NCBI GenBank assembly: GCA_036562625.1
Contig: DATCJV010000037.1
Location: 2,012 to 66,011, forward strand
Reading direction: 5' to 3'
Origin: Bacillota bacterium
Lineage (GTDB): Bacteria > Bacillota > UBA4882 > UBA10575
DNA length: 64,000 nt
Translations under genes and position numbers: made by a program
Shown here: positions 1 through 64,000 of the stretch, piece after piece
Layout: each line of letters begins with the position of its first letter
Position numbering within the stretch: position 1 is the stretch's first letter
The notes under the pieces: model-generated
Databases searched by the model: none
What the model saw: the letters and a program-made list of their open reading frames with translations, nothing else
What the model was told of the DNA's origin: nothing

Positions 1-83
1 CATTGTTATATGATAATATTGGTAAACACGTGGTCCTTGCCATTTATTATAATAGATGATATACTAATTTAAGTATACTGTTT

Positions 84-351
84 GGCTGTGCTAGATGGGG
101 AGGTAGCGGTGCCCTGTAACCTGCAACCCGCTATAGCAGGATTGAATGCCGGTTTGCGGCGGCTATTCGTAGTGACGGCCATGATAAGTGGTGTTGAAGA
201 TTGGGTCCTACGCAACGGAGACCGGTGAACCCCGCCAGGTCCGGAAGGAAGCAACGGTAAGCCGGACCCTTCGTGTGCCGTGGGGCGGCCTGATTGGAGC
301 CAACTGTCTTGGCACAACTGGGAATCGCTTGTCAAGAATCGGTGCACAGCC
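84..351 (+). ncRNA. ffs: Signal recognition particle RNA, long Bacillus/Clostridium type (scRNA)
   Basis: The 5' part GGCTGTGCTAGATGGGGAGGTAGCGGTGCCCTGTAACCTGCAA parallels the B. subtilis scRNA Alu domain. The conserved domain IV motif CAGGTCCGGAAGGAAGCAAC lies at 236-255. 5' GGCTGTGC pairs with 3' GCACAGCC to close the molecule. Confidence 0.85.
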
Positions 352-360
352 ATAATTATT

Positions 361-398
361 CCGCCTGGGAAGCCTTTGGGTATGCTACACCCAGGCGG
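361..398 (+). terminator. Hairpin after SRP RNA (possible terminator or processing stem)
   Basis: CCGCCTGGG (361-369) pairs with CCCAGGCGG (390-398). Only a weak T tract (GTTATTG) follows. Confidence 0.35.
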
Positions 399-483
399 GT
401 TATTGATGAGAAAGCATTTATATTTAGATCTAGATACATAAGTCTAATTAGAAAAAAATAAATAAAAGAGGCTGCGACCGTAA

Positions 484-1428
484 ATGGGAAATATACCGGA
501 TCGGTCTACCAGAAGAATCAAAGCAAAGGCGTTTGCCAAGATCAACCTTTCCCTAGATATAGTTGGAAAGCGTAGTGACGGGTATCACGAAGTAAAAATG
601 ATTATGCAATCGATCACCCTCCATGATTTCCTTACTTTTACCCCAGCCCCTACCCTATCGTTACACACCTCTGAATCTTATCTGCCCGTCAACGATCAGA
701 ACCTGATCATCAAAGCGGCCAAACTCTTAAAGCAATATGCCGGCATAAAGTCGGGTGCGGAAATATACTTACAGAAGAACATTCCTGTGGGAGCCGGTTT
801 AGGTGGCGGAAGCGCTGACGCTGCCGCCACTTTAATGGCGTTAAACCAGTTATGGGGATTACATCTCGATACGACGGACCTAAGGAAACTCGCCGTTTCG
901 ATCGGAGCTGATGTGCCGTTTTGTATAACCGGTGGGACCGTACTGGCTGGAGGGATAGGAGAAAAACTGACTCCTTTACCGGCGCTGCCTAAAGTACGGT
1001 TATTATTGGCAAAGCCTCCTTTTTCCGTCAAAACCAAAGAAGTTTATGGGAAATATGATACTCTATCGATTATCAGTCATCCACAGATCATGAAGGTTGT
1101 GGATTGCATCAAGTCAGGGAAGTTTTGGGAGATTACCAATTATTGGGGTAATGTGCTCGAGGAAGTCACTCTGCAGTTGCATCCTACGCTCAAGATACAT
1201 ATGCACGAATTCGCTTGCTTTGGATTACCGGTGCGCATGACCGGCAGTGGACCAACGATCTTCGCCTTGCTTCCGGAAGGTTTTACCGAATTAGATGAAC
1301 TTAAAAAGAAATTAAACAAAGATAATTGGTGGGTCTATGAAAGCGATTTTCACCAAGAAGGCAATCAGTTATTGGTAGAAGAGGGTGGTGAGCATGGAGA
1401 GAAAGCCATTACTTCCCATAAAACTTGA
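484..1428 (+). CDS. ispE: 4-diphosphocytidyl-2-C-methyl-D-erythritol kinase
   Basis: N-terminus KAFAKINLSLDIVGKRSDGYHEV and GHMP kinase loop PVGAGLGGGSADAAA. Its position upstream of spoVG is typical of Firmicutes. Confidence 0.9.
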   Translation: MGNIPDRSTRRIKAKAFAKINLSLDIVGKRSDGYHEVKMIMQSITLHDFLTFTPAPTLSLHTSESYLPVNDQNLIIKAAKLLKQYAGIKSGAEIYLQKNIPVGAGLGGGSADAAATLMALNQLWGLHLDTTDLRKLAVSIGADVPFCITGGTVLAGGIGEKLTPLPALPKVRLLLAKPPFSVKTKEVYGKYDTLSIISHPQIMKVVDCIKSGKFWEITNYWGNVLEEVTLQLHPTLKIHMHEFACFGLPVRMTGSGPTIFALLPEGFTELDELKKKLNKDNWWVYESDFHQEGNQLLVEEGGEHGEKAITSHKT

Positions 1429-2086
1429 TAGCTACAAGCCATTAAGAGAATTGGTCTTTGAAGCACTACGAGAGGCCATTATCAATGGAGATCTTCCGCC
1501 GGGAGAGAGACTAATGGAGGTACAGGTTGCTGAGGAACTTGGGGTGAGCCGGACACCGGTGCGGGAGGCCATCCGGAAACTGGAATTAGAAGGACTGGTC
1601 GCAATGATTCCCAGAAAGGGCGCATATGTTTCAGGGCTTTCCATGAAAGATTTAATTGAAGTCTTTGAGATTAGAGGCGCTCTTGAGGGAGTGGCCTCTT
1701 CTTTATCAGCGGAAAGAGCGACTGATGAAGAGTTGGAGGAATTGGAAAGATATTTGGTAAAAACAGCGGAGCTAATTGAGGAGAAAGACTTTGCTGGAGT
1801 TGTGGAGGTTGATACTGATTTTCATTCTTTATTATATAAGACCAGTCGTAATAATAGGTTAGCTCAGATTATCAGTAATCTTCGCGAACAGATTCAGCGT
1901 TTTCGACAAACTTCCCTCTCTTACCCGGGTCGAATGAAAGAGGCTTTGGAGGAGCACAGAAAGATTGTCGAGGCTATTTCCGACCGTAATCCGGAGTTGG
2001 CCAGCAGATTGGCGCAAGAGCACATTGAAAACGCTGAAAACTGTATGATGCAGGTCATTCGGGCGGAAAAAATTCTGAAATCATAG
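1394..2086 (+). CDS. GntR family transcriptional regulator (FadR/FCD subfamily)
   Basis: Winged HTH GERLMEVQVAEELGVSRTPVREAIRKLELEGLV followed by a helical C-terminal domain. The ATG at 1394 has GAGGGTGG 5-6 nt upstream; the ORF opens at GTG 1385. Confidence 0.8.
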   Translation: MERKPLLPIKLDSYKPLRELVFEALREAIINGDLPPGERLMEVQVAEELGVSRTPVREAIRKLELEGLVAMIPRKGAYVSGLSMKDLIEVFEIRGALEGVASSLSAERATDEELEELERYLVKTAELIEEKDFAGVVEVDTDFHSLLYKTSRNNRLAQIISNLREQIQRFRQTSLSYPGRMKEALEEHRKIVEAISDRNPELASRLAQEHIENAENCMMQVIRAEKILKS

Positions 2087-2208
2087 ATCACGTAATGATT
2101 TACAATCATTAATGAACTATTAGTTAGTCATTTATTAATCATGAACGAGGGCAGATGGATTCTGAAAGTTTGCCGCAACGCTAATCTGTTACATCATGGA
2201 GGGAAAAG

Positions 2209-2952
2209 ATGGACGCGATAATTCTGGGTGGAGCTTTAAATAAAGGAGCTCTTCGGGAGAGCTCCGACCAAAAGTATGAAGCTGCCATCAAAATCCACGA
2301 TTTGCCAATGATCCAATATGTACTGGCTGCTTTGGAAAAGACGCAAAGTATAGAGCGGGTGATTATGGTTGTTCCCGAGGAGATGATAAGCTCCATTCGG
2401 GGTAAAAAAAGAGTGGTATTTGTTCCACCGGGAGATAGTATGGTAGACAGTCTGTTACGAGCTCTTTCCCGCCTTAATACGGAGAAACACGTGTTGGTCT
2501 TAACCTCCGATATTCCACTGATTACTCCTGAAGCGCTTGAGGATTTTTTGGAAAAGTGCACAAAGCGTGAAGCTGACATTTATTATTCGTTTGTACCAAA
2601 GGAAGCCATTGAGGAAAAGTTTCCCGGGGTGCGCCGAACTTATGTTAGATTAAAGGACGGAACTTTTACCGGGGGAAACGTGGTCTTAATCAATCCACAA
2701 GTTATTTTAGCCCGGAAGCACCGAATTTTACAGGCGGTACAGTTACGAAAACACCCGGTTAAGCTCTGCCAGATGTTAGGCTTTAAATTTTTCCTGAAAT
2801 TACTGGTCGGGAAGCTATCTGTAACGGAGATTGAGAAGAGGGTTGGAGAGATTCTTGGGTTTACAGGCGCAGGTATAGTTTCTCAATATCCAGAGGTAGG
2901 TGTGGATGTAGACAAACCCAGCGATTTAGAGTTGGCTAAAACCTTTTTATAA
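2209..2952 (+). CDS. MobA-like NTP-transferase family protein
   Basis: N-terminal nucleotide-binding loop AIILGGALNKG and a size and layout typical of NTP_transf_3 proteins. Substrate unknown. Confidence 0.55.
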   Translation: MDAIILGGALNKGALRESSDQKYEAAIKIHDLPMIQYVLAALEKTQSIERVIMVVPEEMISSIRGKKRVVFVPPGDSMVDSLLRALSRLNTEKHVLVLTSDIPLITPEALEDFLEKCTKREADIYYSFVPKEAIEEKFPGVRRTYVRLKDGTFTGGNVVLINPQVILARKHRILQAVQLRKHPVKLCQMLGFKFFLKLLVGKLSVTEIEKRVGEILGFTGAGIVSQYPEVGVDVDKPSDLELAKTFL

Positions 2953-3107
2953 TTATACAGTACCAGTCACTGCGATTGTGAAGAGCGTTCTGCCTCATAC
3001 AGTCGCCTTTGTGTTTTTAGACAAAATTTATCGCAAGAAAAGAGGGTTTTTTCATGCAATGTCGAAAGTAGTATTTACTTACTTTATTTTCAAAAAGAGG
3101 TGAAATT

Positions 3108-3362
3108 ATGAACATCACTGATATCCGCCTGAAAAAAATTGACAACGGTAGCAAGATGAAGGCCATTGCTTCTGTGACTTTTGATGATTCCTTTGTTGTC
3201 CGGGAAATCAGAGTCATAGAAGGACAGAATGGGCTCTTTGTGGCCATGCCGAGCAGAAAGACTCCTTCCGGTGAATTTCGTGATATCGCCCATCCAATCA
3301 ACTCTGAAGCTCGGGAATTAATTCAAAATGCGATCTTGGAAGAATACGAGAAGGCAGAATAG
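3108..3362 (+). CDS. spoVG: Septation/sporulation regulator SpoVG
   Basis: [11 protein letters not shown]...[34 protein letters not shown] is the canonical SpoVG sequence. RBS AGAGGTG lies upstream. Confidence 0.95.
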
Positions 3363-3514
3363 GGCGGACTTAAAAGATCCGAGATCGAATAAATTCCTGT
3401 CCTGTTCATACTGGGAAAAATACAAAAGTCAATTTTGAGATCCACATAGCGCCAAAGAAGTGAAATAATACTATCCGGGGATTAGATTTCCATGCGACGT
3501 TCCTACATATATTC

Positions 3515-3544
3515 TTGACAGACCTACGTCTGATTTGCTATAAT
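3515..3544 (+). promoter_or_regulatory. SigA-type promoter for tRNA-Gln
   Basis: TTGACA (3515-3520), an 18-nt spacer containing an extended -10 TG (3536-3537), then TATAAT (3539-3544), 13 nt upstream of the tRNA 5' end. Confidence 0.65.
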
Positions 3545-3557
3545 AATTTTTGCGTGT

Positions 3558-3632
3558 TGGGGCGTCGCCAAGCGGTAAGGCACGGGACTTTGACTCCCGC
3601 ATGCGTTGGTTCGAATCCAGCCGCCCCAGCCA
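3558..3632 (+). tRNA. tRNA-Gln (anticodon TTG)
   Basis: Acceptor stem TGGGGCG/CGCCCCA, anticodon stem CGGGA/TCCCG with loop CTTTGAC, T-arm GTTGGTTCGAATCCAGC, and an encoded CCA. Confidence 0.9.
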
Positions 3633-3684
3633 TTATCTTCAGTCTTTCTACTTTTATACTTAGATAAATAATAGCTAAACAAAA

Positions 3685-3708
3685 AGCCCTGCACAGCAGG
3701 GCTTTTTG
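3685..3708 (+). terminator. Rho-independent terminator
   Basis: AGCCCTGC-ACA-GCAGGGCT stem-loop followed by TTTTT. Confidence 0.8.
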
Positions 3709-3864
3709 TGTGATGAAAGTTGGCGGGGCTTGTGGGTGGGCTCGTCAATCTTATATTGTCAAGAGAATTCAAATAGAGTAATATTTTAGGTGGAAGTGGA
3801 ATTTACGTTTAAAGTAAATCGCTTATACAGAGGCTATCGTTAGTTGGCTTAGGAGGGTAAAAGT

Positions 3865-5238
3865 TTGTTTGAATCGGATCTTAGAATTATAATTTTAGCT
3901 GCTGGAAAAGGTACAAGAATGAAATCGGATCTGCCAAAAGTTTTGCATCCGGTATGTGGCGTCCCCATGATTCAGCATGTGGTTACCGTGGCCAATCAGG
4001 TCTCGCGGAGAAAACCATTGGTAGTAATCGGACACAAAGCCGAAAAGGTTTCCGCGCTCTTAGGGGAAGAGGTCGAGTATGTACTCCAGGAAAAACAGTT
4101 GGGCACGGGGCATGCCGTGATGATGGCCGCTCCTCTATTGCAGGATTTTTCTGGGGATTTACTGGTGTTATATGGCGATACTCCTTTAATCACCGCGGAA
4201 AGCCTGACAAAACTTGTGGCTGAACATCAAAGAGCAAAGTCTTCAGTGACACTTCTTTCCGTGGAGGTAGAGAATCCTGCGGGCTATGGCAGAATAATAA
4301 GAAATGAGCGTGGGATGTTAGAAAGAATAGTTGAAGAGAAGGATACTTCTCCAGAGGAGAAGAAGATCAAAGAAGTTAATACCGGTATATATATCTTTAA
4401 TTATCCGGATCTGGCTGAAACCTTAAAGTGTATTGAACCTAAAAATACGCAGGGAGAGTATTATTTAACGGACGTCATCTCCTTACTGGCAGCTAGAGGG
4501 AAGAAGACCGGGGCCGTACTCTGCCCGAACTCCGAAGAATTATTGGGGCCCAATGATCGTTTGGCATTGGCGGAGACTGATCGAATCATGAGGCGCCGGA
4601 TCTTGGAGAACTTGATGATGGAAGGCGTGACCATCGTTGATCCGGACTCCACATATATCGAGCTTCAAGTGGAGATTGGACGCGATTCTATTATCTATCC
4701 CGGGACGTTTCTACAAGGGAAGACGAAGATCGGAGTTGGTTGTCAGATTGGACCTTATAGTCAACTTAGAGACTCGCAGATTGGTGATGGCTCTATAGTA
4801 AGGTTTAGCGTTCTTGAGCAGGTCAAGACGGGGGAAAACGTTAACATCGGCCCATATTCTTTCTTGCGGCCCGGTACGATTGTGGAGAAGAAGGGAAAGG
4901 TCGGAGGTTTTGTAGAAACTAAAAATGTCCATATCGGAGAGGGCAGTAAAGTACCGCATTTAAGTTATATTGGCGACTGCCTGATTGGTGCAGGTGTCAA
5001 CATCGGCGCCGGTACCATTACTTGTAACTACGATGGATATGCTAAACATCAAACCACCATCGGGGATGAGGCCTTCATTGGGAGTAATACCAATTTGGTT
5101 GCTCCGGTTTCGGTGGGAAAAGGAGCCTTGGTTGGAGCCGGCTCCACCATTACCAAGGATGTTCCGGAGTACGCTCTGGCGTTAGCCCGTTCTAAACAGA
5201 TTAATAAAGAAGGGTGGGCTAAAAGGAGAGAAGGGTGA
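3865..5238 (+). CDS. glmU: Bifunctional UDP-N-acetylglucosamine diphosphorylase / glucosamine-1-phosphate N-acetyltransferase
   Basis: LAAGKGTRMKSDLPKVLHP N-terminal loop and C-terminal left-handed beta-helix hexapeptide repeats. TTG start lies 8 nt after GGAGGG. Confidence 0.92.
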   Translation: MFESDLRIIILAAGKGTRMKSDLPKVLHPVCGVPMIQHVVTVANQVSRRKPLVVIGHKAEKVSALLGEEVEYVLQEKQLGTGHAVMMAAPLLQDFSGDLLVLYGDTPLITAESLTKLVAEHQRAKSSVTLLSVEVENPAGYGRIIRNERGMLERIVEEKDTSPEEKKIKEVNTGIYIFNYPDLAETLKCIEPKNTQGEYYLTDVISLLAARGKKTGAVLCPNSEELLGPNDRLALAETDRIMRRRILENLMMEGVTIVDPDSTYIELQVEIGRDSIIYPGTFLQGKTKIGVGCQIGPYSQLRDSQIGDGSIVRFSVLEQVKTGENVNIGPYSFLRPGTIVEKKGKVGGFVETKNVHIGEGSKVPHLSYIGDCLIGAGVNIGAGTITCNYDGYAKHQTTIGDEAFIGSNTNLVAPVSVGKGALVGAGSTITKDVPEYALALARSKQINKEGWAKRREG

Positions 5239-5328
5239 AGTTTGCTCTCTAATGGGGTTAATGGTATAATATTTCTGTTGTGAACGGGAAAACTTTATTA
5301 TCTATAATTTGTCAGGGAGGTTATTGCG

Positions 5329-5943
5329 ATGGAAGCAATACTTACAGCCAGTATTAGAGAAGAAACCGGGAAGGGAATAGCTCATAAACTACGCTCGGCA
5401 GGGCAATTACCCGCTGTACTTTATGGGAAGGAAAATTTAGCAATCACTTTAAACACACGTGAAGTACAGAAGTTCTTGGCAACGTATGGAACCAGCCAGT
5501 TAGCCCAGGTAAATTTGGTAAAAGGGAAAAAATCCAGTAAACGGCCGGTATTAATCAAAGAAGTTCAGGTTGATCCGGTTAAAGGAAATCTGCTCCATGT
5601 TGACCTTTACGAAGTATCTATGGATACTAAGGTGACTGTATCTGTACCCATAGTCTTGGTTGGACAGGAAGAACGGCAAAATGACGGGGCATTGGTGGAT
5701 CAGCTTCTTTATGAGGTGGAGGTGTCTTGTCTGCCCACGGAGATTCCAAAAAGAATTGAGGTGGACGTTTCAAAGCTGGCCATGCACCAGAGTATTGCCG
5801 TGCAGGATATTACACTGCCTAAAAATGTGGAATTCGTCACCGCCTCCGATGAAGTGGTGGTTACGGCTATACCACCCAGAGTTGAAACCACAGAGACTGA
5901 AACAGAGGGTGAAGCCGAGGCGGCTCCGGCTCCGGAAGCCTAA
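5329..5943 (+). CDS. rplY: 50S ribosomal protein L25 / general stress protein Ctc
   Basis: RSAGQLPAVLYGK...VLIKEVQVDPVKGNLLHVDLYEV with an acidic Ala/Glu-rich tail. Sits immediately upstream of pth. Confidence 0.88.
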   Translation: MEAILTASIREETGKGIAHKLRSAGQLPAVLYGKENLAITLNTREVQKFLATYGTSQLAQVNLVKGKKSSKRPVLIKEVQVDPVKGNLLHVDLYEVSMDTKVTVSVPIVLVGQEERQNDGALVDQLLYEVEVSCLPTEIPKRIEVDVSKLAMHQSIAVQDITLPKNVEFVTASDEVVVTAIPPRVETTETETEGEAEAAPAPEA

Positions 5944-5995
5944 AAAGTTCCATATTTTATTATCTATGTTAAAAGAGAAGGTAGACGGACTGACT

Positions 5996-6598
5996 ATGGA
6001 TTATTTAATAGTGGGTTTAGGTAATCCTGGAGAAGAATACGAGTTAACCCGGCATAATGCCGGGTTTTTGATCGTGGACCACCTAAAGATATTATATCAA
6101 GTCAGGCTAAGGCAGGAATGTGATGCCCTATGTGGTTGGTTTAATCTTTCAGGTGACGAAGAGGCGCCGGTGCGCCATCGGATCATGTTGGCTAAACCTT
6201 TAACTTATATGAATTTAAGTGGAAATGCCGTTTCTGCTTTGATTAACAAGTATGGTTTTGCATTATCACGGGTAATAATAGTGTATGATGATCTATCCCT
6301 GCCCTTTGGGGTGTTGCGCATACGCGCGCGAGGCAGTTCTGGAGGGCATAAAGGGATCGCATCTGTTATTGACAGGGTCGGACCGGTGATTCCCAGGCTG
6401 AAAGTGGGAATAGGCGCACCTTCGGAGGGAATGAGCCTGCCTGATTATGTGCTTAGCAAATTTTCAAAAACAGAGCAAAGGATGCTACCGGAAATTACAT
6501 CAATCGCCGGAGAAGCTATAATTACTTGGGTAAAGAAAGGAACAGAAAAAGCTATGAGCATCTATAATGGAATAGTTCTGAATTCAGATCAGTCTTAA
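5996..6598 (+). CDS. pth: Peptidyl-tRNA hydrolase
   Basis: MDYLIVGLGNPGEEYELTRHNAGF is the canonical Pth N-terminus. The ORF-track frame opens at 5660 but that part overlaps ctc, so the ATG at 5996 was chosen. Confidence 0.9.
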   Translation: MDYLIVGLGNPGEEYELTRHNAGFLIVDHLKILYQVRLRQECDALCGWFNLSGDEEAPVRHRIMLAKPLTYMNLSGNAVSALINKYGFALSRVIIVYDDLSLPFGVLRIRARGSSGGHKGIASVIDRVGPVIPRLKVGIGAPSEGMSLPDYVLSKFSKTEQRMLPEITSIAGEAIITWVKKGTEKAMSIYNGIVLNSDQS

Positions 6599-6859
6599 CG
6601 AAAAGCAGGCATGAAAACCCGACTCAAAAGGAAGTTCAGTTTGGTTTTTTAAGATTTATGTGCGTCCAGAGTACGGTTTTTGTAACCGCTACGCATTAAT
6701 ATGTTTTGTTATGACTTTTCTCCGGGAGTCAAAGAATAAAATGGAGTTTAACAAAGTTTTAGATGACAAAGTCTTATTATATATTCATATTATATATTAA
6801 AGCACAAAAGGCCTTTGCCAGAGGTCTTTGTTTATATTAGGACTTGAGGAGGAAACCAT

Positions 6860-9800
6860 TTGTTTGCCTGGATTACTCAGCAGATACGAAACTGGCCCGA
6901 AGTTAAAGGGCTTATGGCCTGTTCCACCGGGACAAAGGCGGATGGGCGCGCGCGCCAAAACCAAGGGAAAAGCTTGATACAAGGGATCAGCGGAGTACAG
7001 AGACCTCTTTTATTGGCTGCCCTCTGGCATCAACTTTCAAGCCCGCTGATAGTCATTACGCATTCTCCGATGGAAGCACAAAGGCTATCTGCTGATTTGG
7101 TGGAGATCATTGGTGCAGACTTAGTGTCGGTCTTTCCCGCTTATGACTTAATGGCGCATGAAGAGGCTTATGAAAAAGAGGTGGCTGGAGCCAGGCTCTC
7201 TGTGCTCAGCAGATTACTCAAGGGAGAGGAAGATCTACTGGTTGTTACTTCCTGGCCTGCCTTGGTCAGAAAGGTCATCCCGCCAGAGGCCTTGTCTTCT
7301 TTTCTCTTCCATCTGGAATTAGGGGGAATACTGGACCGTGATTTGTTACTCACCAATTTGGTTACTTTGGGATATGAACGAACTAATAAAGTTTATACTC
7401 TGGGACAATTCAGCGTACGAGGAGATATCGTCGATATTTTTCCGCCTGATCAGGAGAATCCGGTACGTATAGAGTTTTTTGGCGATGAGATCGATTCGAT
7501 TCGCCGTTTTGAGCCGGACACCCAAAAATCTCTGGAAAATATAGAGAATATCCGGTTACTACCCGCGCGGGAAGGACTATGGCGGCCAGAGGATTTTCAA
7601 AGAGCCCGTCCCCGAATAGAGGGACTCTTGCAGAAGCAGGCTGAACGTTTAGAGAAACAAGCCGGTCTAAAAACGGCCGGACTTTTAAGAGAGAAGATAC
7701 AGAAACGTTTGGAAGAAATCTCCGCAGGCATGGTCTTTCCAGGGATTGACCGGTTTTTACCATTAATCAGGGATGATTTAGTGCCTGTGTGGGCTTATAT
7801 GGAACGCGCCTTTATTGTTCTGGACGAACCGGTCAGGGGCAGTGAATATCTGCGGGCTGTGGAAGAGGAGAACTCCAGAACCTTAGCGGGGTTTTTAGAG
7901 AGAGGGCTTTTGTTGCCTGAAGAGATTGGCTTATATTACAACTTGCCAGATTTGCAAAATGGTTTGAGCCGGCTCTCGTCCATTCAATTCTCTGTTTTGG
8001 GCAGGTCGCTAAAGGGTGCTGATCCGGGCAATACGGTCTTGTTACCTATGCGACCAGCTCCGGAGTTTGGGGGTCAGCCCAAAAGGTTTTTAGAGGAAGT
8101 AAAGACGAGAATAAAAGGAAAGTGGATAGTTGGGATTGCTGCTTCCGGGGAAGAGCGGTTGAATAATTTAAGAGAAGCGCTCAGAGATGAAGGCTTGAAC
8201 CCGATCAAAGCGGATCGTTCTCTGCGTCCTGCCTCCGGCCAGGTCTATCTCTTGGATGCCTCCATTTCCACAGGCTTTGAATTACCCCATGAACATCTGG
8301 TTATTTTTTCCGAGGCGGAGGTTTTTGGTCGTACCCGCTTGCGCAAAAAAGTAAGAACGAAATTTGGCAAGGAAGGAATTCGAGTTACTGATATTACCGA
8401 ATTGCAGGTAGGTGATTATGTTGTCCATATTAACCACGGAATCGGGAAGTATTTAGGGATCAAGAATTTACAGATCGGGGGAGGGAACAGGGATTATTTA
8501 GAAGTGGAATATGCGGAAGGAGATCGACTTTTTGTCCCAACAGATCAGGTACACTTACTCCAGAGATATGTAGGTTTGGAAAATTCCACGCCGAAGGTTA
8601 ACCGCTTGGGTGGATCCGAATGGCAACGGGCAAAGAACAAAGTCAAGGAATCTGTGGCGGAAATGGCCGATAAGTTATTGGCTCTCTACGCCGACCGGCA
8701 TACGGCTCAAGGTTATGCTTTCCCGCCGGATAATAATTGGCAACAAGAATTCGAGGCCTCCTTTATTTATGAGGAGACCCCGGATCAACTTCGCGCCTTG
8801 GCAGAGATAAAAAAGGATATGGAGTCATCGCGGCCAATGGATCGGTTACTCTGCGGGGATGTGGGATACGGTAAAACAGAGGTGGCGATTAGAGCGGCTT
8901 TCAAGGCTATTACCGGGGGGAAACAAGTAGCGGTCTTGGTTCCCACTACGATCCTGGCGCAACAACATTTTCAAACAATAACACAGCGCTTTAGCGGATA
9001 TCCTATAAAAATTGCGGTTTTAAGCCGTTTTCAGTCGTCTTCTGAACAAGAAGCAATCGCTAAAGGGTTGAGACAGGGCACGATCGATTTGGTGATCGGG
9101 ACACATCGTTTACTCTCTAAAGATATAGTCTTTAAAGATTTGGGATTATTGATCGTGGATGAAGAACAAAAATTTGGAGTATCTCATAAGGAAAGGCTGA
9201 AGGAGTTGAGGAAGAATGTAGATGTCCTGACTCTGACGGCGACTCCGATTCCTAGAACTCTACACATGTCATTAGTGGGAATCAGGGATATGAGTGTGAT
9301 CGAGACCCCACCGGAAGATCGTTATCCGGTGAGAACTTACGTGCTGGAGTTTAATGAGGAGATCATTATTGAGGCGATCAAGAGAGAGTTGGATCGCGGT
9401 GGACAAATCTTCTTCGTCTATAACCGGGTGGAGACGATTGAACGAATGGCCGCCTACCTTCAACATTTAGTTCCTGAGGCCCGGATCGAAATTGCTCATG
9501 GGCAAATGTCTGAGGATGCCTTGGAAGAGGTAATGCTTAGCTTCTATGAAGGTTCAGCAGATATTCTGCTCTGCACCACAATTATTGAGAATGGTCTGGA
9601 TATAGCAAATGTAAACACCCTAATTGTGTATGATGCCGATCAGTTGGGCTTATCCCAGCTCTACCAATTGAGAGGAAGAGTGGGACGGAGCAACCGGGTG
9701 GCTTATGCCTATTTTACATACAGGAAGGATCGGGTGCTGGGGGAAGCGGCAGAAAAAAGGCTGGCGGCAATCAGAGATTTTACGGATTTAGGATCCGGAT

Positions 9801-10414
9801 TTAAGATAGCCCTGCGTGATTTAGAAATCAGAGGAGCGGGCAATCTTCTCGGTCCAGAGCAGCACGGGCATATTGCCACAGTGGGTTTTGATCTTTACTG
9901 TCGTCTTTTGGAAGAGGCCATTAGGGAGCGTCGAGGAGAGAAGAAGCCGGAATTACCCGAACCTACCATTGAGTTGTCTGTAGATGCCTATATTCCGGAT
10001 AATTATATAAACGATCCCGGGCAGAAGGTTGAAATCTACAAGAAGATCGCGGCGATTTCCACTTTTGAAGAGGCAGATGAAGTGGTAGACGAGATTGAGG
10101 ACAGGTTTGGCGTCCCTCCCGCGCCTGTCGTTAATTTATTAGAGATCGCCCGTTTGAAGATCTATGCCAAACTCTTAGGGCTTGCCACTATCACCTCGGA
10201 AAAGGGAGATTTTATTGCCCGTCCGGTGCCGGGTTTAAGTCTCGATCCCGAGCGGGTCGCTTCCCTATTAGTAAATTTTCGTGGACAGGTCAGATATCAG
10301 CCCGGGCGACAACCGGTGCTTAGATGGAAAATAGCCGGCAAGAGCCACCACCAGGTCTGGCGCCTCCTCAAGGACTCCTTAGCCTTTTTGCTGGATGAGG
10401 GAAGGTCAGCATAA
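6860..10414 (+). CDS. mfd: Transcription-repair coupling factor
   Basis: UvrB-homology N-terminus, CarD-like region (VGDYVVHINHGIGKY), helicase motifs GDVGYGKTEVA and DEEQKFG, and a TRG motif region. TTG start follows AGGAGG. Confidence 0.95.
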   Translation: MFAWITQQIRNWPEVKGLMACSTGTKADGRARQNQGKSLIQGISGVQRPLLLAALWHQLSSPLIVITHSPMEAQRLSADLVEIIGADLVSVFPAYDLMAHEEAYEKEVAGARLSVLSRLLKGEEDLLVVTSWPALVRKVIPPEALSSFLFHLELGGILDRDLLLTNLVTLGYERTNKVYTLGQFSVRGDIVDIFPPDQENPVRIEFFGDEIDSIRRFEPDTQKSLENIENIRLLPAREGLWRPEDFQRARPRIEGLLQKQAERLEKQAGLKTAGLLREKIQKRLEEISAGMVFPGIDRFLPLIRDDLVPVWAYMERAFIVLDEPVRGSEYLRAVEEENSRTLAGFLERGLLLPEEIGLYYNLPDLQNGLSRLSSIQFSVLGRSLKGADPGNTVLLPMRPAPEFGGQPKRFLEEVKTRIKGKWIVGIAASGEERLNNLREALRDEGLNPIKADRSLRPASGQVYLLDASISTGFELPHEHLVIFSEAEVFGRTRLRKKVRTKFGKEGIRVTDITELQVGDYVVHINHGIGKYLGIKNLQIGGGNRDYLEVEYAEGDRLFVPTDQVHLLQRYVGLENSTPKVNRLGGSEWQRAKNKVKESVAEMADKLLALYADRHTAQGYAFPPDNNWQQEFEASFIYEETPDQLRALAEIKKDMESSRPMDRLLCGDVGYGKTEVAIRAAFKAITGGKQVAVLVPTTILAQQHFQTITQRFSGYPIKIAVLSRFQSSSEQEAIAKGLRQGTIDLVIGTHRLLSKDIVFKDLGLLIVDEEQKFGVSHKERLKELRKNVDVLTLTATPIPRTLHMSLVGIRDMSVIETPPEDRYPVRTYVLEFNEEIIIEAIKRELDRGGQIFFVYNRVETIERMAAYLQHLVPEARIEIAHGQMSEDALEEVMLSFYEGSADILLCTTIIENGLDIANVNTLIVYDADQLGLSQLYQLRGRVGRSNRVAYAYFTYRKDRVLGEAAEKRLAAIRDFTDLGSGFKIALRDLEIRGAGNLLGPEQHGHIATVGFDLYCRLLEEAIRERRGEKKPELPEPTIELSVDAYIPDNYINDPGQKVEIYKKIAAISTFEEADEVVDEIEDRFGVPPAPVVNLLEIARLKIYAKLLGLATITSEKGDFIARPVPGLSLDPERVASLLVNFRGQVRYQPGRQPVLRWKIAGKSHHQVWRLLKDSLAFLLDEGRSA

Positions 10415-10507
10415 ATAGAAAGTATATTCATCTACAGACAGGGTAAGATAAAAAAGGAATCGCACCGCTAAAACCAAAGGAAGATGACTTTTCAAGCATG
10501 GTTCAAA

Positions 10508-10538
10508 TGAATAAACCTACCGGCCAAAGTATATAATA
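10508..10538 (+). promoter_or_regulatory. Candidate forespore-type (SigG/SigF-like) or SigA promoter upstream of spoVT
   Basis: TGAATA, 18 nt, then TATAATA. spoVT is SigG-dependent in B. subtilis. The assignment is weak. Confidence 0.25.
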
Positions 10539-10635
10539 AAATAGCAAAAGCAGGGAAAAAACAAAGAGTAAACCGTGGAGGAAGGTTAGAGAGGGAGGCG
10601 GCTGGCGATTCCGCAGAAGGAGGGAAAATTAGAGG

Positions 10636-11199
10636 ATGAAGGCAACTGGAATAGTCCGGAGAATCGATGACCTGGGCCGAGTGGTAATCCCCAAGGAAAT
10701 ACGGAGAACCCTCCGGATCAGAGAGGGAGATCCTCTGGAAATCTTTGTTGACCGCGAAGGAGAGGTAATTCTAAAAAAGTATTCGCCCATCGGTGAATTG
10801 GGGGACTTTGCCAAAGAATATGCGGAATCCCTGCATGAATCAACTGGACATATCGCCTTAATTGCCGACAGGGATATTGTGGTGGCGGTGGCGGGGGCTC
10901 CCAAAAAAGAGTTTTTAGATAAAGCAATCTCCAAGGCTGTGGAAAAGGCCATTGAAGACCGGAGAGTGGTTCTGATGCCTAAACCCGGGGATCATAAATA
11001 CTGTGAAACCTGTGCTGTTTTGGATGATGAAGGTGAGTGTGATTTTACCGCACAGGTTATAGCGCCGATCATTGCTGAAGGGGATCCCATTGGCGCAGTT
11101 ATATTAACCTCCAGGGAACCGGGTGTAGTCATGGGAGAAATGGAAGTCAAAATTGCTGAAACCGCCGCCGGGTTTCTGGCCAAACAGATGGAGCAGTAG
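10636..11199 (+). CDS. spoVT: Stage V sporulation protein T (AbrB-family regulator with GAF-like C-terminal domain)
   Basis: MKATGIVRRIDDLGRVVIPKEIRRTLRIREGDPLEIF is a SpoVT/AbrB swapped-hairpin N-terminus. The 187-aa length and position after mfd also fit. Confidence 0.9.
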   Translation: MKATGIVRRIDDLGRVVIPKEIRRTLRIREGDPLEIFVDREGEVILKKYSPIGELGDFAKEYAESLHESTGHIALIADRDIVVAVAGAPKKEFLDKAISKAVEKAIEDRRVVLMPKPGDHKYCETCAVLDDEGECDFTAQVIAPIIAEGDPIGAVILTSREPGVVMGEMEVKIAETAAGFLAKQMEQ

Positions 11200-11348
11200 A
11201 TTAGTCAGGAAAACAACAACGGAAAACATTATCCAAAGACTGTGTGCGCCATCAAGTACAGTCGAATGAAAAGAAGAGAAGCGCTCCGTACTGACGCGCG
11301 CGTGATCATCAATGGTTTTGAAACCCCGGAAAGACCCGGGGTTACCAA

Positions 11349-11741
11349 CTATTTGGGACGAGTCGGCGCCATCATCCCGAGCAGGCTGGTTAGTAAAGCC
11401 GGATTGAAAGGTTGGTTTCCCCCGTGCGATGCTGAAGTGATGAACGGCCATAAAGTCATCAGCTGTTGAAGGGCAGGGTTTTGGGATTGCCCTACATAGA
11501 AACTGATTAATTGCCACAATTGATCTGTGTTTAATTGGCCATTCTGATCAAAGACTTTCAGTAATAGGTTCAGCACTTCTTGTCCTTTGGGACTTAGTTT
11601 GGGCGCTACTTCCCGGAGGGCTTCCAGATCTTCCGGAGGTAACCCTGCTCTCTTCTGAGAAACCTCATTTTCCGTTTTTCCTAGAGAACGTCTTTTATAC
11701 ACACGTTTACGAGGAAAAATCTTTTCCTCTTTTTCGGACAT
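11349..11741 (-). CDS. Hypothetical protein (basic N-terminus, Q/L-rich)
   Basis: AGGAGG lies 7 nt upstream of the ATG. I recognise no family. Confidence 0.5.
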   Translation of the reverse strand: MSEKEEKIFPRKRVYKRRSLGKTENEVSQKRAGLPPEDLEALREVAPKLSPKGQEVLNLLLKVFDQNGQLNTDQLWQLISFYVGQSQNPALQQLMTLWPFITSASHGGNQPFNPALLTSLLGMMAPTRPK

Positions 11742-11829
11742 ACCTGTACCTCCTCGCCCGATGTTTACTTCAAGGTATGCGCTTTCCGGGAAAAAAGTGT
11801 CTGTCCAGTAAAAGATGGAGGATTAGTCT

Positions 11830-12072
11830 ATGAGAAACAAGTTGACAGTGGTAGGACTATTGGTTAATAACCGGTCCGGTTCGGCGCCAAAAGTGCAGGA
11901 GATCATCACCAGGCATGGAACGGATGTCCTTTGCCGGATGGGGGTACCGACTCAAGATAAAGAGAATGGGTTAATCACTTTGGTCATGGACGGACCAGAG
12001 ACTTCCATCCAAGAGTTGATCAGCGATCTACAAGTTACAAAAGACGTTGTTGTACAGACCATGTCTTTCTAG
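11830..12072 (+). CDS. Small ACT-like protein, TM1266-type (putative iron-only hydrogenase system regulator family)
   Basis: An 80-aa protein with the pattern VVGLLV.NR......V..I....G..VLCRMGVP......GLITLV..G....I..L...L. This matches my recollection of the TM1266 family. Confidence 0.45.
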   Translation: MRNKLTVVGLLVNNRSGSAPKVQEIITRHGTDVLCRMGVPTQDKENGLITLVMDGPETSIQELISDLQVTKDVVVQTMSF

Positions 12073-12133
12073 GAAATGCTTGAGTATGCAGTGCACACGA
12101 GTCCGAGGGCGTGCTGGCATATTATATGGCATA

Positions 12134-12168
12134 AAAAAAGTGTTACGCTTTTTGTGTAACACTTTTTT
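12134..12168. terminator. Bidirectional rho-independent terminator between convergent genes
   Basis: AAAAAAGTGTTAC ... GTAACACTTTTTT, flanked by an A tract and a T tract. Confidence 0.8.
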
Positions 12169-12265
12169 GTATAATGTACGTAAAAAATGAATTTTGTAAT
12201 GGATTACCACTTTACTAGTTGAGTCCAAGTCATCTATGACCAGAAACGCTGAAAAGTAACGGTTT

Positions 12266-12976
12266 TTACCTGGAAGATATTTCCTTAATGATCAAGGGCA
12301 GTTCTTCCAAGGAACACTGAAAATCCGGCTTGACCTGTATCTCGCCTCTACTTATTAAGTGGTCCGTAATCAGGCAGGTTTTCATCCCAAGGTATGAGGC
12401 GACCAGATCTTCCTCCATATCGTTACCAATCATCATACACTCATGTGGATTAAGCGCAAGACGCTCCATGATTTCCTGGAAGTATTCGCGATTCGGTTTA
12501 CAAAAATGCATGTCTTCCAGAGCAGTAATCAGCCGGAAAGGGATCTCATGGCAATTGATCCAAGCCAGTCTTTCTAAGATGGCTTGAAGCGGAAAGAGAG
12601 GATTGGTTGCTAAAGTTACGGAGAATCCTTCACGTAGCGCATAATCAAGCACCAGGCGTGGTGTGTCCGTTGGTACTATGTGTTTTTTCAGCTTCGGAAA
12701 GTCGTGGTCATAAAACCTTTGAAAGATCGGCTCTAATTCCGGACGGGAAATACCGATTCGTTCTGTGAAATCCCTCCAAAACACTTCTTCGTTGGTGAGG
12801 TTGGGATCAAGGTTTTTTACCATCGCCATTGTACTGGCCATTAGCTGGGCGCCAAATTCTTTCTCTGGAATATTCGGAAAATGTAAAGCTAAAGCGTGTA
12901 TATAATGTTTCATAAAAAATTCCAGGTCGATCGGGAGTAATGTCCCGTCTAAATCGAAGAGTAGATGCTTGATCAT
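12266..12976 (-). CDS. HAD-superfamily hydrolase
   Basis: Motif I LLFDLDGTLL at the N-terminus and motif IV MIGNDMEEDL near the C-terminus. Confidence 0.8.
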   Translation of the reverse strand: MIKHLLFDLDGTLLPIDLEFFMKHYIHALALHFPNIPEKEFGAQLMASTMAMVKNLDPNLTNEEVFWRDFTERIGISRPELEPIFQRFYDHDFPKLKKHIVPTDTPRLVLDYALREGFSVTLATNPLFPLQAILERLAWINCHEIPFRLITALEDMHFCKPNREYFQEIMERLALNPHECMMIGNDMEEDLVASYLGMKTCLITDHLISRGEIQVKPDFQCSLEELPLIIKEISSR

Positions 12977-13158
12977 TAAGTTTCTTCCTTTCTTTTTTTT
13001 AAATCAAATGAAGCTCATGACTAGGAGTGGTTTTGTTACGTAGACAAATTTTTATAATTATTCTATCATTATCCATCTGTTTCCTCCCCAGTTATTGCAG
13101 TTCCGGAAAGAGGGATTAAATAATCGACACCGAATATCCAAGGGAGGAGGTTATCCTA

Positions 13159-14595
13159 GTGAAATCAATGGGATTAGTGGAACGAATTTGCGCATTAGGT
13201 TATGAAGAGGTACCAGCGGAGGCCGTAGGGTATAGGGTCTTTTTGCGGAAAGAACCGTTTCTGCGCAAGGTTTTTGTTTTAAGTGATAATGGCGATGATT
13301 TCCTCAAATGGAAAGAGTTCTTAAAGAAAACTGTCTTGCCTCTGCAGAGCGGGGAGTCGGCTTTCACCGTAGCTCTCCTCCTGCCACCGGGAGAGAAGGT
13401 CAGCCCGTTCTTGGCGGAGTATAACTGGATTGATACTATATGGAGCACTACTGGTTATGGGGTAAAGACCATTAAAAACGAAGCAAGCGCAGAACAGCAT
13501 TGGATGATCGAGGAAAGATTAATCTCTTCGACACTTGATCCGGTTCCGCAACAAAAAGAAGAGGTCGTGATCTATGAGGGCTCTATCGTTCCTTACCTAC
13601 TGTTGGCAGTAAATCTTTTGCTGTTTATATTAACCATCAGGCATGGTGATAGTCAAGATATTGAGGTCTTGATTAAAATGGGAGCCAAGTATAACCCAGG
13701 AATTTGGCTGGGTGAATGGTGGCGGCTACTCACCCCGCTCTTTCTGCATGCCGGATTCTTACATTTTTTTATGAATTCATATGCCCTTTATCAATTAGGA
13801 GTAGTGGTTGAACGGCTCTTTGGGAGAGAAAGATTCTTCTTTATCTATTTCTGCTCAGGAATTTTTGGCTCGGCCGTTGGCGCTTTCTTCCGTCCCGAGG
13901 CAATCTCCGTGGGGGCCTCAGGAGCGATCTTTGGCCTGTTCGGCGCCTTAGTATATTTCGGGTTGAGAAAGCCGGCAGCTTCCCGCCGCTTCTTTGGACG
14001 GTCGCTCTGGGTGACCATCGGGGTCAATCTCTTGCTGGGTTTTGTAATTCCGGGCATTGATTATCTTGCGCATCTGGGGGGACTAGTGGGGGGAGTATTG
14101 TGCGCCACTGCCGTCGGACTTGGACAAAAAGACATTCTTAGAAAAAGATGGTTTTGGCAGGGCGCTTACTTACTCTTTTTTTCCGTAGCGGTTTGGCTGG
14201 CTCTCACTCCGCCGGCAGTTAATTGGTATCAACCGTTGGAAGAGGGAAGAATCGCTCTGCAACAGGGGAACACCGCTCAAGCCATCAGCAGCCTAGAAGA
14301 GAGTTATCATTTGAAGCCCGATAATTCTTTGGTCCGGGCTTATCTCTTGCAGGCTTATATATCCAGTCTACCTCAGTTGTACGAAGAAAATGATGCAGAA
14401 GCAATAGTCCGGACCTATCAGCGGATGATTCAGATCGAAGATTACTGGGTATATCATTTTAACTTGGGAAGGACTTATTTTTACCAGCAGCAGTATGCGG
14501 CCGCCAAGAAGGAATTTTTAGAGGTTTTGAGGTTAAACCCGGAAAATCAAGATGCCCGCCGGATCCTGCAAATATTGGAGGAGCATGGATACTGA
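13159..14595 (+). CDS. Rhomboid-family intramembrane serine protease with C-terminal TPR repeats (GluP-like)
   Basis: Rhomboid core with HFFMNSYALY, catalytic GASGAIFGLFGA and HLGGLVGG. The C-terminus has TPR-like repeats (QGNTAQAISSLEESY..., YAAAKKEFLEVLRLNPEN). Confidence 0.85.
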   Translation: MKSMGLVERICALGYEEVPAEAVGYRVFLRKEPFLRKVFVLSDNGDDFLKWKEFLKKTVLPLQSGESAFTVALLLPPGEKVSPFLAEYNWIDTIWSTTGYGVKTIKNEASAEQHWMIEERLISSTLDPVPQQKEEVVIYEGSIVPYLLLAVNLLLFILTIRHGDSQDIEVLIKMGAKYNPGIWLGEWWRLLTPLFLHAGFLHFFMNSYALYQLGVVVERLFGRERFFFIYFCSGIFGSAVGAFFRPEAISVGASGAIFGLFGALVYFGLRKPAASRRFFGRSLWVTIGVNLLLGFVIPGIDYLAHLGGLVGGVLCATAVGLGQKDILRKRWFWQGAYLLFFSVAVWLALTPPAVNWYQPLEEGRIALQQGNTAQAISSLEESYHLKPDNSLVRAYLLQAYISSLPQLYEENDAEAIVRTYQRMIQIEDYWVYHFNLGRTYFYQQQYAAAKKEFLEVLRLNPENQDARRILQILEEHGY

Positions 14596-14629
14596 AGGGA
14601 TACTGAAGAGATCCGAAGGCTGGAAAAGC

Positions 14630-14661
14630 GCTCCCCATAACTTTTCCGCTTTATGGGGAGC
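14630..14661. terminator. Bidirectional terminator between the rhomboid gene and cimA
   Basis: GCTCCCCATAA ... TTATGGGGAGC with AAAA upstream and TTTTATT downstream. Confidence 0.8.
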
Positions 14662-14704
14662 TTTTATTAATATAATATGAATCTCACTTAAAAAAGTAGG
14701 GTAT

Positions 14705-16312
14705 TTAGCAGCCGACACGGGAAGGACCTTTGTTGGCTTGTTTTTTTCTTGCTTGCCGTTCCAGGATACCATACTCGATACTGTCCACCAACGCTTGCCA
14801 GCTAGCTTCGATAATGTTCTCCGAGGCGCCGACTGTTCCCCAGTGCTTATGACCATCGGAGGTATCAATTAAAACACGGACGGCGGCGGCGGTCCCTTTG
14901 TTCTCTTCTAGAACGCGCACTTTATAGTCGACCAAATTGAAATCTTTAATTTCCGGGTAAAAACGGAGTAAGGCCTTGCGAATCGCCATGTCCAAGGCAT
15001 TAACCGGACCATCGCCTTCTGCGGCGGTTAATTCTTCCTCGCCATTGACCGTAACTTTGATGGTAGCTTCTGTCAAAGCCGGCTGATTTCCTCTTTTCTC
15101 CACAATAATCCTGAACCCGTCCAAAGAAAAAACTTCATCATATAAGTCAAAAGCTTTTTTGATCAGGAGCTCAAAAGAAGCCTCGGCTGCTTCAAATTGA
15201 TAGCCTAAGCTCTCCAGCTCTTTGAGTTTATCAGTTAATTCGCCGATCTTCGGATGATCTTTGGTGAGATCGGGAACCAGTTTTTCGGCTTTAATCAATA
15301 CTGTACTGCGTCCAGCTTGATCCGACAAGAGAAACCGGCGTTCGTTGCCGACGGAAGACGGGTCAACGTGTTCGAAAGTATGCATATTCTTTTTGACGGC
15401 GTCTATATGCATACCAGCTTTATGGGCGAAGGCCGACGAACCAACATAAGGCAGGCGTGTGTCATGGGTCAAGTTGGACAGTTCCGAGATAAATTTGGAT
15501 GTTTCCGTTAAAGCGCTTAGATTTGGGGTGATGGCTGATTCATATCCCAGTTTGAGGAGGAGGTTAGGAATGATCGTGCACAAATTGGCATTTCCACAGC
15601 GTTCGCCGTAGCCGTTGAAAGTCCCCTGTACTTGAACTGCGCCTTCTTGAACCGAAAGGATGGAGATGGCCGTCGCCATTCCACAGTCGTTATGGATATG
15701 AACACCAAGGGGGGCGGTGATTACTGAACGCACCTTCCGTAAAATCTCTATGGCTTCATATGGTAAGGTTCCACCGTTGGTATCGCAGAGTACGATAAAA
15801 TCCGCTCCACCGCGCAGAGCAGCTTGTAAAGTTTGAATGGCATATTCAGGGTTGCGTTTAAATCCGTCATAAAAGTGTTCCGCATCATAGATTACTTCTT
15901 TATTATGCTTTTTTAAATAGGAGACAGAGCCTTCAATAATCTTCAAATTTTCTTCCAAGGAAACACGGAGGACTTCATTGACATGAAAGTCCCAGGATTT
16001 GCCAAAGATGGCGATGGCGGGGGTACCGGCGGCCAGCAAGTTTTGGAGAACCGGATCATTTTCTTCGGTGTTTCCCGCCCGTCTGGTGCTGCCGAAAGCC
16101 ACTAATTTAGCGTGGGAAAACTGATAATTGCTGATTTTACGGAAGAATTCCATGTCCTTAGGATTGGAACCCGGCCATCCTCCTTCAATATAATCCACTC
16201 CAAGCTCATCAAGTTTCTTTGCAATCTTGATCTTGTCTTCCACAGAAAAATAGACATTTTCGCCTTGGGCACCGTCGCGTAGAGTAGTATCATATATCAA
16301 GACTTTGGACAT
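14705..16312 (-). CDS. cimA: (R)-citramalate synthase (2-isopropylmalate synthase/homocitrate synthase family)
   Basis: IYDTTLRDGAQGENVYFSVEDKIKIAKKLDELGVDYIEGGWPGSNPKD and HIHNDCGMA, plus a LeuA-dimer type C-terminal regulatory domain. The N-terminal pattern and about 535-aa length match CimA. Confidence 0.8.
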   Translation of the reverse strand: MSKVLIYDTTLRDGAQGENVYFSVEDKIKIAKKLDELGVDYIEGGWPGSNPKDMEFFRKISNYQFSHAKLVAFGSTRRAGNTEENDPVLQNLLAAGTPAIAIFGKSWDFHVNEVLRVSLEENLKIIEGSVSYLKKHNKEVIYDAEHFYDGFKRNPEYAIQTLQAALRGGADFIVLCDTNGGTLPYEAIEILRKVRSVITAPLGVHIHNDCGMATAISILSVQEGAVQVQGTFNGYGERCGNANLCTIIPNLLLKLGYESAITPNLSALTETSKFISELSNLTHDTRLPYVGSSAFAHKAGMHIDAVKKNMHTFEHVDPSSVGNERRFLLSDQAGRSTVLIKAEKLVPDLTKDHPKIGELTDKLKELESLGYQFEAAEASFELLIKKAFDLYDEVFSLDGFRIIVEKRGNQPALTEATIKVTVNGEEELTAAEGDGPVNALDMAIRKALLRFYPEIKDFNLVDYKVRVLEENKGTAAAVRVLIDTSDGHKHWGTVGASENIIEASWQALVDSIEYGILERQARKKQANKGPSRVGC

Positions 16313-16496
16313 AAGGAGATGCCTCCTTCCGATTAAGTATTGGTCTTATTTTATGCGAGGATAAGTTGAGTGTCAATATTCTATGAACGTTTTTGTGTGA
16401 AAATACTACAAATGCTTCATACCATGGTCACACAGTCGAATTGCGCTCATAAAATAAAGAGGCGCCCCTATAAAAAGGAGTTTCCAAGAGAGGGAT

Positions 16497-17756
16497 TTGA
16501 GTATGGGCCGTTGGGCATTGGTCAAGGTTGAAGAATTACCACTGGGTGAAAGACCGTTATCTTTTGGGATAAAAGGCCGTGACGTGCGAGAACTCCAAAC
16601 AATCCTGCAGGAGTTAAGATTGTTGCCATGCGAACCAACCGGAGAATATGATTATCTGACCATGGAGGCGGTAAGGAACTTTCAAAAGAGTTTTTCCATT
16701 TATCCGGATGGGAAAGCCGGATTCCAGACTATTAAAATGTTGAAGGAACCCGGTATTCAGGAACGTCTATATGTAAAAGTTGGTGAGCAAGCGGGTTTGG
16801 CAGACCTCGGGTTGGCGAATTCAGTCAATCCGTTGGTGTTCAAGAACCCGGAAAACAGAAGGAAGATTAGGCAACAACCGGCCAATGGGGAGGTGCTAAT
16901 CGAGAAGCGGGAAGTCTGGACGGCCGGGTTTGATTTAAAGCGGGAAGAGATCCGGGGTGCAGGTTACTCTGGATTTTTGCTGGAGACCGGTCATAAGCTG
17001 ACCGCAGAGCAACAAAGGGACAGCTACGGAAGAGCCATACGGGAAGAGTTGAAGACTTTTCATCTATATTTATTATCGGTAAACACCAAGGAGGAGAAGA
17101 AGGAAGCCTTCTTTGTGCAAAAAGGGGTTGTTTATGACCTAAGAGAGGAGAAACGCATCTCCGGAAAGACCCGGAGGAAGGTTAGTAAACGGAGACTCCC
17201 GTACGGACGGTTGAAGCAGAGGGGCATGGATAATGACTCTTTAGTTTTTTGGTGGTTATCCCCGGGAGAGAAGATTTATTGTACTCTTCCCACTCTTCAG
17301 GAAGCGGACGGAATAATCGTTACTCCACCCATCCATGTGGAGAGTGGATACTCCCATCAAGTGTGGCAGAGGGAGATCAGAAGATTGATCCGGGTTTACC
17401 CTTGTACCAGAATCCTGGTGCATTTTGACTTAAGAGGACGGGAGAGAACTGGAGACGGGGAAGAAAACTGGCTTACCTTTTATGAGACGAAAGCCTTACG
17501 TTTATCCGGTATGGGGTCCGGCAGCATCACCCGGCGCCGGTTGGAAGACGAAGGGTGGATCCATGTCTGTTATGAAAAAGAGGGTAAAGCAAGAGAGGCC
17601 TTACTTTCGGATATCCATACTTTGCGAGGAATCTTGGCCCGCGTGGATCGGATGAATTTGGCCGGAGTGGTGATTACGGGCGCCGATTTTATTCAGGAAC
17701 GGTTGTCAAGTGAACTGAACCGTTTTTTTACCGTGGCTCCTAGAAGGTGGGTCTGA
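16497..17756 (+). CDS. Peptidoglycan-binding (PG_binding_1) domain protein with an unassigned C-terminal domain
   Basis: GIKGRDVRELQTILQELRLL...EAVRNFQKSFSIYPDGKAG is a PG_binding_1 repeat. I do not recognise the remaining ~330 aa. The ATG at 16503 is an alternative start. Confidence 0.55.
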   Translation: MSMGRWALVKVEELPLGERPLSFGIKGRDVRELQTILQELRLLPCEPTGEYDYLTMEAVRNFQKSFSIYPDGKAGFQTIKMLKEPGIQERLYVKVGEQAGLADLGLANSVNPLVFKNPENRRKIRQQPANGEVLIEKREVWTAGFDLKREEIRGAGYSGFLLETGHKLTAEQQRDSYGRAIREELKTFHLYLLSVNTKEEKKEAFFVQKGVVYDLREEKRISGKTRRKVSKRRLPYGRLKQRGMDNDSLVFWWLSPGEKIYCTLPTLQEADGIIVTPPIHVESGYSHQVWQREIRRLIRVYPCTRILVHFDLRGRERTGDGEENWLTFYETKALRLSGMGSGSITRRRLEDEGWIHVCYEKEGKAREALLSDIHTLRGILARVDRMNLAGVVITGADFIQERLSSELNRFFTVAPRRWV

Positions 17757-17860
17757 ACCGATGGTTCCGCGCATATGAATTAGGTGTGAACCCCCGTATA
17801 TGAAAGCCCTAGAAAGGAGGGTAGGGTTGCGGGTGGATTCGATTTAAGGAGGGAGATACT

Positions 17861-19474
17861 ATGCTGGAATGTCGGTACGAACAGGTGAGAACAACTCAAG
17901 TTCTGGTCGCGGATGAACAGGTCGTTTTTTTAGAGGGTGAACTGGTCTTGCCTGATGTTTGCCGGGAAGTGCGGAAGATCTATTCCTGTCGGGGTTATCT
18001 GGGTGAAATCAGAGGCGAGCTTGACGGGAAGAGTCTGTCCCTTTCCGGGCAGGTTGAAGCGCACCTGACTTATGAAGGACAGACCGGGACGGAAGAGAGG
18101 CCAGAATATGGGTATACCTGGCAAGGACCAAATGCGATTGTTTTTGCAGAGAAGATTGTCTTACCTGAAGTCGCAAGCGGGCAGAACGTGGAGTGGGATT
18201 GGGACACGGAGCTTCTCGCTTTTTCCATGGAGGTTTTATCCGGGCGAAAGGTCAGGTTCCATGCGGAAGTGGGTGTAAAGTTTAAAGCAGGGGTGGAAAA
18301 AGCTCTCACCTACCTAAATAATCTGGAGACAGAAGCCAGGATTGAGACGGTTACAGAACGGATCGTCCCGGAAGAGTTGGTGGCAAGCGTTAAGGGTAGT
18401 AAAGAAGTGAACAATCAGTATCAAATATCCTATCCAAAGGCTCCGATTGCCAGAATTATTGGGAGTGATGCCAAACCGGTCGGGGTGAAGGCGGTTGCTT
18501 CCAAGGGACGAGTTACTATAGAGGGTTTTCTGGAGGTTAATGTGGTCTATGTTTCCCTGGGCGCCGATGGGGAGGAGAGCGGAGTTAAAGCAGTGAATTG
18601 GAATCAGCAAAACGGAGGAGCCCTTCCTTTCCAAATTGTTTTAGAGGAACCAAGGGCCCAAACAGAACAGGTCTCTTTTACCAGAGTCTGGGTGGAGTCT
18701 TTGACGCTGACTTCTCCTCATCCGGAGGTTTGTCGGTTGCAAGCTGTATTGGGAGCAAAGGCGGAACTGCTCAACACCCGGACTGTGCAAGTAATCGTAG
18801 AGGCCACCGTGGAAGCAGGGATTTTGGATGTCCTGCGCCAGGATTGTGAAGTAGAAGAAATTGTCGGCGAAGCGGAGAAGGTATTACGGCTGGAAAAGAA
18901 CCTGACTCTGCCTACAGAAAGCCCCAACCTCGAGGAGATACTGATGATCTCCTCTTCCCGGCCGCGGATAATTGAATGCCAAGCCGACACGGACCGGGTC
19001 TTTCTCGAAGGCGAAGTCTACTTCACCCTTCTTTATCTCGGTGAGGGAGAAACAGATGCCGTGTTGACGAGTGCGTTCTGGGGATCACGGAGCATGGATA
19101 AGGCCGTCTTCGGCGAATTTATTGATCTGCCGGGAGTAGAAGAAGGAATGTCCGCCTCAGTTTACCTGGAGGAAGACGGAATTGATCTGGAGATTATGGA
19201 TGAGCGTTCCGTAAAGGTAAGTGTTGCCTACCGGGTGCGAGTGACCGTGAAAGCCAAAAAAAGGCTCTCTGTAGTTCGGGACTGCGCCTTAGTTACCGAA
19301 GATGAACGACCCAAACCCAGTATGCTCTTTTATTTTGTGCAAAAAGGCGATAACTTGTGGAAAGTAGCCAGACGTTATAATACCACAATGAAAGCTATTG
19401 CCGAAGCTAATAACCTGCCGGAAGAGGAGGAATTGGTGGAAGGGAGAAAGCTGCTTATTCACATAAAGAGATAA
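17861..19474 (+). CDS. LysM and DUF3794/SPOCS-like protein (SipL/SpoVID-like spore coat morphogenesis candidate)
   Basis: C-terminal LysM YFVQKGDNLWKVARRYNTTMKAIAEANNL. The repetitive beta-rich N-terminal region resembles clostridial DUF3794-LysM proteins. Confidence 0.55.
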   Translation: MLECRYEQVRTTQVLVADEQVVFLEGELVLPDVCREVRKIYSCRGYLGEIRGELDGKSLSLSGQVEAHLTYEGQTGTEERPEYGYTWQGPNAIVFAEKIVLPEVASGQNVEWDWDTELLAFSMEVLSGRKVRFHAEVGVKFKAGVEKALTYLNNLETEARIETVTERIVPEELVASVKGSKEVNNQYQISYPKAPIARIIGSDAKPVGVKAVASKGRVTIEGFLEVNVVYVSLGADGEESGVKAVNWNQQNGGALPFQIVLEEPRAQTEQVSFTRVWVESLTLTSPHPEVCRLQAVLGAKAELLNTRTVQVIVEATVEAGILDVLRQDCEVEEIVGEAEKVLRLEKNLTLPTESPNLEEILMISSSRPRIIECQADTDRVFLEGEVYFTLLYLGEGETDAVLTSAFWGSRSMDKAVFGEFIDLPGVEEGMSASVYLEEDGIDLEIMDERSVKVSVAYRVRVTVKAKKRLSVVRDCALVTEDERPKPSMLFYFVQKGDNLWKVARRYNTTMKAIAEANNLPEEEELVEGRKLLIHIKR

Positions 19475-19489
19475 AGGTCTCCGCACCAA

Positions 19490-19522
19490 GTAGCCACCGG
19501 TTACCGGTGGCTACTTTATTTC
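19490..19522 (+). terminator. Rho-independent terminator
   Basis: GTAGCCACCGG-TTA-CCGGTGGCTAC followed by TTTATTT. Confidence 0.75.
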
Positions 19523-19645
19523 ATGGGAAAAGTAAAACCGACGGGGTTGACAAGCCTAAGGGTTTGTTTTATATTTATAGGTTGATGGGGTATAGTTGGG
19601 GTCTCCCAAACCTGATCCAATCATCATATAGCTGGAGGTGCAGGG

Positions 19646-19891
19646 ATGCCTACTTATGATTACAATTGTTCGTCTTGTGGGGATTTTGAGTATTTTCAAA
19701 AAATAACTGACGAACCCTTGAAGACGTGCCCCAAATGCGGCGGTGCGGTAAAACGGTTAATTAGCAAGAATGCTAATATCATATTTAAGGGGCCGGGTTT
19801 CTATATCACCGACTCCCGGAAACCGGATTATCAGAACAAAGCCAAAGCAGAAGCCGGAGAGAACGACAAGAAGGAAACAAAAGCCTCATAG
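19646..19891 (+). CDS. FmdB-family zinc-ribbon protein
   Basis: [12 protein letters not shown]...CPKCGG, the CxxC...CxxC arrangement typical of the FmdB/CxxC_CxxC_SSSS family. Confidence 0.8.
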
Positions 19892-19930
19892 AGGAAGAAT
19901 TTAAACAAAAAAATTAAACAATCAATAATA

Positions 19931-19958
19931 AAAGGTCACTGACCAGTGACCTTTTATT
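19931..19958 (+). terminator. Rho-independent terminator
   Basis: AAAGGTCACTG-AC-CAGTGACCTTT followed by TATT. Confidence 0.7.
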
Positions 19959-20085
19959 GGTGTATAATGGTATGTAGTACGCGCCGTTTCTACGTAATAG
20001 TCATCTGTCAAGAACGCTTGGGAATACGGGGAACGGAAAATGGATATCTGCGCGAACAAGGGGCCAGAAGAGTTTTTCTAAGGAG

Positions 20086-21774
20086 ATGTTTACTATGAAG
20101 CAACCGGTCTTCCGCGAAGTACAAAACCGCATGAAAGAGGAGATACGGCAGGCTTGGGCAAAGGCCAACCAGGAAGGGCTGTTACCTGAACCCACTGGTG
20201 ATATTGAGATCTTGCTGGAGATCCCCAAGGAAAGAGCACATGGTAATTTCGCCACAAATCTTGCATTTGTTTTGGCCAAACCCGCCCGGCGCGCTCCGCG
20301 GGAAATCGCAACAATACTAGTTGATAAACTGGTCGATTCAGATCTGGTTGACCGGGCGGAAGTGGCCGGACCCGGATTCATCAACTTTTTTCTGAAGCAA
20401 TCTTGGTTGAACAGGGTACTCTCTGCACTGGTAGAGGCGCCGGAGGAATATGGCAGAGTGGATGACCTAGCCGGAAAAAAGATTCAGCTTGAATTTGTCA
20501 GCGCTAATCCGGTTGGACCAATGAATGTGGTAAATGCCAGAGCCGGGGCTTTGGGTGACAGTTTAGCCAGGCTTTTTATGTTTTGCGGAGCGGAGGTCGC
20601 CAAGGAATACTACATCAATGACTACGGAATCCAGGTTTATACTTTGGGCCGCTCTATTGATGCCCGCTATCGGGAATTATTAGGGCAAGAGGTTGCCTTC
20701 CCGGAAGATGGTTATCAAGGTGAGTATATTTATGACCTGGCCCGTGCTTTGATCGAGGAGAAAGGCCGCTCTTTACTGGAGATGACGGAGGAGAAACGGA
20801 TCGAGGCCTGCCGAGACTGGGGGTATAAGAAGATACTCGCTTCCCAACAAAAGGATTTGGAGGATTATGGAATCATCTATGATCAATGGTTTTCCGAGCG
20901 AAGTCTGCATGAGGCGGGCCGGGTGGATCAAGTTGTGGCTGAAATGAAGGAGAGGGGCCTGTTATATGAAGAGGAAGGGGCCGTTTGGTTTCGAACCACT
21001 GAATTTGGAGACGATAAAGACAGGGTAGTGAGAACGGCCGATGGCCGCACCACTTATTTTGTGGCAGATATCGCCTACCATTTAAATAAATTTGCCCGGG
21101 GCTTTGATCATTTAATTAATATCTGGGGGCCGGATCATCATGGGTACATCCCCAGAATGAAAGCGGCCATGGCCGCCTTTGGCTTTAATCCGAACCGGCT
21201 GGAGGTTTTGATCGCCCAACAAATCAATCTGTTAAAAGAAGGAAAACCCTTTAAAATGTCTAAACGGCGTGGGGAGTTTATCACCATGCGCGATCTCTTG
21301 GAGGAAGTGGGAAATGACGCTGCTCGTTGGTACTTCTTGATGCGCAGCCCTGACAGTCATCTGGATTTCGACTTGGAACTGGCCAAAAAAGAGACAGCGG
21401 AAAACCCCGTTTTTTATGTGCAATACGCGTACGCCAGGATTTCCAGTATTTTTAGACAATTGGATGGGGAATTCACCCCGGATCCGGAGTTCATTGCCAC
21501 TGTGGTCTGGGAAGATGATGAACAGGAGATCCTGGAGAAAGTGGCGGTCTTTCCGGAGGTGGTGAGCAGCGCTGCCCGGGAGCGGGAGCCGCACAGACTG
21601 ACAAATTACCTTTTGGATCTGGCCACACTCTTTCATTCATATTATAATCGTAAACGGTTTTTAACAGAGGAGGAGCAGTTAACCAAAGCCCGACTTTTGC
21701 TGGCCTATGCCGTACAGAACGTTGTCCGGAATGGGCTGGGTTTATTGGGGATATCCGCTCCGGAACAAATGTAG
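20086..21774 (+). CDS. argS: Arginine--tRNA ligase
   Basis: Class I HIGH-like motif region (SANPVGPMNVVNARAG), the KMSKR-like motif FKMSKRRG, and a DALR anticodon-binding C-terminus. Confidence 0.93.
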   Translation: MFTMKQPVFREVQNRMKEEIRQAWAKANQEGLLPEPTGDIEILLEIPKERAHGNFATNLAFVLAKPARRAPREIATILVDKLVDSDLVDRAEVAGPGFINFFLKQSWLNRVLSALVEAPEEYGRVDDLAGKKIQLEFVSANPVGPMNVVNARAGALGDSLARLFMFCGAEVAKEYYINDYGIQVYTLGRSIDARYRELLGQEVAFPEDGYQGEYIYDLARALIEEKGRSLLEMTEEKRIEACRDWGYKKILASQQKDLEDYGIIYDQWFSERSLHEAGRVDQVVAEMKERGLLYEEEGAVWFRTTEFGDDKDRVVRTADGRTTYFVADIAYHLNKFARGFDHLINIWGPDHHGYIPRMKAAMAAFGFNPNRLEVLIAQQINLLKEGKPFKMSKRRGEFITMRDLLEEVGNDAARWYFLMRSPDSHLDFDLELAKKETAENPVFYVQYAYARISSIFRQLDGEFTPDPEFIATVVWEDDEQEILEKVAVFPEVVSSAAREREPHRLTNYLLDLATLFHSYYNRKRFLTEEEQLTKARLLLAYAVQNVVRNGLGLLGISAPEQM

Positions 21775-21785
21775 GGAGGCTAATA

Positions 21786-22571
21786 ATGGGGTATGAACAG
21801 ACTTATTCCCGGAATCCTTGGCAGATCATCAAGAAAACAGCAGTTGATCTATACAACCATATGACTTATACAGCGGTAATGAGTGTACTCTGGCTAATTA
21901 CAATGCTGCCGGTTGGGTTCATTGGCCTTTTATTCCTGACCGAAGTTGGAAACAATCCGATAGGCGTGTTATTACAGTTAGTTCCGATCGCAGCTCTCTA
22001 TGGCGCCTTCATTCTTGGTCCGGTACACTGTGGCCTGTATTACTTGGCCGGAGAGATCATTGAGGATGTAGCCCGGCTGGGAAGCTTGTGGGAAGGATTA
22101 CGGCAAAAGTATGCCTTGGCGGCCAAGGTGTATGCCATATATTCATTTATCTTACTCTTTACCATAGCCGACTTTTACATTGCTTTCTTTTTCTTCTCTG
22201 CGCTTTCCATGAAGATTATCGGGATTATCCTCTTTTATATGCTGCTTTTTCTGCTGATGATCGGAATTTACCTCCCCGGCTTTGTTGTGCGGCAAAACAA
22301 CACAGTGAGTAAAGTTTTTAAGAAGGCCGTCTTCGTTGTCCTGGACAATACGATTTTAACCCTGGTAATGGGAGCGATTTATTTACTGTTTCCTGTTTTA
22401 GCGTGCTTTATAAAGTTTCTCTTCCCTTTACTGATGTTTGGATATGGCGGATTTCTGCAATTTGCCGGAGTGAGAACTTTCTTTGGTATCCTCGATAAAT
22501 ATCCGGATCCGGTGAGCCCAGAGACCAACCTGCCGGAAGAGGACGGGCAGGAGTATTTGTCAGACCAGTAA
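21786..22571 (+). CDS. Polytopic membrane protein of unknown function (possibly DUF624/YesL-like)
   Basis: Five or six hydrophobic helices with an acidic C-terminal tail. Family assignment is uncertain. Confidence 0.45.
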   Translation: MGYEQTYSRNPWQIIKKTAVDLYNHMTYTAVMSVLWLITMLPVGFIGLLFLTEVGNNPIGVLLQLVPIAALYGAFILGPVHCGLYYLAGEIIEDVARLGSLWEGLRQKYALAAKVYAIYSFILLFTIADFYIAFFFFSALSMKIIGIILFYMLLFLLMIGIYLPGFVVRQNNTVSKVFKKAVFVVLDNTILTLVMGAIYLLFPVLACFIKFLFPLLMFGYGGFLQFAGVRTFFGILDKYPDPVSPETNLPEEDGQEYLSDQ

Positions 22572-22628
22572 TGGGGGTTTACATTTATAGGTGAGTTATA
22601 CTATCGCCCGACGAAATGATCTGAATAA

Positions 22629-24272
<1,644 letters not shown>

Positions 24273-24283
24273 GAGAAGTTGAG

Positions 24284-24314
24284 AGCCTGAATAAAAGTTC
24301 AGGCTTTTCTTTTT
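24284..24314 (+). terminator. Rho-independent terminator after pyrG
   Basis: AGCCTGAA-TAAAAG-TTCAGGCT followed by TTTCTTTTT. Confidence 0.8.
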
Positions 24315-24404
24315 CAGCCAGGAGATTAGTGGAAACTCATTTCCGGCAGGAAATGCCAGGCTAATTGAGAATTTTTAAAGGAGGAGAAATTTGGGGGTGT
24401 TGCT

Positions 24405-25253
24405 TTGATTATAGAAAGATTAAGGCAAAAATATGCCCAAAACAAAGCAGAGTACAGGCGAAAGGTTGCTCAGGTTATCGGGTGGATTGTGCTTGTTTTG
24501 GCCAGTCCTGTTTTCATGCTCATCGATGCGGTACGGCCCAGTAGTTCCCGGAAGATTCTCCTCGCTTATTTGTGGTTTATGGTTATTTTTCTCTGCTTAA
24601 CAGCTGTCTGTTATTGGAGTAACGATAGAACCATCTCCAGGCTTCAAAGCTTATTGGGACGCTTCTTCTATCCTCAGGAAGTAGTGGCAGCCTTGAATAA
24701 AGACACTGCCGAATTGGTAAATCGGTATTCCGTGATGTTTAACATAAATCCCCAGTTGATTAACGCCATTATTCAAGTAGAAAGCAACAATAATCCAAAA
24801 GCCCGTTCTCCCAAGGGCGCTGCCGGTTTAATGCAGATTATGCCGGCGGTTTGGCGGCAATACAATCCAAATTCTCGGTGCGATGGCAGGCATCTGCCAG
24901 ACAAGGTTGATCATGGAACAGATTGTATTTACAATGTAGAAGCTAATATCAGAACAGGGGTGCGTCATCTACGCTTTCTCATCGATTATTTCCACGGGGA
25001 GATTGGAATGGCGATTGAAGCGTATAATGCTGGCTTAGTCAATGTTGATCTCGATAGAAACAGGCCGAAATTCAAAGAAACCAGAGATTATTTACATAGA
25101 ATCGCCACAGTAATGACGCCAGCCACCACTCCCAGTATAACCAGAAAGCTTTCCATGGTAATGCGCTCAAAAGTTTTGGTCCGAAGAATGCTGATTATTT
25201 CGCAAATGCTATGGGGGATCCTGATCTTCTGGCTGTTCAAGCGGGTTATATAA
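24405..25253 (+). CDS. Membrane-anchored lytic transglycosylase (SLT domain)
   Basis: N-terminal TM helices followed by INAIIQVESNNNPKARSPKGAAGLMQIMP and AYNAG motifs. Confidence 0.8.
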   Translation: MIIERLRQKYAQNKAEYRRKVAQVIGWIVLVLASPVFMLIDAVRPSSSRKILLAYLWFMVIFLCLTAVCYWSNDRTISRLQSLLGRFFYPQEVVAALNKDTAELVNRYSVMFNINPQLINAIIQVESNNNPKARSPKGAAGLMQIMPAVWRQYNPNSRCDGRHLPDKVDHGTDCIYNVEANIRTGVRHLRFLIDYFHGEIGMAIEAYNAGLVNVDLDRNRPKFKETRDYLHRIATVMTPATTPSITRKLSMVMRSKVLVRRMLIISQMLWGILIFWLFKRVI

Positions 25254-25309
25254 TTTTCCCTATCAAAGCATAAATTAATATTTAACCGGAATAGATGTGG
25301 TAGGGAAGC

Positions 25310-25648
25310 GTGCTAACTTCTGTATACAGAAGGAGGGGGAGACTGGTGGAGTTTATTGACTGGCAACTAAGCTCGATGTCCATTTTGTTTATAACTGGTG
25401 TATTCTGGGGTTTACTTTTTGATCTACATAATTATGCCAAGACAAAAAGTAGCCGGGTAAAAAAGGCCGGTGGGATCAGGGATTTTTTCTTCTGGGTGTG
25501 CTCCTTTTTTCTTATCGCGCCTCTGATCTTCGTCGCCAACTGGCTCGAACTCCGGCTATATGTCTGGTTTAGTATAGGAATGGGGCTTATTGCTTATTAC
25601 TATTTGTTTCATCCATCGTTGGTATCGGTGTTTAGGTATAAAGGATAA
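25310..25648 (+). CDS. yabQ: Spore cortex biosynthesis protein YabQ
   Basis: A small 3-TM protein. WGLLFDLHNY...IRDFFFWVCSFF...ANWLELRLYVWFSIGMGLIAYYYL aligns by eye with B. subtilis YabQ, and the gene lies directly upstream of divIC. Confidence 0.65.
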   Translation: MLTSVYRRRGRLVEFIDWQLSSMSILFITGVFWGLLFDLHNYAKTKSSRVKKAGGIRDFFFWVCSFFLIAPLIFVANWLELRLYVWFSIGMGLIAYYYLFHPSLVSVFRYKG

Positions 25649-25786
25649 AGTATATTCCAATTACCGTACTGTCAATTGGCAGGAAAGAGTAGAGAACCAG
25701 CGAAGTATAATACGATTCTCAATAAAAACACCAAGATGTTCCAGGTGGAATAAGACCGAGGTCAACTGGGAAAGGGGAGGCTAATC

Positions 25787-26167
25787 ATGGGACGGAGACC
25801 CCAATACCACCGGGCAAAATTTTTTGAGCAGACGCCGGACAGGCCAAACCCGCAGGTTAGAATAAAGAAACGATACCACCTGCGTCTCTTCGGCTATAGA
25901 ATCAGGGTATTGTCTCTAGTATTACTCATCATTTTCTGCTCCGTCCTCTATCATATCATAGTCGGGCTTCATGGTTTGGTTGTGAATTACCTCAAGTTGG
26001 CGGAGAGTGAAAAGGCCATCGAAGAAAGAATCAGAATGAAACAGGCTTTGGAGTTGGAGAAGGAACTTTGGAAGACTGATGAGTTTTTGGAGGAAGAAGC
26101 CAGAAAGCTGGGCTTGATCAAACCGGGAGAGCTTTTTTCTTCTAAAACCGGTACCAATGAAGAGTAG
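25787..26167 (+). CDS. divIC: Septum formation initiator (FtsB/DivIC family)
   Basis: A single TM helix followed by a coiled coil, with C-terminal EFLEEEARKLGLIKPGE. Confidence 0.8.
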   Translation: MGRRPQYHRAKFFEQTPDRPNPQVRIKKRYHLRLFGYRIRVLSLVLLIIFCSVLYHIIVGLHGLVVNYLKLAESEKAIEERIRMKQALELEKELWKTDEFLEEEARKLGLIKPGELFSSKTGTNEE

Positions 26168-26207
26168 ATTTGCTTCTGTTTTACCCAAGCATTAAGGAGG
26201 AACAGGT

Positions 26208-28391
26208 TTGGATATAATCAAGGAATTGGCGAGAGAATTAGGATTGTCCGTGATACAAGTAAGCAGAACTGTAGAATTACTGGAGCAAGGTAACACCTTG
26301 CCTTTTATTGCAAGGTACAGGAAGGAAGTAACCGGAGGTCTTGACGACGAACAACTTAAAAGGCTGGAGGAACGCTTAAATTATCTGCGTAATCTTCAGG
26401 ATAGAAAAGAAGAGGTTCTCCGCCTCATTGATGAACAGGGAAAGCTCACAGAAGATTTGGCAAAACAGATAAAGGAAGCCACCAAACTGCAAGAGGTCGA
26501 AGAATACTATCGGCCTTTCCGGCCAAAACGGCGGACGCGGGCTACGATTGCCAGAGAAAATGGGTTAGCGCCGTTGGCGGCTTTAATCAAAGAGGAAAGT
26601 ATTACCGAGGGTAGCCTGGAGCAGATTGCCGGGGAGTATGTACGCCCCGATGTACAGGTGAATACAGTGGAAGAGGCTCTGGCCGGCGCCATGGATATAG
26701 TGGCTGAAGAAATTTCTGATGATCATAATCTTCGACGGATCGTACGGGAGTTCATTTGGGAGGAAGCGCTGATCGCCTCCGAATTTAAAGAAGGTTCTCC
26801 TTCGGATGCGGCGGCGGACGCCAAAGAGGGCGCTGTTTACCGGCAATATCACCACTATACGGAGGCAGTAAAGAAGATTCCTCCCCATAGAATTCTCGCC
26901 ATAAATCGTGGGGAAAAAGAAGGTTATCTCAAAGTAGAATTACAACTGGATAAAACAGCGCTCATATCCAAACTGGAAAGACTGGTGGTAAAAAATACGG
27001 CCTCCATTTTTACGGAGTATCTGCGTAAAGCGGTGGAAGATGCCTTTTCTCGTCTGATCTGGCCAAGTATAGAGCGGGAAATCAGGGCAAGTCTGACCGA
27101 AAAAGCAGAAGAACAGGCTATTAAAGTGTTTGCCATGAATCTGCGACAGCTTTTACTGCAACCACCGGTCCGGGGAAAAAGGGTGATGGGTATTGACCCC
27201 GGATTTCGGACAGGATGTAAGGTGGCGGTGGTAGACGAGATTGGTAGAGTAATGGCTACGGAGACCATCTACCCACACCCGCCGGTCAATAAAACCAATG
27301 AAGCCAGGCAGACGGTGACCGCTATGATTCATGATTATCAAGTGGAGTTGGTGGCGATTGGGAACGGAACGGCCAGCCGGGAAACGGAGGAGTTCATCGC
27401 CGACCTATTGCCACAATGCGGCCGGGAGGTATATTACTGTTTAGTGAGTGAAGCCGGAGCCTCTGTTTACTCTGCTTCCAAATTGGCCCGGGAGGAACTT
27501 CCCGATTTGGATGTATCCATGCGTGGGACTATTTCCATCGCCCGCCGGCTACAGGACCCCTTGGCTGAACTGGTTAAGATTGAACCCAAATCGATTGGTG
27601 TAGGTCAATACCAGCATGATGTCAACCAAAAGGAACTGGGCGATACCTTGCAGTGGGTAGTAGAATCCTGCGTCAATTTTGTGGGAGTAGACTTGAATAC
27701 GGCCTCGCCGGCTCTTCTTCAGAATGTGGCCGGCATTGGACCATCTCTAGCCAAGGCGATTGTGGAGTACAGAGAAGCCAACGGCGCCTTTAAAAAGAGG
27801 GAAGAATTATTAAAAGTAAAGAGGCTGGGGAAGAAAGCTTTTGTCCAAGCAGCCGGATTTCTAAGATTGCCGGATGGGGAGAATCCCTTGGAGAACACCG
27901 GGATCCATCCGGAATCGTATCAAGCGGCGGAAAAATTACTTGCTTCCTTTGGATTCAGCAAGGAGGATCTGAGGGATGGCGCCCGTCTGGGAGCGTTGAG
28001 AGAGAGGTTACAGAAGATAAATCTGGAAGTCACCGCTGAAAAATTAGGTGTAGGAGTTCCCACTTTAAAGGATATTGTCGAAGCTTTGGCTAAACCCGGG
28101 CGTGACCCGCGCGAAGAGATGCCAAAGCCGCTCTTTAGGAAAGACGTGAAGACTTTGGCAGATCTGCGTCCGGGAATGGCACTGACCGGGGAAGTTAGAA
28201 ACGTAGTTGATTTTGGCGTCTTCGTTGATATTGGCGTCAAAGAAGACGGGCTTGTTCATATTTCGGAATTGAGTGAGAGGTACGTCAAACACCCGTTGGA
28301 GGTGGTATCCGTAGGGCAGACGGTTAACGTCAGGGTGCTCAAGGTTGATCTGGAGAGTAAACGGATCTCACTTTCCATGAAAGGTGTTTGA
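26208..28391 (+). CDS. tex: Tex-like transcription accessory protein (S1 RNA-binding domain protein YhgF)
   Basis: Tex N-terminal domain (NTLPFIARYRKE), YqgF/RuvC-like fold (VMGIDPGFRTGCKVAVVD), HhH region and C-terminal S1 domain (GEVRNVVDFGVFVDIGVKEDGLVHISEL). Confidence 0.92.
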   Translation: MDIIKELARELGLSVIQVSRTVELLEQGNTLPFIARYRKEVTGGLDDEQLKRLEERLNYLRNLQDRKEEVLRLIDEQGKLTEDLAKQIKEATKLQEVEEYYRPFRPKRRTRATIARENGLAPLAALIKEESITEGSLEQIAGEYVRPDVQVNTVEEALAGAMDIVAEEISDDHNLRRIVREFIWEEALIASEFKEGSPSDAAADAKEGAVYRQYHHYTEAVKKIPPHRILAINRGEKEGYLKVELQLDKTALISKLERLVVKNTASIFTEYLRKAVEDAFSRLIWPSIEREIRASLTEKAEEQAIKVFAMNLRQLLLQPPVRGKRVMGIDPGFRTGCKVAVVDEIGRVMATETIYPHPPVNKTNEARQTVTAMIHDYQVELVAIGNGTASRETEEFIADLLPQCGREVYYCLVSEAGASVYSASKLAREELPDLDVSMRGTISIARRLQDPLAELVKIEPKSIGVGQYQHDVNQKELGDTLQWVVESCVNFVGVDLNTASPALLQNVAGIGPSLAKAIVEYREANGAFKKREELLKVKRLGKKAFVQAAGFLRLPDGENPLENTGIHPESYQAAEKLLASFGFSKEDLRDGARLGALRERLQKINLEVTAEKLGVGVPTLKDIVEALAKPGRDPREEMPKPLFRKDVKTLADLRPGMALTGEVRNVVDFGVFVDIGVKEDGLVHISELSERYVKHPLEVVSVGQTVNVRVLKVDLESKRISLSMKGV

Positions 28392-28426
28392 GAGGGCAGG
28401 AATAATTAGTTTTTGTTTTGCACTGC

Positions 28427-28456
28427 TTGACAACACATTTTTGACTAGGATATAAT
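28427..28456 (+). promoter_or_regulatory. SigA-type promoter upstream of yabR
   Basis: TTGACA (28427-28432), an 18-nt spacer, then TATAAT (28451-28456). Confidence 0.55.
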
Positions 28457-28552
28457 ATGATATATTAAGCTTAGTTAAGAGAGTTATATCTCCCGTTTGT
28501 TCGGGAAACTTTTTCTGGGCAGCCGAATACAAAGAGGAGGAAGAGGCGTAGG

Positions 28553-28927
28553 ATGTCTTTTTCTGTGGGCCAGATTGTGGACGGAAAGGTAACGGGGATA
28601 ACGAATTTTGGCGCATTCATTGAGCTCTCCCCTGGGATTACTGGATTGGTCCATATTTCTGAAGTTGCTGATGTCTATGTCAAAGATATCAAAGAGTTTT
28701 TGAAGGTAAGCGATGTTGTAAAGGTTAAGATTCTATCTATGCAAGAAGGAAAAATCGGGCTATCGATCCGGCAGGCCCAACCAAGGCCCAAACAAAGTCG
28801 TCAATCATTTGAAGACAAACTATCCAAATTTTTGAAGGATTCTGAGGAGAGGCAGTCGGAGTTAAAGAAGAGTTTAGATTCTAAACGGGGCGGTAGAGGC
28901 AGAGGACGGATTTCAAATTTTTTATAG
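28553..28927 (+). CDS. yabR: S1 RNA-binding domain protein YabR
   Basis: GQIVDGKVTGITNFGAFIELSPGITGLVHISEVAD is an S1 fold. A basic RGG tail follows. Confidence 0.85.
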   Translation: MSFSVGQIVDGKVTGITNFGAFIELSPGITGLVHISEVADVYVKDIKEFLKVSDVVKVKILSMQEGKIGLSIRQAQPRPKQSRQSFEDKLSKFLKDSEERQSELKKSLDSKRGGRGRGRISNFL

Positions 28928-29070
28928 AAGAAAACGGCCTATTGGCCGCTCTTCGGATCCGGTCTCTATCTTCGCCTTGTATAGAAAACCCGGCTAAATG
29001 AAGTGTTCTCTCTTCAGGAGGGCTCGTCCGATCCATGGTATAATTGGGAATAGATTTTTAGAGAAACTTC

Positions 29071-29099
29071 TTGATTACAATCGTATGATGTATTATAAT
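29071..29099 (+). promoter_or_regulatory. SigA-type promoter for the tRNA-Met/tRNA-Lys pair
   Basis: TTGATT (29071-29076), a 17-nt spacer, then TATAAT (29094-29099), 18 nt upstream of the tRNA. Confidence 0.6.
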
Positions 29100-29117
29100 A
29101 TAATATGCCGTTGTTTT

Positions 29118-29194
29118 GGCGGTGTAGCTCAGATGGTCAGAGCATACGGTTCATACCCGTAGTGTCACTGGTTCGAATCCAGTCACCGCCACCA
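29118..29194 (+). tRNA. tRNA-Met (anticodon CAT), elongator-like
   Basis: GGCGGTGTAGCTCAGATGG..., anticodon loop TTCATAC, T-arm GGTTCGAATCC, encoded CCA. It lacks the initiator features (1-72 mismatch, GGG/CCC anticodon stem). A lysidine-modified tRNA-Ile2 cannot be excluded. Confidence 0.8.
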
Positions 29195-29197
29195 TCA

Positions 29198-29273
<76 letters not shown>

Positions 29274-29286
29274 AATAGCAGATTAG

Positions 29287-29312
29287 AGCACATGAAAAAG
29301 ATGTGCTTTTTG
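29287..29312 (+). terminator. Rho-independent terminator (first of two after the tRNAs)
   Basis: AGCACAT-GAAAAAG-ATGTGCT followed by TTTTT. Confidence 0.65.
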
Positions 29313-29320
29313 TTTAAAAA

Positions 29321-29350
29321 ACCACCTTAACTGGACAAGGTGGTTTTTTT
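29321..29350 (+). terminator. Rho-independent terminator (second)
   Basis: ACCACCTT-AACTGGAC-AAGGTGGT followed by TTTTTTT. Confidence 0.75.
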
Positions 29351-29607
29351 GTCGGTCATCTAATTGATGACCAAAGAGGTAAACTGATCTTACGCAGAGA
29401 AGGGTTTTCCGCCGTACGGGCACTCTAAACAGGGGTGAAGGAGCTATGAGAAGAGCAACGTAGTAGCAAGAGTAGAATATACTAGTTTTGTTGGGTAAAA
29501 ATATGGTAATATAGAGCGACGGGGTAGACAGGAAAAGGCAAGTTTTCAAGATAATTAAGATTAAGCTTAGTAATTGTATGAAAAGATGAAAATAAGGAGG
29601 AGATCAA

Positions 29608-30108
29608 ATGTTAAACGAGATTATTTTTCAGACTGAACCGGAAATGATGAAACAGATGAGTACTGGTGGATTATTCTTGACCACCAAGGCAAAGACTGTG
29701 AATACGATGGTTATTGGATGGGGGGGAATAACTTATTTCTTCAACATTCCCATCTTTATTGTGCCGGTCAGGACTTCCAGATTCACGCATGAACAAATGG
29801 AAGATTCCACCTATTTTACGATAAGTGTTCCCCGTAGTGGAGAACTCCTAAAAGAGCTTGCCTTTTGTGGCAGAAAATCCGGGAGGGATTTTGATAAATT
29901 TCAGGAGTGTAAATTAACAGCGCAAGCAGGCCGGGTGGTGGACGTGCCAGTGATTAAAGAATGCTACCTTCATTATGAATGTGAAATCATTAATAAACAA
30001 CAACTTACACCGGAATTTTTGAACAGTGATCTTGAGCGCTGTTTCTATCAGGGTTCCGATTACCACACTTTATATTTTGGAAAGATCTTGACTTGTTATA
30101 CAACCTGA
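29608..30108 (+). CDS. Flavin reductase-like (FMN-binding split-barrel) protein
   Basis: The 166-aa length and the pattern LFLTTK...NTMVIGWGGI...IFIVPVRTSRFTHE...FTISVP are typical of flavin reductase-like domain proteins. RBS AAGGAGGAG. Confidence 0.5.
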   Translation: MLNEIIFQTEPEMMKQMSTGGLFLTTKAKTVNTMVIGWGGITYFFNIPIFIVPVRTSRFTHEQMEDSTYFTISVPRSGELLKELAFCGRKSGRDFDKFQECKLTAQAGRVVDVPVIKECYLHYECEIINKQQLTPEFLNSDLERCFYQGSDYHTLYFGKILTCYTT

Positions 30109-30149
30109 GGAAGTGCAGAGCCGGCAAGCGACTGGCCTTATAATAAAAA

Positions 30150-30944
30150 TCAAGGTATAGTATATTCTTCCAATGTTAGTCGCTTTGCGGCAATGACTAA
30201 AGCAGTTTTTTGTCCCACATACCGTAAATGCCACGGTTCATATTGATAGCCGGTAGTTTCTTCCCTGCCCTTGGGGTAGCGGATAATAAACCCATATTTA
30301 TGAGCGTTCTCCTGCAACCACCGGCCTTCTTTGGTTTCCCCAAATTCTTCGATTAATTGGTAACCGACTGCGGGAGCGGAGACGTCAATGGCCAATCCGG
30401 TTTGGTGCTCGCTCTCACCGGGTCTGGCGCTGACTTTGTTGGCTTCGGTTTCTCCTCTGATTTTACTATTATGGGTGAAGATCTCCTGCTGTCTTAGGTA
30501 TGAGCGATAGGCGGACACGCCCGCCAGTCGCAGACCATCACGTTCCGCTTGGTCGAAGAGCATTTCCACTGCGCGTGCTGCTTCTTGACGCATCTTTCTT
30601 TTTGGTAAATCTTCAGTAAAAGAAAAAGGGATATTGGGGACTACCAAATCTTTAGGCACATATTCCGCAGAGAGGACCCGTTCTTTATTGACTAACACTG
30701 TAACGGAATCTGCAGAAGCTGCCGGGATTTCTTGTCTTTTTGGGATTAGACCGGTATGGTTAGGGATAACCAGATAATAATTATCTACCTGCTTAATCAT
30801 TTTTTTTACACCTTTATTCTTTTTTTGATCCATACTTATTTTACCCTCGCCCGCTTTGTTCGCGACAAAAAGAGATTTGGGCTGTCCGCTGTAGCGCAAA
30901 ATTTTTATTGACGAAAAACAAAAAACTATTATAATATATTGCAC
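30150..30944 (-). CDS. D-alanyl-D-alanine carboxypeptidase (VanY / peptidase M15B)
   Basis: SAYRSY, SEHQTGLAIDV and EPWHLRYVG zinc-binding motifs. An internal ATG at 30833 (MDQKKNKG...) is a plausible alternative start. Confidence 0.85.
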   Translation of the reverse strand: MQYIIIVFCFSSIKILRYSGQPKSLFVANKAGEGKISMDQKKNKGVKKMIKQVDNYYLVIPNHTGLIPKRQEIPAASADSVTVLVNKERVLSAEYVPKDLVVPNIPFSFTEDLPKRKMRQEAARAVEMLFDQAERDGLRLAGVSAYRSYLRQQEIFTHNSKIRGETEANKVSARPGESEHQTGLAIDVSAPAVGYQLIEEFGETKEGRWLQENAHKYGFIIRYPKGREETTGYQYEPWHLRYVGQKTALVIAAKRLTLEEYTIP

Positions 30945-31050
30945 AGCTGGTTAATATTGTTAATTATGAGAGTTTTATCCTGCATGGTGGAAAGCCCTTT
31001 AAGGCGGGAAAAACAGAACTGAAAGTAAGACGGATTGAGGAGGACGATTT

Positions 31051-31245
31051 ATGGATTTGGAATCGATCTTTGAAGGACAAGTATTGCAGACTCGTGAAGA
31101 GGCGCTGGCTGTATTGGAAAGGAAAGGGAGTATTCGGTTGCTTGAAGCCGGGCCGGATGTACGGATTTATTGGTTTGGCACTGCTTCCGGAGAAAAGGTC
31201 CGGCTTCGTCTTTATAATGACGGCACCTGTGAAATTGTCGCATAA
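31051..31245 (+). CDS. Small hypothetical protein (64 aa)
   Basis: GAGGAGG lies 8 nt upstream of the ATG. No recognisable family. Confidence 0.45.
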   Translation: MDLESIFEGQVLQTREEALAVLERKGSIRLLEAGPDVRIYWFGTASGEKVRLRLYNDGTCEIVA

Positions 31246-31392
31246 ATGGTGTTAAGAAAAGAAGTAATACAACATCCAAGCTATTAAGGTTATGTAGAAG
31301 AAAAGAGCGGGGGAAAACTGAAGAAAGCATAAAGAAGTCATAAAGTTTGGCCGATAATAGATATGGGGAATCTTACGAAGGAGAGAAGGAAG

Positions 31393-31905
31393 ATGCATCT
31401 AGACGGCGTTCGCCAGGTCAGGTTGGTTAAGGATAAACCGAAAAGTCTTATCAACCGGACAGAGAATCGAAATCTAAGACGAAGAATATGCGAATCTGCG
31501 GTTTTGGAATTGGGTTCCCCTGATCTGCGCGAAACCGGCATCTATCATCTACAAATCATCAAAAACCCCAATCAATTCGGAAAACACCAAATAAATGATA
31601 GTAAAGTTGAGACCCTGCGCTCCATGGTGGAAAAAATGATATTTAAACAGGCTTTAGCAGGTTCGGAGGCGGAGGAAGAATATTGGAACGCCACTGCTAC
31701 CTCCCAAAGGGTCATTGAATTGGCAAAAACGCTGGCTATTGATGACCCGGACCAGGCCTACCAGATGAAAACAGGGTTTATTAAAGGTTTTCATGATGCG
31801 CAGGAGTTATATGGCAAAGCTCTTCCCCAGGTATGTACCGATACCTTAAGATTAACTACCGAGGCTTTTGATTCTTGGATTATTAAGGTTAAGAATAAAG
31901 AGTAA
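31393..31905 (+). CDS. Hypothetical protein, possibly DUF5610-like
   Basis: The ATG at 31393 is preceded by GAAGGAGAGAAGG; the ORF opens at 31363. The C-terminal pattern YWNATATSQRVIELA...GFIKGFHDAQELYGKALPQVCTDT...FDSW resembles DUF5610-type proteins as I recall them. Confidence 0.35.
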   Translation: MHLDGVRQVRLVKDKPKSLINRTENRNLRRRICESAVLELGSPDLRETGIYHLQIIKNPNQFGKHQINDSKVETLRSMVEKMIFKQALAGSEAEEEYWNATATSQRVIELAKTLAIDDPDQAYQMKTGFIKGFHDAQELYGKALPQVCTDTLRLTTEAFDSWIIKVKNKE

Positions 31906-31973
31906 GAGAGGAATTCTTTTCTTATTTACGGTTGAGTCCATCGACAAAAGGCAAGTTGTGCTTGTTACTAAAG

Positions 31974-31995
31974 GGACCGTCTACACAGACGGTCC
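31974..31995. terminator. Hairpin terminator between convergent genes
   Basis: GGACCGTC-TACACA-GACGGTCC. It lies between the plus-strand gene ending at 31905 and the minus-strand gene ending at 32060. Confidence 0.6.
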
Positions 31996-32059
31996 TTCAC
32001 TTATTAGTAAAAGAAACTATGTAAAGAAGAGAGTTGTCTAGGGCAAAGCAAATCAGATT

Positions 32060-34843
32060 TTATTCATGCAGAGGAAAATCCAAATCCTTTATTTCCTCTG
32101 CAGCTTTAGTTATGGTGATGATCTTTTCCTTGGTAACCAGTCCTTCAGGGAGAGATGAGGGATCCAGCACTAAACGGTAGGTTCCGGGGGTCAGCAGTAA
32201 ATAATAGTCTCCTTGTTGGCCGGTCATCACGGAGTATCTTCCGTCCACCGTCATCACCTTTACTCTGCGCAAAGGTTGATCCGGTTGATCATAAAGACCG
32301 TTTTGGTTTACGTCAATAAACACCCGGCCGGAGACAGAACCGACGATTTCTATACCCAGATCCACCGATTGGGTGGAGCCGGCGGTAACGGTCAGTAGTA
32401 AGTCTTCATTAACTGCCCGGTAATTAAGGGGTAAGGTAAAAATATTTATCCTGATGCGGCGAATCCCAGGCGGGATACGATGGAAGATAAACCTTCCCTG
32501 CGCATCTGTGGTGGCCAACGCAATGTCATCCACTGACACCTCGATTCCCGGGACGCCCTTTTCCTCTTCATCCATGAGGCCATTGGCGTTTTCATCCAGG
32601 AAGACCCGGCCGGAGATGTATCCGTCGTGAATACTTCTGCTTTTGTCTCCTGGGAGGAGTCCGTGGGGGGTAAAGGCAAAACCACCGTCAAGCTCAATGG
32701 AGATTTGGTATGATTCGACGTCTCCCACCGGAGAGCCGGGTTCATAATAATAATTACCGGCTATTCTAAAATAGGTTTCCGGAAAAATTTCTTTGTAATA
32801 TGACGTATATAAGGACCATTTTTTCCAAGTAAAATCATTCCTGGCGAGTGCACTGAGACCTACTCCCAGCCCGAGATAGGATGAGTCTTCATTTTTCTGC
32901 CAGAAGGTTAGGCTTAATCCGTTTTCTTGACTTTTATCCCCGTTCTCCCTTGCAGATTCGGAGAAGAGGTAAATAGAATACCGACGTTCAGCTTCCAAGC
33001 CAAGTCCTACTTTCAACCAGTAGTTATCCAAATGATATTCTTCCACTCCTGGCCCCGCTGCGGAGATGGTCTGCTCCTCTTCCCCAATCCAGCCAAATTC
33101 CAGACTTTGGTTAGAAAGACCTCCCGAGCGCCAGCTGAGTTCGGTCCGTTTATGCACCGTTTTGGGCTCATCTTCGGCGAAGCGGTTAGTTTTTCCGAAA
33201 AGACCCGTGATATGTCCTGAGAGCAAGGGAAAGGTCACTCCGGCTTCCCGGGTGGACAGTGATTCTCCTATAGTATTTTGGTCACTTTGATCCCGCTGAG
33301 CGCCACGTAAATAAACCAAGTAATTCCGTTGCGGTCGCCAGTAAGCCCCCAGCTCGTATTCGTTAACCCGGCCTTCTTCCGGTTTGGCGAAGACTGGACG
33401 GAAAGTCTCCGGTTGATAATAATATGAAGTTAAAAGCGTCGTACCTGGAAGTCCAAGGTTTAGTGAAGCACGCCCGGCTCTCCCCATGTCGGGCCCAACA
33501 AGCCAAGCCCTAGTGTCAAAGGTCAGGTTCGGGAGGAGTTGCCAATTAGAGAATTCGCTGACCTGCAGGATCTTATCGGAGTTATTTGTTTTTTCGATGG
33601 CTGCCAGATTGAGACCAACAGTGGCGTTAGAAAAGCCAACCAGCAGTTCGGAGACGGAGCTGAAGAGGTTTTTATGTGTATTATAAAAATTTTTTTCTTG
33701 GAATCCCAGAGAGGTTAAAAAGTGGATGGAGCCGGGTTTTACATAGTTATCCCGGGGGAGGAGGATCCACTTTTTTTCGTCAATCAATACCTCTCCCGCC
33801 TTTATCAATAGGCGCATTTTATGGCTTCTCCGGGGAACCAACCATAATTCGAAGACATACTCCCCGTCCTCCACGGTTTTAGTCTGATATAAGAGATCGT
33901 CCACCCAGAGCTCCACAGTGCAACCTGCCGGCGCCTGGCCATGAAGTAGAGGTTTCCGCTCCATATATAACGGGCGCCAATCAGGCGTGGCATAGGCAAC
34001 ACCTGTGGATTGCCAGCTGTAGGGATAGAAGGCGGCATAAGGCAGCTCCACAGTGCCCAGCTGCCAATAGCCCAAATCCGTCTCTTTTTTCCAAAGATAC
34101 TTGTAGAGATTAAAATTATAGTCATGGGTATTAAAGTCATACTTCATTGCACCGCCGATGCTTAATTGGCCACCTAGGATCGTGCCTCCGGTTTCCAAGG
34201 AGAGAACCGTGGTCAAGTTGGTGTAATCCGGAGGGGTGTAAAAGGAGTAATCCGAATAATTCAAATAAGATATGCGGTTAACCGGTTGAAAAGGGTCATG
34301 CTCAACAAGGGGTTCTTTAGAATCCGGTTCTTTCTCTTCAAGTAGAGCGGAGTTAGGCAATCCCCACAGAGAAATCTCCAACTGTGAAGAATTCCATAAG
34401 GCGGAAGCACCTGTTAAGATCTGAAAATTGCTCAAAGACATAAAGTATTCATCGCGTACGGGAAACCAATAGCCTTTAACGGGGACTTTAACTCCTGCCA
34501 GGTCCAGTAAATCTTCCTTTATGTACAGGTAGTTGATTTTCTCACGATGGTGCGCTGTGCTGATTGCCCAGCTGTCTTCCTGAGCGGACACTTCATATCC
34601 ACAGTAAAGTGCGAGGGCGCGGATGGGCACATAAGGTTCTTCCTTGATCAGGACTTCAAGAAGAGCTGAGCAGGAAGGGAAGAGGAAAAGGACGATTGAA
34701 AAGTCATTTTCCTTTTTTATCTCCGTGAAGTTGAGAGGAACAAAGATCCCTCCGGTTTGCCCTTTAGCCGTTTGATAAGACAGAGACAGTGAGCTGATTA
34801 ACAAGCAGAGTAGTAAAACGTTTTTTTCCTTCAATGGGCTCAC
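32060..34843 (-). CDS. Large secreted outer-membrane protein, usher-like (candidate fibre-assembly platform) with two C-terminal SdrD-B/Cna-B-like domains
   Basis: Signal peptide LLLCLLISSLSLSYQTA. A long Tyr/Trp/Gly-rich beta-strand region follows. Residues ~261-356 (LGTVELPYAAFYPYSWQSTGVAYATPDW...HGQAPAGCTVELWVDDLLYQTKTVEDGEYVFELW...MRLLIKAGE) parallel the PapC/FimD barrel-plug consensus. The C-terminus has two GRVF.D.N.NG..D beta-sandwich repeats. The GTG start lies 3 nt after the upstream stop. Confidence 0.45.
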   Translation of the reverse strand: MSPLKEKNVLLLCLLISSLSLSYQTAKGQTGGIFVPLNFTEIKKENDFSIVLFLFPSCSALLEVLIKEEPYVPIRALALYCGYEVSAQEDSWAISTAHHREKINYLYIKEDLLDLAGVKVPVKGYWFPVRDEYFMSLSNFQILTGASALWNSSQLEISLWGLPNSALLEEKEPDSKEPLVEHDPFQPVNRISYLNYSDYSFYTPPDYTNLTTVLSLETGGTILGGQLSIGGAMKYDFNTHDYNFNLYKYLWKKETDLGYWQLGTVELPYAAFYPYSWQSTGVAYATPDWRPLYMERKPLLHGQAPAGCTVELWVDDLLYQTKTVEDGEYVFELWLVPRRSHKMRLLIKAGEVLIDEKKWILLPRDNYVKPGSIHFLTSLGFQEKNFYNTHKNLFSSVSELLVGFSNATVGLNLAAIEKTNNSDKILQVSEFSNWQLLPNLTFDTRAWLVGPDMGRAGRASLNLGLPGTTLLTSYYYQPETFRPVFAKPEEGRVNEYELGAYWRPQRNYLVYLRGAQRDQSDQNTIGESLSTREAGVTFPLLSGHITGLFGKTNRFAEDEPKTVHKRTELSWRSGGLSNQSLEFGWIGEEEQTISAAGPGVEEYHLDNYWLKVGLGLEAERRYSIYLFSESARENGDKSQENGLSLTFWQKNEDSSYLGLGVGLSALARNDFTWKKWSLYTSYYKEIFPETYFRIAGNYYYEPGSPVGDVESYQISIELDGGFAFTPHGLLPGDKSRSIHDGYISGRVFLDENANGLMDEEEKGVPGIEVSVDDIALATTDAQGRFIFHRIPPGIRRIRINIFTLPLNYRAVNEDLLLTVTAGSTQSVDLGIEIVGSVSGRVFIDVNQNGLYDQPDQPLRRVKVMTVDGRYSVMTGQQGDYYLLLTPGTYRLVLDPSSLPEGLVTKEKIITITKAAEEIKDLDFPLHE

Positions 34844-34846
34844 CCC

Positions 34847-35686
34847 TTACTCGGCATTAACTTCAAAAGCGGTAGTATGCTTTATACCGGTGTTGCCCGG
34901 TTCCAAACCATATTCTGCCAGATCGCCCGCATATAACGGCGGGACAAAGGAAAACTCACTCTCTACATGGTAGAGACCGGGAGGAAGTTCCAGAGGCAAC
35001 TGGCTGGTGAAAAAGCGGGATCTGCCTGGAAAGACTACATTTCCTTTGTAAAAGCCTTCACCTAAGACCGTTTTATTTCCGTCGAGCACCTTAAACCTTC
35101 CAGTGCAGCGTAGATGGGCGTTGCCACTGGAGTTGATTTTACACCTGAGTTGCAAGCCGTTATCTTTGCAATAATCGATGAAGACTTCTTCCAAGGAACC
35201 GCGTCTCGTTACGGGTGGGGTGTATCCATAGATAGTGACCAGAATGTTACTGACCATTGTCAGAGCGGTTTCCTCCACCGGTTCGCCGGCAAAGAGAATG
35301 GCGCACCGGTGTTCTCCAGCAGGCGCCTGAGCGGGGGGGGTAAGGCTAAATCTTACTACTTGCCGGGCTCCGGGCGCCAATTGAAAAAGGCGGGGATTAA
35401 ATCGCAACCAGGTGGCACAAGAGCTGGATGCCTCTCCAGGTATGGTAAATAGAGGATTTCCCTCTTCATCCATTTCCCAATCCCGGACATCTACCCCGAT
35501 CCGTAATGTGTCTGTACCATTATTAAGTATAGTAATGGCTTGAGTTTCTACTTTACCCGGAGTGAGCAATAGTTCAAAACGGGAGGGTTGGATAATTAAT
35601 TGGGTGGTACTTTGGCCGCTGGTGGAAAATAATAATGTAAGAAGCAAAATACCCAGAGAAGAGAGGATTTTTCTTTTCTGCTTCAT
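34847..35686 (-). CDS. Periplasmic two-domain Ig-fold protein, PapD-like chaperone candidate (alternative: DUF916-like)
   Basis: Signal peptide ILLLTLLFSTSGQS. LIIQPSRFELLLTPGKVETQAITILNNGTDTLRIGVDVRDW...FNPRLFQLAPGARQVVRFSL...EHRCAILF follows the PapD_N pattern (tRvi...v.N.g...v.v..w...vtPPlfrl.pg..q.lRi...Esl). RBS GGAGGT lies 7 nt upstream. Confidence 0.45.
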   Translation of the reverse strand: MKQKRKILSSLGILLLTLLFSTSGQSTTQLIIQPSRFELLLTPGKVETQAITILNNGTDTLRIGVDVRDWEMDEEGNPLFTIPGEASSSCATWLRFNPRLFQLAPGARQVVRFSLTPPAQAPAGEHRCAILFAGEPVEETALTMVSNILVTIYGYTPPVTRRGSLEEVFIDYCKDNGLQLRCKINSSGNAHLRCTGRFKVLDGNKTVLGEGFYKGNVVFPGRSRFFTSQLPLELPPGLYHVESEFSFVPPLYAGDLAEYGLEPGNTGIKHTTAFEVNAE

Positions 35687-35766
35687 GTCCTTACCTCCAG
35701 AGTGGTTTCTCCGTATACAATACCCGGCTTACATGGAAAAGGTTAGCAGAAAGGATCTAAGGGAAA

Positions 35767-35788
35767 GAGGCGGACCGAAGTCCGCCTC
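35767..35788 (-). promoter_or_regulatory. Intra-operon stem-loop after the small subunit gene (partial terminator or mRNA stabiliser candidate)
   Basis: On the minus strand, GAGGCGGAC-TTCG-GTCCGCCTC (9-bp GC-rich stem, UUCG tetraloop) is followed by TTTCCCTT. It lies in the 108-nt gap between the subunit and chaperone-like genes. Confidence 0.5.
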
Positions 35789-35794
35789 TTCGGG

Positions 35795-36376
35795 TTATTC
35801 TTGATACGCAGTGAAGTATACGGCAAAGCTGTACTTTCCGGGGGTGGTCGTGCTGTCCACCACACCGCGGAACTGATAACTTCCCAATTCTTGGCCGTCG
35901 TTACCGGTTGGTCCGGCGGCGTCCCAAATTGGGGTCATACTCCAGACATTTAAGGGTTGCCAATTGTCACTGTCGGTTTTCCGGTATTCGAAACCCAACC
36001 TATTTTCCTGGTCGATCTGGTTTTCAAATTTGCTTTGCCTAGCGGTCCGTACGACATAATCGGTGCGGCCGATCCGGGCGGCCCAGGGGGCATTGGAGTA
36101 TACCCAGACCTCGTACGCGCGGCTTTCCACGTAGGTTGCCTCTTGTCCGGGAACGGGAGTGACCTCTTTTCTAAAGGAATCGGTTAGGACTCCACCCGGA
36201 AGCCAATCATTGGAAACGTCCTTAACTCCGTTAACACTAAGGATGAGTAAAGGTCTGACGATTAGTTCGGCTGGAACGAAAACAGTAGCATCGACTTTGT
36301 GACCTTGGGCAAAGGCCGGCGCCGCGGCCAGGCAAATTAAGAGGAGAAGAATGAGTAGAATGTGAGTGGCCTTCAT
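35795..36376 (-). CDS. Small secreted beta-rich protein, candidate major fibre subunit (WxL/SCPU-like C-terminal motif)
   Basis: Signal peptide LLILLLLICLAAAPAFA-QG, no Cys in the mature part, and motifs VWVYSNAPW and TTTPGKYSFAVYFTAY. A perfect RBS AAAGGAGGTGA precedes the start. The ATG overlaps the upstream TGA (TGATG). Confidence 0.45.
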   Translation of the reverse strand: MKATHILLILLLLICLAAAPAFAQGHKVDATVFVPAELIVRPLLILSVNGVKDVSNDWLPGGVLTDSFRKEVTPVPGQEATYVESRAYEVWVYSNAPWAARIGRTDYVVRTARQSKFENQIDQENRLGFEYRKTDSDNWQPLNVWSMTPIWDAAGPTGNDGQELGSYQFRGVVDSTTTPGKYSFAVYFTAYQE

Positions 36377-37227
36377 CAATAGTCACCTCCTTTCGGCAAA
36401 AGCTCTTCCTGTGCAGGAAGAACGGAAAAACGTAGATAAAAAGGATAATCACCAGCCCGCAGAGGGGCAGAAGGGGCTTTCTGCCAATCCAGGACCAGCC
36501 GGTGGTCTCCTCCTGCTTCGCCTCGAGCCAAACAAATTATTTGGTTGGGTAAAACCAAAACTGGAGTGGAGGATAGAAAGTGAGTTGCCGCCGAGTGGTA
36601 CAGGCTGTTACAGACCAAAGCCAGGTTTTCGTGGGACTTCGTTACTTCCACTTGTAACACCCAGGGGGCATTAGCGTGGATTTGTAACGAAAGCTGCCTG
36701 TCCACATGGTGATCATCTGTAATGTGTAGACGGCGGAAGGATTGAGGCGTGATCACGGCCAAAAAGGGGACTTTTAGTTTGAGCAGTTCCCTCTGGATGA
36801 TTCTCTCCTGACCGGTGATCTCTAATATAATGTTTATGGGTACTTCATAGAGACCAGGGGTGGTCATCCAGTCAAACTTCCAGATTAAAGGGATCCTTTG
36901 CCAACGTGCCCCTTTTCCTGATACTTCCTGTCCTAAAGGAGAGGTAATCTGATGATCTTCTGATGAAATCTCCCATTGCAGCCTCCAACAGGTGTCGGCC
37001 ACCACTTCAACAAGGAGTTCTCCTCTGGCTGTGATCAGGGAACTCGTGATACCGGAGGGTAGAGGATCCAAGCGAAAAAGATCCGAAGAGATCTTTAGGA
37101 AGGCCTCGCGGGGAGCGGCCAGAGAAGAGCAGCCCAGAAAAAGCAGGGTGGCTAGAACCGATACGAGCAGGTGGTGTCGTATACACGTCCATGTACACGC
37201 CTCACCTTTCTGTCCATTTGTTTTCAA
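36376..37227 (-). CDS. Two-module secreted/lipoprotein candidate paralogous to the small subunit (minor subunit or tip protein candidate)
   Basis: The ORF opens at ATG 37329, but the nrdJ terminator lies inside that extension. The TTG at 37227 has GGGGGT 6 nt upstream and yields MKTNGQKG...LLVSVLATLLFLGC, a lipobox-like signal. Two internal modules each carry a W.L motif and a G.Y...hydrophobic C-terminal strand. Confidence 0.4.
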   Translation of the reverse strand: MKTNGQKGEACTWTCIRHHLLVSVLATLLFLGCSSLAAPREAFLKISSDLFRLDPLPSGITSSLITARGELLVEVVADTCWRLQWEISSEDHQITSPLGQEVSGKGARWQRIPLIWKFDWMTTPGLYEVPINIILEITGQERIIQRELLKLKVPFLAVITPQSFRRLHITDDHHVDRQLSLQIHANAPWVLQVEVTKSHENLALVCNSLYHSAATHFLSSTPVLVLPNQIICLARGEAGGDHRLVLDWQKAPSAPLRAGDYPFYLRFSVLPAQEELLPKGGDY

Positions 37228-37285
37228 GTTTTTACCCCCAATTTTGAATCTAAAAAAGTCTATGTAATTTAACAGATAATATGAC

Positions 37286-37310
37286 AAAAAAAATAACAGG
37301 GTTAACCCTG
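37286..37310 (-). terminator. Rho-independent terminator of nrdJ
   Basis: On the minus strand, CAGGG-TTAA-CCCTG is followed by TTATTTTTTTT, 36 nt after the nrdJ stop codon. Confidence 0.55.
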
Positions 37311-37345
37311 CTAGAAAGAGTAAGATCATTAGCTTTATAAAGTAT

Positions 37346-39652
37346 TTAACATTCCGTATGCCCGCAGGCTAAACATTTGGCGCACCCTTCAAAGTAACCG
37401 AAGGCGTACATTCCACAGGAGGGGCAGAGATTAAACCCGGTCCGGGAACCGCCTACTTTATCTGTGCAGCTTGTTTGAGCTTTTTCCTGAGGGTTGGTGA
37501 ATTCCAAGTTGCCCTGGACGATGGAGGGTTCTTCCTGCTTACGATGTTGTGTGTAGGCATAGAGGAATTGTCCGATCGCATCAGGAACGGAACGGGTGCG
37601 CTGGGGGCCAAAACCTACCGAGCGGCTGCCGCCGATGCCGATCAGTTGTTTAGCCACTTCTTCGGGATCTATACCACAGCGAAAGGCCAGAGAGACCAAG
37701 CGGGCAATGGCCTCTGTAAAGGCCATGATGTCGCTTCCCGCTTTACCGATTTGGGCAAAGAGTTCAAAAGGCAAATCTTTATATAGGTTAAGGGTCAAGT
37801 ATAAAGTCCCTTCCGGAGTACGTTTACTGTCCGTGATTCCGGTTAAGCGAGCCGGCCGAGGCAAGGGTTTGATCTTCCCCCAGACCGGGGAGGAAGTGCC
37901 ATTATGAAGAGATAATTCTGGGGAAGAAGTCGTGGTTTTAATCCCTTTTTGCATAGGCTGGTGGGCAATGGAGCCGTCTCTGTAGACGGTCACACCTTTA
38001 CAACCCAATTGGTAGGCCAGTCGATATACAGAAGCGACCTCCTCTATAGTAGCGCTTTCCGGAAAGTTTACTGTTTTGGAGACAGCATTGTCTGTAAATT
38101 TTTGAAAGGCGGCTTGCATCTTGACGTGCCATTCCGGTTTAATTTGATGGGCGGTAACAAAGATCCTTTTGATCTCTGCCGGAATCTCCGGAAAGTCGTT
38201 CAAGCTACCCCCATCGGCCAGAGTGTTGATTACTTTATCCGTATAGAAGTTGTTTTCTTTGGCGACAGCGGTAAAGAGCGGATTCACTTCAATTAGACGG
38301 TCATGGTCCAGGATTTCTCTGGTAAAGGCCAAGCCGAAGAGGGGCTCAATTCCTCCGCTGGTGCCAGCGATAATACTGATCGTACCGGTAGGCGCAATTG
38401 TTGTGGTGGTGGCATTCCGGAGGCGGGGGAGGCCCGGACGGTCGTAGATACTGCCGGAGAAGTTGGGAAAGGCTCCCCGCTCTTCCGCCAGAATGGCTGA
38501 GGCGGCCTTGGATTCCCGGTCAATGAAGCTCATGATTTGTTCCGCTAAGGTGAGGGCTTCTTCTGAATCATAGGGAATCCCCAGTTTAATCAAGAGTTCG
38601 GCCCAGCCCATCACTCCAAGACCGATCTTCCGATTACCCTTGCACATTTCTTCGATTTTTGGAATGGGGTAGTGAGTGGCGTCAATCACATTATCCAAGA
38701 ATCTCGTACTCAGATGAACGGTGTTCTTTAAATCCTCCCAATCCACGGTTGGCTTGTCTTCTCCCGTACGAACCATCAGGGAGAGATTGATTGAGCCAAG
38801 AGTACACGCTTCATAGGGAAGAAGGGGCTGTTCACCACAAGGATTGGTGCTTTCGATCTCCCCCAAGGCCGGGGTGGGGTTTGCCTCGTTAATCCGGTCG
38901 ATGAAGATGATCCCCGGTTCACCGGAGGCCCAGGCTGCATTGACGATTAGATCAAAGATTTCCCTGGCGTTTTCAGAACGCACCGGCGCTTTGGTTCTGG
39001 GGTTGATCAGCGGGTATGATTCTCCCTTGGCAACAGCCTCCATAAAGGAGTCGGTTACAGCCACAGACAAGTTAAAGTTGGTGTATTCGCCGGTGCCTTG
39101 TTTGGCGGTAATGAACTCCCGGATATCCGGGTGATCCACACGTAAGATGCCCATGTTAGCGCCTCGCCTGGTTCCTCCTTGTTTTATCGCTTCTGTGCTG
39201 GCATTATAGACCTTAAGGAAAGAGAGGGGGCCACTGGCAACTCCGCCGGTACTGCCAACCAGATCATTCTTCGGGCGTAGCCGAGACAGGGAAAAACCCG
39301 TACCTCCCCCGCTTTTATGAATGAGGGCGGCTAGTTTTAGGGTTTCGTAGATGGATTCCATAGAGTCCTCAATGGGTAGAACAAAACAGGCAGCTAATTG
39401 CTGTAGATCGCGACCGGCATTCATCAAAGTCGGGGAGTTGGGGAGGAATTTTCCTGTGTTCATTAGGTTGAAGAACTTTTCTTCCCACTCTTTGGCCTGT
39501 GAAACTGGACAGGTATATACTTCCGTTTCAACTTTGGCGATGTTCTTCGCCACCCGGCGTAACATTTCTTCCGGAGTTTCCACGATTTTTCCGTTTTCCT
39601 TCCTTAAGTATCTTCTTTCTAAGACCGTGCGTGCGACCTTTGATAATTTCAC
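37346..39652 (-). CDS. nrdJ: Class II (adenosylcobalamin-dependent) ribonucleotide reductase
   Basis: VLERRYLRKENGKIVETPEEMLRRVAKNIA, LPNSPTLMNAG, ACFVL, NPCGEQPL, and a C-terminal Cys-rich zinc ribbon (CPSCG...CAKCLACGHTEC). The GTG at 39652 lies 8 nt after AAGGAAGGAG; the ORF-track frame extends to 39862. Confidence 0.9.
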   Translation of the reverse strand: MKLSKVARTVLERRYLRKENGKIVETPEEMLRRVAKNIAKVETEVYTCPVSQAKEWEEKFFNLMNTGKFLPNSPTLMNAGRDLQQLAACFVLPIEDSMESIYETLKLAALIHKSGGGTGFSLSRLRPKNDLVGSTGGVASGPLSFLKVYNASTEAIKQGGTRRGANMGILRVDHPDIREFITAKQGTGEYTNFNLSVAVTDSFMEAVAKGESYPLINPRTKAPVRSENAREIFDLIVNAAWASGEPGIIFIDRINEANPTPALGEIESTNPCGEQPLLPYEACTLGSINLSLMVRTGEDKPTVDWEDLKNTVHLSTRFLDNVIDATHYPIPKIEEMCKGNRKIGLGVMGWAELLIKLGIPYDSEEALTLAEQIMSFIDRESKAASAILAEERGAFPNFSGSIYDRPGLPRLRNATTTTIAPTGTISIIAGTSGGIEPLFGLAFTREILDHDRLIEVNPLFTAVAKENNFYTDKVINTLADGGSLNDFPEIPAEIKRIFVTAHQIKPEWHVKMQAAFQKFTDNAVSKTVNFPESATIEEVASVYRLAYQLGCKGVTVYRDGSIAHQPMQKGIKTTTSSPELSLHNGTSSPVWGKIKPLPRPARLTGITDSKRTPEGTLYLTLNLYKDLPFELFAQIGKAGSDIMAFTEAIARLVSLAFRCGIDPEEVAKQLIGIGGSRSVGFGPQRTRSVPDAIGQFLYAYTQHRKQEEPSIVQGNLEFTNPQEKAQTSCTDKVGGSRTGFNLCPSCGMYAFGYFEGCAKCLACGHTEC

Positions 39653-39793
39653 GTTATCCGCTCCTTCCTTGGTGGTAATGGTGAAAAAAGATCCGATATA
39701 TTTATGTAGGAACAGCTGAAACTGTACAGCTTCTTTACACTGCATGGTTCGATCCGGCATTAATTTTGTCCGGTTCAGTAGGAACCGGACCAA

Positions 39794-39839
39794 CCACAAG
39801 ATATTGATCATTTTATATTTTATCCACAACATCTTGAGA
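39794..39839 (-). promoter_or_regulatory. Two NrdR-box-like 16-mers upstream of nrdJ
   Basis: On the plus strand, CCACAAGATATTGATC (39794-39809) and CCACAACATCTTGAGA (39824-39839) lie 30 bp apart. The second contains the dyad ACATCT-CA-AGATGT. Each matches about 11/16 positions of the NrdR consensus acaCwAtATaTwGtgt as I recall it. Confidence 0.4.
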
Positions 39840-39845
39840 TGTCCA
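39817..39845 (-). promoter_or_regulatory. SigA-like promoter of nrdJ
   Basis: On the minus strand, TGGACA, a 17-nt spacer, then TAAAAT. The upstream NrdR-like box fills the spacer and the downstream box sits around +1. Confidence 0.45.
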
Positions 39846-39893
39846 CCATCATATCTGTCCACAGGAATGGAATTTAGCCCGCAGATGATCCTA

Positions 39894-39939
39894 GCAAAAA
39901 AATATAGGGCTTTGACAGAGTAATTCTGACAAGCCCTAT
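39894..39939 (-). terminator. Rho-independent terminator of the BASS transporter gene
   Basis: On the minus strand, ATAGGGCTT ... AAGCCCTAT (9-bp stem, 18-nt loop) is followed by ATTTTTTT. Confidence 0.6.
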
Positions 39940-39996
39940 TTCCAAAAGGAACTTTTACTTCTTTCCCTTTTTAAATCTCCTTCTTTGTGAACGCCA

Positions 39997-40947
39997 TCAC
40001 TGTTGGGTTGTGGATGATTCGGTTTTTTTATTTAATAAAGGTAGAATAATGCTAGAGACTGGTTGTTGCAGGAGGATGGTGGCGATTAAGGGGAGGGCAA
40101 CCTCTGGAGGGAAATAGCTTAAAGCGATCACAATTCCTACTCCGTTGTTGCGGAGGCCGATCACAAAGATGAAAGTCCGGGTCAGGACAGGGGAATATCC
40201 CATGAGACGGGCTACCCAGTAACCAAGAGTCATATTAAAAAGGAGAAAGGTGAGGATAACCAAGAAGAGGCCGGGGAGGTTTATAGAGAGGGATTGTGTT
40301 TGTGCAGAGGCGATATTAACGGCTATGATGAAGCTCAGTGAAAATTTGGCGTAAAGCCCTCGCCAGTGCGCACGCGTTGTTTTATTTCGTCCCTTTGTCA
40401 GTTCATGGATTAGAACTCCAATCAACGTAGGGATCAATACCATCTGCAACAAACTGAGAATCAGGCTTGAAGCATCGAAATCAACAGATTTTTTTAGAAA
40501 TAAAGAGATCAGAAAGGGTACCGTCAGCGGGCAGAGTAAAGAGTCAATAGCCACTGCGGATAAAGCCAGGGGAAGGTGGCCTCCGGCTAAACCTACCCAC
40601 AAAGTGGAGGATACGGCAATGGGAATGGCAGAAGTTAAAACTAGACCAGTGAAAAAAGGTGAATCAGGACCAAACGCGAATTTCCCCAAAAAAAAGGCGA
40701 ATAACGGGGAGATGCCATGAACACACAAGAGAATCAGGAGTAAAGGGAGGGGAGAGGAAAATACTCTCTCCAGGTCACGAAGACTGGTCTTTAAGGCCTG
40801 CGTTAAGGTGTATAAGGCAAAAACCCATGGGACAAGCGGTTTTAAAAAAATGAAAAAATCCGGAAAGGCAAAACCCAGGATTAGGCTGGTAGTGACGATT
40901 AGATAAGGTTTTTTCTCCAGAAAGCTGTTGAGTCTTGCTGTCATCAT
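39997..40947 (-). CDS. Bile acid:sodium symporter (BASS/SBF) family transporter
   Basis: About 9-10 TM helices. LVLTSAIPIAVSSTLWVGLAGGHLPLALSAVAIDSLLCPLTVP matches the SBF signature region. Confidence 0.55.
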   Translation of the reverse strand: MMTARLNSFLEKKPYLIVTTSLILGFAFPDFFIFLKPLVPWVFALYTLTQALKTSLRDLERVFSSPLPLLLILLCVHGISPLFAFFLGKFAFGPDSPFFTGLVLTSAIPIAVSSTLWVGLAGGHLPLALSAVAIDSLLCPLTVPFLISLFLKKSVDFDASSLILSLLQMVLIPTLIGVLIHELTKGRNKTTRAHWRGLYAKFSLSFIIAVNIASAQTQSLSINLPGLFLVILTFLLFNMTLGYWVARLMGYSPVLTRTFIFVIGLRNNGVGIVIALSYFPPEVALPLIATILLQQPVSSIILPLLNKKTESSTTQQ

Positions 40948-41247
40948 CTGGACTTCCTTTACTATGAAATGATTAACACAATAGGGGCGGTAATTACTAG
41001 CAAGTTACCTAACCCTATCAACCGGGAGCCTGTGTAAGTATTAGCCGTTTCGGCCGGTTTATTACGGGTATGAAGCGTAAAAACTGTAAAAATTCTCCTC
41101 TATATCACCTCCGTATATATCTGGGGCGCATATTTTGGGGATAGGATTAATTACCTTGAAAGATTTGTTAAGCTCTATCAATACTTCTATCGAGGGTTAA
41201 AAAATCCTGCTATATCAGAAAAAAGTAAGACTAAGGAGGTAAAATAA

Positions 41248-43107
41248 ATGGTGAGCCAGGAAGAATTGAGCATGATTCCTGCTAAACCAGGGGTTTATAT
41301 AATGAAGGATCAAACGGGGCAGATCATTTATGTAGGGAAGGCCGTTTCTTTACGCCACAGAGTTCGTTCATATTTTCAACCCTCGGCTAAACATTCGCCT
41401 CGGATCGCCAGTATGGTGGAACAAGTGGCCGGAGTGGAGGTCATCACTACTTCCTCCGAAGTGGAGGCTTTAGCCTTGGAATGCAACTTGATCAAAGCCA
41501 ACCGGCCCAAATATAACGTACGCTTACGTGATGACAAACAATACCCATGGTTGAAAGTAACCTGGCAGGAACCTTATCCCCGGGTTTTTATAGTGCGGCG
41601 TCCGCAGAAAGACGGAGCCCGCTATTTCGGACCATATACTAATCCCGGTTCCCTGCGGGAGATCTTTCGTCTGTTGCGGAAGGTTTTCCCTATTAGAACC
41701 TGTAAGAAGCAGCTTTCTTCACCGGAGGAGGAGACCGCGCGCTCACGGGAAATACGGCCTTGCCTGAATTATCACATTGGAAGATGCCTGGGACCTTGCA
41801 GCGGGACGGTGGATCCTGCGGAGTACCGGCGGAATGTTCAGGACTTTTGCTCGGTGTTGGAGGGTAATTCTGAAGGATTAGTCACGGCTTTGACCGAGAA
41901 GATGGAGGAAGCCGCAGCCAATCTGGAGTATGAGAAGGCTGCGGCCTACCGGGATAAATTACGGGCTTTGCGCCAAGTGGTTGAACGTCAGGTGGTGGTC
42001 TCTACAGAAATCAAAGATAGGGATGTTTTCGGTATAGCCAAAGCCGGAGAGGGCTGCATGGTTTTAGTGCTGCAAATCCGTAGGGGGAAATTGATCGCTC
42101 GTGACTCATATTATTTTCCAGGGGGTGATTTGGAGGAACAGGAAGATTTTTTCCGGGCATTTCTCTTGCAATACTATGATGACCGGGATTTTATCCCCAA
42201 GGAAGTCCTGATCCCCTGCCCATTGGCGGATCAAAAGGTAATCACAACCTGGTTTCGGGAGAAGATGCAAAGAGCGGTTCAGCTCATTCATCCTCAAAGA
42301 GGAGAGAAGCGCCGCCTATTGAAGATGGCTATGGATAATGCAGCTACTGTTCTGAATCAAGAACTGATCAGGCGGGCAGAAGAGGATGCTACGGCCGCCC
42401 GGAGCCTGGACAGGCTGGCTCAAGTCCTGGCTTTACCGGAAAAGCCTGAAAGAATTGAGGCCTTTGATATCTCAAATTTTCAAGGAGCGCAACCTGTGGC
42501 CTCAATGGTTGTCTTCGTGAACGGACTACCGAAAACTGAAGCCTATCGCCGTTTTAAAATACAAGGAGTGACCGGAATCAATGACTTTGCTATGTTGCAG
42601 GAAGCGGTGAGGCGGAGGTTTACCCGTGGCTTGAAAGAAAGAACAGGAGAAATGGAAGGAAAAGGATTTGCCGTTTTCCCGAACTTATTGGTAATTGACG
42701 GGGGAAAGGGACAACTCAGCGCAGTGATGGAGGTCTTGACTGAACTGGGATTAGAAGAGCAACCAGTAATTAGTCTGGCAGAAAAGGAAGAAGAGATCTT
42801 TCTTCCTAACCGTTCTGCTCCACTTGTTCTGCCCAGAACTGATGAAGGCTTAAAACTTTTACAAAGAGTGCGTGATGAGGCTCATCGTTTTGCTGTGACC
42901 TTTCACCGTAGTTTACGGGAGAAAAAGACTACACATTCTGCTTTGGATGGAGTGAAAGGGATCGGTCCGAAGCGAAAGAAAGCCTTGTTGCAGCATTTTG
43001 GGTCAGTCAAGCGAATTAAAGACGCTACCCTGGAGGAGCTGATGACAGTGGAAGGGATGACTGAAAAGGCAGCTCGCGCGGTTTTACAGGAATTAAGGGA
43101 ACTTTAA
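41248..43107 (+). CDS. uvrC: Excinuclease ABC subunit C
   Basis: GIY-YIG N-terminus (PGVYIMKDQTGQIIYVGKAVSLRHRVRSYF), UVR domain (LEYEKAAAYRDKLRAL), Endo V-like domain and C-terminal HhH2. Confidence 0.95.
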   Translation: MVSQEELSMIPAKPGVYIMKDQTGQIIYVGKAVSLRHRVRSYFQPSAKHSPRIASMVEQVAGVEVITTSSEVEALALECNLIKANRPKYNVRLRDDKQYPWLKVTWQEPYPRVFIVRRPQKDGARYFGPYTNPGSLREIFRLLRKVFPIRTCKKQLSSPEEETARSREIRPCLNYHIGRCLGPCSGTVDPAEYRRNVQDFCSVLEGNSEGLVTALTEKMEEAAANLEYEKAAAYRDKLRALRQVVERQVVVSTEIKDRDVFGIAKAGEGCMVLVLQIRRGKLIARDSYYFPGGDLEEQEDFFRAFLLQYYDDRDFIPKEVLIPCPLADQKVITTWFREKMQRAVQLIHPQRGEKRRLLKMAMDNAATVLNQELIRRAEEDATAARSLDRLAQVLALPEKPERIEAFDISNFQGAQPVASMVVFVNGLPKTEAYRRFKIQGVTGINDFAMLQEAVRRRFTRGLKERTGEMEGKGFAVFPNLLVIDGGKGQLSAVMEVLTELGLEEQPVISLAEKEEEIFLPNRSAPLVLPRTDEGLKLLQRVRDEAHRFAVTFHRSLREKKTTHSALDGVKGIGPKRKKALLQHFGSVKRIKDATLEELMTVEGMTEKAARAVLQELREL

Positions 43108-43537
43108 GCGTTTGTAAGCCGATCAAAGGTGTCTTTTTTCACAAGTATCTACGGGTTGGTACGCAATTGCGTAATGTTCTCCAATTATAACTGCTCTTTC
43201 CAGAGGCGCCATTATATACATTACCGGATTTAGCAGGAGTTTTAATAAAAAAAAAGAAAAATAACGGCGTAAGTGGACGGTACTTTGAAAAGCAAATAAT
43301 TCACTCTTTGCTACTCCGTATTCCCGGATTGATGTGAGAGGAGGTGAAAAACGACTTGGCATTGACCGGGAGACCGGGTAGTAATTCATCATAACAATAG
43401 ACACAGCCGGAGAAGGAGAAGATGAGGTAACCAGGAAGGCTCATCAGGTTCCTTCTCTTATCGCAGCAATCATCGGTGCCTAAGAGCAATCGCATCAGAA
43501 TCAGACTAATATTCACAACCAAGGAGGAACAAGATTC

Positions 43538-44629
43538 ATGAAACGCATCATAGCACTAGTCTTAGCAACATTAATGTTAACCGTCGTCTCTCCGGTGGTG
43601 TTCGCCGCTGAACTGGATTTCTCCGGAAAAATTACTTCTCAAATCGGTTACTATAAAATCGATGAGGATAGAGAAGATCTTCCTTCATATTTCCACGGCG
43701 ACTCCACCTTCTCGCTCAGCGCTTCTTTGGGTGAGAATCTCACCGCCGGTCTTTCTCTGAGCGGACTGGAACACATCTTCGGTGAACCGTGGACTGAAGA
43801 TATTTCTGTTGAAGACAGGGCTCAGAAGTTTCTTGATTTAGAAAGTGTCTGGTTGGAAGCCAAAGGCTCCATCTTTCCCGGCGCTCCTGCCATGACCACC
43901 CGGTTAGGCGGATTGAACACCAACTACTCTCCTTATATCGCCGACCTGGACAACGCCGGTGGTGTAAACGGAATCAGCGTTGACAATATCAACATCGGTC
44001 CGGTCTCCGTTGGCGCTTTCTATGGCTGGAATAACAAGCGGGAGGACAAGGGCGCGCAAATCAGAATCAATCCTAACGAACAAGTAGAAGTCAAGGGGAC
44101 CGTAGTCGAAGCCGACCAGCTCTACTACGAAGTTGCTGGAAAGGTCATCCCCGTGCAGAACCTGGAATTCGCCGCCACCTATGCTGCGGGTGAAAACGAA
44201 GAAAATGCTTTACTAGTCGAAGGGCAGTTGCGGGTAACCGAGAACACGACAGTTCGAGCCGGATACCGGAAAGTCACTGAGAACTTTGTGGATACTTCCG
44301 TATATGCCAATGAAGACGACATTCCAGTGGACAACGGGGAAGAAGGATTCAGTGTCGGCGCCACCACAAAACAGCTTGGTTTCGAATTGGCCGGAGATTA
44401 TCACCTGTATAGCGACAGCGTCGAGTTCTCTGCCGCTCGTGGGATTACTCTGGCCGGTATGAACTTTAACACTAAACTTGAAGGTGAATACGGTATAGAA
44501 GATTCCGAGATGCTCGCTTTGGATGCGACTATTGGCTATGCTGCTCCGAACGGGATGACCATCTCCGCCGGATATGATTTCGTCTATGAGCATCCCACCT
44601 TCACAGCTGGTTTATCAATGGCTTTCTAA
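43538..44629 (+). CDS. Outer-membrane beta-barrel protein (porin-like)
   Basis: Signal peptide LVLATLMLTVVSPVVFA-AE, alternating-hydrophobic beta strands throughout, and a C-terminal beta-signal-like TFTAGLSMAF ending in Phe. A strong RBS AAGGAGGA precedes it and a strong terminator follows. Confidence 0.55.
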   Translation: MKRIIALVLATLMLTVVSPVVFAAELDFSGKITSQIGYYKIDEDREDLPSYFHGDSTFSLSASLGENLTAGLSLSGLEHIFGEPWTEDISVEDRAQKFLDLESVWLEAKGSIFPGAPAMTTRLGGLNTNYSPYIADLDNAGGVNGISVDNINIGPVSVGAFYGWNNKREDKGAQIRINPNEQVEVKGTVVEADQLYYEVAGKVIPVQNLEFAATYAAGENEENALLVEGQLRVTENTTVRAGYRKVTENFVDTSVYANEDDIPVDNGEEGFSVGATTKQLGFELAGDYHLYSDSVEFSAARGITLAGMNFNTKLEGEYGIEDSEMLALDATIGYAAPNGMTISAGYDFVYEHPTFTAGLSMAF

Positions 44630-44644
44630 GTGATATAAGATAAA

Positions 44645-44676
44645 AACAGGGGAGCGATGCTCCCTCTGTTTTTATT
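44645..44676 (+). terminator. Rho-independent terminator after the porin-like gene
   Basis: ACAGGGGAGC-GAT-GCTCCCTCTGT followed by TTTTATTTT. Confidence 0.85.
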
Positions 44677-45070
44677 TTACATATTTTCTCCAGAAAAAAA
44701 TAAAATGTTATAGAAACAGTCAAATCTGACTTGCACCCTAGTAAGTCAGAGTATAAACAGACCGATCAGGTCATTATAAGCAAGATAGAAAACAGGAAAA
44801 AAAGAGCAGGAAATTTTGACTTTATGTCGAATAATTAAAACAAGAAAATGAGTCTAATCTGTATTTCTCAGTCAGAATGGGAAATGGCGTAATAATATTT
44901 AGTATATGATAAGACTAGGTCTAATCTATGGCTAAGATAAAAACGAAACAAGTCCTGTTCTGGTTGGAACAGGAGGTGGTATCTTTATTTTTTTTACTCA
45001 AATAAATAGTAAAAAAATACAACAGTATTTTATTTTTTTGAAATTATTTAAAAAACAAGGAGGAGTTTGA

Positions 45071-46168
45071 ATGGCCAAAGTTATATTTGAGCATGTAAGC
45101 AAGAAGTTCCCCAATGGTATTTTAGCTGTTAATGACGCAAACTTGGAGATTAAAGACAAGGAGTTTATCGTCTTTGTCGGTCCTTCCGGTTGTGGAAAAA
45201 CCACCTCGTTGCGGATGGTCGCCGGCTTGGAAGAGATTACTTCCGGGAATATTTTCATTGGTGACAATATCGTCAATGATGTGGCGCCCAAAGACAGGGA
45301 TATCGCGATGGTTTTCCAGAACTATGCTCTTTATCCCCATATGGATGTCTACAATAATATGGCTTTCGGTTTGAAACTGCGCAAATTTCCTAAACCGGAG
45401 ATTGACCGCAGGGTAAAAGAGGCCGCCAAGATTTTGGGTATTGAAAACCTGCTTGACCGGAGACCGAAAGCGCTTTCCGGTGGTCAACGGCAACGTGTCG
45501 CTCTGGGACGGGCTATCGTACGTGAGCCCAAAGTCTTCCTGATGGATGAGCCCCTCTCCAACCTGGACGCGAAACTCCGTGTCCAGATGAGGGCCGAGCT
45601 TTCCAAGTTACAGAACCGCTTACAGACTACAACTATTTATGTTACACACGACCAGGTTGAAGCCATGACCATGGGTGACCGGATGGTTGTGATGAAAGAC
45701 GGTATTATTCAACAGGTTGGAAAGCCCTTGGAAGTTTATGATCATCCTGTTAACGTCTTTGTGGCCGGCTTTATCGGCACTCCGCCCATGAACTTCTTAG
45801 ACGGTGTTTTAAAGGAAGAAAACGACCAACTCTACGTGGACTTTGGCGTCTTCCGGGTCGATGTGCCGGAAGGCAGATTTAAGACCGCTAGAAACTATTT
45901 AAATAAAGAAGTAATCTTTGGAATTCGTCCGGAGAATATTTTGGATCCGGAGTCTGCCGGTACGGAAGAGAACGCCATTGTCGTTACTGTTGATGTCAGC
46001 GAGTTGATTGGCGCCGAGAGTTATCTCTATGTTTCCAAAGGACCGCATAGTTTCGTAGCCCGGGTTGATGCGCATGTTAGACCGGAAGACGGCGCTGAGA
46101 CCAAGGTGATCATCAATAATAATAAGATGCATCTCTTTGATAAAGACACCGAAAAGGCCATTCTATAA
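45071..46168 (+). CDS. Sugar ABC transporter ATP-binding protein (MalK/MsmX/UgpC type), orphan ATPase
   Basis: Walker A GPSGCGKTT, signature LSGGQRQR, Walker B FLMDEPLSNLD and a C-terminal TOBE/MalK regulatory domain. No adjacent permease or binding-protein genes. Confidence 0.88.
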   Translation: MAKVIFEHVSKKFPNGILAVNDANLEIKDKEFIVFVGPSGCGKTTSLRMVAGLEEITSGNIFIGDNIVNDVAPKDRDIAMVFQNYALYPHMDVYNNMAFGLKLRKFPKPEIDRRVKEAAKILGIENLLDRRPKALSGGQRQRVALGRAIVREPKVFLMDEPLSNLDAKLRVQMRAELSKLQNRLQTTTIYVTHDQVEAMTMGDRMVVMKDGIIQQVGKPLEVYDHPVNVFVAGFIGTPPMNFLDGVLKEENDQLYVDFGVFRVDVPEGRFKTARNYLNKEVIFGIRPENILDPESAGTEENAIVVTVDVSELIGAESYLYVSKGPHSFVARVDAHVRPEDGAETKVIINNNKMHLFDKDTEKAIL

Positions 46169-46260
46169 GCAGTGGACTTCCGTGTAGGTTTCTGAAGGCG
46201 CGAAAGTAAAAAAGATCCCCCACTTCCGGTGGGGGATTCTTGTATTGAAGGAGGTTCAGT

Positions 46261-47220
46261 ATGGGAGAATACTATCTTGGAATCGACTTAGGGGGAACCA
46301 AAATTGCAGGTTTACTTGGGGATGAGCAAGGAAGGATTATAGCGGAGAAGACCATTCCCACTTTGGCCGAGGAGGGTGTGGAGCCGGTCATCAATAGAAT
46401 AAAAAATTTAATCCGGGAGATTATGGGGGAAGTCTCTTCCGGACAAGTCAAAGGAATTGGTCTTTGCGCCCCGGGGCCGTTAAACATCAAGACCGGAGAG
46501 GTAATGCATGCGCCCAACCTTAAGTGGAAGAATGTACAGATTGTCAGTATTTTAGAGAGGGAGTTCGGTTTGCCTGTTATCTTGGAGAACGATGCGAATG
46601 CCGCCGGATATGGTGAGTGTATCTACGGGGCTGGGAAAGGCGCTGTCAATATGTTATATATGACTGTGAGCACTGGAATTGGCGGAGGAATTATCGCCAA
46701 CGGCGAGTTGGTGTACGGTAGAGACTACTGTGCCGGTGAAGTAGGTCATATGATTGTTTTACCTGGTGGTCCCCTTTGTGGATGCGGACAACATGGCTGT
46801 ATAGAGGCGCTGGCTTCCGGAACGGCTATTGCCCGCGCGGCACGAGAGAGGTTGGGGGCTGGAGAGCAGAGTATTATCTCGGATCTGGTTAATGGTGACC
46901 TTAATGCTGTCACCTCCCGTGAAGTGGCCGAGGCCGCCCGACAAGGGGATCGGCTGGCTGTTTCCCTACTGGATGAGGCCTTTTTTTACTTGGGAATAGC
47001 GATCGGGAACCTAATTAATATATTGAATCCGGAAACGATCGTGATCGGAGGAGGAGTAGCCAAGATGGAAGATTTGCTCTTTGATCGGATCAGCCGGGTA
47101 TTACAGGGTCACGCTTTTCCGCATATGGTGTCAGGAGTCGGTATTGTGCCGGCGGTCTTGGCGGGGAGAGCAGGGACCATGGGCATGGTAGCTTTAGTGC
47201 GGAAGAGACTAAATTTGTAA
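46261..47220 (+). CDS. glcK: ROK-family glucokinase
   Basis: LGIDLGGTKIAG ATP-binding N-terminus and the ROK zinc motif GHMIVLPGGPLCGCGQHGCIEALASG. Confidence 0.85.
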   Translation: MGEYYLGIDLGGTKIAGLLGDEQGRIIAEKTIPTLAEEGVEPVINRIKNLIREIMGEVSSGQVKGIGLCAPGPLNIKTGEVMHAPNLKWKNVQIVSILEREFGLPVILENDANAAGYGECIYGAGKGAVNMLYMTVSTGIGGGIIANGELVYGRDYCAGEVGHMIVLPGGPLCGCGQHGCIEALASGTAIARAARERLGAGEQSIISDLVNGDLNAVTSREVAEAARQGDRLAVSLLDEAFFYLGIAIGNLINILNPETIVIGGGVAKMEDLLFDRISRVLQGHAFPHMVSGVGIVPAVLAGRAGTMGMVALVRKRLNL

Positions 47221-47254
47221 TATGAAAGTGCTCCCCTTGTCGGGGAGCATTCTC

Positions 47255-47977
47255 TTATCCTCGGGAACTATCGCCATAAACAGGAGTAAAATTACTTTCA
47301 GAATTGGAGTAGGGATAAGGCATCCTATAGAACTCTCTAACCGCTTGCAGCAGACTGTTGCTGATCAGTTCCGACATTTTCATCACCAGGCTCAAGCGGG
47401 TATTCTGCAGCACCAGATACTCCATGAACCCTCCAACATTGACTACACCAATAATGTGAAAGTTGCCAACCTCCGGCAGGGTTTTATTCACCCCGGTACC
47501 GGGTTGTAGAGGACCCGGCTTGATGCTGATGCAGCCGATGCTTTCCGACTTCCCCAAACAGGCGTCGATTGCAATGACCGGCGTTTGCGGGTCTTCGGTG
47601 GAGATCTTGTTCAGTGTTTCCTCCAGATTAACCGCGTGAACCGGATTATCTAAAGTACCATAGACTTTAATGTTGGGAAGGTTGGCTGCAGTTAATCTTG
47701 AACCAATGAGCGGTCCCAGGCTGTCGCCGGTCGAGCGGTCAGTGCCGATACATAGAACAGTCAGGTAATTGCCGGCTGCAGTCAATGTTTGATCCGGAAA
47801 GGAAGACGGTCTTTTATAAAAAGGATTCTCATCATAAACGCGGTTTAAATAGATCTTCAAATGTTTTGTAATCAGTGCTTGAGCTTCTGGATGGTTTATA
47901 TGGACTCGGTAAGGAAAGAGACTGTGAAGATCCGAGGTTTTTTTGTAAAATGGAAACCACATCGGTTTGACATCCAC
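47255..47977 (-). CDS. yyaC: Sporulation protein YyaC (GPR-like spore protease family)
   Basis: CIGTDRSTGDSLGPLIGSRL, YGTLDNPVHAVNL, VIAIDACLG and IIGVVNVGGFMEYLVLQNTRLSLVM align by eye with B. subtilis YyaC. Confidence 0.85.
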   Translation of the reverse strand: MDVKPMWFPFYKKTSDLHSLFPYRVHINHPEAQALITKHLKIYLNRVYDENPFYKRPSSFPDQTLTAAGNYLTVLCIGTDRSTGDSLGPLIGSRLTAANLPNIKVYGTLDNPVHAVNLEETLNKISTEDPQTPVIAIDACLGKSESIGCISIKPGPLQPGTGVNKTLPEVGNFHIIGVVNVGGFMEYLVLQNTRLSLVMKMSELISNSLLQAVREFYRMPYPYSNSESNFTPVYGDSSRG

Positions 47978-48196
47978 CTTTCTTCAGAAAAAGTTCTATA
48001 TAGTGTATGTACAAACAGATTATGGTATACATAAATTCTCAAAATGCGCTGTAATTGGCGGTATATAAAATTTATGGTATAATTATCCACAAAGATACAG
48101 TCTACTTTAGGAAGTTTATTGACCGCTCCGGCTCTACAGATCACTACCGTCCATTATGGATTGCGTCTAATACTGTAATAAGGATGGAAAAGAGCA

Positions 48197-49636
48197 GTGG
48201 GAAAAGACTTCTGGAATAGGTTTTTACTGAAGCTGTCTCCTAACAGCTCCGGCTGGTGGAAAAGCCTGGTTGGCTCCTGGTCATTTTGGTTATTTGTCTT
48301 TGTTCTGCTGGGAGTCTTCTCTTTTATGCATTGGTTTTACCAACCTTTCGTTTTTGAGCAAGATATCTTTATCGCCGGCGTACAAGTAGGAGACGTAGAC
48401 CTGACCGGGCTGCGTAAGGATCAAGCTTTAGAAGCTCTCCGGGAGCGCTTTGAACCATGTCTTGATCAACCCCTGGTTATTGTGGACAATGGTTTCAGAT
48501 TTTATTGTCTGCCGAGAGAATGGGGCTTTGCTTTCGATTATGAGGCAATGATGACCGAGGCCTTCGCACTGGGGCATGAAGGGAATATCCTTCGACAGTG
48601 GGCAGAGAGGCGAAAGATTAAGCAAAATCCCGTGGAGTGTCAAGCAAAAGTCATTACCGACCAAACGCTGTTAGGGGAGTTAATACGTCTGCTTGAGATG
48701 CAGGTCAATGTGGAACCTATCAAGTCAAATATTATTGTGAATAAAGAAGGACAGGTACAGCATACTCCCAGCCGGATGGGAAGGCAATTAAACACCGGCC
48801 GGTTCTTGGAACTTTTATCCGAGGGCATCAGTAGAACAGAAGAGAAGGAAGTAACTCTGCCGGTTGATCAGGTGAAGCCATCCCTGGTTGATGAAGAAGT
48901 AGCCAGCTGGGAGTTGACTAGAATAATAAGTGCTTATACCACTGAGTTTGATGAGAGTAATCCGGATCGAACCACCAACTTAAAGGTGGCCGTGGCCCGT
49001 TTGCATGGCGCTTTGCTCCCCCCGAAGCAGCAATTTTCTTTTAATCGTTGGATCGGTCCACGAAGCCTGCAACACGGATACAAGGAGGCTCCGGTGGTCT
49101 TAGAGAACGAGTTGGTTCCCGGAGTGGGCGGCGGTATTTGCCAAGTATCAACCACTCTGTATAACGCTTGGTTACTGGCTGGTTTTCGAGTGGATAAACG
49201 GCATAACCACTCGATTCCTGTTACCTATGTGGGAATGGGCCTTGATGCCGCGGTGGTTTATGGCGCCCAGGATTTGGCTTTTACCAACCCCCTCAAAACT
49301 CCGGTTTTGATCTCCGGCTTTATTGAGGGTAATACTTTGACCATTGCTTTATTAGGCAAGGTTGTGCAAAAATACCGCTATACGCTGGAACCAAAAATCG
49401 TGGAGAGAATTCCTCCCCAACTAGTGCGGGTGGAGGACCCTTCTTTAGAGTATGGGCAAGAGGTTGTAGAAAAAGAAGGGCAGGAAGGGTTTAAGGTGGA
49501 ATTATGGAGAAAAGTATTTCTAGACGGAAAAGAAGTGCGTAGTGAGCGACTGGGGCTAAGTGTATATAAACCAAAACCGTGCCTGATCAGAGTGGGGCTT
49601 CGGAAACAAGAAATCATTGTCGACAGTGAGGAATGA
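48197..49636 (+). CDS. VanW-family protein with a C-terminal G5-like domain
   Basis: N-terminal TM helix, then VanW core NLKVAVARLHGALLPPKQQFSFN...GGGICQVSTTLYNA. The C-terminus VEDPSLEYGQEVVEKEGQEGFKVELWRKVFLDGKEV is G5-like. Confidence 0.85.
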   Translation: MGKDFWNRFLLKLSPNSSGWWKSLVGSWSFWLFVFVLLGVFSFMHWFYQPFVFEQDIFIAGVQVGDVDLTGLRKDQALEALRERFEPCLDQPLVIVDNGFRFYCLPREWGFAFDYEAMMTEAFALGHEGNILRQWAERRKIKQNPVECQAKVITDQTLLGELIRLLEMQVNVEPIKSNIIVNKEGQVQHTPSRMGRQLNTGRFLELLSEGISRTEEKEVTLPVDQVKPSLVDEEVASWELTRIISAYTTEFDESNPDRTTNLKVAVARLHGALLPPKQQFSFNRWIGPRSLQHGYKEAPVVLENELVPGVGGGICQVSTTLYNAWLLAGFRVDKRHNHSIPVTYVGMGLDAAVVYGAQDLAFTNPLKTPVLISGFIEGNTLTIALLGKVVQKYRYTLEPKIVERIPPQLVRVEDPSLEYGQEVVEKEGQEGFKVELWRKVFLDGKEVRSERLGLSVYKPKPCLIRVGLRKQEIIVDSEE

Positions 49637-50187
49637 AGATGCGATCAAAAAAAAATACCGGAGTAATCTTGGCCGCGCTCGGCTTTGTTCTGCTATTGGC
49701 CCGTCACAAACTAGTAAAACTGGGGTGGATTGGGTTTTGGCCTCTTTTCATTTTAGGCCCTGGTTTATTGTTTTTATTGGAGTATTTTAGTGGCTGGCTG
49801 ATTCATAAAGATCCGACTGAAAAAAAAGAGTTATTAGTGCCAGGAGTTTTTTGTACAGGAACAGGAATCTTTTTATTCTTGTTTTCCTTGGAATATCTGC
49901 CATGGACTTATTTAAGTGGATTGTGGCCGGTCTTCCTGCTTTTTCTGGGGTTCGGTTTTTATGTGTCTTTCTGCGTTGACAGACAGGATCAAGGCCTGCT
50001 CATTCCAGGCGGGGTTCTAACCTTTGTCGGTGGGAGCGGTCTGGCGGTTTTCATAATTAAAGAACGTTTGTTTGTTCAATTCCGCTACGGCCCGCTTGTC
50101 CTTGGCATTTTACTGGCGATTGTTTTCGGGGGAGGCCTGAATTGGCGACGAAAGCGTCGCAAAGCAAATCAAACCAAGCGGGGATGA
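49633..50187 (+). CDS. Small polytopic membrane protein of unknown function
   Basis: Its start overlaps the vanW stop (ATGA). Five hydrophobic helices and a basic C-terminal tail RRKRRKANQTKRG. Confidence 0.5.
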   Translation: MKMRSKKNTGVILAALGFVLLLARHKLVKLGWIGFWPLFILGPGLLFLLEYFSGWLIHKDPTEKKELLVPGVFCTGTGIFLFLFSLEYLPWTYLSGLWPVFLLFLGFGFYVSFCVDRQDQGLLIPGGVLTFVGGSGLAVFIIKERLFVQFRYGPLVLGILLAIVFGGGLNWRRKRRKANQTKRG

Positions 50188-50305
50188 AGTAGTGTACTTT
50201 TTAGCGTCTTAGTTTTACTGTTATAGTTGAATAATATGCCTGGTGCTGCTCATCTGTTTGGATAGAAGATAGTAGTGCTTCTGGTGAGGAGGAGGTTATT
50301 TTTTT

Positions 50306-51265
50306 ATGGTAAAAACGCACACTACTACAAGCTCTGGAGAAGAAGTGGAGCGGTTGGAGTCAATTATGGAACAGTTACGGGGAGATAACGGTTGCCCGTG
50401 GGACCGGAAGCAGACCCATCAATCACTCCGCCCTTATTTGTTGGAAGAGGCCTACGAGGTTCTACAGGCTATCGAGGAAGATCAGCCTGGGCATATTCAG
50501 GAGGAACTGGGAGACCTTTTATTGCAGGTAGTTTTCCATGCGCAAATTGGAAAGGAACGGGGCGTCTTTGATTTAGCATCCGTGATCAGAGGGGTAAATG
50601 AAAAAATGATCCGCCGCCATCCTCATGTCTTCAGGAGTAGCATCAGCAATCAAAACCCACAGATACGTCCGGTGCACGGAGTGGCTGATGTCTTGGATAA
50701 CTGGGAAAAGATTAAAGCAGAGGAAAGAGCCGGTGGTTTCAACGGGGAAACGGACGGGCAAGGCACGGAAGAAGAGTCTATCCTGGATTCGGTACCTATC
50801 AACCTCCCCGCTCTACTTCAAGCGGAAAAGATCCAAAGAAAAGCGACCCAGGTAGGGTTTGACTGGTCGGATCTAAAAGGGCCCTTGTCCAAGGTCAGGG
50901 AAGAGCTTGATGAAGTAAGAAAAGCCTGGGAGGAGTGGCAGAGTTTTTTAAACAAAGGATCTGAGGCGAACCAGGGTAGTCAGGACCCCAAAATAGCCGT
51001 AAGACTCCAGTCCAAGGTAGAAGAAGAATTTGGCGACCTCTTGTTTGCACTAGTAAATACCGCCCGCTTTTTGGGGGTGCATCCGGAAATCGCACTCCTG
51101 CGGACAATTGAAAAGTTCCGACGCAGGTTTCGACGGATGGAGCAGCAGGCAAAGACTGAAGGGAGAGAATTTGCCGCTTTGACTCTCGCGGAGATGGATG
51201 AATTATGGGAGAAGAGCAAGGCAGAAGAGGAGAAGAAGGAGGATAATAACACCGGGCAAAAATAA
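50306..51265 (+). CDS. mazG: Nucleoside triphosphate pyrophosphohydrolase MazG (tandem MazG domains)
   Basis: GCPWDRKQTHQSLRPYLLEEAYEVLQAIE...EELGDLLLQVVFHA plus a second EEFGDLLFALVN EExxE/D motif. Confidence 0.88.
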   Translation: MVKTHTTTSSGEEVERLESIMEQLRGDNGCPWDRKQTHQSLRPYLLEEAYEVLQAIEEDQPGHIQEELGDLLLQVVFHAQIGKERGVFDLASVIRGVNEKMIRRHPHVFRSSISNQNPQIRPVHGVADVLDNWEKIKAEERAGGFNGETDGQGTEEESILDSVPINLPALLQAEKIQRKATQVGFDWSDLKGPLSKVREELDEVRKAWEEWQSFLNKGSEANQGSQDPKIAVRLQSKVEEEFGDLLFALVNTARFLGVHPEIALLRTIEKFRRRFRRMEQQAKTEGREFAALTLAEMDELWEKSKAEEEKKEDNNTGQK

Positions 51266-51441
51266 AGAGGGTTTTCCTATGGATGCTCGCAAGAGATTTG
51301 AGTATTAATTCCCCTCCACCTAGCTAAACTAAGATAGGCGATCCGTTCAGGACACGCCTGCTAACCGGCTGGCCTTAGGTGTCGCTCGCCGCTACTACCA
51401 ATAGCCGGATCGCTGTTTAAAATGAAAGAGGGGAGAAGGAA

Positions 51442-52410
51442 TTGAAGCATAAGTATAAGCATATTGGGCTGGCGGTACTGACTGTGATGATTGGGATTAC
51501 AGTCTCCTTCATCGGTTGTCCCGGACCGGAACGGAAGATTTTTGACCGGATCGCCAGAAAGCTGGCTGAGGAACCTCAAGTCTCTGTTTATTTTCACGAA
51601 TCCAAGACTAAAAAGACCATGCCTATTGAGGAATATCTGCTTGGAGTGGTCGCCGGTGAAATGGAGAAAGGGTGGCCGCTAGAGGCCTATGCCGCTCAAG
51701 CCATTGTCGCCCGTACTTTTACTATGGACTTTATTGCGCAGGGCGGCACCAGAAAACAGCATAATACTGATATCTCTACGGACGAGGTAGAAGCTCAGGC
51801 CTATAACGCTGAAGCAATCACCCCAATCATCAGACGGGCGGTACAGATGACCAAGGGAAAGGTTATAACTTACCGCAATCGATATGTAAAGGGATGGTTC
51901 TCCGCCAGTTGCGGAGGGAGAACCGCTTTAGCCAGAGAAGGGTTGGGCTATAAGGGAAAAGAGCCTCCTTATATGCGATCCGTATCGTGTCCGGAGGAAA
52001 AAGTCATTCCCAAGGAAGAATTGTATTGGAAAGCCACTTTAACTTCTGCAGAGATGGCGGAAGCCCTCAAGAAGTTGGGAAAGTCCATTGGAACCATTCA
52101 ACGGCTGGAAGTAGAGGAGAGGAGTAAACAATCTCATAGGGCGACAAAGTTAAATTTTATCGGTACGGAGGGGCGCGCCACTGTCCTGGGCGCGGATTTC
52201 CGCGTAGCATTAGATCCGCAAAAGGTTCGTTCAATATGGATTACGGATATTAATAACAAGAGTACCGGTATTGAGTTGAAAGGGCGCGGATATGGCCATG
52301 GAGTCGGCCTCTGTCAATGGGGAGCCCATGCTCTGGCCAAGGAAGGAAAATCTCCAGAAGAAATCATCAAGCATTATTATCCGTTGGCGGAGATTAAGGA
52401 TCTTTGGTAA
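51442..52410 (+). CDS. spoIID: Stage II sporulation protein D (SpoIID/LytB-domain lytic transglycosylase)
   Basis: EEYLLGVVAGEM...EAYAAQAIVARTF, WFSASCGGRT, and GRGYGHGVGLCQWGA near the C-terminus. TTG start follows GAGGGGAGAAGG. Confidence 0.85.
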   Translation: MKHKYKHIGLAVLTVMIGITVSFIGCPGPERKIFDRIARKLAEEPQVSVYFHESKTKKTMPIEEYLLGVVAGEMEKGWPLEAYAAQAIVARTFTMDFIAQGGTRKQHNTDISTDEVEAQAYNAEAITPIIRRAVQMTKGKVITYRNRYVKGWFSASCGGRTALAREGLGYKGKEPPYMRSVSCPEEKVIPKEELYWKATLTSAEMAEALKKLGKSIGTIQRLEVEERSKQSHRATKLNFIGTEGRATVLGADFRVALDPQKVRSIWITDINNKSTGIELKGRGYGHGVGLCQWGAHALAKEGKSPEEIIKHYYPLAEIKDLW

Positions 52411-52557
52411 AAAGGCTCTTTCTTTTCCATCCCTTGTGTTACAAAGTCCCGAAAGGCGCATATGATAATTATAGCCCATGGGAATACGAGGCGTTTTGTC
52501 AAGATTGAAGTAGATGTAGCGCTTTGCCGGAAAGGACAGAAGATTGGGGGGTGGATT

Positions 52558-52839
52558 ATGGAGGAGAAGAACACCAAGAGACTACACCAATTATCCCTCT
52601 CCGGGCGGGAAAGATTGTCACTGGAGGGTGTGACCAATGTCGGAAGTTTTGACCGGGAAGTGATTATCTTGGAGACGGAGAGGGGAGTGTTGACCATCAA
52701 GGGAGACGAACTACACATGAAACAACTTAATTTGGAACAAGGGAAACTATCCCTGACTGGACGGATCGACTCCTTGGTCTATTCCGAGGAGTCCTTGGCC
52801 CAAAGAAATAAAGGCTTCTTTGGAAAGATATTTAAGTAA
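52558..52839 (+). CDS. yabP: Sporulation protein YabP
   Basis: HQLSLSGRERLSLEGVTNVGSFDREVIILETERGVLTIKGDELHMKQLNLEQGKLSLTGRIDSLVY aligns by eye with B. subtilis YabP. The ATG at 52558 follows GGGGGGTGG; the ORF opens at 52462. Confidence 0.85.
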   Translation: MEEKNTKRLHQLSLSGRERLSLEGVTNVGSFDREVIILETERGVLTIKGDELHMKQLNLEQGKLSLTGRIDSLVYSEESLAQRNKGFFGKIFK

Positions 52840-53035
52840 CCTTTTACTTTACCGATTCAAATGAAGGTACAGGTTAAGGCCTTTGTCATGCGCTAACGAG
52901 CGTCGACAGCTTCGGGAGATGCGTAGAAAACGGGGAAAACCCGTTCATTTTTTTATCCTATTAATTCCGGAAGGATTGATTGCCGAGATATGGAATTATT
53001 ATAAGTATTTTGAATTTCATTACTGGGGGGATTAG

Positions 53036-54715
53036 ATGGCACGCAGAGGAAGGCAAGGTGTTTTCCTTGTTATATGTTTATTACTGGTTTTTATTCTGAA
53101 CGCAGGGGTCACATGGTCGGCCTTGGAAATAACCGATACCGGGGCGGAAAGTCGTTTTGGGAAGGTAAAGGCCCCGCCTCGTCCTTTACGGTGGAAGGTT
53201 CTGAAAACTGCTCATTTTGAGATCTACTTTTATCAGGGTATGGAAGAGTTGGTGATGCGTTGCCGAGATATTTTGGAAAATGAAGCTTATGAGCGCATAT
53301 ACCCGGATTTTGAAAGTTTTTACGCTCTTCACCCCTATAAAAAGATCAGGGTCATCATTTTTACCTCAAGAAAGGAGTATCAGAACTCCCGTGCGAACGG
53401 GCTCCCACTTTCGACCACCTCCGAGGGGGTGGCCAACATCCTGAACAATCGGATTGTGGCCATTCGCCAACCAACCTTCCAGGATTTAAGATGTGTCTTA
53501 ACACATGAAGTGACGCACTTGATTACTTTAGGCAATAGATCGGCTTTATCCTCTTCGTTAGGGGGGCAAGTACCGGGCTGGATGGCCGAGGGATTGGCAG
53601 AATTCTATGAACCGGAAGACACCAGGTTTTTCATGCGTGAGGTCGCCTTAAGAGACGCGGTGCTTCGTGAGGAGTTGCATACTTTATCCCATCTGGAACA
53701 GATCGGGGGCAACCTGGACTATGCAGAGGCATGGTCGTTGGTGGATTATATCGCCCGTGTCCATGGTAAGGATAAGCTGCCCGAGTTGCTGATGGAAATG
53801 TTTAAACGGGGAAACAGGGATACAACCTATGAACGGACCTTGGGTCTTAGTAAACAGGAGCTGTGGGAGAACTGGAAGACGGATTTGGAGAAACGTTATG
53901 TGGCAGGAAAGGATAATCCCAGTATAAAACAGGAACACCTTCCTTTGATCGAAGGTTACGGTCACCAACAGGATCCAAAGATCGATCGGAACGGCCGGGT
54001 ATTTTTCCTCTCTACGCATCAGAGTAAATTTTTCGACCTTTATATGTGGACACCGGATGGGTGTCGACGGTTGACCGAACAAACCGTTATCACCTACGAC
54101 ATAGCCCCGGACGGGCAAGAAGTAATCTTTATCTCCGATTCAGATGGGGAACGTAACTTATACAAGCTGGAGATTGAGTCCGGAAAAATCACTCCGTTCC
54201 CTATGGATTTGGCAAACCCGGTTGATCTGGCTTGGTCTCCCCAAGGAGACAAACTGGCCGTAGCTGTGAATACCAGAGGCGATACGGATTTATTCATCAT
54301 CGATCTTCAGGGAAGGGTCTTGATGAAGGTGGCGGCCGGCTCTACGGATGAACGCGCGCCGGCCTGGGCGCCTGATGGAGAGAGACTCGTCTATATGCTG
54401 ACCAGATTAGGCCGTCACCAACTGATGATCTGGGATGGAGAAACAAGTCGACCTTTGACCGTCCCGGATCGTGACTACTTGGAGCCGTTTTGGGGGACGG
54501 ATGATTTTATCTGGTGTATTACCGGAGAAAACGGTTATTACCAGGCGGTGGCTATTGATCCGGAAGACGGTGAGGTTCATCAGGTTTCCGGCTTTCAAGA
54601 AACACTCTTGCATGCCGTCCCGGCGCCGGATGGGCAAATTCTGTCCGACGTCTACACCGGACAGGAGACCAAGATATATTTCTGGACGCCGCAGGAGGTG
54701 AAGTCCAATGAGTAG
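53036..54715 (+). CDS. Secreted zinc metallopeptidase (MA clan, HExxH) fused to a TolB-like PD40 beta-propeller
   Basis: Signal peptide, HExxH in LTHEVTHLI with downstream GWMAEGLAEFYE, then PD40-like repeats (DGQEVIFISDSDGERNLYKLE, WSPQGDKLAVAVNTRGDTDLFIID, PAWAPDGERLVYM). Confidence 0.6.
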   Translation: MARRGRQGVFLVICLLLVFILNAGVTWSALEITDTGAESRFGKVKAPPRPLRWKVLKTAHFEIYFYQGMEELVMRCRDILENEAYERIYPDFESFYALHPYKKIRVIIFTSRKEYQNSRANGLPLSTTSEGVANILNNRIVAIRQPTFQDLRCVLTHEVTHLITLGNRSALSSSLGGQVPGWMAEGLAEFYEPEDTRFFMREVALRDAVLREELHTLSHLEQIGGNLDYAEAWSLVDYIARVHGKDKLPELLMEMFKRGNRDTTYERTLGLSKQELWENWKTDLEKRYVAGKDNPSIKQEHLPLIEGYGHQQDPKIDRNGRVFFLSTHQSKFFDLYMWTPDGCRRLTEQTVITYDIAPDGQEVIFISDSDGERNLYKLEIESGKITPFPMDLANPVDLAWSPQGDKLAVAVNTRGDTDLFIIDLQGRVLMKVAAGSTDERAPAWAPDGERLVYMLTRLGRHQLMIWDGETSRPLTVPDRDYLEPFWGTDDFIWCITGENGYYQAVAIDPEDGEVHQVSGFQETLLHAVPAPDGQILSDVYTGQETKIYFWTPQEVKSNE

Positions 54716-55847
54716 ACATGTGCTCATTAAATTTTGGAAAATACTCTTTCTTCTTCTGCCTGTATTTCTGCTCTTTCCTGCAGAGAGTGGAGCGGAGGAT
54801 GATCCGCCCTGGGAGAGTTATCGTCCGAAACTGGAAATGGAGATGCTTTACCCCGTTCTATATTATGATGAGCAAGACGGGTTTTTGGGCCTGCTTTATG
54901 GACAGATGAGTGATGTCTTACGCGAACATGATTTACGATTTATTTTTTATATCAATGAGTGGGATGACGAAGCGCAGTATGTGGTGGGATACACTAGGCA
55001 CCTCGGACTGTGGTCTATAGGAGCCAACCTCTACTCGGGGCCTGTTTATTTAGGTTGTCTTTGGTCTCCGGGCTTTTCTGAATACCAAAATGGACTGAGT
55101 CTGCTCGCTAGTTATCATTGGAATAATGAATCACGCATAGATTTTCGTCTGCAATGGGAGAAGTTTGAAACAAAGGCCTATTCTTTGGTTCTGAAAGATC
55201 TACCGGAAGATGGGAAGGTTGTCGGGTGGGATATTACCTTGAATCAGGATACTCATGACTTGCTCGCGCAGAATGGAACCAGGCAGTATCTAAGTGTAGG
55301 CGGGGCATTCCCCATTTTCGGCACAGATTACGATTATTTGAAGATTGAAGGGGACCACCGCAGCTACCATCCACTGGGGAAGAGATTGTCCTTGATTTGG
55401 AGCGCGCGGGCGGGTAAGATTTGGGGAGATTATCCTTCACACCGGGGGTTTTTAGTAGGAGGAATTCAGCATACCAGTGCTAGCGCTCTTGGTAGCCTGA
55501 TTAATACGGGCCTTTTAGGTTTTCTCTCCGATTCCGTGTTGCGGGGATACGACACAGACGCCTTTGTGGGTGACTCCTTTGTCATCTCCAATTTGGAATT
55601 AAGGGGATTGCTCTGGCCTGGTGACTACTATAACATTGGCGGTTTTGCCTGTATCAGTTCTTTATTTATTGATGCGGGCCAAATTTGGCGTCAGCAAAAG
55701 CAGTTAGCCTCCAAACCACCGGCCGCCTATGGCGTTGGGCTAAAGTTTTTGATTCTGCGTGGATTGATGTTGGGCATCGATTATGCGGTGCCTTTTGATC
55801 CGGGAGAGGATGCTAAATGGCATTTTAGTTTGGGAGAAGTTTTCTAA
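54708..55847 (+). CDS. Omp85-family outer-membrane beta-barrel without POTRA domains
   Basis: Signal peptide FLLLPVFLLFPAESGA, the loop-6-type motif VLRGYD, and a C-terminus GIDYAVPFDPGEDAKWHFSLGEVF ending in Phe. The ATG overlaps the upstream gene by 8 nt, and GGAGGTG lies 8 nt upstream. Confidence 0.6.
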   Translation: MSRHVLIKFWKILFLLLPVFLLFPAESGAEDDPPWESYRPKLEMEMLYPVLYYDEQDGFLGLLYGQMSDVLREHDLRFIFYINEWDDEAQYVVGYTRHLGLWSIGANLYSGPVYLGCLWSPGFSEYQNGLSLLASYHWNNESRIDFRLQWEKFETKAYSLVLKDLPEDGKVVGWDITLNQDTHDLLAQNGTRQYLSVGGAFPIFGTDYDYLKIEGDHRSYHPLGKRLSLIWSARAGKIWGDYPSHRGFLVGGIQHTSASALGSLINTGLLGFLSDSVLRGYDTDAFVGDSFVISNLELRGLLWPGDYYNIGGFACISSLFIDAGQIWRQQKQLASKPPAAYGVGLKFLILRGLMLGIDYAVPFDPGEDAKWHFSLGEVF

Positions 55848-56156
55848 TACGAAGTCTTCTAATGTGTCACAGGCGCATTCACAAGTTGCGCTGGGAAGAA
55901 AAGAAGCGAGCCAGGGCCATCAGGAGATATCGAGCGACGAGGCGCGCAAATACTAGCGCGTAGGTAACCTTACTACACTAAAAAATTACCTGCACCGAGA
56001 AGAAATATCAAAGGGAACCAGTAACAGCATGCTTTCAACACGGGTGACGAGCCACAAAAGACCAGTGAAGGCGGTCTTTCACCTTTGAGCCATGAGATCA
56101 TATGTATAAATCTTCCTTCAGAGACCTAAAATGGTTACTGAAGGGGGTTTATTTGG

Positions 56157-56756
56157 ATGTATAGGTTTTGCTTACATCAGCTGGGAATAATGATTACTCT
56201 TTTGGCTCTAGCCTTTTTGACCCGAACTTCATGTCAAGCCACGATCGCGGATCTGCCTTATATGAATAGAACCGTAATCGAGCAGAAGATTCTAGAAGCG
56301 GAAAGCGGCGGAGGTCGGCTTCGCCGGATCACCGGCGAGGTTTTGGTGGCGGGAAAAACCAAATTAACCTTGTGTACTGAGGAAGGGGTCATTCAAGATT
56401 TTTCCCTCACTGGCACGGATCTTTATTTAAACGGGCAACCAAGCAGTGGAGAGGCTTTACGCCCAGTTTATCCAGGCAGGAATTTTCAAGCTCGCCTTTA
56501 TGTAGATGAAGAGGACAGGGTAAAGGTAGTCGAAGCCTGGTATATCGGAGGGGAAGGGCAATTAGTCCGTTTGCATCCACCGGATGGGGACGGGTATTTT
56601 TCCATTACTCTTCGAGCCCTGGATACCCCTGAGGAAAGACGGTTTTTGGTAAGTCAAGAACTGAATGAGGTAATCAAGAGTATCCCCCCGGAAACCTGTC
56701 TTTACTATCAACTGAATCTCAATGGAGAGATTGGCTACATTTTGCTCAGTCCGTAA
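56157..56756 (+). CDS. Hypothetical exported protein
   Basis: N-terminal hydrophobic segment IMITLLALAFLTRTSCQA. No recognisable family. Confidence 0.45.
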   Translation: MYRFCLHQLGIMITLLALAFLTRTSCQATIADLPYMNRTVIEQKILEAESGGGRLRRITGEVLVAGKTKLTLCTEEGVIQDFSLTGTDLYLNGQPSSGEALRPVYPGRNFQARLYVDEEDRVKVVEAWYIGGEGQLVRLHPPDGDGYFSITLRALDTPEERRFLVSQELNEVIKSIPPETCLYYQLNLNGEIGYILLSP

Positions 56757-56895
56757 AGGTAAACGGGTCTGTAAACCTGTCGAGATTATGGAACCTTTGC
56801 AGGATTACGGAAAAGTTTAGCGAAAATCATATGTACTAAAGGGCGGATGCAATGCATACAACCTAACAACAGATAAAAGAAAGGATTGGTTCTCC

Positions 56896-57966
56896 ATGAG
56901 CATTACAGCGCTTGTTGTTGATGATTCTGCCTTTATGAGACAATTGATTAAGAAGATTTTGGAGACCGATCCTGAGATTAAGGTTGTCGGGGTAGCAATT
57001 AATGGCGAAGACGCCCTGAAAAAAGTGGACTTTTTTGATCCTCAGGTTATTACCCTCGATTTAGAAATGCCACAGATGGACGGTTTAACCTGCCTGAAGC
57101 GGCTGATGATGGAGAACCCTCGTCCGGTGGTGATCATTAGTTCTTGGGCGAAGGAAGGCGCGGAGGAAACTTTGAAGGCCCTGGAATTAGGGGCGGTTGA
57201 CTTTATTACTAAGCCCGGGATTACTTCACCGGAAGATTTTTGGGAGCTCAAAGACGAAATTATTCAGAAGGTTAAGAACGCCTCTTTGGCTCATCCGGAA
57301 CGTGCCAATGTGATCACACAAAAGAAGCCTTCTACGGAAATTGTCAAGGTTAGAAAAACCGCTTCCACACATCTGAAGACGAACAACCCCAAGGTGGTGT
57401 GTATTGGAGCGTCGACAGGTGGACCCCGCGCTCTGCAATATATTCTTACTCACCTTCCTGCAGATTTTCCGTTACCGATCTTAATTGCCCAGCATATGCC
57501 GGAGGATTTTATAGGAATTTTTGCCACCCGGTTGAATGGTTTGGTGTCGATCGAAATCAAAGTGGCTGAAGAAGGAGATTTGCTGGTGCCAGGGAGGGCG
57601 CTGATTGCTCCATCCGCTTTGCAGACCGGCTTAGTTGAGAAAGGTAATGAGGTGCGGATCAAGCTCACTAAGGAGTCAACGATTTACCGGCCGTCCATTG
57701 ATCATCTTTTTTTCTCTGTGGCTAAAGTTTTCAAGGGAGATGCCGTCTCTATTTTGTTAACCGGGATGGGGGCTGATGGGGCGAAAGGCTTAAAGGAGTT
57801 ACATTCACTTGGCGCCCGTACCATCGCTGAAGCGGAAGAGACGTGTGTGATTTATGGAATGCCGCGGGTTGCCGTAGAGATGGAGGCGGTGGAATACATT
57901 TATCCACTGGATCGTATTCCGGAACTATTATGCAGTCTAGTCAATCAAGGAACAATCCCGTCATAG
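56896..57966 (+). CDS. cheB: Chemotaxis response regulator protein-glutamate methylesterase
   Basis: Receiver domain (LVVDDSAFMRQ...ITLDLEMPQMDGL) followed by the CheB methylesterase domain (VVCIGASTGGPRAL, LTGMGADGAKG). Confidence 0.88.
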   Translation: MSITALVVDDSAFMRQLIKKILETDPEIKVVGVAINGEDALKKVDFFDPQVITLDLEMPQMDGLTCLKRLMMENPRPVVIISSWAKEGAEETLKALELGAVDFITKPGITSPEDFWELKDEIIQKVKNASLAHPERANVITQKKPSTEIVKVRKTASTHLKTNNPKVVCIGASTGGPRALQYILTHLPADFPLPILIAQHMPEDFIGIFATRLNGLVSIEIKVAEEGDLLVPGRALIAPSALQTGLVEKGNEVRIKLTKESTIYRPSIDHLFFSVAKVFKGDAVSILLTGMGADGAKGLKELHSLGARTIAEAEETCVIYGMPRVAVEMEAVEYIYPLDRIPELLCSLVNQGTIPS

Positions 57967-58038
57967 AAAACGCAGGGATTGTTCGGCTTTCAAACTCTAC
58001 TGTGCTCCATCGGATAAAAGGACAATTGGAGGACAAAA

Positions 58039-58902
58039 ATGAGTTTATGGAGACTGTTGGAAAATAAAATAAATGAGATCCCCACTTTACCTGTGGTAGC
58101 CAATAAAATTATTGAAATTTTGGATAATCCCCGCTCCTCTGCAAATGATCTGGAAAAGGTGATCAGCATTGATCAATCTTTAACCGCTAGAGTTTTGAGA
58201 CTGGTTAACTCCGCTTATTATGGTTTTCCCCGCCGAATTACTACAGTGGCCCAAGGAGTAGTCATTTTAGGATTTGATGTTATTAAGCATCTGACATTAT
58301 CCGTTTCAATCGCAGATATTTTTCGATTGAAAGGGAATAGTCCGATTTTTGACCGTTCATCCTTATGGAAGCACTCTGTGGGCACTGCGGTTTGTGCGAA
58401 ACTTTTAGCCCGAAAAGCTTCCCTACCCTTGTTGGAAGAGGCTTTTATCGCCGGTTTACTCCATGATGTGGGGATTGTCATCATTGATTACTATTTTCCG
58501 GAAAAATTTGAGGAAATATTGGAAATGATGGAGAGAGAACATATTCCTCTCATCAAAGCCGAACTAAGAGTATTAGGTTTTACCCATGCCTTGGTGGGAA
58601 AGTTGGTTGTAAAAAAATGGAATTTTCCGGACCTGTTGGTGGAGACGATTGGTTATCATAATAAACCTTTTCAGCACGACAACTATTGTGCCAATATCGC
58701 CTTGGTTTATGCGGCCGATGCCCTCTGCCGCCAGTTCGGGGAGGGGATGGATGGAGATATAACCGATCAACGTTTGGAGACGGAAGTGTGGTCTTGGTTA
58801 GGCTTGCCCTGGTCCGAAAGGCAAGAAGTCTTCCAGGAGATGAGTAAGGAGATTAAGAAGGCGGCGGAATTTGTGAACCTGGTTCCTTTAAGGACGGGAT
58901 AA
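58039..58902 (+). CDS. HDOD domain signalling protein
   Basis: LPTLPVVANKIIEILDNPRSSANDLEKVISIDQSLTARVLRLVNSAYYGFPRRITTVAQGVVILG is a canonical HDOD N-terminus. GLLHDVG follows. Confidence 0.82.
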   Translation: MSLWRLLENKINEIPTLPVVANKIIEILDNPRSSANDLEKVISIDQSLTARVLRLVNSAYYGFPRRITTVAQGVVILGFDVIKHLTLSVSIADIFRLKGNSPIFDRSSLWKHSVGTAVCAKLLARKASLPLLEEAFIAGLLHDVGIVIIDYYFPEKFEEILEMMEREHIPLIKAELRVLGFTHALVGKLVVKKWNFPDLLVETIGYHNKPFQHDNYCANIALVYAADALCRQFGEGMDGDITDQRLETEVWSWLGLPWSERQEVFQEMSKEIKKAAEFVNLVPLRTG

Positions 58903-58941
58903 GTGATATACCTAGGAAATTGATGGGGTGGTTTATTAGAG

Positions 58942-60234
58942 ATGCAATTGGTTGACTTGGAAACAAAGACTCTGGTAGAACTGCAATCAATGGCCAGTGA
59001 TTACGGAATCGAGAATTATACCAGATATCGAAAGCGGGAGCTGATCTTTGAATTATTAAAGGTCTTGGCCACACAAGAAGGGCGGATTTTTTCCCAGGGA
59101 ATTATTGAGATTCTGCCGGAGGGTTTTGGCTTTTTGCGGGTGGAGAATTACTTGCCCGGGCCGGATGACATCTATGTTTCCGTTTCGCAGATTCGCCGTT
59201 TTCACTTACGGACCGGTGATCTCGTAGCCGGACAGGTACGTCCGCCGAAAGAAGCGGAACGGTATTTTTCCTTATTGCGGATTCAGGCGATCAATTATCA
59301 AGATCCTGAAGAATATCGGCACCGCACCTTTTTTGAAGAACTGACACCAATCTATCCTCAGGAGCGCATACCTTTGGAGACGGATGGGAAAGAATTGGCC
59401 ATGCGTTTGGTTGACCTCATTGCGCCAATTGGGAAGGGACAACGGGGTTTAATTGTCGCTCCTCCCAAGGCGGGAAAGACAACTCTACTTAAGAAGATTG
59501 CCCATAGCATCACCAAGAATCTTCCTGATACACATTTAATTGTGCTCTTGATTGATGAGCGTCCGGAGGAAGTAACGGATATGCTCCGGTCGGTCCAGGG
59601 GGAAGTAGTTAGCTCAACCTTTGATCAACCTGCGGATAATCATGTGCGTGTAGCGGAGATGGTCTTGGAGCGGGCTAAACGCTTGGTGGAACTGAAAAAG
59701 GATGTGGTTATTCTCCTGGATTCCATTACCAGATTAGCCAGGGCGTACAACCTGGTTGAGCCCCCCAGCGGCAGAACACTTTCTGGTGGAGTTGACCCTG
59801 GGGCCTTACACAAACCAAAAAGATTCTTTGGGGCGGCCCGTAATATTGAAGAGGGCGGAAGCCTGACTATTATGGCCACTGCCTTGATTGAGACCGGTAG
59901 CCGAATGGATGACGTCATTTATGAGGAGTTTAAAGGCACCGGTAATATGGAGCTTCATCTAGACCGTAAATTAGCAGACCGCCGTATCTTCCCGGCCATC
60001 GACATTATGCGTTCCGGGACGCGTAAAGAAGAGCTTTTACTGAATACCAGGGAATTAGAGATGACCTGGGTTTTACGAAAACTCTTAAGTTCCTTGGGCC
60101 CAGCGGAAACCATGGAGCTAATCTTGGATAGGATGAACTATACCGCCTCCAACGCAGAGTTGCAGGAGTTAATCTTGAATTCATCTTTTGCGGAGAATGT
60201 ATTAACGAAGAGACAAAGAGAGAATGGAGGTTGA
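58942..60234 (+). CDS. rho: Transcription termination factor Rho
   Basis: N-terminal Rho_N ([30 protein letters not shown]), cold-shock-like RNA-binding domain (GFGFLR), Walker [12 protein letters not shown], and [10 protein letters not shown]. Confidence 0.95.
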
Positions 60235-60245
60235 ACTATCCCTGA

Positions 60246-60270
60246 CTATCCCTGGAGGGATAGTTTTTTT
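60246..60270 (+). terminator. Rho-independent terminator after rho
   Basis: CTATCCCT-GG-AGGGATAG followed by TTTTTTT. Confidence 0.8.
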
Positions 60271-60507
60271 AATTTAAACAAAAGGAGAAAAGGCAGTTTG
60301 GTGTCATAGGGGTGGTAGAAAATTTTTCTATGTTTAGGTAAATGAGGGAAGAGAAAAAATAGGCGTAAACATGAGCTTAAGAAGAGAAGCAAGATTGAAA
60401 TAGGGAGAAAAATATTGATATTCGGCTTATAGTTTTCAAAAACCATAAAAATTTATGATATTGTTTTTTTTTGACCTTAATTAGGCCGAGGACAAAATGG
60501 ACTGATC

Positions 60508-60536
60508 TTGTCATCATAAAAAAAAGGTTTTACAAT
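60508..60536 (+). promoter_or_regulatory. SigA-type promoter of the ctsR-mcsA-mcsB-clpC operon
   Basis: TTGTCA (60508-60513), a 17-nt spacer, then TACAAT (60531-60536). Confidence 0.6.
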
Positions 60537-60543
60537 GAAACCA

Positions 60544-60561
60544 AGGTCAGGAAAGGTCAAA
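60544..60561 (+). promoter_or_regulatory. CtsR operator (heptad direct repeat)
   Basis: AGGTCAGGAAAGGTCAAA matches the CtsR box A/GGTCAAA-NAN-A/GGTCAAA, immediately downstream of the -10. An inverted single heptad (AGGTCAAAA on the minus strand) lies at about 60468-60480. Confidence 0.75.
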
Positions 60562-60575
60562 AAGAGGTGTGAGCA

Positions 60576-61061
60576 ATGCGTTCATTATCTGACCTGATTG
60601 AGCAGTATCTGCGTGAGCAATTGAAAGAAGTAGAAACTCTGGAAATACAACGAAGAGAATTAGCGCGGATGTTTCGCTGCGTCCCCTCTCAGATTAATTA
60701 TGTTTTGGAGACACGGTTCACCATAAACCATGGGTTTTTAGTGCAAAGCCGAAGGGGGGGCGGGGGATTCATCCGGATTACCCGGCTCAATTGGGAACCT
60801 GGAGAAGAATTCTCCCAAATTCTCCAAGAGCTACTGGAGATCGGGGTTTCTCAAGAAGAAGCGGAATTTATTCTGAAAAGACTGATCCAAACCGCCGTTC
60901 TCGAATATAAGGAAGCCGTCTTGCTGAATCAGGTATTACAGGATGTGCTGAATAATGAAGCGGAGAGAAGTGGTCTGGACAGCGAGGAACAAAATCAACT
61001 GCGAGCCAGAGTCTTACGAGCATTGCTCTTGTTTGTTTCTGGCAGAGCTCCCGCTCGCTGA
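60576..61061 (+). CDS. ctsR: Class III stress gene repressor CtsR
   Basis: LSDLIEQYLREQL...LARMFRCVPSQINYVLETRFTINHGFLVQSRRGGGGFIRI is the canonical CtsR sequence with its glycine-rich loop. Confidence 0.93.
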   Translation: MRSLSDLIEQYLREQLKEVETLEIQRRELARMFRCVPSQINYVLETRFTINHGFLVQSRRGGGGFIRITRLNWEPGEEFSQILQELLEIGVSQEEAEFILKRLIQTAVLEYKEAVLLNQVLQDVLNNEAERSGLDSEEQNQLRARVLRALLLFVSGRAPAR

Positions 61062-61098
61062 CGTGTGGGTGAGGGAGTATTGAAAGGAGGTAAAGTTT

Positions 61099-61620
61099 AT
61101 GTGGTGTGAACGTTGTAGTGAAAGGCCTGCGACTGTACATGTGACTAAAATCGTTAATGATCAAAAAACCGAAATGCATCTGTGTGAGGTTTGCGCTCAG
61201 GAAACTGGTGGTGATTTGGGGTTCTTATTTGAACAGAATTTTTCCTTCCCGAATCTTCTGGCCGGGCTCTTGGACAGTGAAAGTCTTTTTTCCACTGGAG
61301 TATTAGGTAGTTCCACGTTGCAACAAGGGGTTAAGTGCTCTTCTTGTGGATTGACCTTCTCTGATTTTCGTCAAGTCGGTCAGTTAGGGTGCAGTGAATG
61401 CTATAGAGGATTCGGTCAAAGCCTTGATCCGTTATTGAAGAGAATACATGGCAGCACGGTCCATGTTGGCAAGGTGCCGAGAAGAACCGGAGGCAAGGTA
61501 CGCGTCCGTAAAGAAATTGAGGAGTTGCGGAAGAAACTGCAGCAGGCGATTAGTAGAGAAGCTTATGAAGAGGCCGCTCGAATTCGGGATGAGATAAAAG
61601 CCAAAGAGAAGGAGTTATAA
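61099..61620 (+). CDS. mcsA: McsA (UvrB/UvrC-motif, zinc-finger activator of McsB)
   Basis: N-terminal CxxC pairs (CERC...CEVC; CSSCG...CSEC) and a C-terminal UVR motif EAYEEAARIRDEIKAKE. Confidence 0.88.
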   Translation: MWCERCSERPATVHVTKIVNDQKTEMHLCEVCAQETGGDLGFLFEQNFSFPNLLAGLLDSESLFSTGVLGSSTLQQGVKCSSCGLTFSDFRQVGQLGCSECYRGFGQSLDPLLKRIHGSTVHVGKVPRRTGGKVRVRKEIEELRKKLQQAISREAYEEAARIRDEIKAKEKEL

Positions 61621-61647
61621 GGAGTTATTACGGAAGGTGGTGTTTTC

Positions 61648-62721
61648 ATGTCGCTTCAAGACAAGAAGGCTCAATTGATTCCTGCTTGGATCAGAAGTTC
61701 CGGCCCAGAGGATGGGGTGGTCTTAAGTAGCCGGATCAGGCTGGCCAGAAATTTGAAGAATATACCCTTTCCCCATTATGCGGGGGAGAAAGCGTTGGAA
61801 AGCGTCTTGGATCAAGTGGAAAGGGCGATCGATCTATCGGGGAATAAGAAAAATATCCGAGCACAGAATCAAAGACTAAAACTTACTCGTTTGGATTCAT
61901 TAAACCAGTTGGAGCGGTTGGTATTAGTAGAAAAGCATCTAGTCAGCCCAAATTTGATCAACCACCCTGCCCATCGTGGGGTGGTCACCAATGATGATGA
62001 GACGCTCGCCGTCATGGTGAATGAAGAGGACCATATTCGCATCCAAATTCTTACTCCCGGCCTGGAATTGGAAGGAGCTTGGGAGACAGCTAATGAGATT
62101 GACGACTTTTTTGAGGCTTCTTTGGAGTATGCCTTTGATGAGACCAGGGGCTTTTTAACCTCTTGTCCTACTAATCTAGGTACCGGACTGAGGGCTTCGG
62201 TCATGGTGCACCTGCCCGGACTGGTGATGGTGGATCAAGCGAAAAAGGTTCTCTCCGCCCTGCCTCAGGTAGGATTGAATGTCCGGGGGATCTATGGAGA
62301 GGGTACGGAGTCAAAAGGTAATTTATTTCAAATTTCCAATCAGGTTACTCTAGGGCAGAGTGAAAGTGATTTGATCAGTAATTTGCTCTCCTTGACCAAA
62401 CAAGTTATAGACCAAGAAAAGGCTGTGCGGGAAGCGCTATTAAAAGAATCCAAAGTGCAGATGGAAAATAGAGTACACCGGGCTTACGGGATACTGACTC
62501 AAGCTCGGATCATCTCCTCTGATGAGGCCATGCGGTTGCTTTCCGATGTTTGGCTGGGGATCGAGTGTGGGTTAATCACGGATTTGCCGGCGAAGAAGGT
62601 CAAAGAATTAATTCTGCTAATTCGCATCGCTATTTTGCAGCAGTTGATCGGAAGGGAAATGACAGCTGAAGAACGGGATTACTATCGCGCGGCAGTGATT
62701 AGAGACCATCTCAAAGGGTAA
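61648..62721 (+). CDS. mcsB: Protein arginine kinase McsB
   Basis: ATP:guanido phosphotransferase core: VLSSRIRLARNL, EEDHIRIQ, CPTNLGTGLRASVMVHLPGL. Confidence 0.92.
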   Translation: MSLQDKKAQLIPAWIRSSGPEDGVVLSSRIRLARNLKNIPFPHYAGEKALESVLDQVERAIDLSGNKKNIRAQNQRLKLTRLDSLNQLERLVLVEKHLVSPNLINHPAHRGVVTNDDETLAVMVNEEDHIRIQILTPGLELEGAWETANEIDDFFEASLEYAFDETRGFLTSCPTNLGTGLRASVMVHLPGLVMVDQAKKVLSALPQVGLNVRGIYGEGTESKGNLFQISNQVTLGQSESDLISNLLSLTKQVIDQEKAVREALLKESKVQMENRVHRAYGILTQARIISSDEAMRLLSDVWLGIECGLITDLPAKKVKELILLIRIAILQQLIGREMTAEERDYYRAAVIRDHLKG

Positions 62722-62802
62722 ATTATTAAGGCCTGTATTTAGTACTAAAACGATGACTGGAAAAATTTTTCCAGGAAGACAATAAAAAGGGGTGAAGTTG
62801 GG

Positions 62803-64000
62803 ATGTTTGAAAGATTCACGGAAAGAGCGCGAAAAGTGGTGTTGCATGCGCAAAAGGAAGCAATCAGGCTAAGGCATAATGTCGTAGGTACAGAGCATCT
62901 TCTTTTGGGGTTGGTGCAAGAAGGTGAGGGAATCGCCGGTCGAGCACTACAAGGCTTGGAGATAGATTTATCGAAAGTTCGGAGTGAAGTTGAGAAGATC
63001 ATCGGCGTCGGCGATCAGATAATCATCGGGGAGGTTCCTTTTACCCCCAGGGCAAAAAGGGTGTTGGAAATGGCTTTTGACGAAGCTCGGCAGCTGGGGC
63101 ATAATTATATCGGCACCGAACATATCCTCTTAGGATTAATCCGAGAGGGGGAGGGAGTGGCCGCGCAGGTTCTGAAAAACCTCGGTGTGGATTTGGAGAA
63201 CGCCAGAAAACAGGTGATGAATTTATTGGGAGGCGCGGTCGGCGCCGGGATCCCCGGTAAGACGGGGGGACCAAATAAAACCCAGACTTTGAACCAGTTT
63301 GGACGGGATTTGACGGAATTGGCCAGAATTGGAAAGCTGGATCCAGTGATCGGTCGGGTAAAGGAGATTGAACGGGTTATACAGGTCCTATCCAGAAGAA
63401 CAAAGAACAACCCGGTTTTAATAGGAGAACCTGGTGTGGGAAAGACCGCCATCGCAGAGGGTTTAGCCCAGAAGATTATTAACGGAGATGTTCCGGAAAT
63501 TCTGAAAAACAAGAGGGTAATCACTCTTGATCTAGGCGCTATGGTCGCCGGTTCCAAATACCGTGGTGAATTTGAGGAACGTATGAAAAAGGTGATGGAA
63601 GAGATCAGGAACGCCGGTGACGTCATTCTCTTTATTGATGAGTTGCATACCTTAATTGGAGCCGGAGCAGCGGAAGGCGCCATCGATGCGGCCAATATCC
63701 TAAAACCCGTTTTAGCCCGAGGCGAGCTGCAATGCATCGGCGCCACCACTTTGGACGAGTATAGAAAGCATATTGAAAAAGACGCAGCTTTGGAGCGCAG
63801 ATTTCAGCCGATTGTCGTTGGTGAACCGACCAGGGAAGAATCTGTGGAAATCCTTAAGGGGTTGCGGGACAGATATGAAGCGCACCACAGAGTAAAAATC
63901 ACTGATGATGCGATTGAGGCAGCGGTCACCCTTTCGGATCGCTATATATCCGACCGTTTCCTTCCTGACAAAGCCATTGATCTAATGGATGAGGCCGCTT
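62803..64000 (+). CDS. clpC: ATP-dependent Clp protease ATP-binding subunit ClpC (5' part; continues beyond the window)
   Basis: [37 protein letters not shown] (Clp_N repeats) and Walker [11 protein letters not shown]. The ATG at 62803 follows AAAAGGGGTGA, and no stop occurs before position 64000. Confidence 0.93.

Follow-up and report, generated by a model that had tools for sequence, protein, structure and literature searches.

Four co-directional genes downstream of nrdJ in this sporulating bacterium probably constitute a very divergent chaperone-usher-type operon that assembles a surface fibre. Descriptions of the chaperone-usher pathway have so far been confined to Proteobacteria, Cyanobacteria and Deinococcus-Thermus; in the latter two groups it is the archaic family that is reported (PMC4654587), in agreement with the distribution quoted in an earlier note on this DNA. 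That note had proposed a chaperone-usher reading, which is supported here by evidence from chaperone, usher and gene co-occurrence; the locus is a new divergent variant of the pathway, common to uncharacterised DUF4402 clusters of Proteobacteria. Within the window (the whole stretch of DNA analysed, 64,000 nucleotides), the locus comprises, in order of transcription:

37294..37313, minus strand: intrinsic terminator of the upstream nrdJ, an 8-bp stem and then eight consecutive T; upstream operon boundary
36376-37227, minus strand: g1, 283-aa exported two-module protein without a Pfam or NCBIfam match; candidate minor subunit or tip adhesin
35795-36376, minus strand: g2, 193-aa secreted beta-rich protein; candidate major fibre subunit
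35764..35791, minus strand: hairpin immediately 3' of the g2 stop, 12-bp GC-rich stem with a UUCG loop
34847-35686, minus strand: g3, 279-aa two-Ig-domain periplasmic chaperone of the PapD / WxLIP superfamily
32060-34843, minus strand: g4, 927-aa predicted usher-like outer-membrane protein
31973..31996, minus strand: hairpin GGACCGTC...GACGGTCC 3' of g4, read from the sequence; putative operon end

The strand, the tight junctions and the export signals described in the earlier note are all as it had them, and its gene sizes (283, 193, 279 and 927 aa, the lengths of the ORFs in the window) are also those of independent gene calls on public contigs encoding an identical protein. The g1 start is a TTG with a GGGGG ribosome-binding site 5' of it; a longer 317-aa g1 ORF reaching 37329 would cross the nrdJ terminator. 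The g2 start is the ATG within the TGATG overlap that joins it to g1, with an AGGAGG site 5' of it. A gap of 108 nt separates g2 from g3, and one of 3 nt separates g3 from the GTG start of g4, or 12 nt if translation begins at a better-placed TTG at 34834, which may be the actual start codon. All four products have a hydrophobic signal-like N-terminal segment, modelled as a helix in g3 and g4.

The hairpin behind g2 has a free energy of -23.4 kcal/mol (z-score -5.25), and a strong hairpin, often with a U tract, occupies this position in 12/12 loci (the window and 11 others). It is a candidate attenuator or mRNA stabiliser that would raise the ratio of subunit to machinery, and its location after the presumed major-subunit gene recalls the arrangement 3' of papA in classical pili. 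The hairpin 3' of g4 was not flagged in a terminator scan because of its weak T tail.

The most firmly placed product is g3, which carries a signal peptide but lacks a membrane anchor, and for which the earlier note had recognized two domains with a PapD_N-like pattern. Its structure model consists of two Ig domains (pLDDT 95.2) and matches WxLIP, CfaA, CsuC, Caf1M and FimC in Foldseek (E 3e-11 to 1e-7), with 9i25, a WxLIP of E. faecium, as the top match and E about 1e-10 for CfaA and CsuC. Against PDB sequences, the g3 family profile finds WxLIP (3e-7) and EcpB (1e-4). Profile comparison of the family gives 99.2% (E 1e-19) with DUF4402-cluster chaperones of Proteobacteria, 97.8% (E 8e-13) with WxLIP and 94.6% (E 7e-8; reversed controls E >= 0.17) with EcpB/EcpE, far above the 7% with classical FimC/YadV. 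Of three DUF4402-cluster chaperones, the two scanned (Polaromonas JS666 and Pseudoalteromonas) both exceed the Pfam PapD_N cut-off; the window g3 lies below the threshold of every Pfam chaperone model, and 21/78 members of its family have weak WxLIP_PGBD matches. As a tblastn query by itself, g3 matches genes annotated "fimbria/pilus periplasmic chaperone", and the public names of some family members are "molecular chaperone" or "P pilus assembly chaperone PapD". Similarity is significant to both PapD-like and DUF916/DUF3324 folds, in profile and in structure, and g3 is homologous both to pilus chaperones and to WxLIP.

The usher-like character of g4 is more remote. The parts of the protein on which the comparison turns are:

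34373..34651, minus strand: N-terminal domain (residues 65-157), resembling that of copper amine oxidase and distinct from canonical PapC_N
33383..34465, minus strand: usher-aligned stretch (residues 127-487 against FimD 129-491, profile alignment)
33758..33946, minus strand: plug-like beta-sandwich (residues 300-362), after about 6 amphipathic strands
32063..32611, minus strand: SdrD_B / CarboxypepD_reg beta-sandwich pair (residues 745-927), at the position of usher CTD1 and CTD2

The g4 family profile matches FimD and HtrE at 96.4% (E 1.2e-9) over 344 colinear columns, an alignment of 344 of the 927 residues at about 17% identity that is limited to residues 127-487, a stretch that runs from the close of the N-terminal domain through the initial barrel strands and the plug into the strands that follow. 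Reversed or shuffled ushers gave E >= 0.23 and the barrels FhuA and BamA about 0.2. From the sequence, g4 is thus a remote but specific usher homologue, with a domain order of N-terminal domain, about 6 strands, plug, about 18 strands and two beta-sandwiches. The plug-like segment proposed in the earlier note corresponds to residues 300-362, which align with the FimD plug, are the sole confidently modelled part of g4 (pLDDT 72-76) and match a 660-aa Pseudoalteromonas protein at 94.8%; the Caf1A middle domain (3fcg) gives a below-threshold match only. Its two C-terminal beta-sandwiches are identified as SdrD_B / CarboxypepD_reg domains matched over residues 745-920, SdrD_B matching two stretches of the window g4 (E 2e-14) and being present in 14/14 family members. 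The Pfam model Cu_amine_oxidN1 matches the window g4 weakly (E 0.006) and is found in 11/14 members (best E 4e-16), and Porin_4, DUF2490, OMP_b-brl and CooC_C appear as weak Pfam matches in some.

Another possibility is that the usher likeness arises from chance or convergence, g4 being an unrelated outer-membrane protein or adhesin and g3 a generic Ig-fold partner. The Pfam models Usher, PapC_N and PapC_C find no match at E <= 1 in g4 or 13 relatives; no PDB sequence matches a profile built on residues 1-735; and prediction of the whole protein reached only pLDDT 29, too low to model the putative 24-strand barrel. Foldseek with this model returned nothing significant, and neither EcpC alone against g4 nor the Polaromonas g4 homologues alone against classical ushers gave a match by profile comparison. 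This explanation is nevertheless very improbable, given the colinear match with every control negative, the pairing in Proteobacteria of a g4-type protein with a genuine PapD_N chaperone (the homology between the 896-aa Polaromonas partner and g4 is full-length, 99.6%, E 4e-24), and a g3-g4 adjacency that is strict across very distant genomes.

The four-gene module, whose co-occurrence the earlier note had put forward as a check, recurs in distant genomes, in at least 12 further loci with differing flanking genes. Genes of g1 and g2 type are followed by g3 and an adjoining g4-type gene (880-1090 aa) in loci L005, L007-L010, L014, L016-L019 and L021, whose neighborhoods differ from one another; parts of the module are visible on the short contigs of L012 and L015. 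Relatives of g3 occur in Limnochordia, Halanaerobiales (Halothermotrichaceae), Deinococcus and Aerophobetes. As judged from these sequences, the system is not specific to Firmicutes: the wider class extends to Proteobacteria, in which annotation covers the chaperone alone.

As the earlier note had it, the host sporulates, the window containing spoVT, yyaC, a SpoIID-domain gene and a SipL-like gene. It also contains an Omp85-family gene (58 bits, E 1.5e-15) whose product has a signal peptide and the C-terminus ...GEVF; with the taxonomy of the g3 relatives, this one gene suggests that the Bacillota cell has an outer membrane. These observations bear on the proposal that the locus encodes a WxL-type surface complex, in which g3 would be a WxLIP-like scaffold attaching the small surface proteins g1 and g2 and, as a large adhesin, g4 to the peptidoglycan, with no usher. 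The best PDB match of g3 in both sequence and fold is the E. faecium WxLIP, the profile comparison and the WxLIP_PGBD matches point the same way, WxLIP is immediately preceded by a small subunit gene in WxL loci, and the host is a Firmicute. We consider such a complex improbable: g3 does not have the C-terminal transmembrane helix that defines WxLIP (PMC10599100), g1, g2 and g4 contain no WxL domain (g2 against the WxL profile, E 0.17), an LPXTG gene and a sortase are absent, g4 matches ushers specifically, Omp85 is encoded in the window, and the family occurs in diderm lineages and Proteobacteria. What stands of the earlier note's WxL alternative is the homology of g3 to WxLIP; it is no real competitor of the chaperone-usher reading, since pilus chaperones too are homologues of the g3 family.

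The presumed subunits g1 and g2 are a new family. Neither has detectable similarity to FimA-type pilins, EcpA, DUF4402 or WxL, and g2 has no relative in Pfam or PDB. The earlier note saw one module twice in g1 and once in g2; BLAST does not detect it, and profile comparison supports it moderately, matching g2 to the N-terminal module of g1 at 91% (E 1e-6) and to its C-terminal half at 87% (E 4e-6), and the two halves of g1 to one another at 65%. The g1 lipobox (LFLGC) is present in the window as claimed, but its Cys is missing from L008 (LLFMGGYS), whose g3 is 91% identical, and from the other g1 homologues; a conserved SLA|AP, a site of signal-peptidase I type, takes its place. The mature part of g2 contains no Cys. 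In alignment A9 (12 sequences), two strands are conserved in g2: an alternating one at the N-terminus, with a Pro behind it, and PGxYxxxVxFxA at the C-terminus; the stretch ATVFVPAELIVRP is a possible N-terminal donor strand.

It may also be that usher-like machinery serves a product other than a pilus: a thin layer of amorphous or capsule-like material, as in the case of Caf1, a cell or spore coat, or monomeric surface proteins. The coat version is modelled on the spore coat protein U systems of Myxococcus. The g3 and g4 homologies apply here equally, the subunits are a new family unlike rod-forming pilins, and the host sporulates; yet the sequence has nothing to separate such a product from a fibre, and the alternating g2 strand and the subunit-favouring hairpin would suit any polymer. 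We regard a non-pilus product as unlikely.

In the preferred reading, a chaperone-usher-type fibre operon, Sec would export all four products into the periplasm of an outer-membrane-bearing Bacillota cell, where soluble g3 would act by donor-strand complementation, capping the incomplete folds of g2, as major subunit, and of g1, whose two modules would make up a minor subunit or tip adhesin. In the outer membrane, g4 would be a beta-barrel with a plug, preceded by an N-terminal domain for docking in the periplasm and followed by two beta-sandwiches at the C-terminus. It would polymerise the subunits by donor-strand exchange, in which the N-terminal strand of g2, with its alternating hydrophobic pattern, would serve as donor, and would thread them to the surface as a putative fibre. 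The hairpin after g2 would keep subunit mRNA in excess over that of chaperone and usher.

Among known systems, classical pili (Fim, Pap; FimD, HtrE, PapC) share the colinearity of g4 with FimD/HtrE, its overall length and domain order, and a hairpin after the presumed major-subunit gene, whereas g3 is nearer to non-classical chaperones and g2 has no similarity to FimA-type pilins. The non-classical archaic/sigma and alternative/alpha pathways (Csu of Acinetobacter; CFA/I and ECP of E. coli) share the operon logic of subunit genes, then a two-Ig-domain chaperone, then a large outer-membrane protein, and g3 resembles CfaA/CsuC in fold and EcpB/EcpE in profile. They differ in that g4 is unrecognised by the Pfam Usher model and has Cu_amine_oxidN1-like and SdrD_B / CarboxypepD_reg domains replacing PapC_N and PapC_C, that g1 and g2 fall outside the SCPU, CblD and Fimbrial families and indeed any family, and that the host here is a sporulating Bacillota. 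Gene order is also shared with clusters on Polaromonas and Pseudoalteromonas plasmids that encode DUF4402 proteins, a chaperone and a "carboxypeptidase-like regulatory domain protein"; the literature searched contained no work on DUF4402. Their chaperones resemble g3, and their large proteins, one of roughly 896 aa similar to g4 over its full length, likewise have no Pfam Usher match; however, their subunits are DUF4402 proteins, with which g2 shares at most the last strand (E 0.005), and the Polaromonas JS666 and Pseudoalteromonas chaperones pass the PapD_N threshold that the window g3 does not reach. In the WxL clusters of monoderm Firmicutes (WxLIP = DUF916 + DUF3324), the Ig-fold partner is homologous to the g3 family over both domains, a small subunit gene lies directly 5' of it, as here, and the phylum is the same; in contrast, g3 has no C-terminal transmembrane helix, the locus has no WxL domains, LPXTG protein or sortase, its large protein is usher-like rather than a WxL adhesin, and its hosts appear diderm. 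Through g3, the locus connects the chaperone-usher pathway with the WxL surface-protein clusters of Gram-positives.

The four co-directional minus-strand ORFs that an earlier note had placed at 32060-37329 of the window are present, and the same four, of 283, 193, 279 and 927 aa (g1 to g4 in order of transcription), are called on public contigs encoding an identical 279-aa protein, which NCBI files under "Bacillota bacterium". The junctions are also as described: a TGATG overlap of g1 and g2, a gap of 108 nt between g2 and g3, and one of 3 nt between g3 and g4, or 12 nt if the better-placed TTG at 34834 is the g4 start. For g1, the start is a TTG at 37227 with a GGGGG ribosome-binding site ahead; the longer ORF, reaching to 37329, is disfavoured because it would cross the nrdJ terminator at 37294-37313. 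A hydrophobic, signal-like segment opens all four products, in line with the export signals proposed for them. The lipobox read in g1 did not hold up: its Cys is absent from the locus with a 91% identical g3 and from the other homologues, a conserved SLA/AP site being found in homologues where it is missing. Since the Cys is not conserved, the possibility that g1 is a lipoprotein can be ruled out.

The locus has the workings of a chaperone-usher system and is homologous to such systems; that it assembles a surface polymer by this mechanism is probable. Pili of the chaperone-usher type belong to the textbook assembly pathways of Gram-negative bacteria. Classical and alternative systems are known from beta- and gamma-Proteobacteria only, and archaic ones from Proteobacteria, Cyanobacteria and Deinococcus-Thermus (PMC4654587). 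A literature search covering chaperone-usher systems of Negativicutes, Limnochordia, diderm Firmicutes and Deinococcus, as well as DUF4402 and WxL proteins with donor strands, turned up no description of the present system, and no paper on chaperone-usher systems in Firmicutes, on DUF4402, or linking pilus chaperones to WxLIP, the DUF916 plus DUF3324 protein of WxL surface clusters in monoderm Firmicutes.

g3 is a homologue of pilus chaperones and of WxLIP. Neither Pfam nor NCBIfam returned anything useful for the single g3 sequence of the window, and word-indexed homologue searches with g3, g4 or the g4 family alignment gave close relatives only; the g3 family came to light only by exhaustive search, with 3,459 representatives (clusters at 50% identity), 550 of them at E <= 1e-10. 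NCBI, UniRef or JGI already label some of its members "molecular chaperone" or "P pilus assembly chaperone PapD". The g3 model (pLDDT 95.2, from a 78-sequence alignment) consists of a signal helix and two beta-sandwich domains; Foldseek against PDB ranks the E. faecium WxLIP first (E 3e-11), followed by the chaperones CfaA, CsuC, Caf1M, FimC, EcpB and DraB (E 1e-10 to 1e-7; TM-scores of 0.53-0.62, normalised by target length). By model and Foldseek, g3 has the two Ig domains of a PapD-like periplasmic pilus chaperone, and it resembles in fold both types suggested for it, PapD-like and DUF916.

Profile comparisons give the same two sets of relatives. The g3 family profile matches WxLIP over its full length (3e-7) and EcpB (1e-4) among PDB sequences; between family alignments, probabilities are 99.2% for the chaperones of proteobacterial DUF4402 clusters (E 1e-19), 97.8% for WxLIP (E 8e-13), 94.6% for EcpB/EcpE (E 7e-8) and 7% for FimC/YadV (E 0.005), with E-values of at least 0.17 for reversed controls. 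The PapD_N profile (PF00345) has no match at threshold in the window g3 and weak matches in only 5 of 78 family members; its cut-off is passed by both DUF4402-cluster chaperones scanned, of three compared. To judge from its sequence, g3 is secreted and soluble, with an N-terminal signal, a C-terminus reading ...AFEVNAE and no anchor. Arg36, in strand A (PSRFE), is invariant in the family (alignment A2), and presumably occupies the position of PapD Arg8. The g4 gene adjoins g3 in every locus with enough sequence.

The reading of the 927-aa product, g4, as an usher stands in part. There is no match to the Pfam Usher family (PF00577) at E <= 1 in g4 and 13 relatives, or at E <= 0.1 in proteobacterial and Deinococcus homologues; however, an alignment of the g4 family (14 sequences, built from neighbouring genes in related loci), compared with E. 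coli ushers, matches FimD+HtrE (96.4%, E 1.2e-9) in 344 colinear columns that pair g4 127-487 with FimD 129-491. This alignment takes in the end of the N-terminal domain, the first strands, the plug and the strands that come next. Reversed and shuffled ushers give E-values of at least 0.23 and FhuA and BamA about 0.2, the latter disposing of a TonB-dependent or Omp85-type barrel. A crude amphipathicity scan places about 6 strands before the plug and about 18 after it. Pfam identifies in the window g4 nothing but a C-terminal pair of SdrD_B / CarboxypepD_reg domains and, weakly, Cu_amine_oxidN1 at the N-terminus; 11 of 14 relatives have the latter clearly. Domains of PapC_N or PapC_C type were not found at the g4 termini, where domains of different families hold the equivalent positions; with the strands around the plug, this suggests that the g4 domain order mirrors that of an usher, the terminal domains being drawn from other families. 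Structure prediction from a 5-sequence alignment of close homologues did not model the barrel (pLDDT 29 overall), residues 300-360 being the sole better-modelled part (a beta-sandwich, pLDDT 72-76). Foldseek found nothing significant for this low-confidence model, the Caf1A usher middle domain appearing at E 0.13, and a profile of the first 735 residues had no match among PDB sequences. g4 appears to be a remote homologue of ushers, in which a barrel would be expected.

The subunits of the system, g1 and g2, are a new family. Neither the g2 family (12 sequences) nor the g1 family (11 sequences) has Pfam or PDB relatives, and profile comparison of g1 and g2 found no similarity to FimA-type pilins, EcpA, DUF4402 or WxL: g2 reaches 7.5% and E 0.005 against DUF4402, in the last strand only, and E 0.17 against five WxL proteins. 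The g2 family has no match to Pfam DUF4402, and g1, g2, g4 and their families have none to PF13731 (WxL). The module said to be repeated in g1 and g2 is invisible to BLAST but receives moderate profile support (65-91% probability). In g2, two strands are conserved: one at the N-terminus, in which hydrophobic residues alternate and Pro comes next, and one at the C-terminus, PGxYxxxVxF. This pattern would fit a donor-strand pilin. The g2 stop codon is followed by a 12-bp GC hairpin (free energy -23.4 kcal/mol, z-score -5.25), with an equivalent in 11 of 11 other loci tested, the hairpin sequences being unrelated; this conservation fits g2 as a major subunit made in excess.

A tblastn search with g3 also led to plasmid genes annotated as pilus chaperones, in the following clusters:

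L031, 4160-9501, proteobacterial plasmid cluster
L032, 4214-9479, proteobacterial plasmid cluster
L022, 4885-9625, proteobacterial plasmid cluster

In Polaromonas, two DUF4402 genes with a hypothetical gene between them are followed by a PapD_N chaperone and a "carboxypeptidase-like regulatory domain protein" of about 896 aa; the large protein of Pseudoalteromonas comes in two pieces, one of 660 aa and a separate CarboxypepD_reg protein. The annotation of the usher-like protein in these clusters does not say usher. g4 and the Polaromonas 896-aa protein are homologous over their full length (99.6%, E 4e-24, 789 columns), and the latter has no Pfam Usher match either. Judging by these sequences, machinery like g3 and g4 is present, unrecognised, in Proteobacteria.

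The four-gene co-occurrence proposed earlier was confirmed in other loci, with different neighbours. The order g1-type, g2-type, g3, g4-type is found in nine compared loci (L005, L007-L010, L014 and L016-L018), and slightly altered in Deinococcus (L021, L023); two short contigs (L012, L015) contain parts of the module only. Identity of g3 across module loci goes down to about 24%. A locus scan with a narrow alignment had returned only two genome loci and three metagenome loci. In L019, the four genes occur twice in tandem, both copies complete on a single metagenomic contig (1-10493), implying that the whole system was duplicated in that lineage.

Named carriers of the chaperone family are Limnochordia, Halothermotrichaceae (Halanaerobiales), Candidatus Aerophobetes and Deinococcus. 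The window itself encodes an outer-membrane marker, inside the genome of a sporulating Bacillota, in one of two overlapping genes:

53036-54715, plus strand, Peptidase_MA_2 and PD40 protein gene, its end overlapping the start of the next
54708-55847, plus strand, Omp85-family protein of 379 aa (Pfam 58 bits, E 1.5e-15, above threshold; signal peptide, C-terminus ...SLGEVF)

Together, the named carriers and this protein make an outer membrane for g4 plausible, and the hosts of the module look diderm. The domain SlpA_C is an outer-membrane tether of OmpM/SlpA type. A protein matching it weakly is encoded at 14563-16825 of L014 (Candidatus Aerophobetes), downstream of the usher-like gene by about 2.7 kb, with an opposite-strand subtilisin-like protease gene between the two. 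The sporulating host supposed in the earlier note is supported by four genes in the window:

10636-11199, spoVT
17861-19474, SipL-like gene (SPOCS and LysM)
47255-47977, spore protease gene yyaC
51442-52410, SpoIID-domain gene

The window also has the gene run ispE, glmU, ctc, pth, mfd, spoVT, a layout taken here to be typical of Bacillota. Its other features include:

86-349, 3558-3629 and 29118-29270, large bacterial SRP RNA and three tRNA genes
31363-31905, plus strand, 180-aa ORF of no Pfam family, convergent with g4, likewise conserved in position in related contigs (relatives keep a 170-172-aa gene)
43538-44629, plus strand, 363-aa ORF of no Pfam family, conserved in position in related contigs

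Upstream of nrdJ, a riboswitch search at gathering thresholds had no match.

These results widen the host range of the chaperone-usher pathway to sporulating, apparently diderm Bacillota, which have a conserved but strongly diverged form of it. Formally, g4 and the window copy of g3 fall outside the Pfam families Usher and PapD_N, respectively. There is also an annotation gap, in that the profile libraries now in use pick up neither the usher of this lineage nor its subunits. The system offers candidates for adhesion and biofilm fibres of bacteria in anaerobic digesters and, for work on mechanism, an usher architecture that is new in its N- and C-terminal domains. By its sequence, g3 connects pilus chaperones with WxLIP, a link that bears on the remodelling of surface machinery after outer-membrane loss in Firmicutes.

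The likeness to WxLIP raises the possibility that the locus is simply a WxL-type cluster. Weak Pfam matches to WxLIP_PGBD and WxLIP_HBD occur in 21 and 2, respectively, of 78 g3-family members (none in the window g3), and small WxL genes lie directly upstream of WxLIP genes, as g2 precedes g3, in loci from Enterococcus, Bacillus thuringiensis and Lactiplantibacillus:

L028, 3179-6942, WxL locus
L029, 4925-6876, WxL locus
L030, 5170-6900, WxL locus

However, a C-terminal transmembrane helix is a defining feature of WxLIP (PMC10599100), whereas the g3 family has no hydrophobic segment at this end; the partners in WxL clusters carry WxL domains, which g1, g2 and g4 lack; and g4 is homologous to ushers. 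A purely WxL-type reading is therefore out. A more speculative, and on balance doubtful, proposal is that the module represents, in Terrabacteria, a chaperone-usher lineage of ancient origin, and that WxL/WxLIP clusters evolved from it. With loss of the outer membrane in Firmicute lineages, the usher would have been lost; the chaperone might have become WxLIP by acquiring a membrane anchor, and a small partner protein could still have received an inserted strand, as a means of wall display. This is somewhat supported by the matches of the g3 family to WxLIP and to both sets of pilus chaperones, and by the shared order of a small subunit gene followed by an Ig-fold partner; WxLIP and pilus chaperones had no mutual match with the small profiles used, though both match the g3 family. 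If true, the scenario would make the passage from diderm to monoderm traceable in concrete molecules.

The DUF4402-type clusters have DUF4402 proteins as subunits, which those of the window are not, but they resemble the window operon in both machinery proteins, over the full length, and in gene order.

What the first reader, a model, noticed from the sequence alone, without database searches (positions are those of the whole stretch)
53036..55847. HExxH peptidase/TolB-like propeller fusion translationally coupled to a POTRA-less Omp85 barrel
A 559-aa exported protein combines an MA-clan zinc peptidase module (THEVTHL ... GWMAEGLAEFYE) with PD40/TolB-type beta-propeller repeats. Its last 8 nt overlap the start of a 379-aa Omp85-family barrel, and GGAGGTG sits inside the upstream gene. 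The barrel has a signal peptide, VLRGYD loop-6 motif and terminal ...SLGEVF. It has only ~30 residues before the barrel, so there is no room for POTRA domains. Omp85 proteins lacking an N-terminal domain exist but their function is essentially unknown. A fixed pairing with a periplasmic protease-propeller suggests a dedicated two-component envelope module, perhaps for substrate capture or processing at a barrel, or for outer-membrane quality control.
Basis: partly seen in the sequence, partly recalled or inferred. Interest (0 to 1): 0.65.

Follow-up and report, generated by a model that had tools for sequence, protein, structure and literature searches.

The report
Split peptidase-propeller / Omp85 barrel module
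Two overlapping genes in a spore-forming Firmicute that has an outer membrane encode, as separate proteins, the zinc-peptidase/propeller half and the membrane-barrel half of a protein that is a single chain in many other phyla, so the two almost certainly work together, although the job of this family has never been tested.

Summary
ORF 53036-54715 encodes an exported gluzincin-type zinc peptidase followed by a six-bladed TolB-type propeller. ORF 54708-55847 overlaps it by 8 nt and encodes a 16-strand Omp85 barrel with its own signal peptide and no POTRA domain.

The pair is not a new kind of system. It is the two-gene form of the "WD40-like Omp85" subfamily catalogued by Heinz & Lithgow in 2014. 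Members of that subfamily carry an aminopeptidase-like domain, a TolB-like propeller and an Omp85 barrel in one ~950-aa chain.

- Each half, searched independently, finds the same fused proteins.
- 70 of 70 complete non-Bacillota genes are fused. All Bacillota loci with both genes on the contig (7 gene arrangements besides the window) are split at the same point.
- The zinc site and the loop-6 RG motif are kept in 75/75 and 74-75/75 family members.

My best reading is a periplasmic metallopeptidase-propeller subunit that docks on its own outer-membrane barrel and acts in envelope-protein processing or quality control. The link between the two genes is strongly supported. The function is inferred only.

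The new elements are the split form, its occurrence in a sporulating diderm Bacillota clade (Capillibacterium relatives), and a conserved sigma-H-like promoter motif upstream. I rate it a new variant of a known kind, of moderate interest.

The parts
52929..52955 (+). Terminator-like hairpin (AACGGG-gaaaa-CCCGTT) plus a T-run after yabP. It probably separates the pair from the upstream sporulation genes.
   Evidence: Consensus scan. Sequence read. A hairpin plus T-run is also visible in L006, L001 and L087 in the alignment.
52970..52996 (+). Conserved sigma-H-like promoter motif, GAAGGATTG-N11-ATGGAAT. This is inferred, not shown to be a promoter.
   Evidence: TATGGAA is the only invariant block in the upstream alignment. 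RnAGGA-N..-RnnGAA is present upstream of the peptidase gene in 7/7 loci. There are 4 strict matches in the 64-kb window against 0.8 expected. The 17-nt AGGA..GAAT spacing is the same as in mapped C. difficile SigH promoters (PMC7438776, Table 3).
53036..54715 (+). Gene for the exported peptidase-propeller protein (559 aa).
53036..53119 (+). Signal peptide (residues 1-28; cleavage around TWS/A, judged by eye). No conserved lipobox.
   Evidence: Sequence. Alignment A2 shows a variable hydrophobic N-terminus followed by the invariant A29-x-E31.
53156..53194 (+). Invariant N-terminal motif F41-G42-x-x-K45...W53 of the mature protein. Role unknown.
   Evidence: F 73/75, G 75/75, W 71/75. Low model confidence.
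53183..53905 (+). Gluzincin (clan MA) catalytic domain, residues ~50-290.
   Evidence: PF13485. AF2 domain model with pLDDT 83.5. Foldseek matches to the ColT/ColH/ColG peptidase domains and to M1 aminopeptidases.
53504..53518 (+). HEVTH zinc-binding and catalytic motif (H157 E158 H161).
   Evidence: Invariant in 75/75 family members and in alignments A2, A3 and A4.
53588..53602 (+). EGLAE segment. E185 is the likely third zinc ligand, and E189 is also invariant.
   Evidence: 75/75. Lies on helix 181-190 in the model.
53933..54691 (+). Six-bladed PD40/TolB-type beta-propeller, residues ~300-552.
   Evidence: PD40 and the TolB TIGR02800 propeller region. 23 strands in six groups in the model. 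Foldseek match to TolB at E 1.5e-14.
54694..54700 (+). Shine-Dalgarno sequence GGAGGTG for the barrel gene, inside the upstream gene.
   Evidence: Purine-rich equivalents are present in the orthologous junctions.
54708..55847 (+). Gene for the Omp85 barrel protein (379 aa). It overlaps the upstream gene by 8 nt.
54708..54794 (+). The barrel's own signal peptide (residues 1-29; cleavage around SGA/ED, judged by eye).
   Evidence: This segment has no counterpart in the fused proteins.
54834..55835 (+). 16-strand beta-barrel (residues 43-376).
   Evidence: AF2 model (pseudo-fusion residue n equals barrel residue n-530). Foldseek matches to TamA and BamA barrels with TM 0.6-0.67 over the target.
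55536..55550 (+). Loop-6 motif VLRGY.
   Evidence: Invariant in 22 orthologues. R 75/75 and G 74/75 in the wider family.
55821..55844 (+). C-terminal strand HFSLGEVF ending in Phe (beta-signal-like).
   Evidence: A terminal aromatic residue is present in 69/75 members; the other 6 are alignment gaps.

Best explanation
The two genes encode the two halves of one outer-membrane machine: the split form of the 'WD40-like Omp85' family.

**How I think it works**
- Both proteins are exported by Sec, each through its own signal peptide.
- The 379-aa protein folds into a 16-strand Omp85 barrel in the outer membrane.
- The 559-aa protein stays in the periplasm. It docks non-covalently under that barrel, where the equivalent domains are covalently attached in the fused relatives.
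- Once docked, it works as a membrane-anchored zinc endo- or aminopeptidase.
- The six-bladed propeller probably binds or gates the substrate, as propellers do in tricorn and S9 peptidases.
- The most likely job is trimming, maturing or degrading envelope proteins at the outer membrane. This resembles what BepA does at BAM, but with unrelated parts.
- Tight translational coupling keeps the two subunits in balance.
- A conserved sigma-H-like promoter suggests expression at the transition to stationary phase or sporulation.

**Shown**
- Gene structure and domain identities.
- An intact and conserved active site.
- Equivalence of the pair to the fused family.
- Conservation of the pair.

**Inferred**
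- Periplasmic location.
- Physical docking.
- Proteolytic role and substrate class.
- Promoter type.
For: **Both halves find the same fused family**
- Domains are called above curated thresholds.
- A search with the peptidase-propeller finds ~930-980-aa proteins carrying Peptidase_MA_2 + PD40 + Omp85 in one chain.
- A profile of the barrel alone, scanned against 1.84 billion proteins, has long proteins of the same family as its best full-length hits outside its own orthologues. Six of the seven scanned show all three Pfam families. The seventh lacks only the Pfam Omp85 call. A true 5-POTRA BamA first appears at E ~1e-6.
- A concatenation of the two window proteins aligns collinearly with 20 natural fusions.

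**Split versus fused**
- 70/70 complete genes in non-Bacillota genomes are fused.
- All Bacillota loci that hold both genes are split at the same profile position.

**Conserved functional residues**
- The zinc site H-E-x-x-H...E...E is kept in 75/75 members, and the loop-6 R and G in 75/75 and 74/75. Both catalysis and Omp85-type barrel function therefore appear to be under selection.

**Structure**
- Models show a gluzincin fold, a six-bladed propeller and a 16-strand barrel.

**Topology argument**
- A version split into two Sec-exported proteins cannot use a covalent passenger-barrel mechanism. That favours a periplasmic complex.

**Organism and literature**
- The orthologous pair is present in Capillibacterium thermochitinicola. 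Electron microscopy of that organism shows an outer membrane, and it forms spores (PMC8375423).
- Heinz & Lithgow's Table S3 lists TolB and aminopeptidase (F3, 4fgm) best hits for their WD40-like Omp85 cluster. My Foldseek searches returned TolB structures, the same aminopeptidase protein (F3, as entries 3q7j and 1z1w) and the same entry 4fgm.
Against: - There is no direct evidence that the two proteins touch. The pseudo-fusion model has only moderate global confidence (pTM 0.56; 21-sequence alignment), and no inter-domain error estimate was available.
- No member of the family, fused or split, has been studied experimentally.
- Conserved neighbours of the fused genes in other phyla do not point to one pathway. 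They include a BamB-like propeller, RNase R and MlaE.
- Within the Bacillota clade the whole region is syntenic, so adjacency there adds little on its own.
- The surface-exposed alternative is not excluded for the fused proteins.
- I could not check whether the genome also has a canonical BamA.
Confidence: 0.55

Rival explanations
1. Secretion device. The barrel exports the peptidase-propeller to the cell surface or the medium, like a two-partner (TpsB/TpsA) or type Vd (PlpD) system. The enzyme would then act outside the cell, for example in nutrient acquisition.
For: - Omp85-superfamily barrels encoded next to, or fused with, enzymes do act as exporters (PlpD and TPS systems, as discussed in PMC4104836, and PMC11358297).
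- The closest structural relatives of the catalytic domain include secreted M9 collagenases.
- The lineage is a polymer degrader (chitin).
Against: - No POTRA domain is present to receive a substrate.
- The partner has no TPS domain.
- The barrel is Omp85-type (PF01103), not ShlB-type.
- A folded six-bladed propeller cannot pass through a 16-strand barrel. A covalent passenger mechanism is impossible once the genes are split and each product has its own signal peptide.
Confidence: 0.13
2. Specialised insertase. The barrel is a BamA/TamA-like assembly factor for a subset of outer-membrane proteins. The propeller acts mainly as a BamB-like scaffold, and the peptidase is secondary. This is the Heinz & Lithgow suggestion.
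For: - The loop-6 RG motif and the terminal aromatic strand typical of working Omp85 proteins are conserved.
- The barrel matches BamA/TamA structurally.
- In 12 loci from at least 5 phyla, a BamB-like PQQ propeller gene follows the fused gene directly.
- PMC4104836 calls the family reminiscent of a BamA-BamB fusion.
Against: - The zinc site is invariant in 75/75 members. Catalysis is therefore selected, not just a scaffold.
- There are no POTRA domains.
- BamA model scores are far below cut-off (30.9 against 297 bits).
- The family is patchily distributed, unlike an essential insertase.
Confidence: 0.15
3. TolB-like envelope tether. The propeller binds a peptidoglycan-associated partner, and the module stabilises or remodels the link between outer membrane and cell wall, for example at division or sporulation. 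[quoted passage not shown]
For: - The propeller is closest to TolB in both sequence and structure.
- PMC12204202 proposes that TolB arose from an OMP-TolB-like fusion by loss of the barrel.
- The pair sits among sporulation and cell-wall genes (VanW, SpoIID, YabP), downstream of a sigma-H-like motif.
Against: - The TolB equivalog score is far below cut-off (70.7 against 343 bits), and only the propeller part matches.
- No partner is known.
- The conserved peptidase is unexplained under this reading.
- Synteny with sporulation genes is clade-wide and is not seen in other phyla.
Confidence: 0.1
4. No functional link. The two genes are neighbours only through inherited synteny, or the pair is a broken (frameshifted) copy of a fused gene on its way to decay.
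For: The whole region is syntenic across the clade. One metagenome locus (L086) has a further break in the peptidase-propeller gene.
Against: - The split is at the same point in all Bacillota loci, down to 44% identity.
- Junction sequences differ, but every barrel keeps a start codon, a ribosome-binding site and its own signal peptide.
- Both proteins keep all functional motifs.
- The two parts are fused in 70/70 complete genes elsewhere.
Confidence: 0.03

Closest known systems
'WD40-like' (WD40-Omp85) subfamily of the Omp85 superfamily (Heinz & Lithgow 2014, PMC4104836); probably the 'OMP-TolB-like' proteins of PMC12204202
   Same: - It has the same three modules in the same order: aminopeptidase-like gluzincin, TolB-type PD40 propeller, Omp85 barrel.
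- Alignment is collinear over the full length.
- The barrel and the N-terminal half find these proteins independently.
- Table S3 of the paper lists TolB 2ivz/2w8b, tricorn factor F3 and 4fgm as best hits. My Foldseek searches returned the same TolB entries, the same F3 protein (as 3q7j/1z1w) and 4fgm.
   Different: - Here the chain is divided into two translationally coupled genes, and the barrel has acquired (or kept) its own signal peptide.
- The host is a sporulating diderm Bacillota clade rather than the FCB-group and other phyla.
- The Bacillota sequences are only 20-28% identical to the fused proteins. They form a separate long branch.
- The function of the family is unknown in either form.
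'noNterm' Omp85 proteins (PMC4104836; Leptospira LIC12252/12254/12258, PMC11358297)
   Same: A 16-strand Omp85 barrel with a signal peptide and no periplasmic domain. Function unknown.
   Different: This barrel's nearest relatives are the barrels of the fused peptidase-propeller family, not other stand-alone barrels. Its 'missing' N-terminal domains are encoded by the gene immediately upstream.
BepA acting at the BAM complex (E. coli; e.g. PMC8423444, PMC13478230)
   Same: Works-like analogy only. BepA is a periplasmic zinc metallopeptidase with a protein-binding domain that operates at an Omp85 barrel for outer-membrane-protein quality control.
   Different: - BepA belongs to the M48 family and uses TPR repeats. 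This protein is a Peptidase_MA_2 gluzincin with a propeller.
- BepA binds BamA through its POTRA domains and lipoproteins. This barrel has neither.
- No substrate is known here.
TolB (Tol-Pal system)
   Same: A six-bladed PD40 propeller. TolB is the best structural and sequence match for residues ~330-540.
   Different: - It scores far below the TolB family cut-off.
- The N-terminal TolB domain is replaced by a peptidase.
- No Tol-Pal genes lie nearby.
Two-partner secretion (TpsB/TpsA) and PlpD (type Vd)
   Same: An Omp85-superfamily barrel is encoded with, or fused to, an enzyme.
   Different: There is no POTRA domain, no TPS domain and no ShlB-type barrel.
Tricorn protease and S9 (DPP-IV/acylaminoacyl) peptidases
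   Same: A PD40-type propeller is coupled to a peptidase. The orthologues carry Tricorn_N/Tricorn_2nd Pfam hits, and Foldseek hits include an S9 carboxypeptidase and tricorn.
   Different: Those catalytic domains are serine peptidases, and the proteins are cytoplasmic or soluble. Here the catalytic domain is a zinc gluzincin tied to a membrane barrel.

Membership tests
Omp85 superfamily (379-aa protein) | Match to the Omp85 barrel model PF01103 above the curated threshold | tested here: met
   58 bits against 24.
Omp85 superfamily (379-aa protein) | 16-strand beta-barrel | tested here: met
   16 strands in the AF2 model. Foldseek matches to TamA 4c00/4n74 and to BamA barrels, E ~1e-11 to 1e-12, TM 0.6-0.67 over the target. 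This is a prediction, not an experiment.
Omp85 superfamily (379-aa protein) | Conserved loop-6 (V/I)RG(Y/F) motif between strands 11 and 12 | tested here: met
   VLRGY at 277-281, invariant in 22 orthologues. R 75/75 and G 74/75 in the family. The loop lies between strands 11 and 12 in the model.
Omp85 superfamily (379-aa protein) | Periplasmic POTRA domain(s) N-terminal to the barrel | tested here: not met
   No POTRA hit. About 13 mature residues precede strand 1. Known subfamilies (noNterm, WD40-like) also lack POTRA.
BamA | Equivalog model score, and five POTRA domains | tested here: not met
   TIGR03303 scores 30.9 bits against a cut-off of 297. No POTRA domain.
WD40-like Omp85 subfamily (Heinz & Lithgow 2014) | PD40/TolB-like propeller (with aminopeptidase-like domain) N-terminal to an Omp85 barrel in one polypeptide | tested here: not met
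   The modules are homologous and collinear but lie on two polypeptides. I therefore file it as a split variant, not a standard member.
WD40-like Omp85 subfamily (Heinz & Lithgow 2014) | The barrel is specifically related to the barrels of that subfamily | tested here: met
   The best full-length hits of the barrel-only profile are fused proteins (E 9e-15 to 1e-9). BamA appears only from ~1e-6.
Gluzincin metallopeptidases (clan MA(E); Pfam Peptidase_MA_2) | HExxH plus a downstream Glu ligand | tested here: met
   H157-E158-x-x-H161, E185 (and E189). 75/75 conserved.
Gluzincin metallopeptidases (clan MA(E); Pfam Peptidase_MA_2) | Family model above threshold, and a thermolysin-like catalytic fold | tested here: met
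   PF13485 scores 39.8 bits against 32.4. The domain model has pLDDT 83.5. Foldseek matches M9 and M1 catalytic domains with E 2e-4 and TM 0.6.
Gluzincin metallopeptidases (clan MA(E); Pfam Peptidase_MA_2) | Zinc-dependent peptidase activity | not testable with these tools
   Needs purified protein and an E158A control.
TolB | Equivalog score, and the N-terminal alpha/beta TolB domain with TolA box | tested here: not met
   TIGR02800 scores 70.7 bits against a cut-off of 343. Only profile positions 168-378 (the propeller) match.
Two-partner secretion | A TPS domain in the cargo, and a POTRA-bearing ShlB-type barrel | tested here: not met
   Pfam and NCBIfam give no such hits.
Sigma-H-dependent promoter | RnAGGAwww -35 box and RnnGAATww -10 box at the right spacing, plus SigH-dependent transcription | tested here: inconclusive
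   The motif and spacing are present and conserved in 7/7 loci. They match mapped C. difficile SigH promoters. No transcription data exist. The B. subtilis consensus is quoted from memory.

The most novel reading that the evidence does not exclude
In endospore-forming diderm Bacillota this module may be switched on by sigma-H at the onset of sporulation. It would then act as a dedicated protease-barrel machine that remodels or clears outer-membrane proteins while the cell rebuilds its envelope. The open problem of how sporulating diderms remake an outer membrane is set out in PMC13018214.

The split form may also be a living example of the step proposed for the origin of TolB: a TolB-like periplasmic module set free from its Omp85 barrel (PMC12204202).
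Probability: 0.1. Interest if true: 0.75.

Novelty: new variant of a known kind. Interest (0 to 1): 0.45.

Why it matters
The peptidase-propeller-Omp85 family is one of the ten Omp85 subfamilies. It is widespread: more than 360 relatives turned up in a species-level genome set, across at least ten phyla. No member has been characterised.

A natural two-gene version is useful for three reasons:
- It shows that the periplasmic module can work when it is not covalently attached. This argues for a periplasmic complex and against a passenger-secretion mechanism.
- It gives separate, smaller proteins that can be expressed, purified and mixed to test binding and activity.
- It places the family in a cultured, spore-forming Firmicute with an outer membrane (Capillibacterium thermochitinicola). 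That lineage is relevant to how outer membranes are built, and to the proposal that TolB descends from such fusions.

The invariant zinc site says the family's function is proteolytic, which narrows the experiments.

Tried and rejected
1. **Programmed frameshift producing a fused protein.** Rejected. The junctions differ among orthologues (overlap 8, overlap 4, gap 7 nt) and share no slippery site. The barrel ORF begins with a hydrophobic signal peptide that the natural fusions lack.
2. **Broken pseudogene.** Rejected. See the fourth rival explanation.
3. **BamA, TolB or TPS membership.** Curated model scores fall far below the cut-offs, and the defining domains are absent.
4. **Other independent split cases.** I looked among stand-alone barrels found by the barrel profile (P0186, P0153). 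Both lie on contigs of 1.2-1.5 kb with no neighbours, so they were uninformative. P0154, P0157, P0184 and P0189 look like N-terminally truncated fused proteins.
5. **Direction of the split/fusion event.** A neighbour-joining tree places the Bacillota clade (60/60 bootstrap) on a long branch outside both paralogue groups of fused proteins. It shows one event but not its direction. The wide spread of the fused form only suggests that the split is derived.
6. **Function from conserved neighbours of the fused genes.** The neighbours are a BamB-like propeller (12 loci), RNase R (18), a 1,200-aa unknown protein (19) and MlaE (4). There is no single theme.
7. **The 199-aa downstream ORF as a third component.** It is confined to the Bacillota loci and missing from L004/L005, so it is not a core part.
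8. **The conserved upstream motif read as sigma-54.** The spacing between GG and GC does not fit, and L002 lacks TTGC.
9. **Solved structures.** None covers the architecture. Only TolB and BamA match, domain by domain.
11. **Inter-domain geometry.** The tools return no coordinates or error matrix, so the docking geometry in the pseudo-fusion model could not be assessed.

Full report
**1. The observation**

The window contains two same-strand ORFs, 53036-54715 (559 aa) and 54708-55847 (379 aa). They overlap by 8 nt (ATGAGTAG), and GGAGGTG sits 7 nt upstream of the second start codon.

Pfam calls all three expected families above their gathering scores:
- Peptidase_MA_2: 39.8 bits against 32.4, residues 104-284.
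- PD40: 34.9 bits against 20.9.
- Omp85: 58 bits against 24, residues 123-379.

NCBIfam adds a sub-threshold match to the propeller part of TolB. BamA and Omp85_fam matches are also sub-threshold.

- HEVTH at residues 157-161.
- GWMAEGLAEFYE at 181-192.
- VLRGY at barrel residues 277-281.
- The terminal SLGEVF.

Both proteins begin with signal-peptide-like segments, judged by eye. Neither has a conserved lipobox.

**2. The organism and the local context**

The barrel has only 23 relatives at E <= 1e-3 in 5.8 billion clustered proteins. All are 308-395 aa, Omp85-only, and come from Firmicutes/Bacillota metagenome bins or from Capillibacterium.

The closest genome locus (L006, a Bacillota MAG) is 93% identical at the protein level.

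C. thermochitinicola carries the orthologous pair. Its description reports Gram-negative staining, spore formation, and an outer membrane, peptidoglycan layer and plasma membrane visible by electron microscopy (PMC8375423). The host lineage is therefore a sporulating diderm member of Bacillota (NCBI: incertae sedis).

The surrounding genes run VanW/G5, a LiaF-like membrane protein, MazG, SpoIID, YabP, the pair, a 199-aa unknown, CheB, HDOD, Rho, then CtsR-McsA-McsB. As I recall it, this is the conserved mfd...yabN-yabP...ctsR region of Firmicute chromosomes.

A terminator-like hairpin with a T-run follows yabP at 52929-52955.

**3. Conservation of the pair**

In every related contig that includes both genes, the peptidase-propeller gene lies directly upstream of the barrel gene. 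These are L001, L002/3, L004/5, L006, L086 and L087. L088 starts at the barrel gene, so it is uninformative.

The junctions are always tight: an overlap of 8 nt (window, L001), an overlap of 4 nt (L004/5), or a gap of 7 nt (L002/3). Each has a purine-rich ribosome-binding site, and each barrel has its own hydrophobic N-terminus.

The whole region is syntenic across this clade, so adjacency inside the clade is not independent evidence of a functional link.

**4. The decisive evidence: natural fusions**

*Search with the peptidase-propeller.* After its ~30 Bacillota orthologues, it finds proteins of ~930-980 aa from other phyla whose precomputed Pfam content is Peptidase_MA_2 + PD40/Tricorn + Omp85. 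Their sequences show a signal peptide, the same N-terminal FGxNK...W motif, HExxH...WxxEGxAE, PD40 repeats and a C-terminal barrel ending in Phe.

*Alignment.* A concatenation of the two window proteins, without the barrel's signal peptide, aligns collinearly with 20 of these fusions over its full length.

*Search with the barrel alone.* I ran a profile of the 22 barrel orthologues against 1.84 billion representative proteins.
- Only 10 hits have E <= 1e-10.
- Apart from its own orthologues and fragments, the best full-length hits are 933-1109-aa proteins matched in their C-terminal ~350 residues.
- Of the seven I scanned, six carry all three Pfam families. The seventh lacks only the Pfam Omp85 call.
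- A true five-POTRA BamA first appears at E ~1e-6.

Both halves therefore point to the same fused family.

*Scan of one genome per species.* This returned at least 361 relatives. Among the 80 kept:
- All 70 non-Bacillota genes not cut by a contig end are single ORFs spanning the whole profile.
- The other 9 non-Bacillota genes are cut by contig ends.
- The Bacillota loci are always split at the same profile position: the peptidase-propeller ends at ~557-563 and the barrel starts at ~584-592, of 927 positions.

The fused form occurs in Bacteroidota, Ignavibacteriota/Kapabacteria, Chlorobiota, Calditrichota, Rhodothermia/Balneolales, Marinimicrobia, Eisenbacteria, Krumholzibacteriia, Latescibacterota, KSB1, Gemmatimonadota, Armatimonadota, Aminicenantes and a Limnocylindrales bin.

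**5. Structure**

*Whole pseudo-fusion.* AlphaFold2 gave mean pLDDT 75.5 and pTM 0.56 from 21 sequences. The model contains:
- an alpha/beta domain at residues ~50-290, with the HExxH and EGLAE helices;
- six four-stranded blades at ~300-550;
- 16 barrel strands, with a long loop between strands 11 and 12.

Only about 13 mature residues precede strand 1 of the barrel.

Foldseek against the PDB matched TolB (E 1.5e-14), TamA (3.6e-12) and BamA barrels (~1e-11; TM 0.6-0.67 over barrel-only targets).

*Peptidase domain alone.* Modelled with 53 sequences, it reached pLDDT 83.5 and pTM 0.83. It matched gluzincin catalytic domains: clostridial M9 collagenase peptidase domains (E 2e-4, TM 0.6) and M1 aminopeptidases such as tricorn factor F3, IRAP and APN.

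*Solved structures.* None covers the whole architecture.

*Conservation.* Across 70 fused and 5 Bacillota sequences:
- the two His, the catalytic Glu and both downstream Glu are kept in 75/75;
- the loop-6 Arg is kept in 75/75 and the Gly in 74/75;
- the terminal residue is aromatic in 69/75, and the other 6 are alignment gaps.

The enzyme is therefore very likely active, and the barrel very likely behaves as a normal Omp85.

**6. What is already known**

Heinz & Lithgow (2014, PMC4104836) divided the Omp85/TpsB superfamily into ten subfamilies. These include 'noNterm' and a 'WD40-like'/WD40-Omp85 cluster whose N-terminal part resembles TolB. They compared the latter to a BamA-BamB fusion and left its function open.

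Their supplementary tables give PF07676 + PF01103 domain profiles for that cluster. The Phyre2 best hits are BamA/TamA for the barrel, TolB 2ivz/2w8b for the propeller, and aminopeptidases (1z5h, 4kxd, 4fgm) for a third domain. My searches independently returned the same TolB entries, the same F3 protein (as 3q7j/1z1w) and 4fgm.

Bettin et al. (2024, PMC11358297) mention this subfamily as having 'WD40 and peptidase domains'.

I found no experimental work on any member, and no description of a split form. 'WD40-Omp85' occurs in two papers only. A 2026 paper on outer-membrane rebuilding in sporulating diderm Firmicutes (PMC13018214) deals with BamA, SonA and SonB in Negativicutes. It does not mention this pair.

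**7. How it most likely works**

*Shown:* two Sec-type exported products, a conserved zinc site, a conserved Omp85 barrel, and equivalence to a single-chain protein elsewhere.

*Inferred:* in Omp85 proteins the N-terminus of strand 1 faces the periplasm, so the N-terminal domains of the fused proteins are periplasmic by default.

The split form strengthens this inference. The peptidase-propeller is released into the periplasm by its own signal peptide. It cannot use a covalent passenger-barrel route, and the barrel has no POTRA domain to receive a separate cargo.

The simplest model is a non-covalent periplasmic complex, with a zinc peptidase and its substrate-binding or gating propeller held under an outer-membrane barrel. 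It would act on envelope proteins, in processing or quality control. This is analogous in logic to BepA at BAM but built from unrelated parts.

I give the complex and periplasmic-protease reading about 0.55 overall. Within that, the link between the two genes is close to certain, and the substrate class is a guess.

The rivals are export of the enzyme (0.13), a specialised insertase with a scaffold (0.15), a TolB-like tether (0.10) and no functional link (0.03).

**8. Evolution**

A neighbour-joining tree of 70 fusions and 5 Bacillota pseudo-fusions shows the Bacillota sequences as one clade (60/60 bootstrap). The clade sits on a long branch outside two paralogue groups of fused proteins.

A single split or fusion event therefore explains the data, but the tree does not give its direction. 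The breadth of the fused form suggests that the split is derived. This is not proven.

**9. Regulation (a lead, not a result)**

Upstream regions are otherwise poorly conserved (42% mean column identity). Within them, all loci keep RnAGGAwww-N11-ATGGAAn 67-170 nt before the start codon. The window copy is at 52970-52996.

The strict pattern occurs 4 times in 64 kb on both strands, against 0.8 expected.

The boxes and the 17-nt AGGA..GAAT spacing equal those of mapped SigH promoters of C. difficile (PMC7438776, Table 3). They also fit the B. subtilis sigma-H consensus as I remember it. This hints at expression at the transition to stationary phase or sporulation.

**10. Verdict**

The interpretation as a dedicated two-part module is supported.

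The system belongs to a catalogued but unstudied Omp85 subfamily, of which this is a previously undescribed split variant in a sporulating diderm Firmicute. Interest is moderate (0.45).

It does not overturn anything. It does offer a clean handle on an uncharacterised, widespread outer-membrane family, and it bears on the proposed origin of TolB.

Noticed in passing
window 52970-52996: A sigma-H-like promoter motif (GAAGGATTG-N11-ATGGAAT) is conserved upstream of the peptidase gene in all 7 orthologous loci. Its box spacing is the same as in mapped C. difficile SigH promoters.
   Followed up: partly
window 53156-53194 (residues 41-53 of the 559-aa protein): The motif F-G-x-(N/V)-K...W, directly after the signal peptide, is as conserved as the zinc site across split and fused family members. 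It is modelled with low confidence, and its role is unknown.
   Followed up: partly
window 56157-56756: A 199-aa ORF with a hydrophobic N-terminus and no Pfam or NCBIfam match. It is conserved directly downstream of the barrel gene in most Bacillota loci (L001-3, L006, L086-88), absent from L004/5, and absent from all fused-gene loci.
   Followed up: partly
loci L034, L035, L039, L048, L055, L059, L066, L068, L072, L073, L080, L085: In one paralogue group of the fused proteins, spanning at least 5 phyla, a BamB-like PQQ beta-propeller gene follows the fused gene immediately, often overlapping its stop codon.
   Followed up: partly
loci L022-L084 (18-19 loci; Ignavibacteria, Balneolales, Bacteroidota): In the other paralogue group, RNase R lies directly upstream of the fused gene, with a ~1,200-aa protein lacking any Pfam match upstream of that. 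In four Calditrichota loci, MlaE lies directly downstream.
   Followed up: no
L086 3322-4987: The peptidase-propeller gene is called as two pieces (341 + 215 aa) in this metagenome contig. This is probably an assembly frameshift, but it could be a further split.
   Followed up: no
window 52840-53035 and 50306-52839: The region resembles the Firmicute yabN(mazG)-yabP-yabQ-divIC neighbourhood. Here SpoIID is inserted before YabP, and no YabQ/DivIC-like ORF follows. L086 has a 57-aa gene after yabP.
   Followed up: no
window 48197-50187: A gene for a VanW + PG_binding_4 + G5 protein overlaps by 4 nt the start of a gene for a LiaF/LiaI-like membrane protein. This second tightly coupled envelope pair is conserved in L002-L006.
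   Followed up: no
window 56896-58902: CheB (response-regulator methylesterase) and an HDOD-domain protein sit together, with no other chemotaxis genes in the window. HDOD is missing in L002-L005 and L088.
   Followed up: no
window 32060-34843 (-): A 927-aa ORF with a single SdrD_B/CarboxypepD_reg-like domain near its C-terminus. Probably a large surface or secreted protein.
   Followed up: no
window 17861-19474: A SipL (SPOCS) + LysM protein, a clostridial-type spore-coat morphogenetic factor. Together with SpoIID, YabP and the DUF1256/YyaC-like gene (47255-47977), it is consistent with a sporulating host.
   Followed up: no
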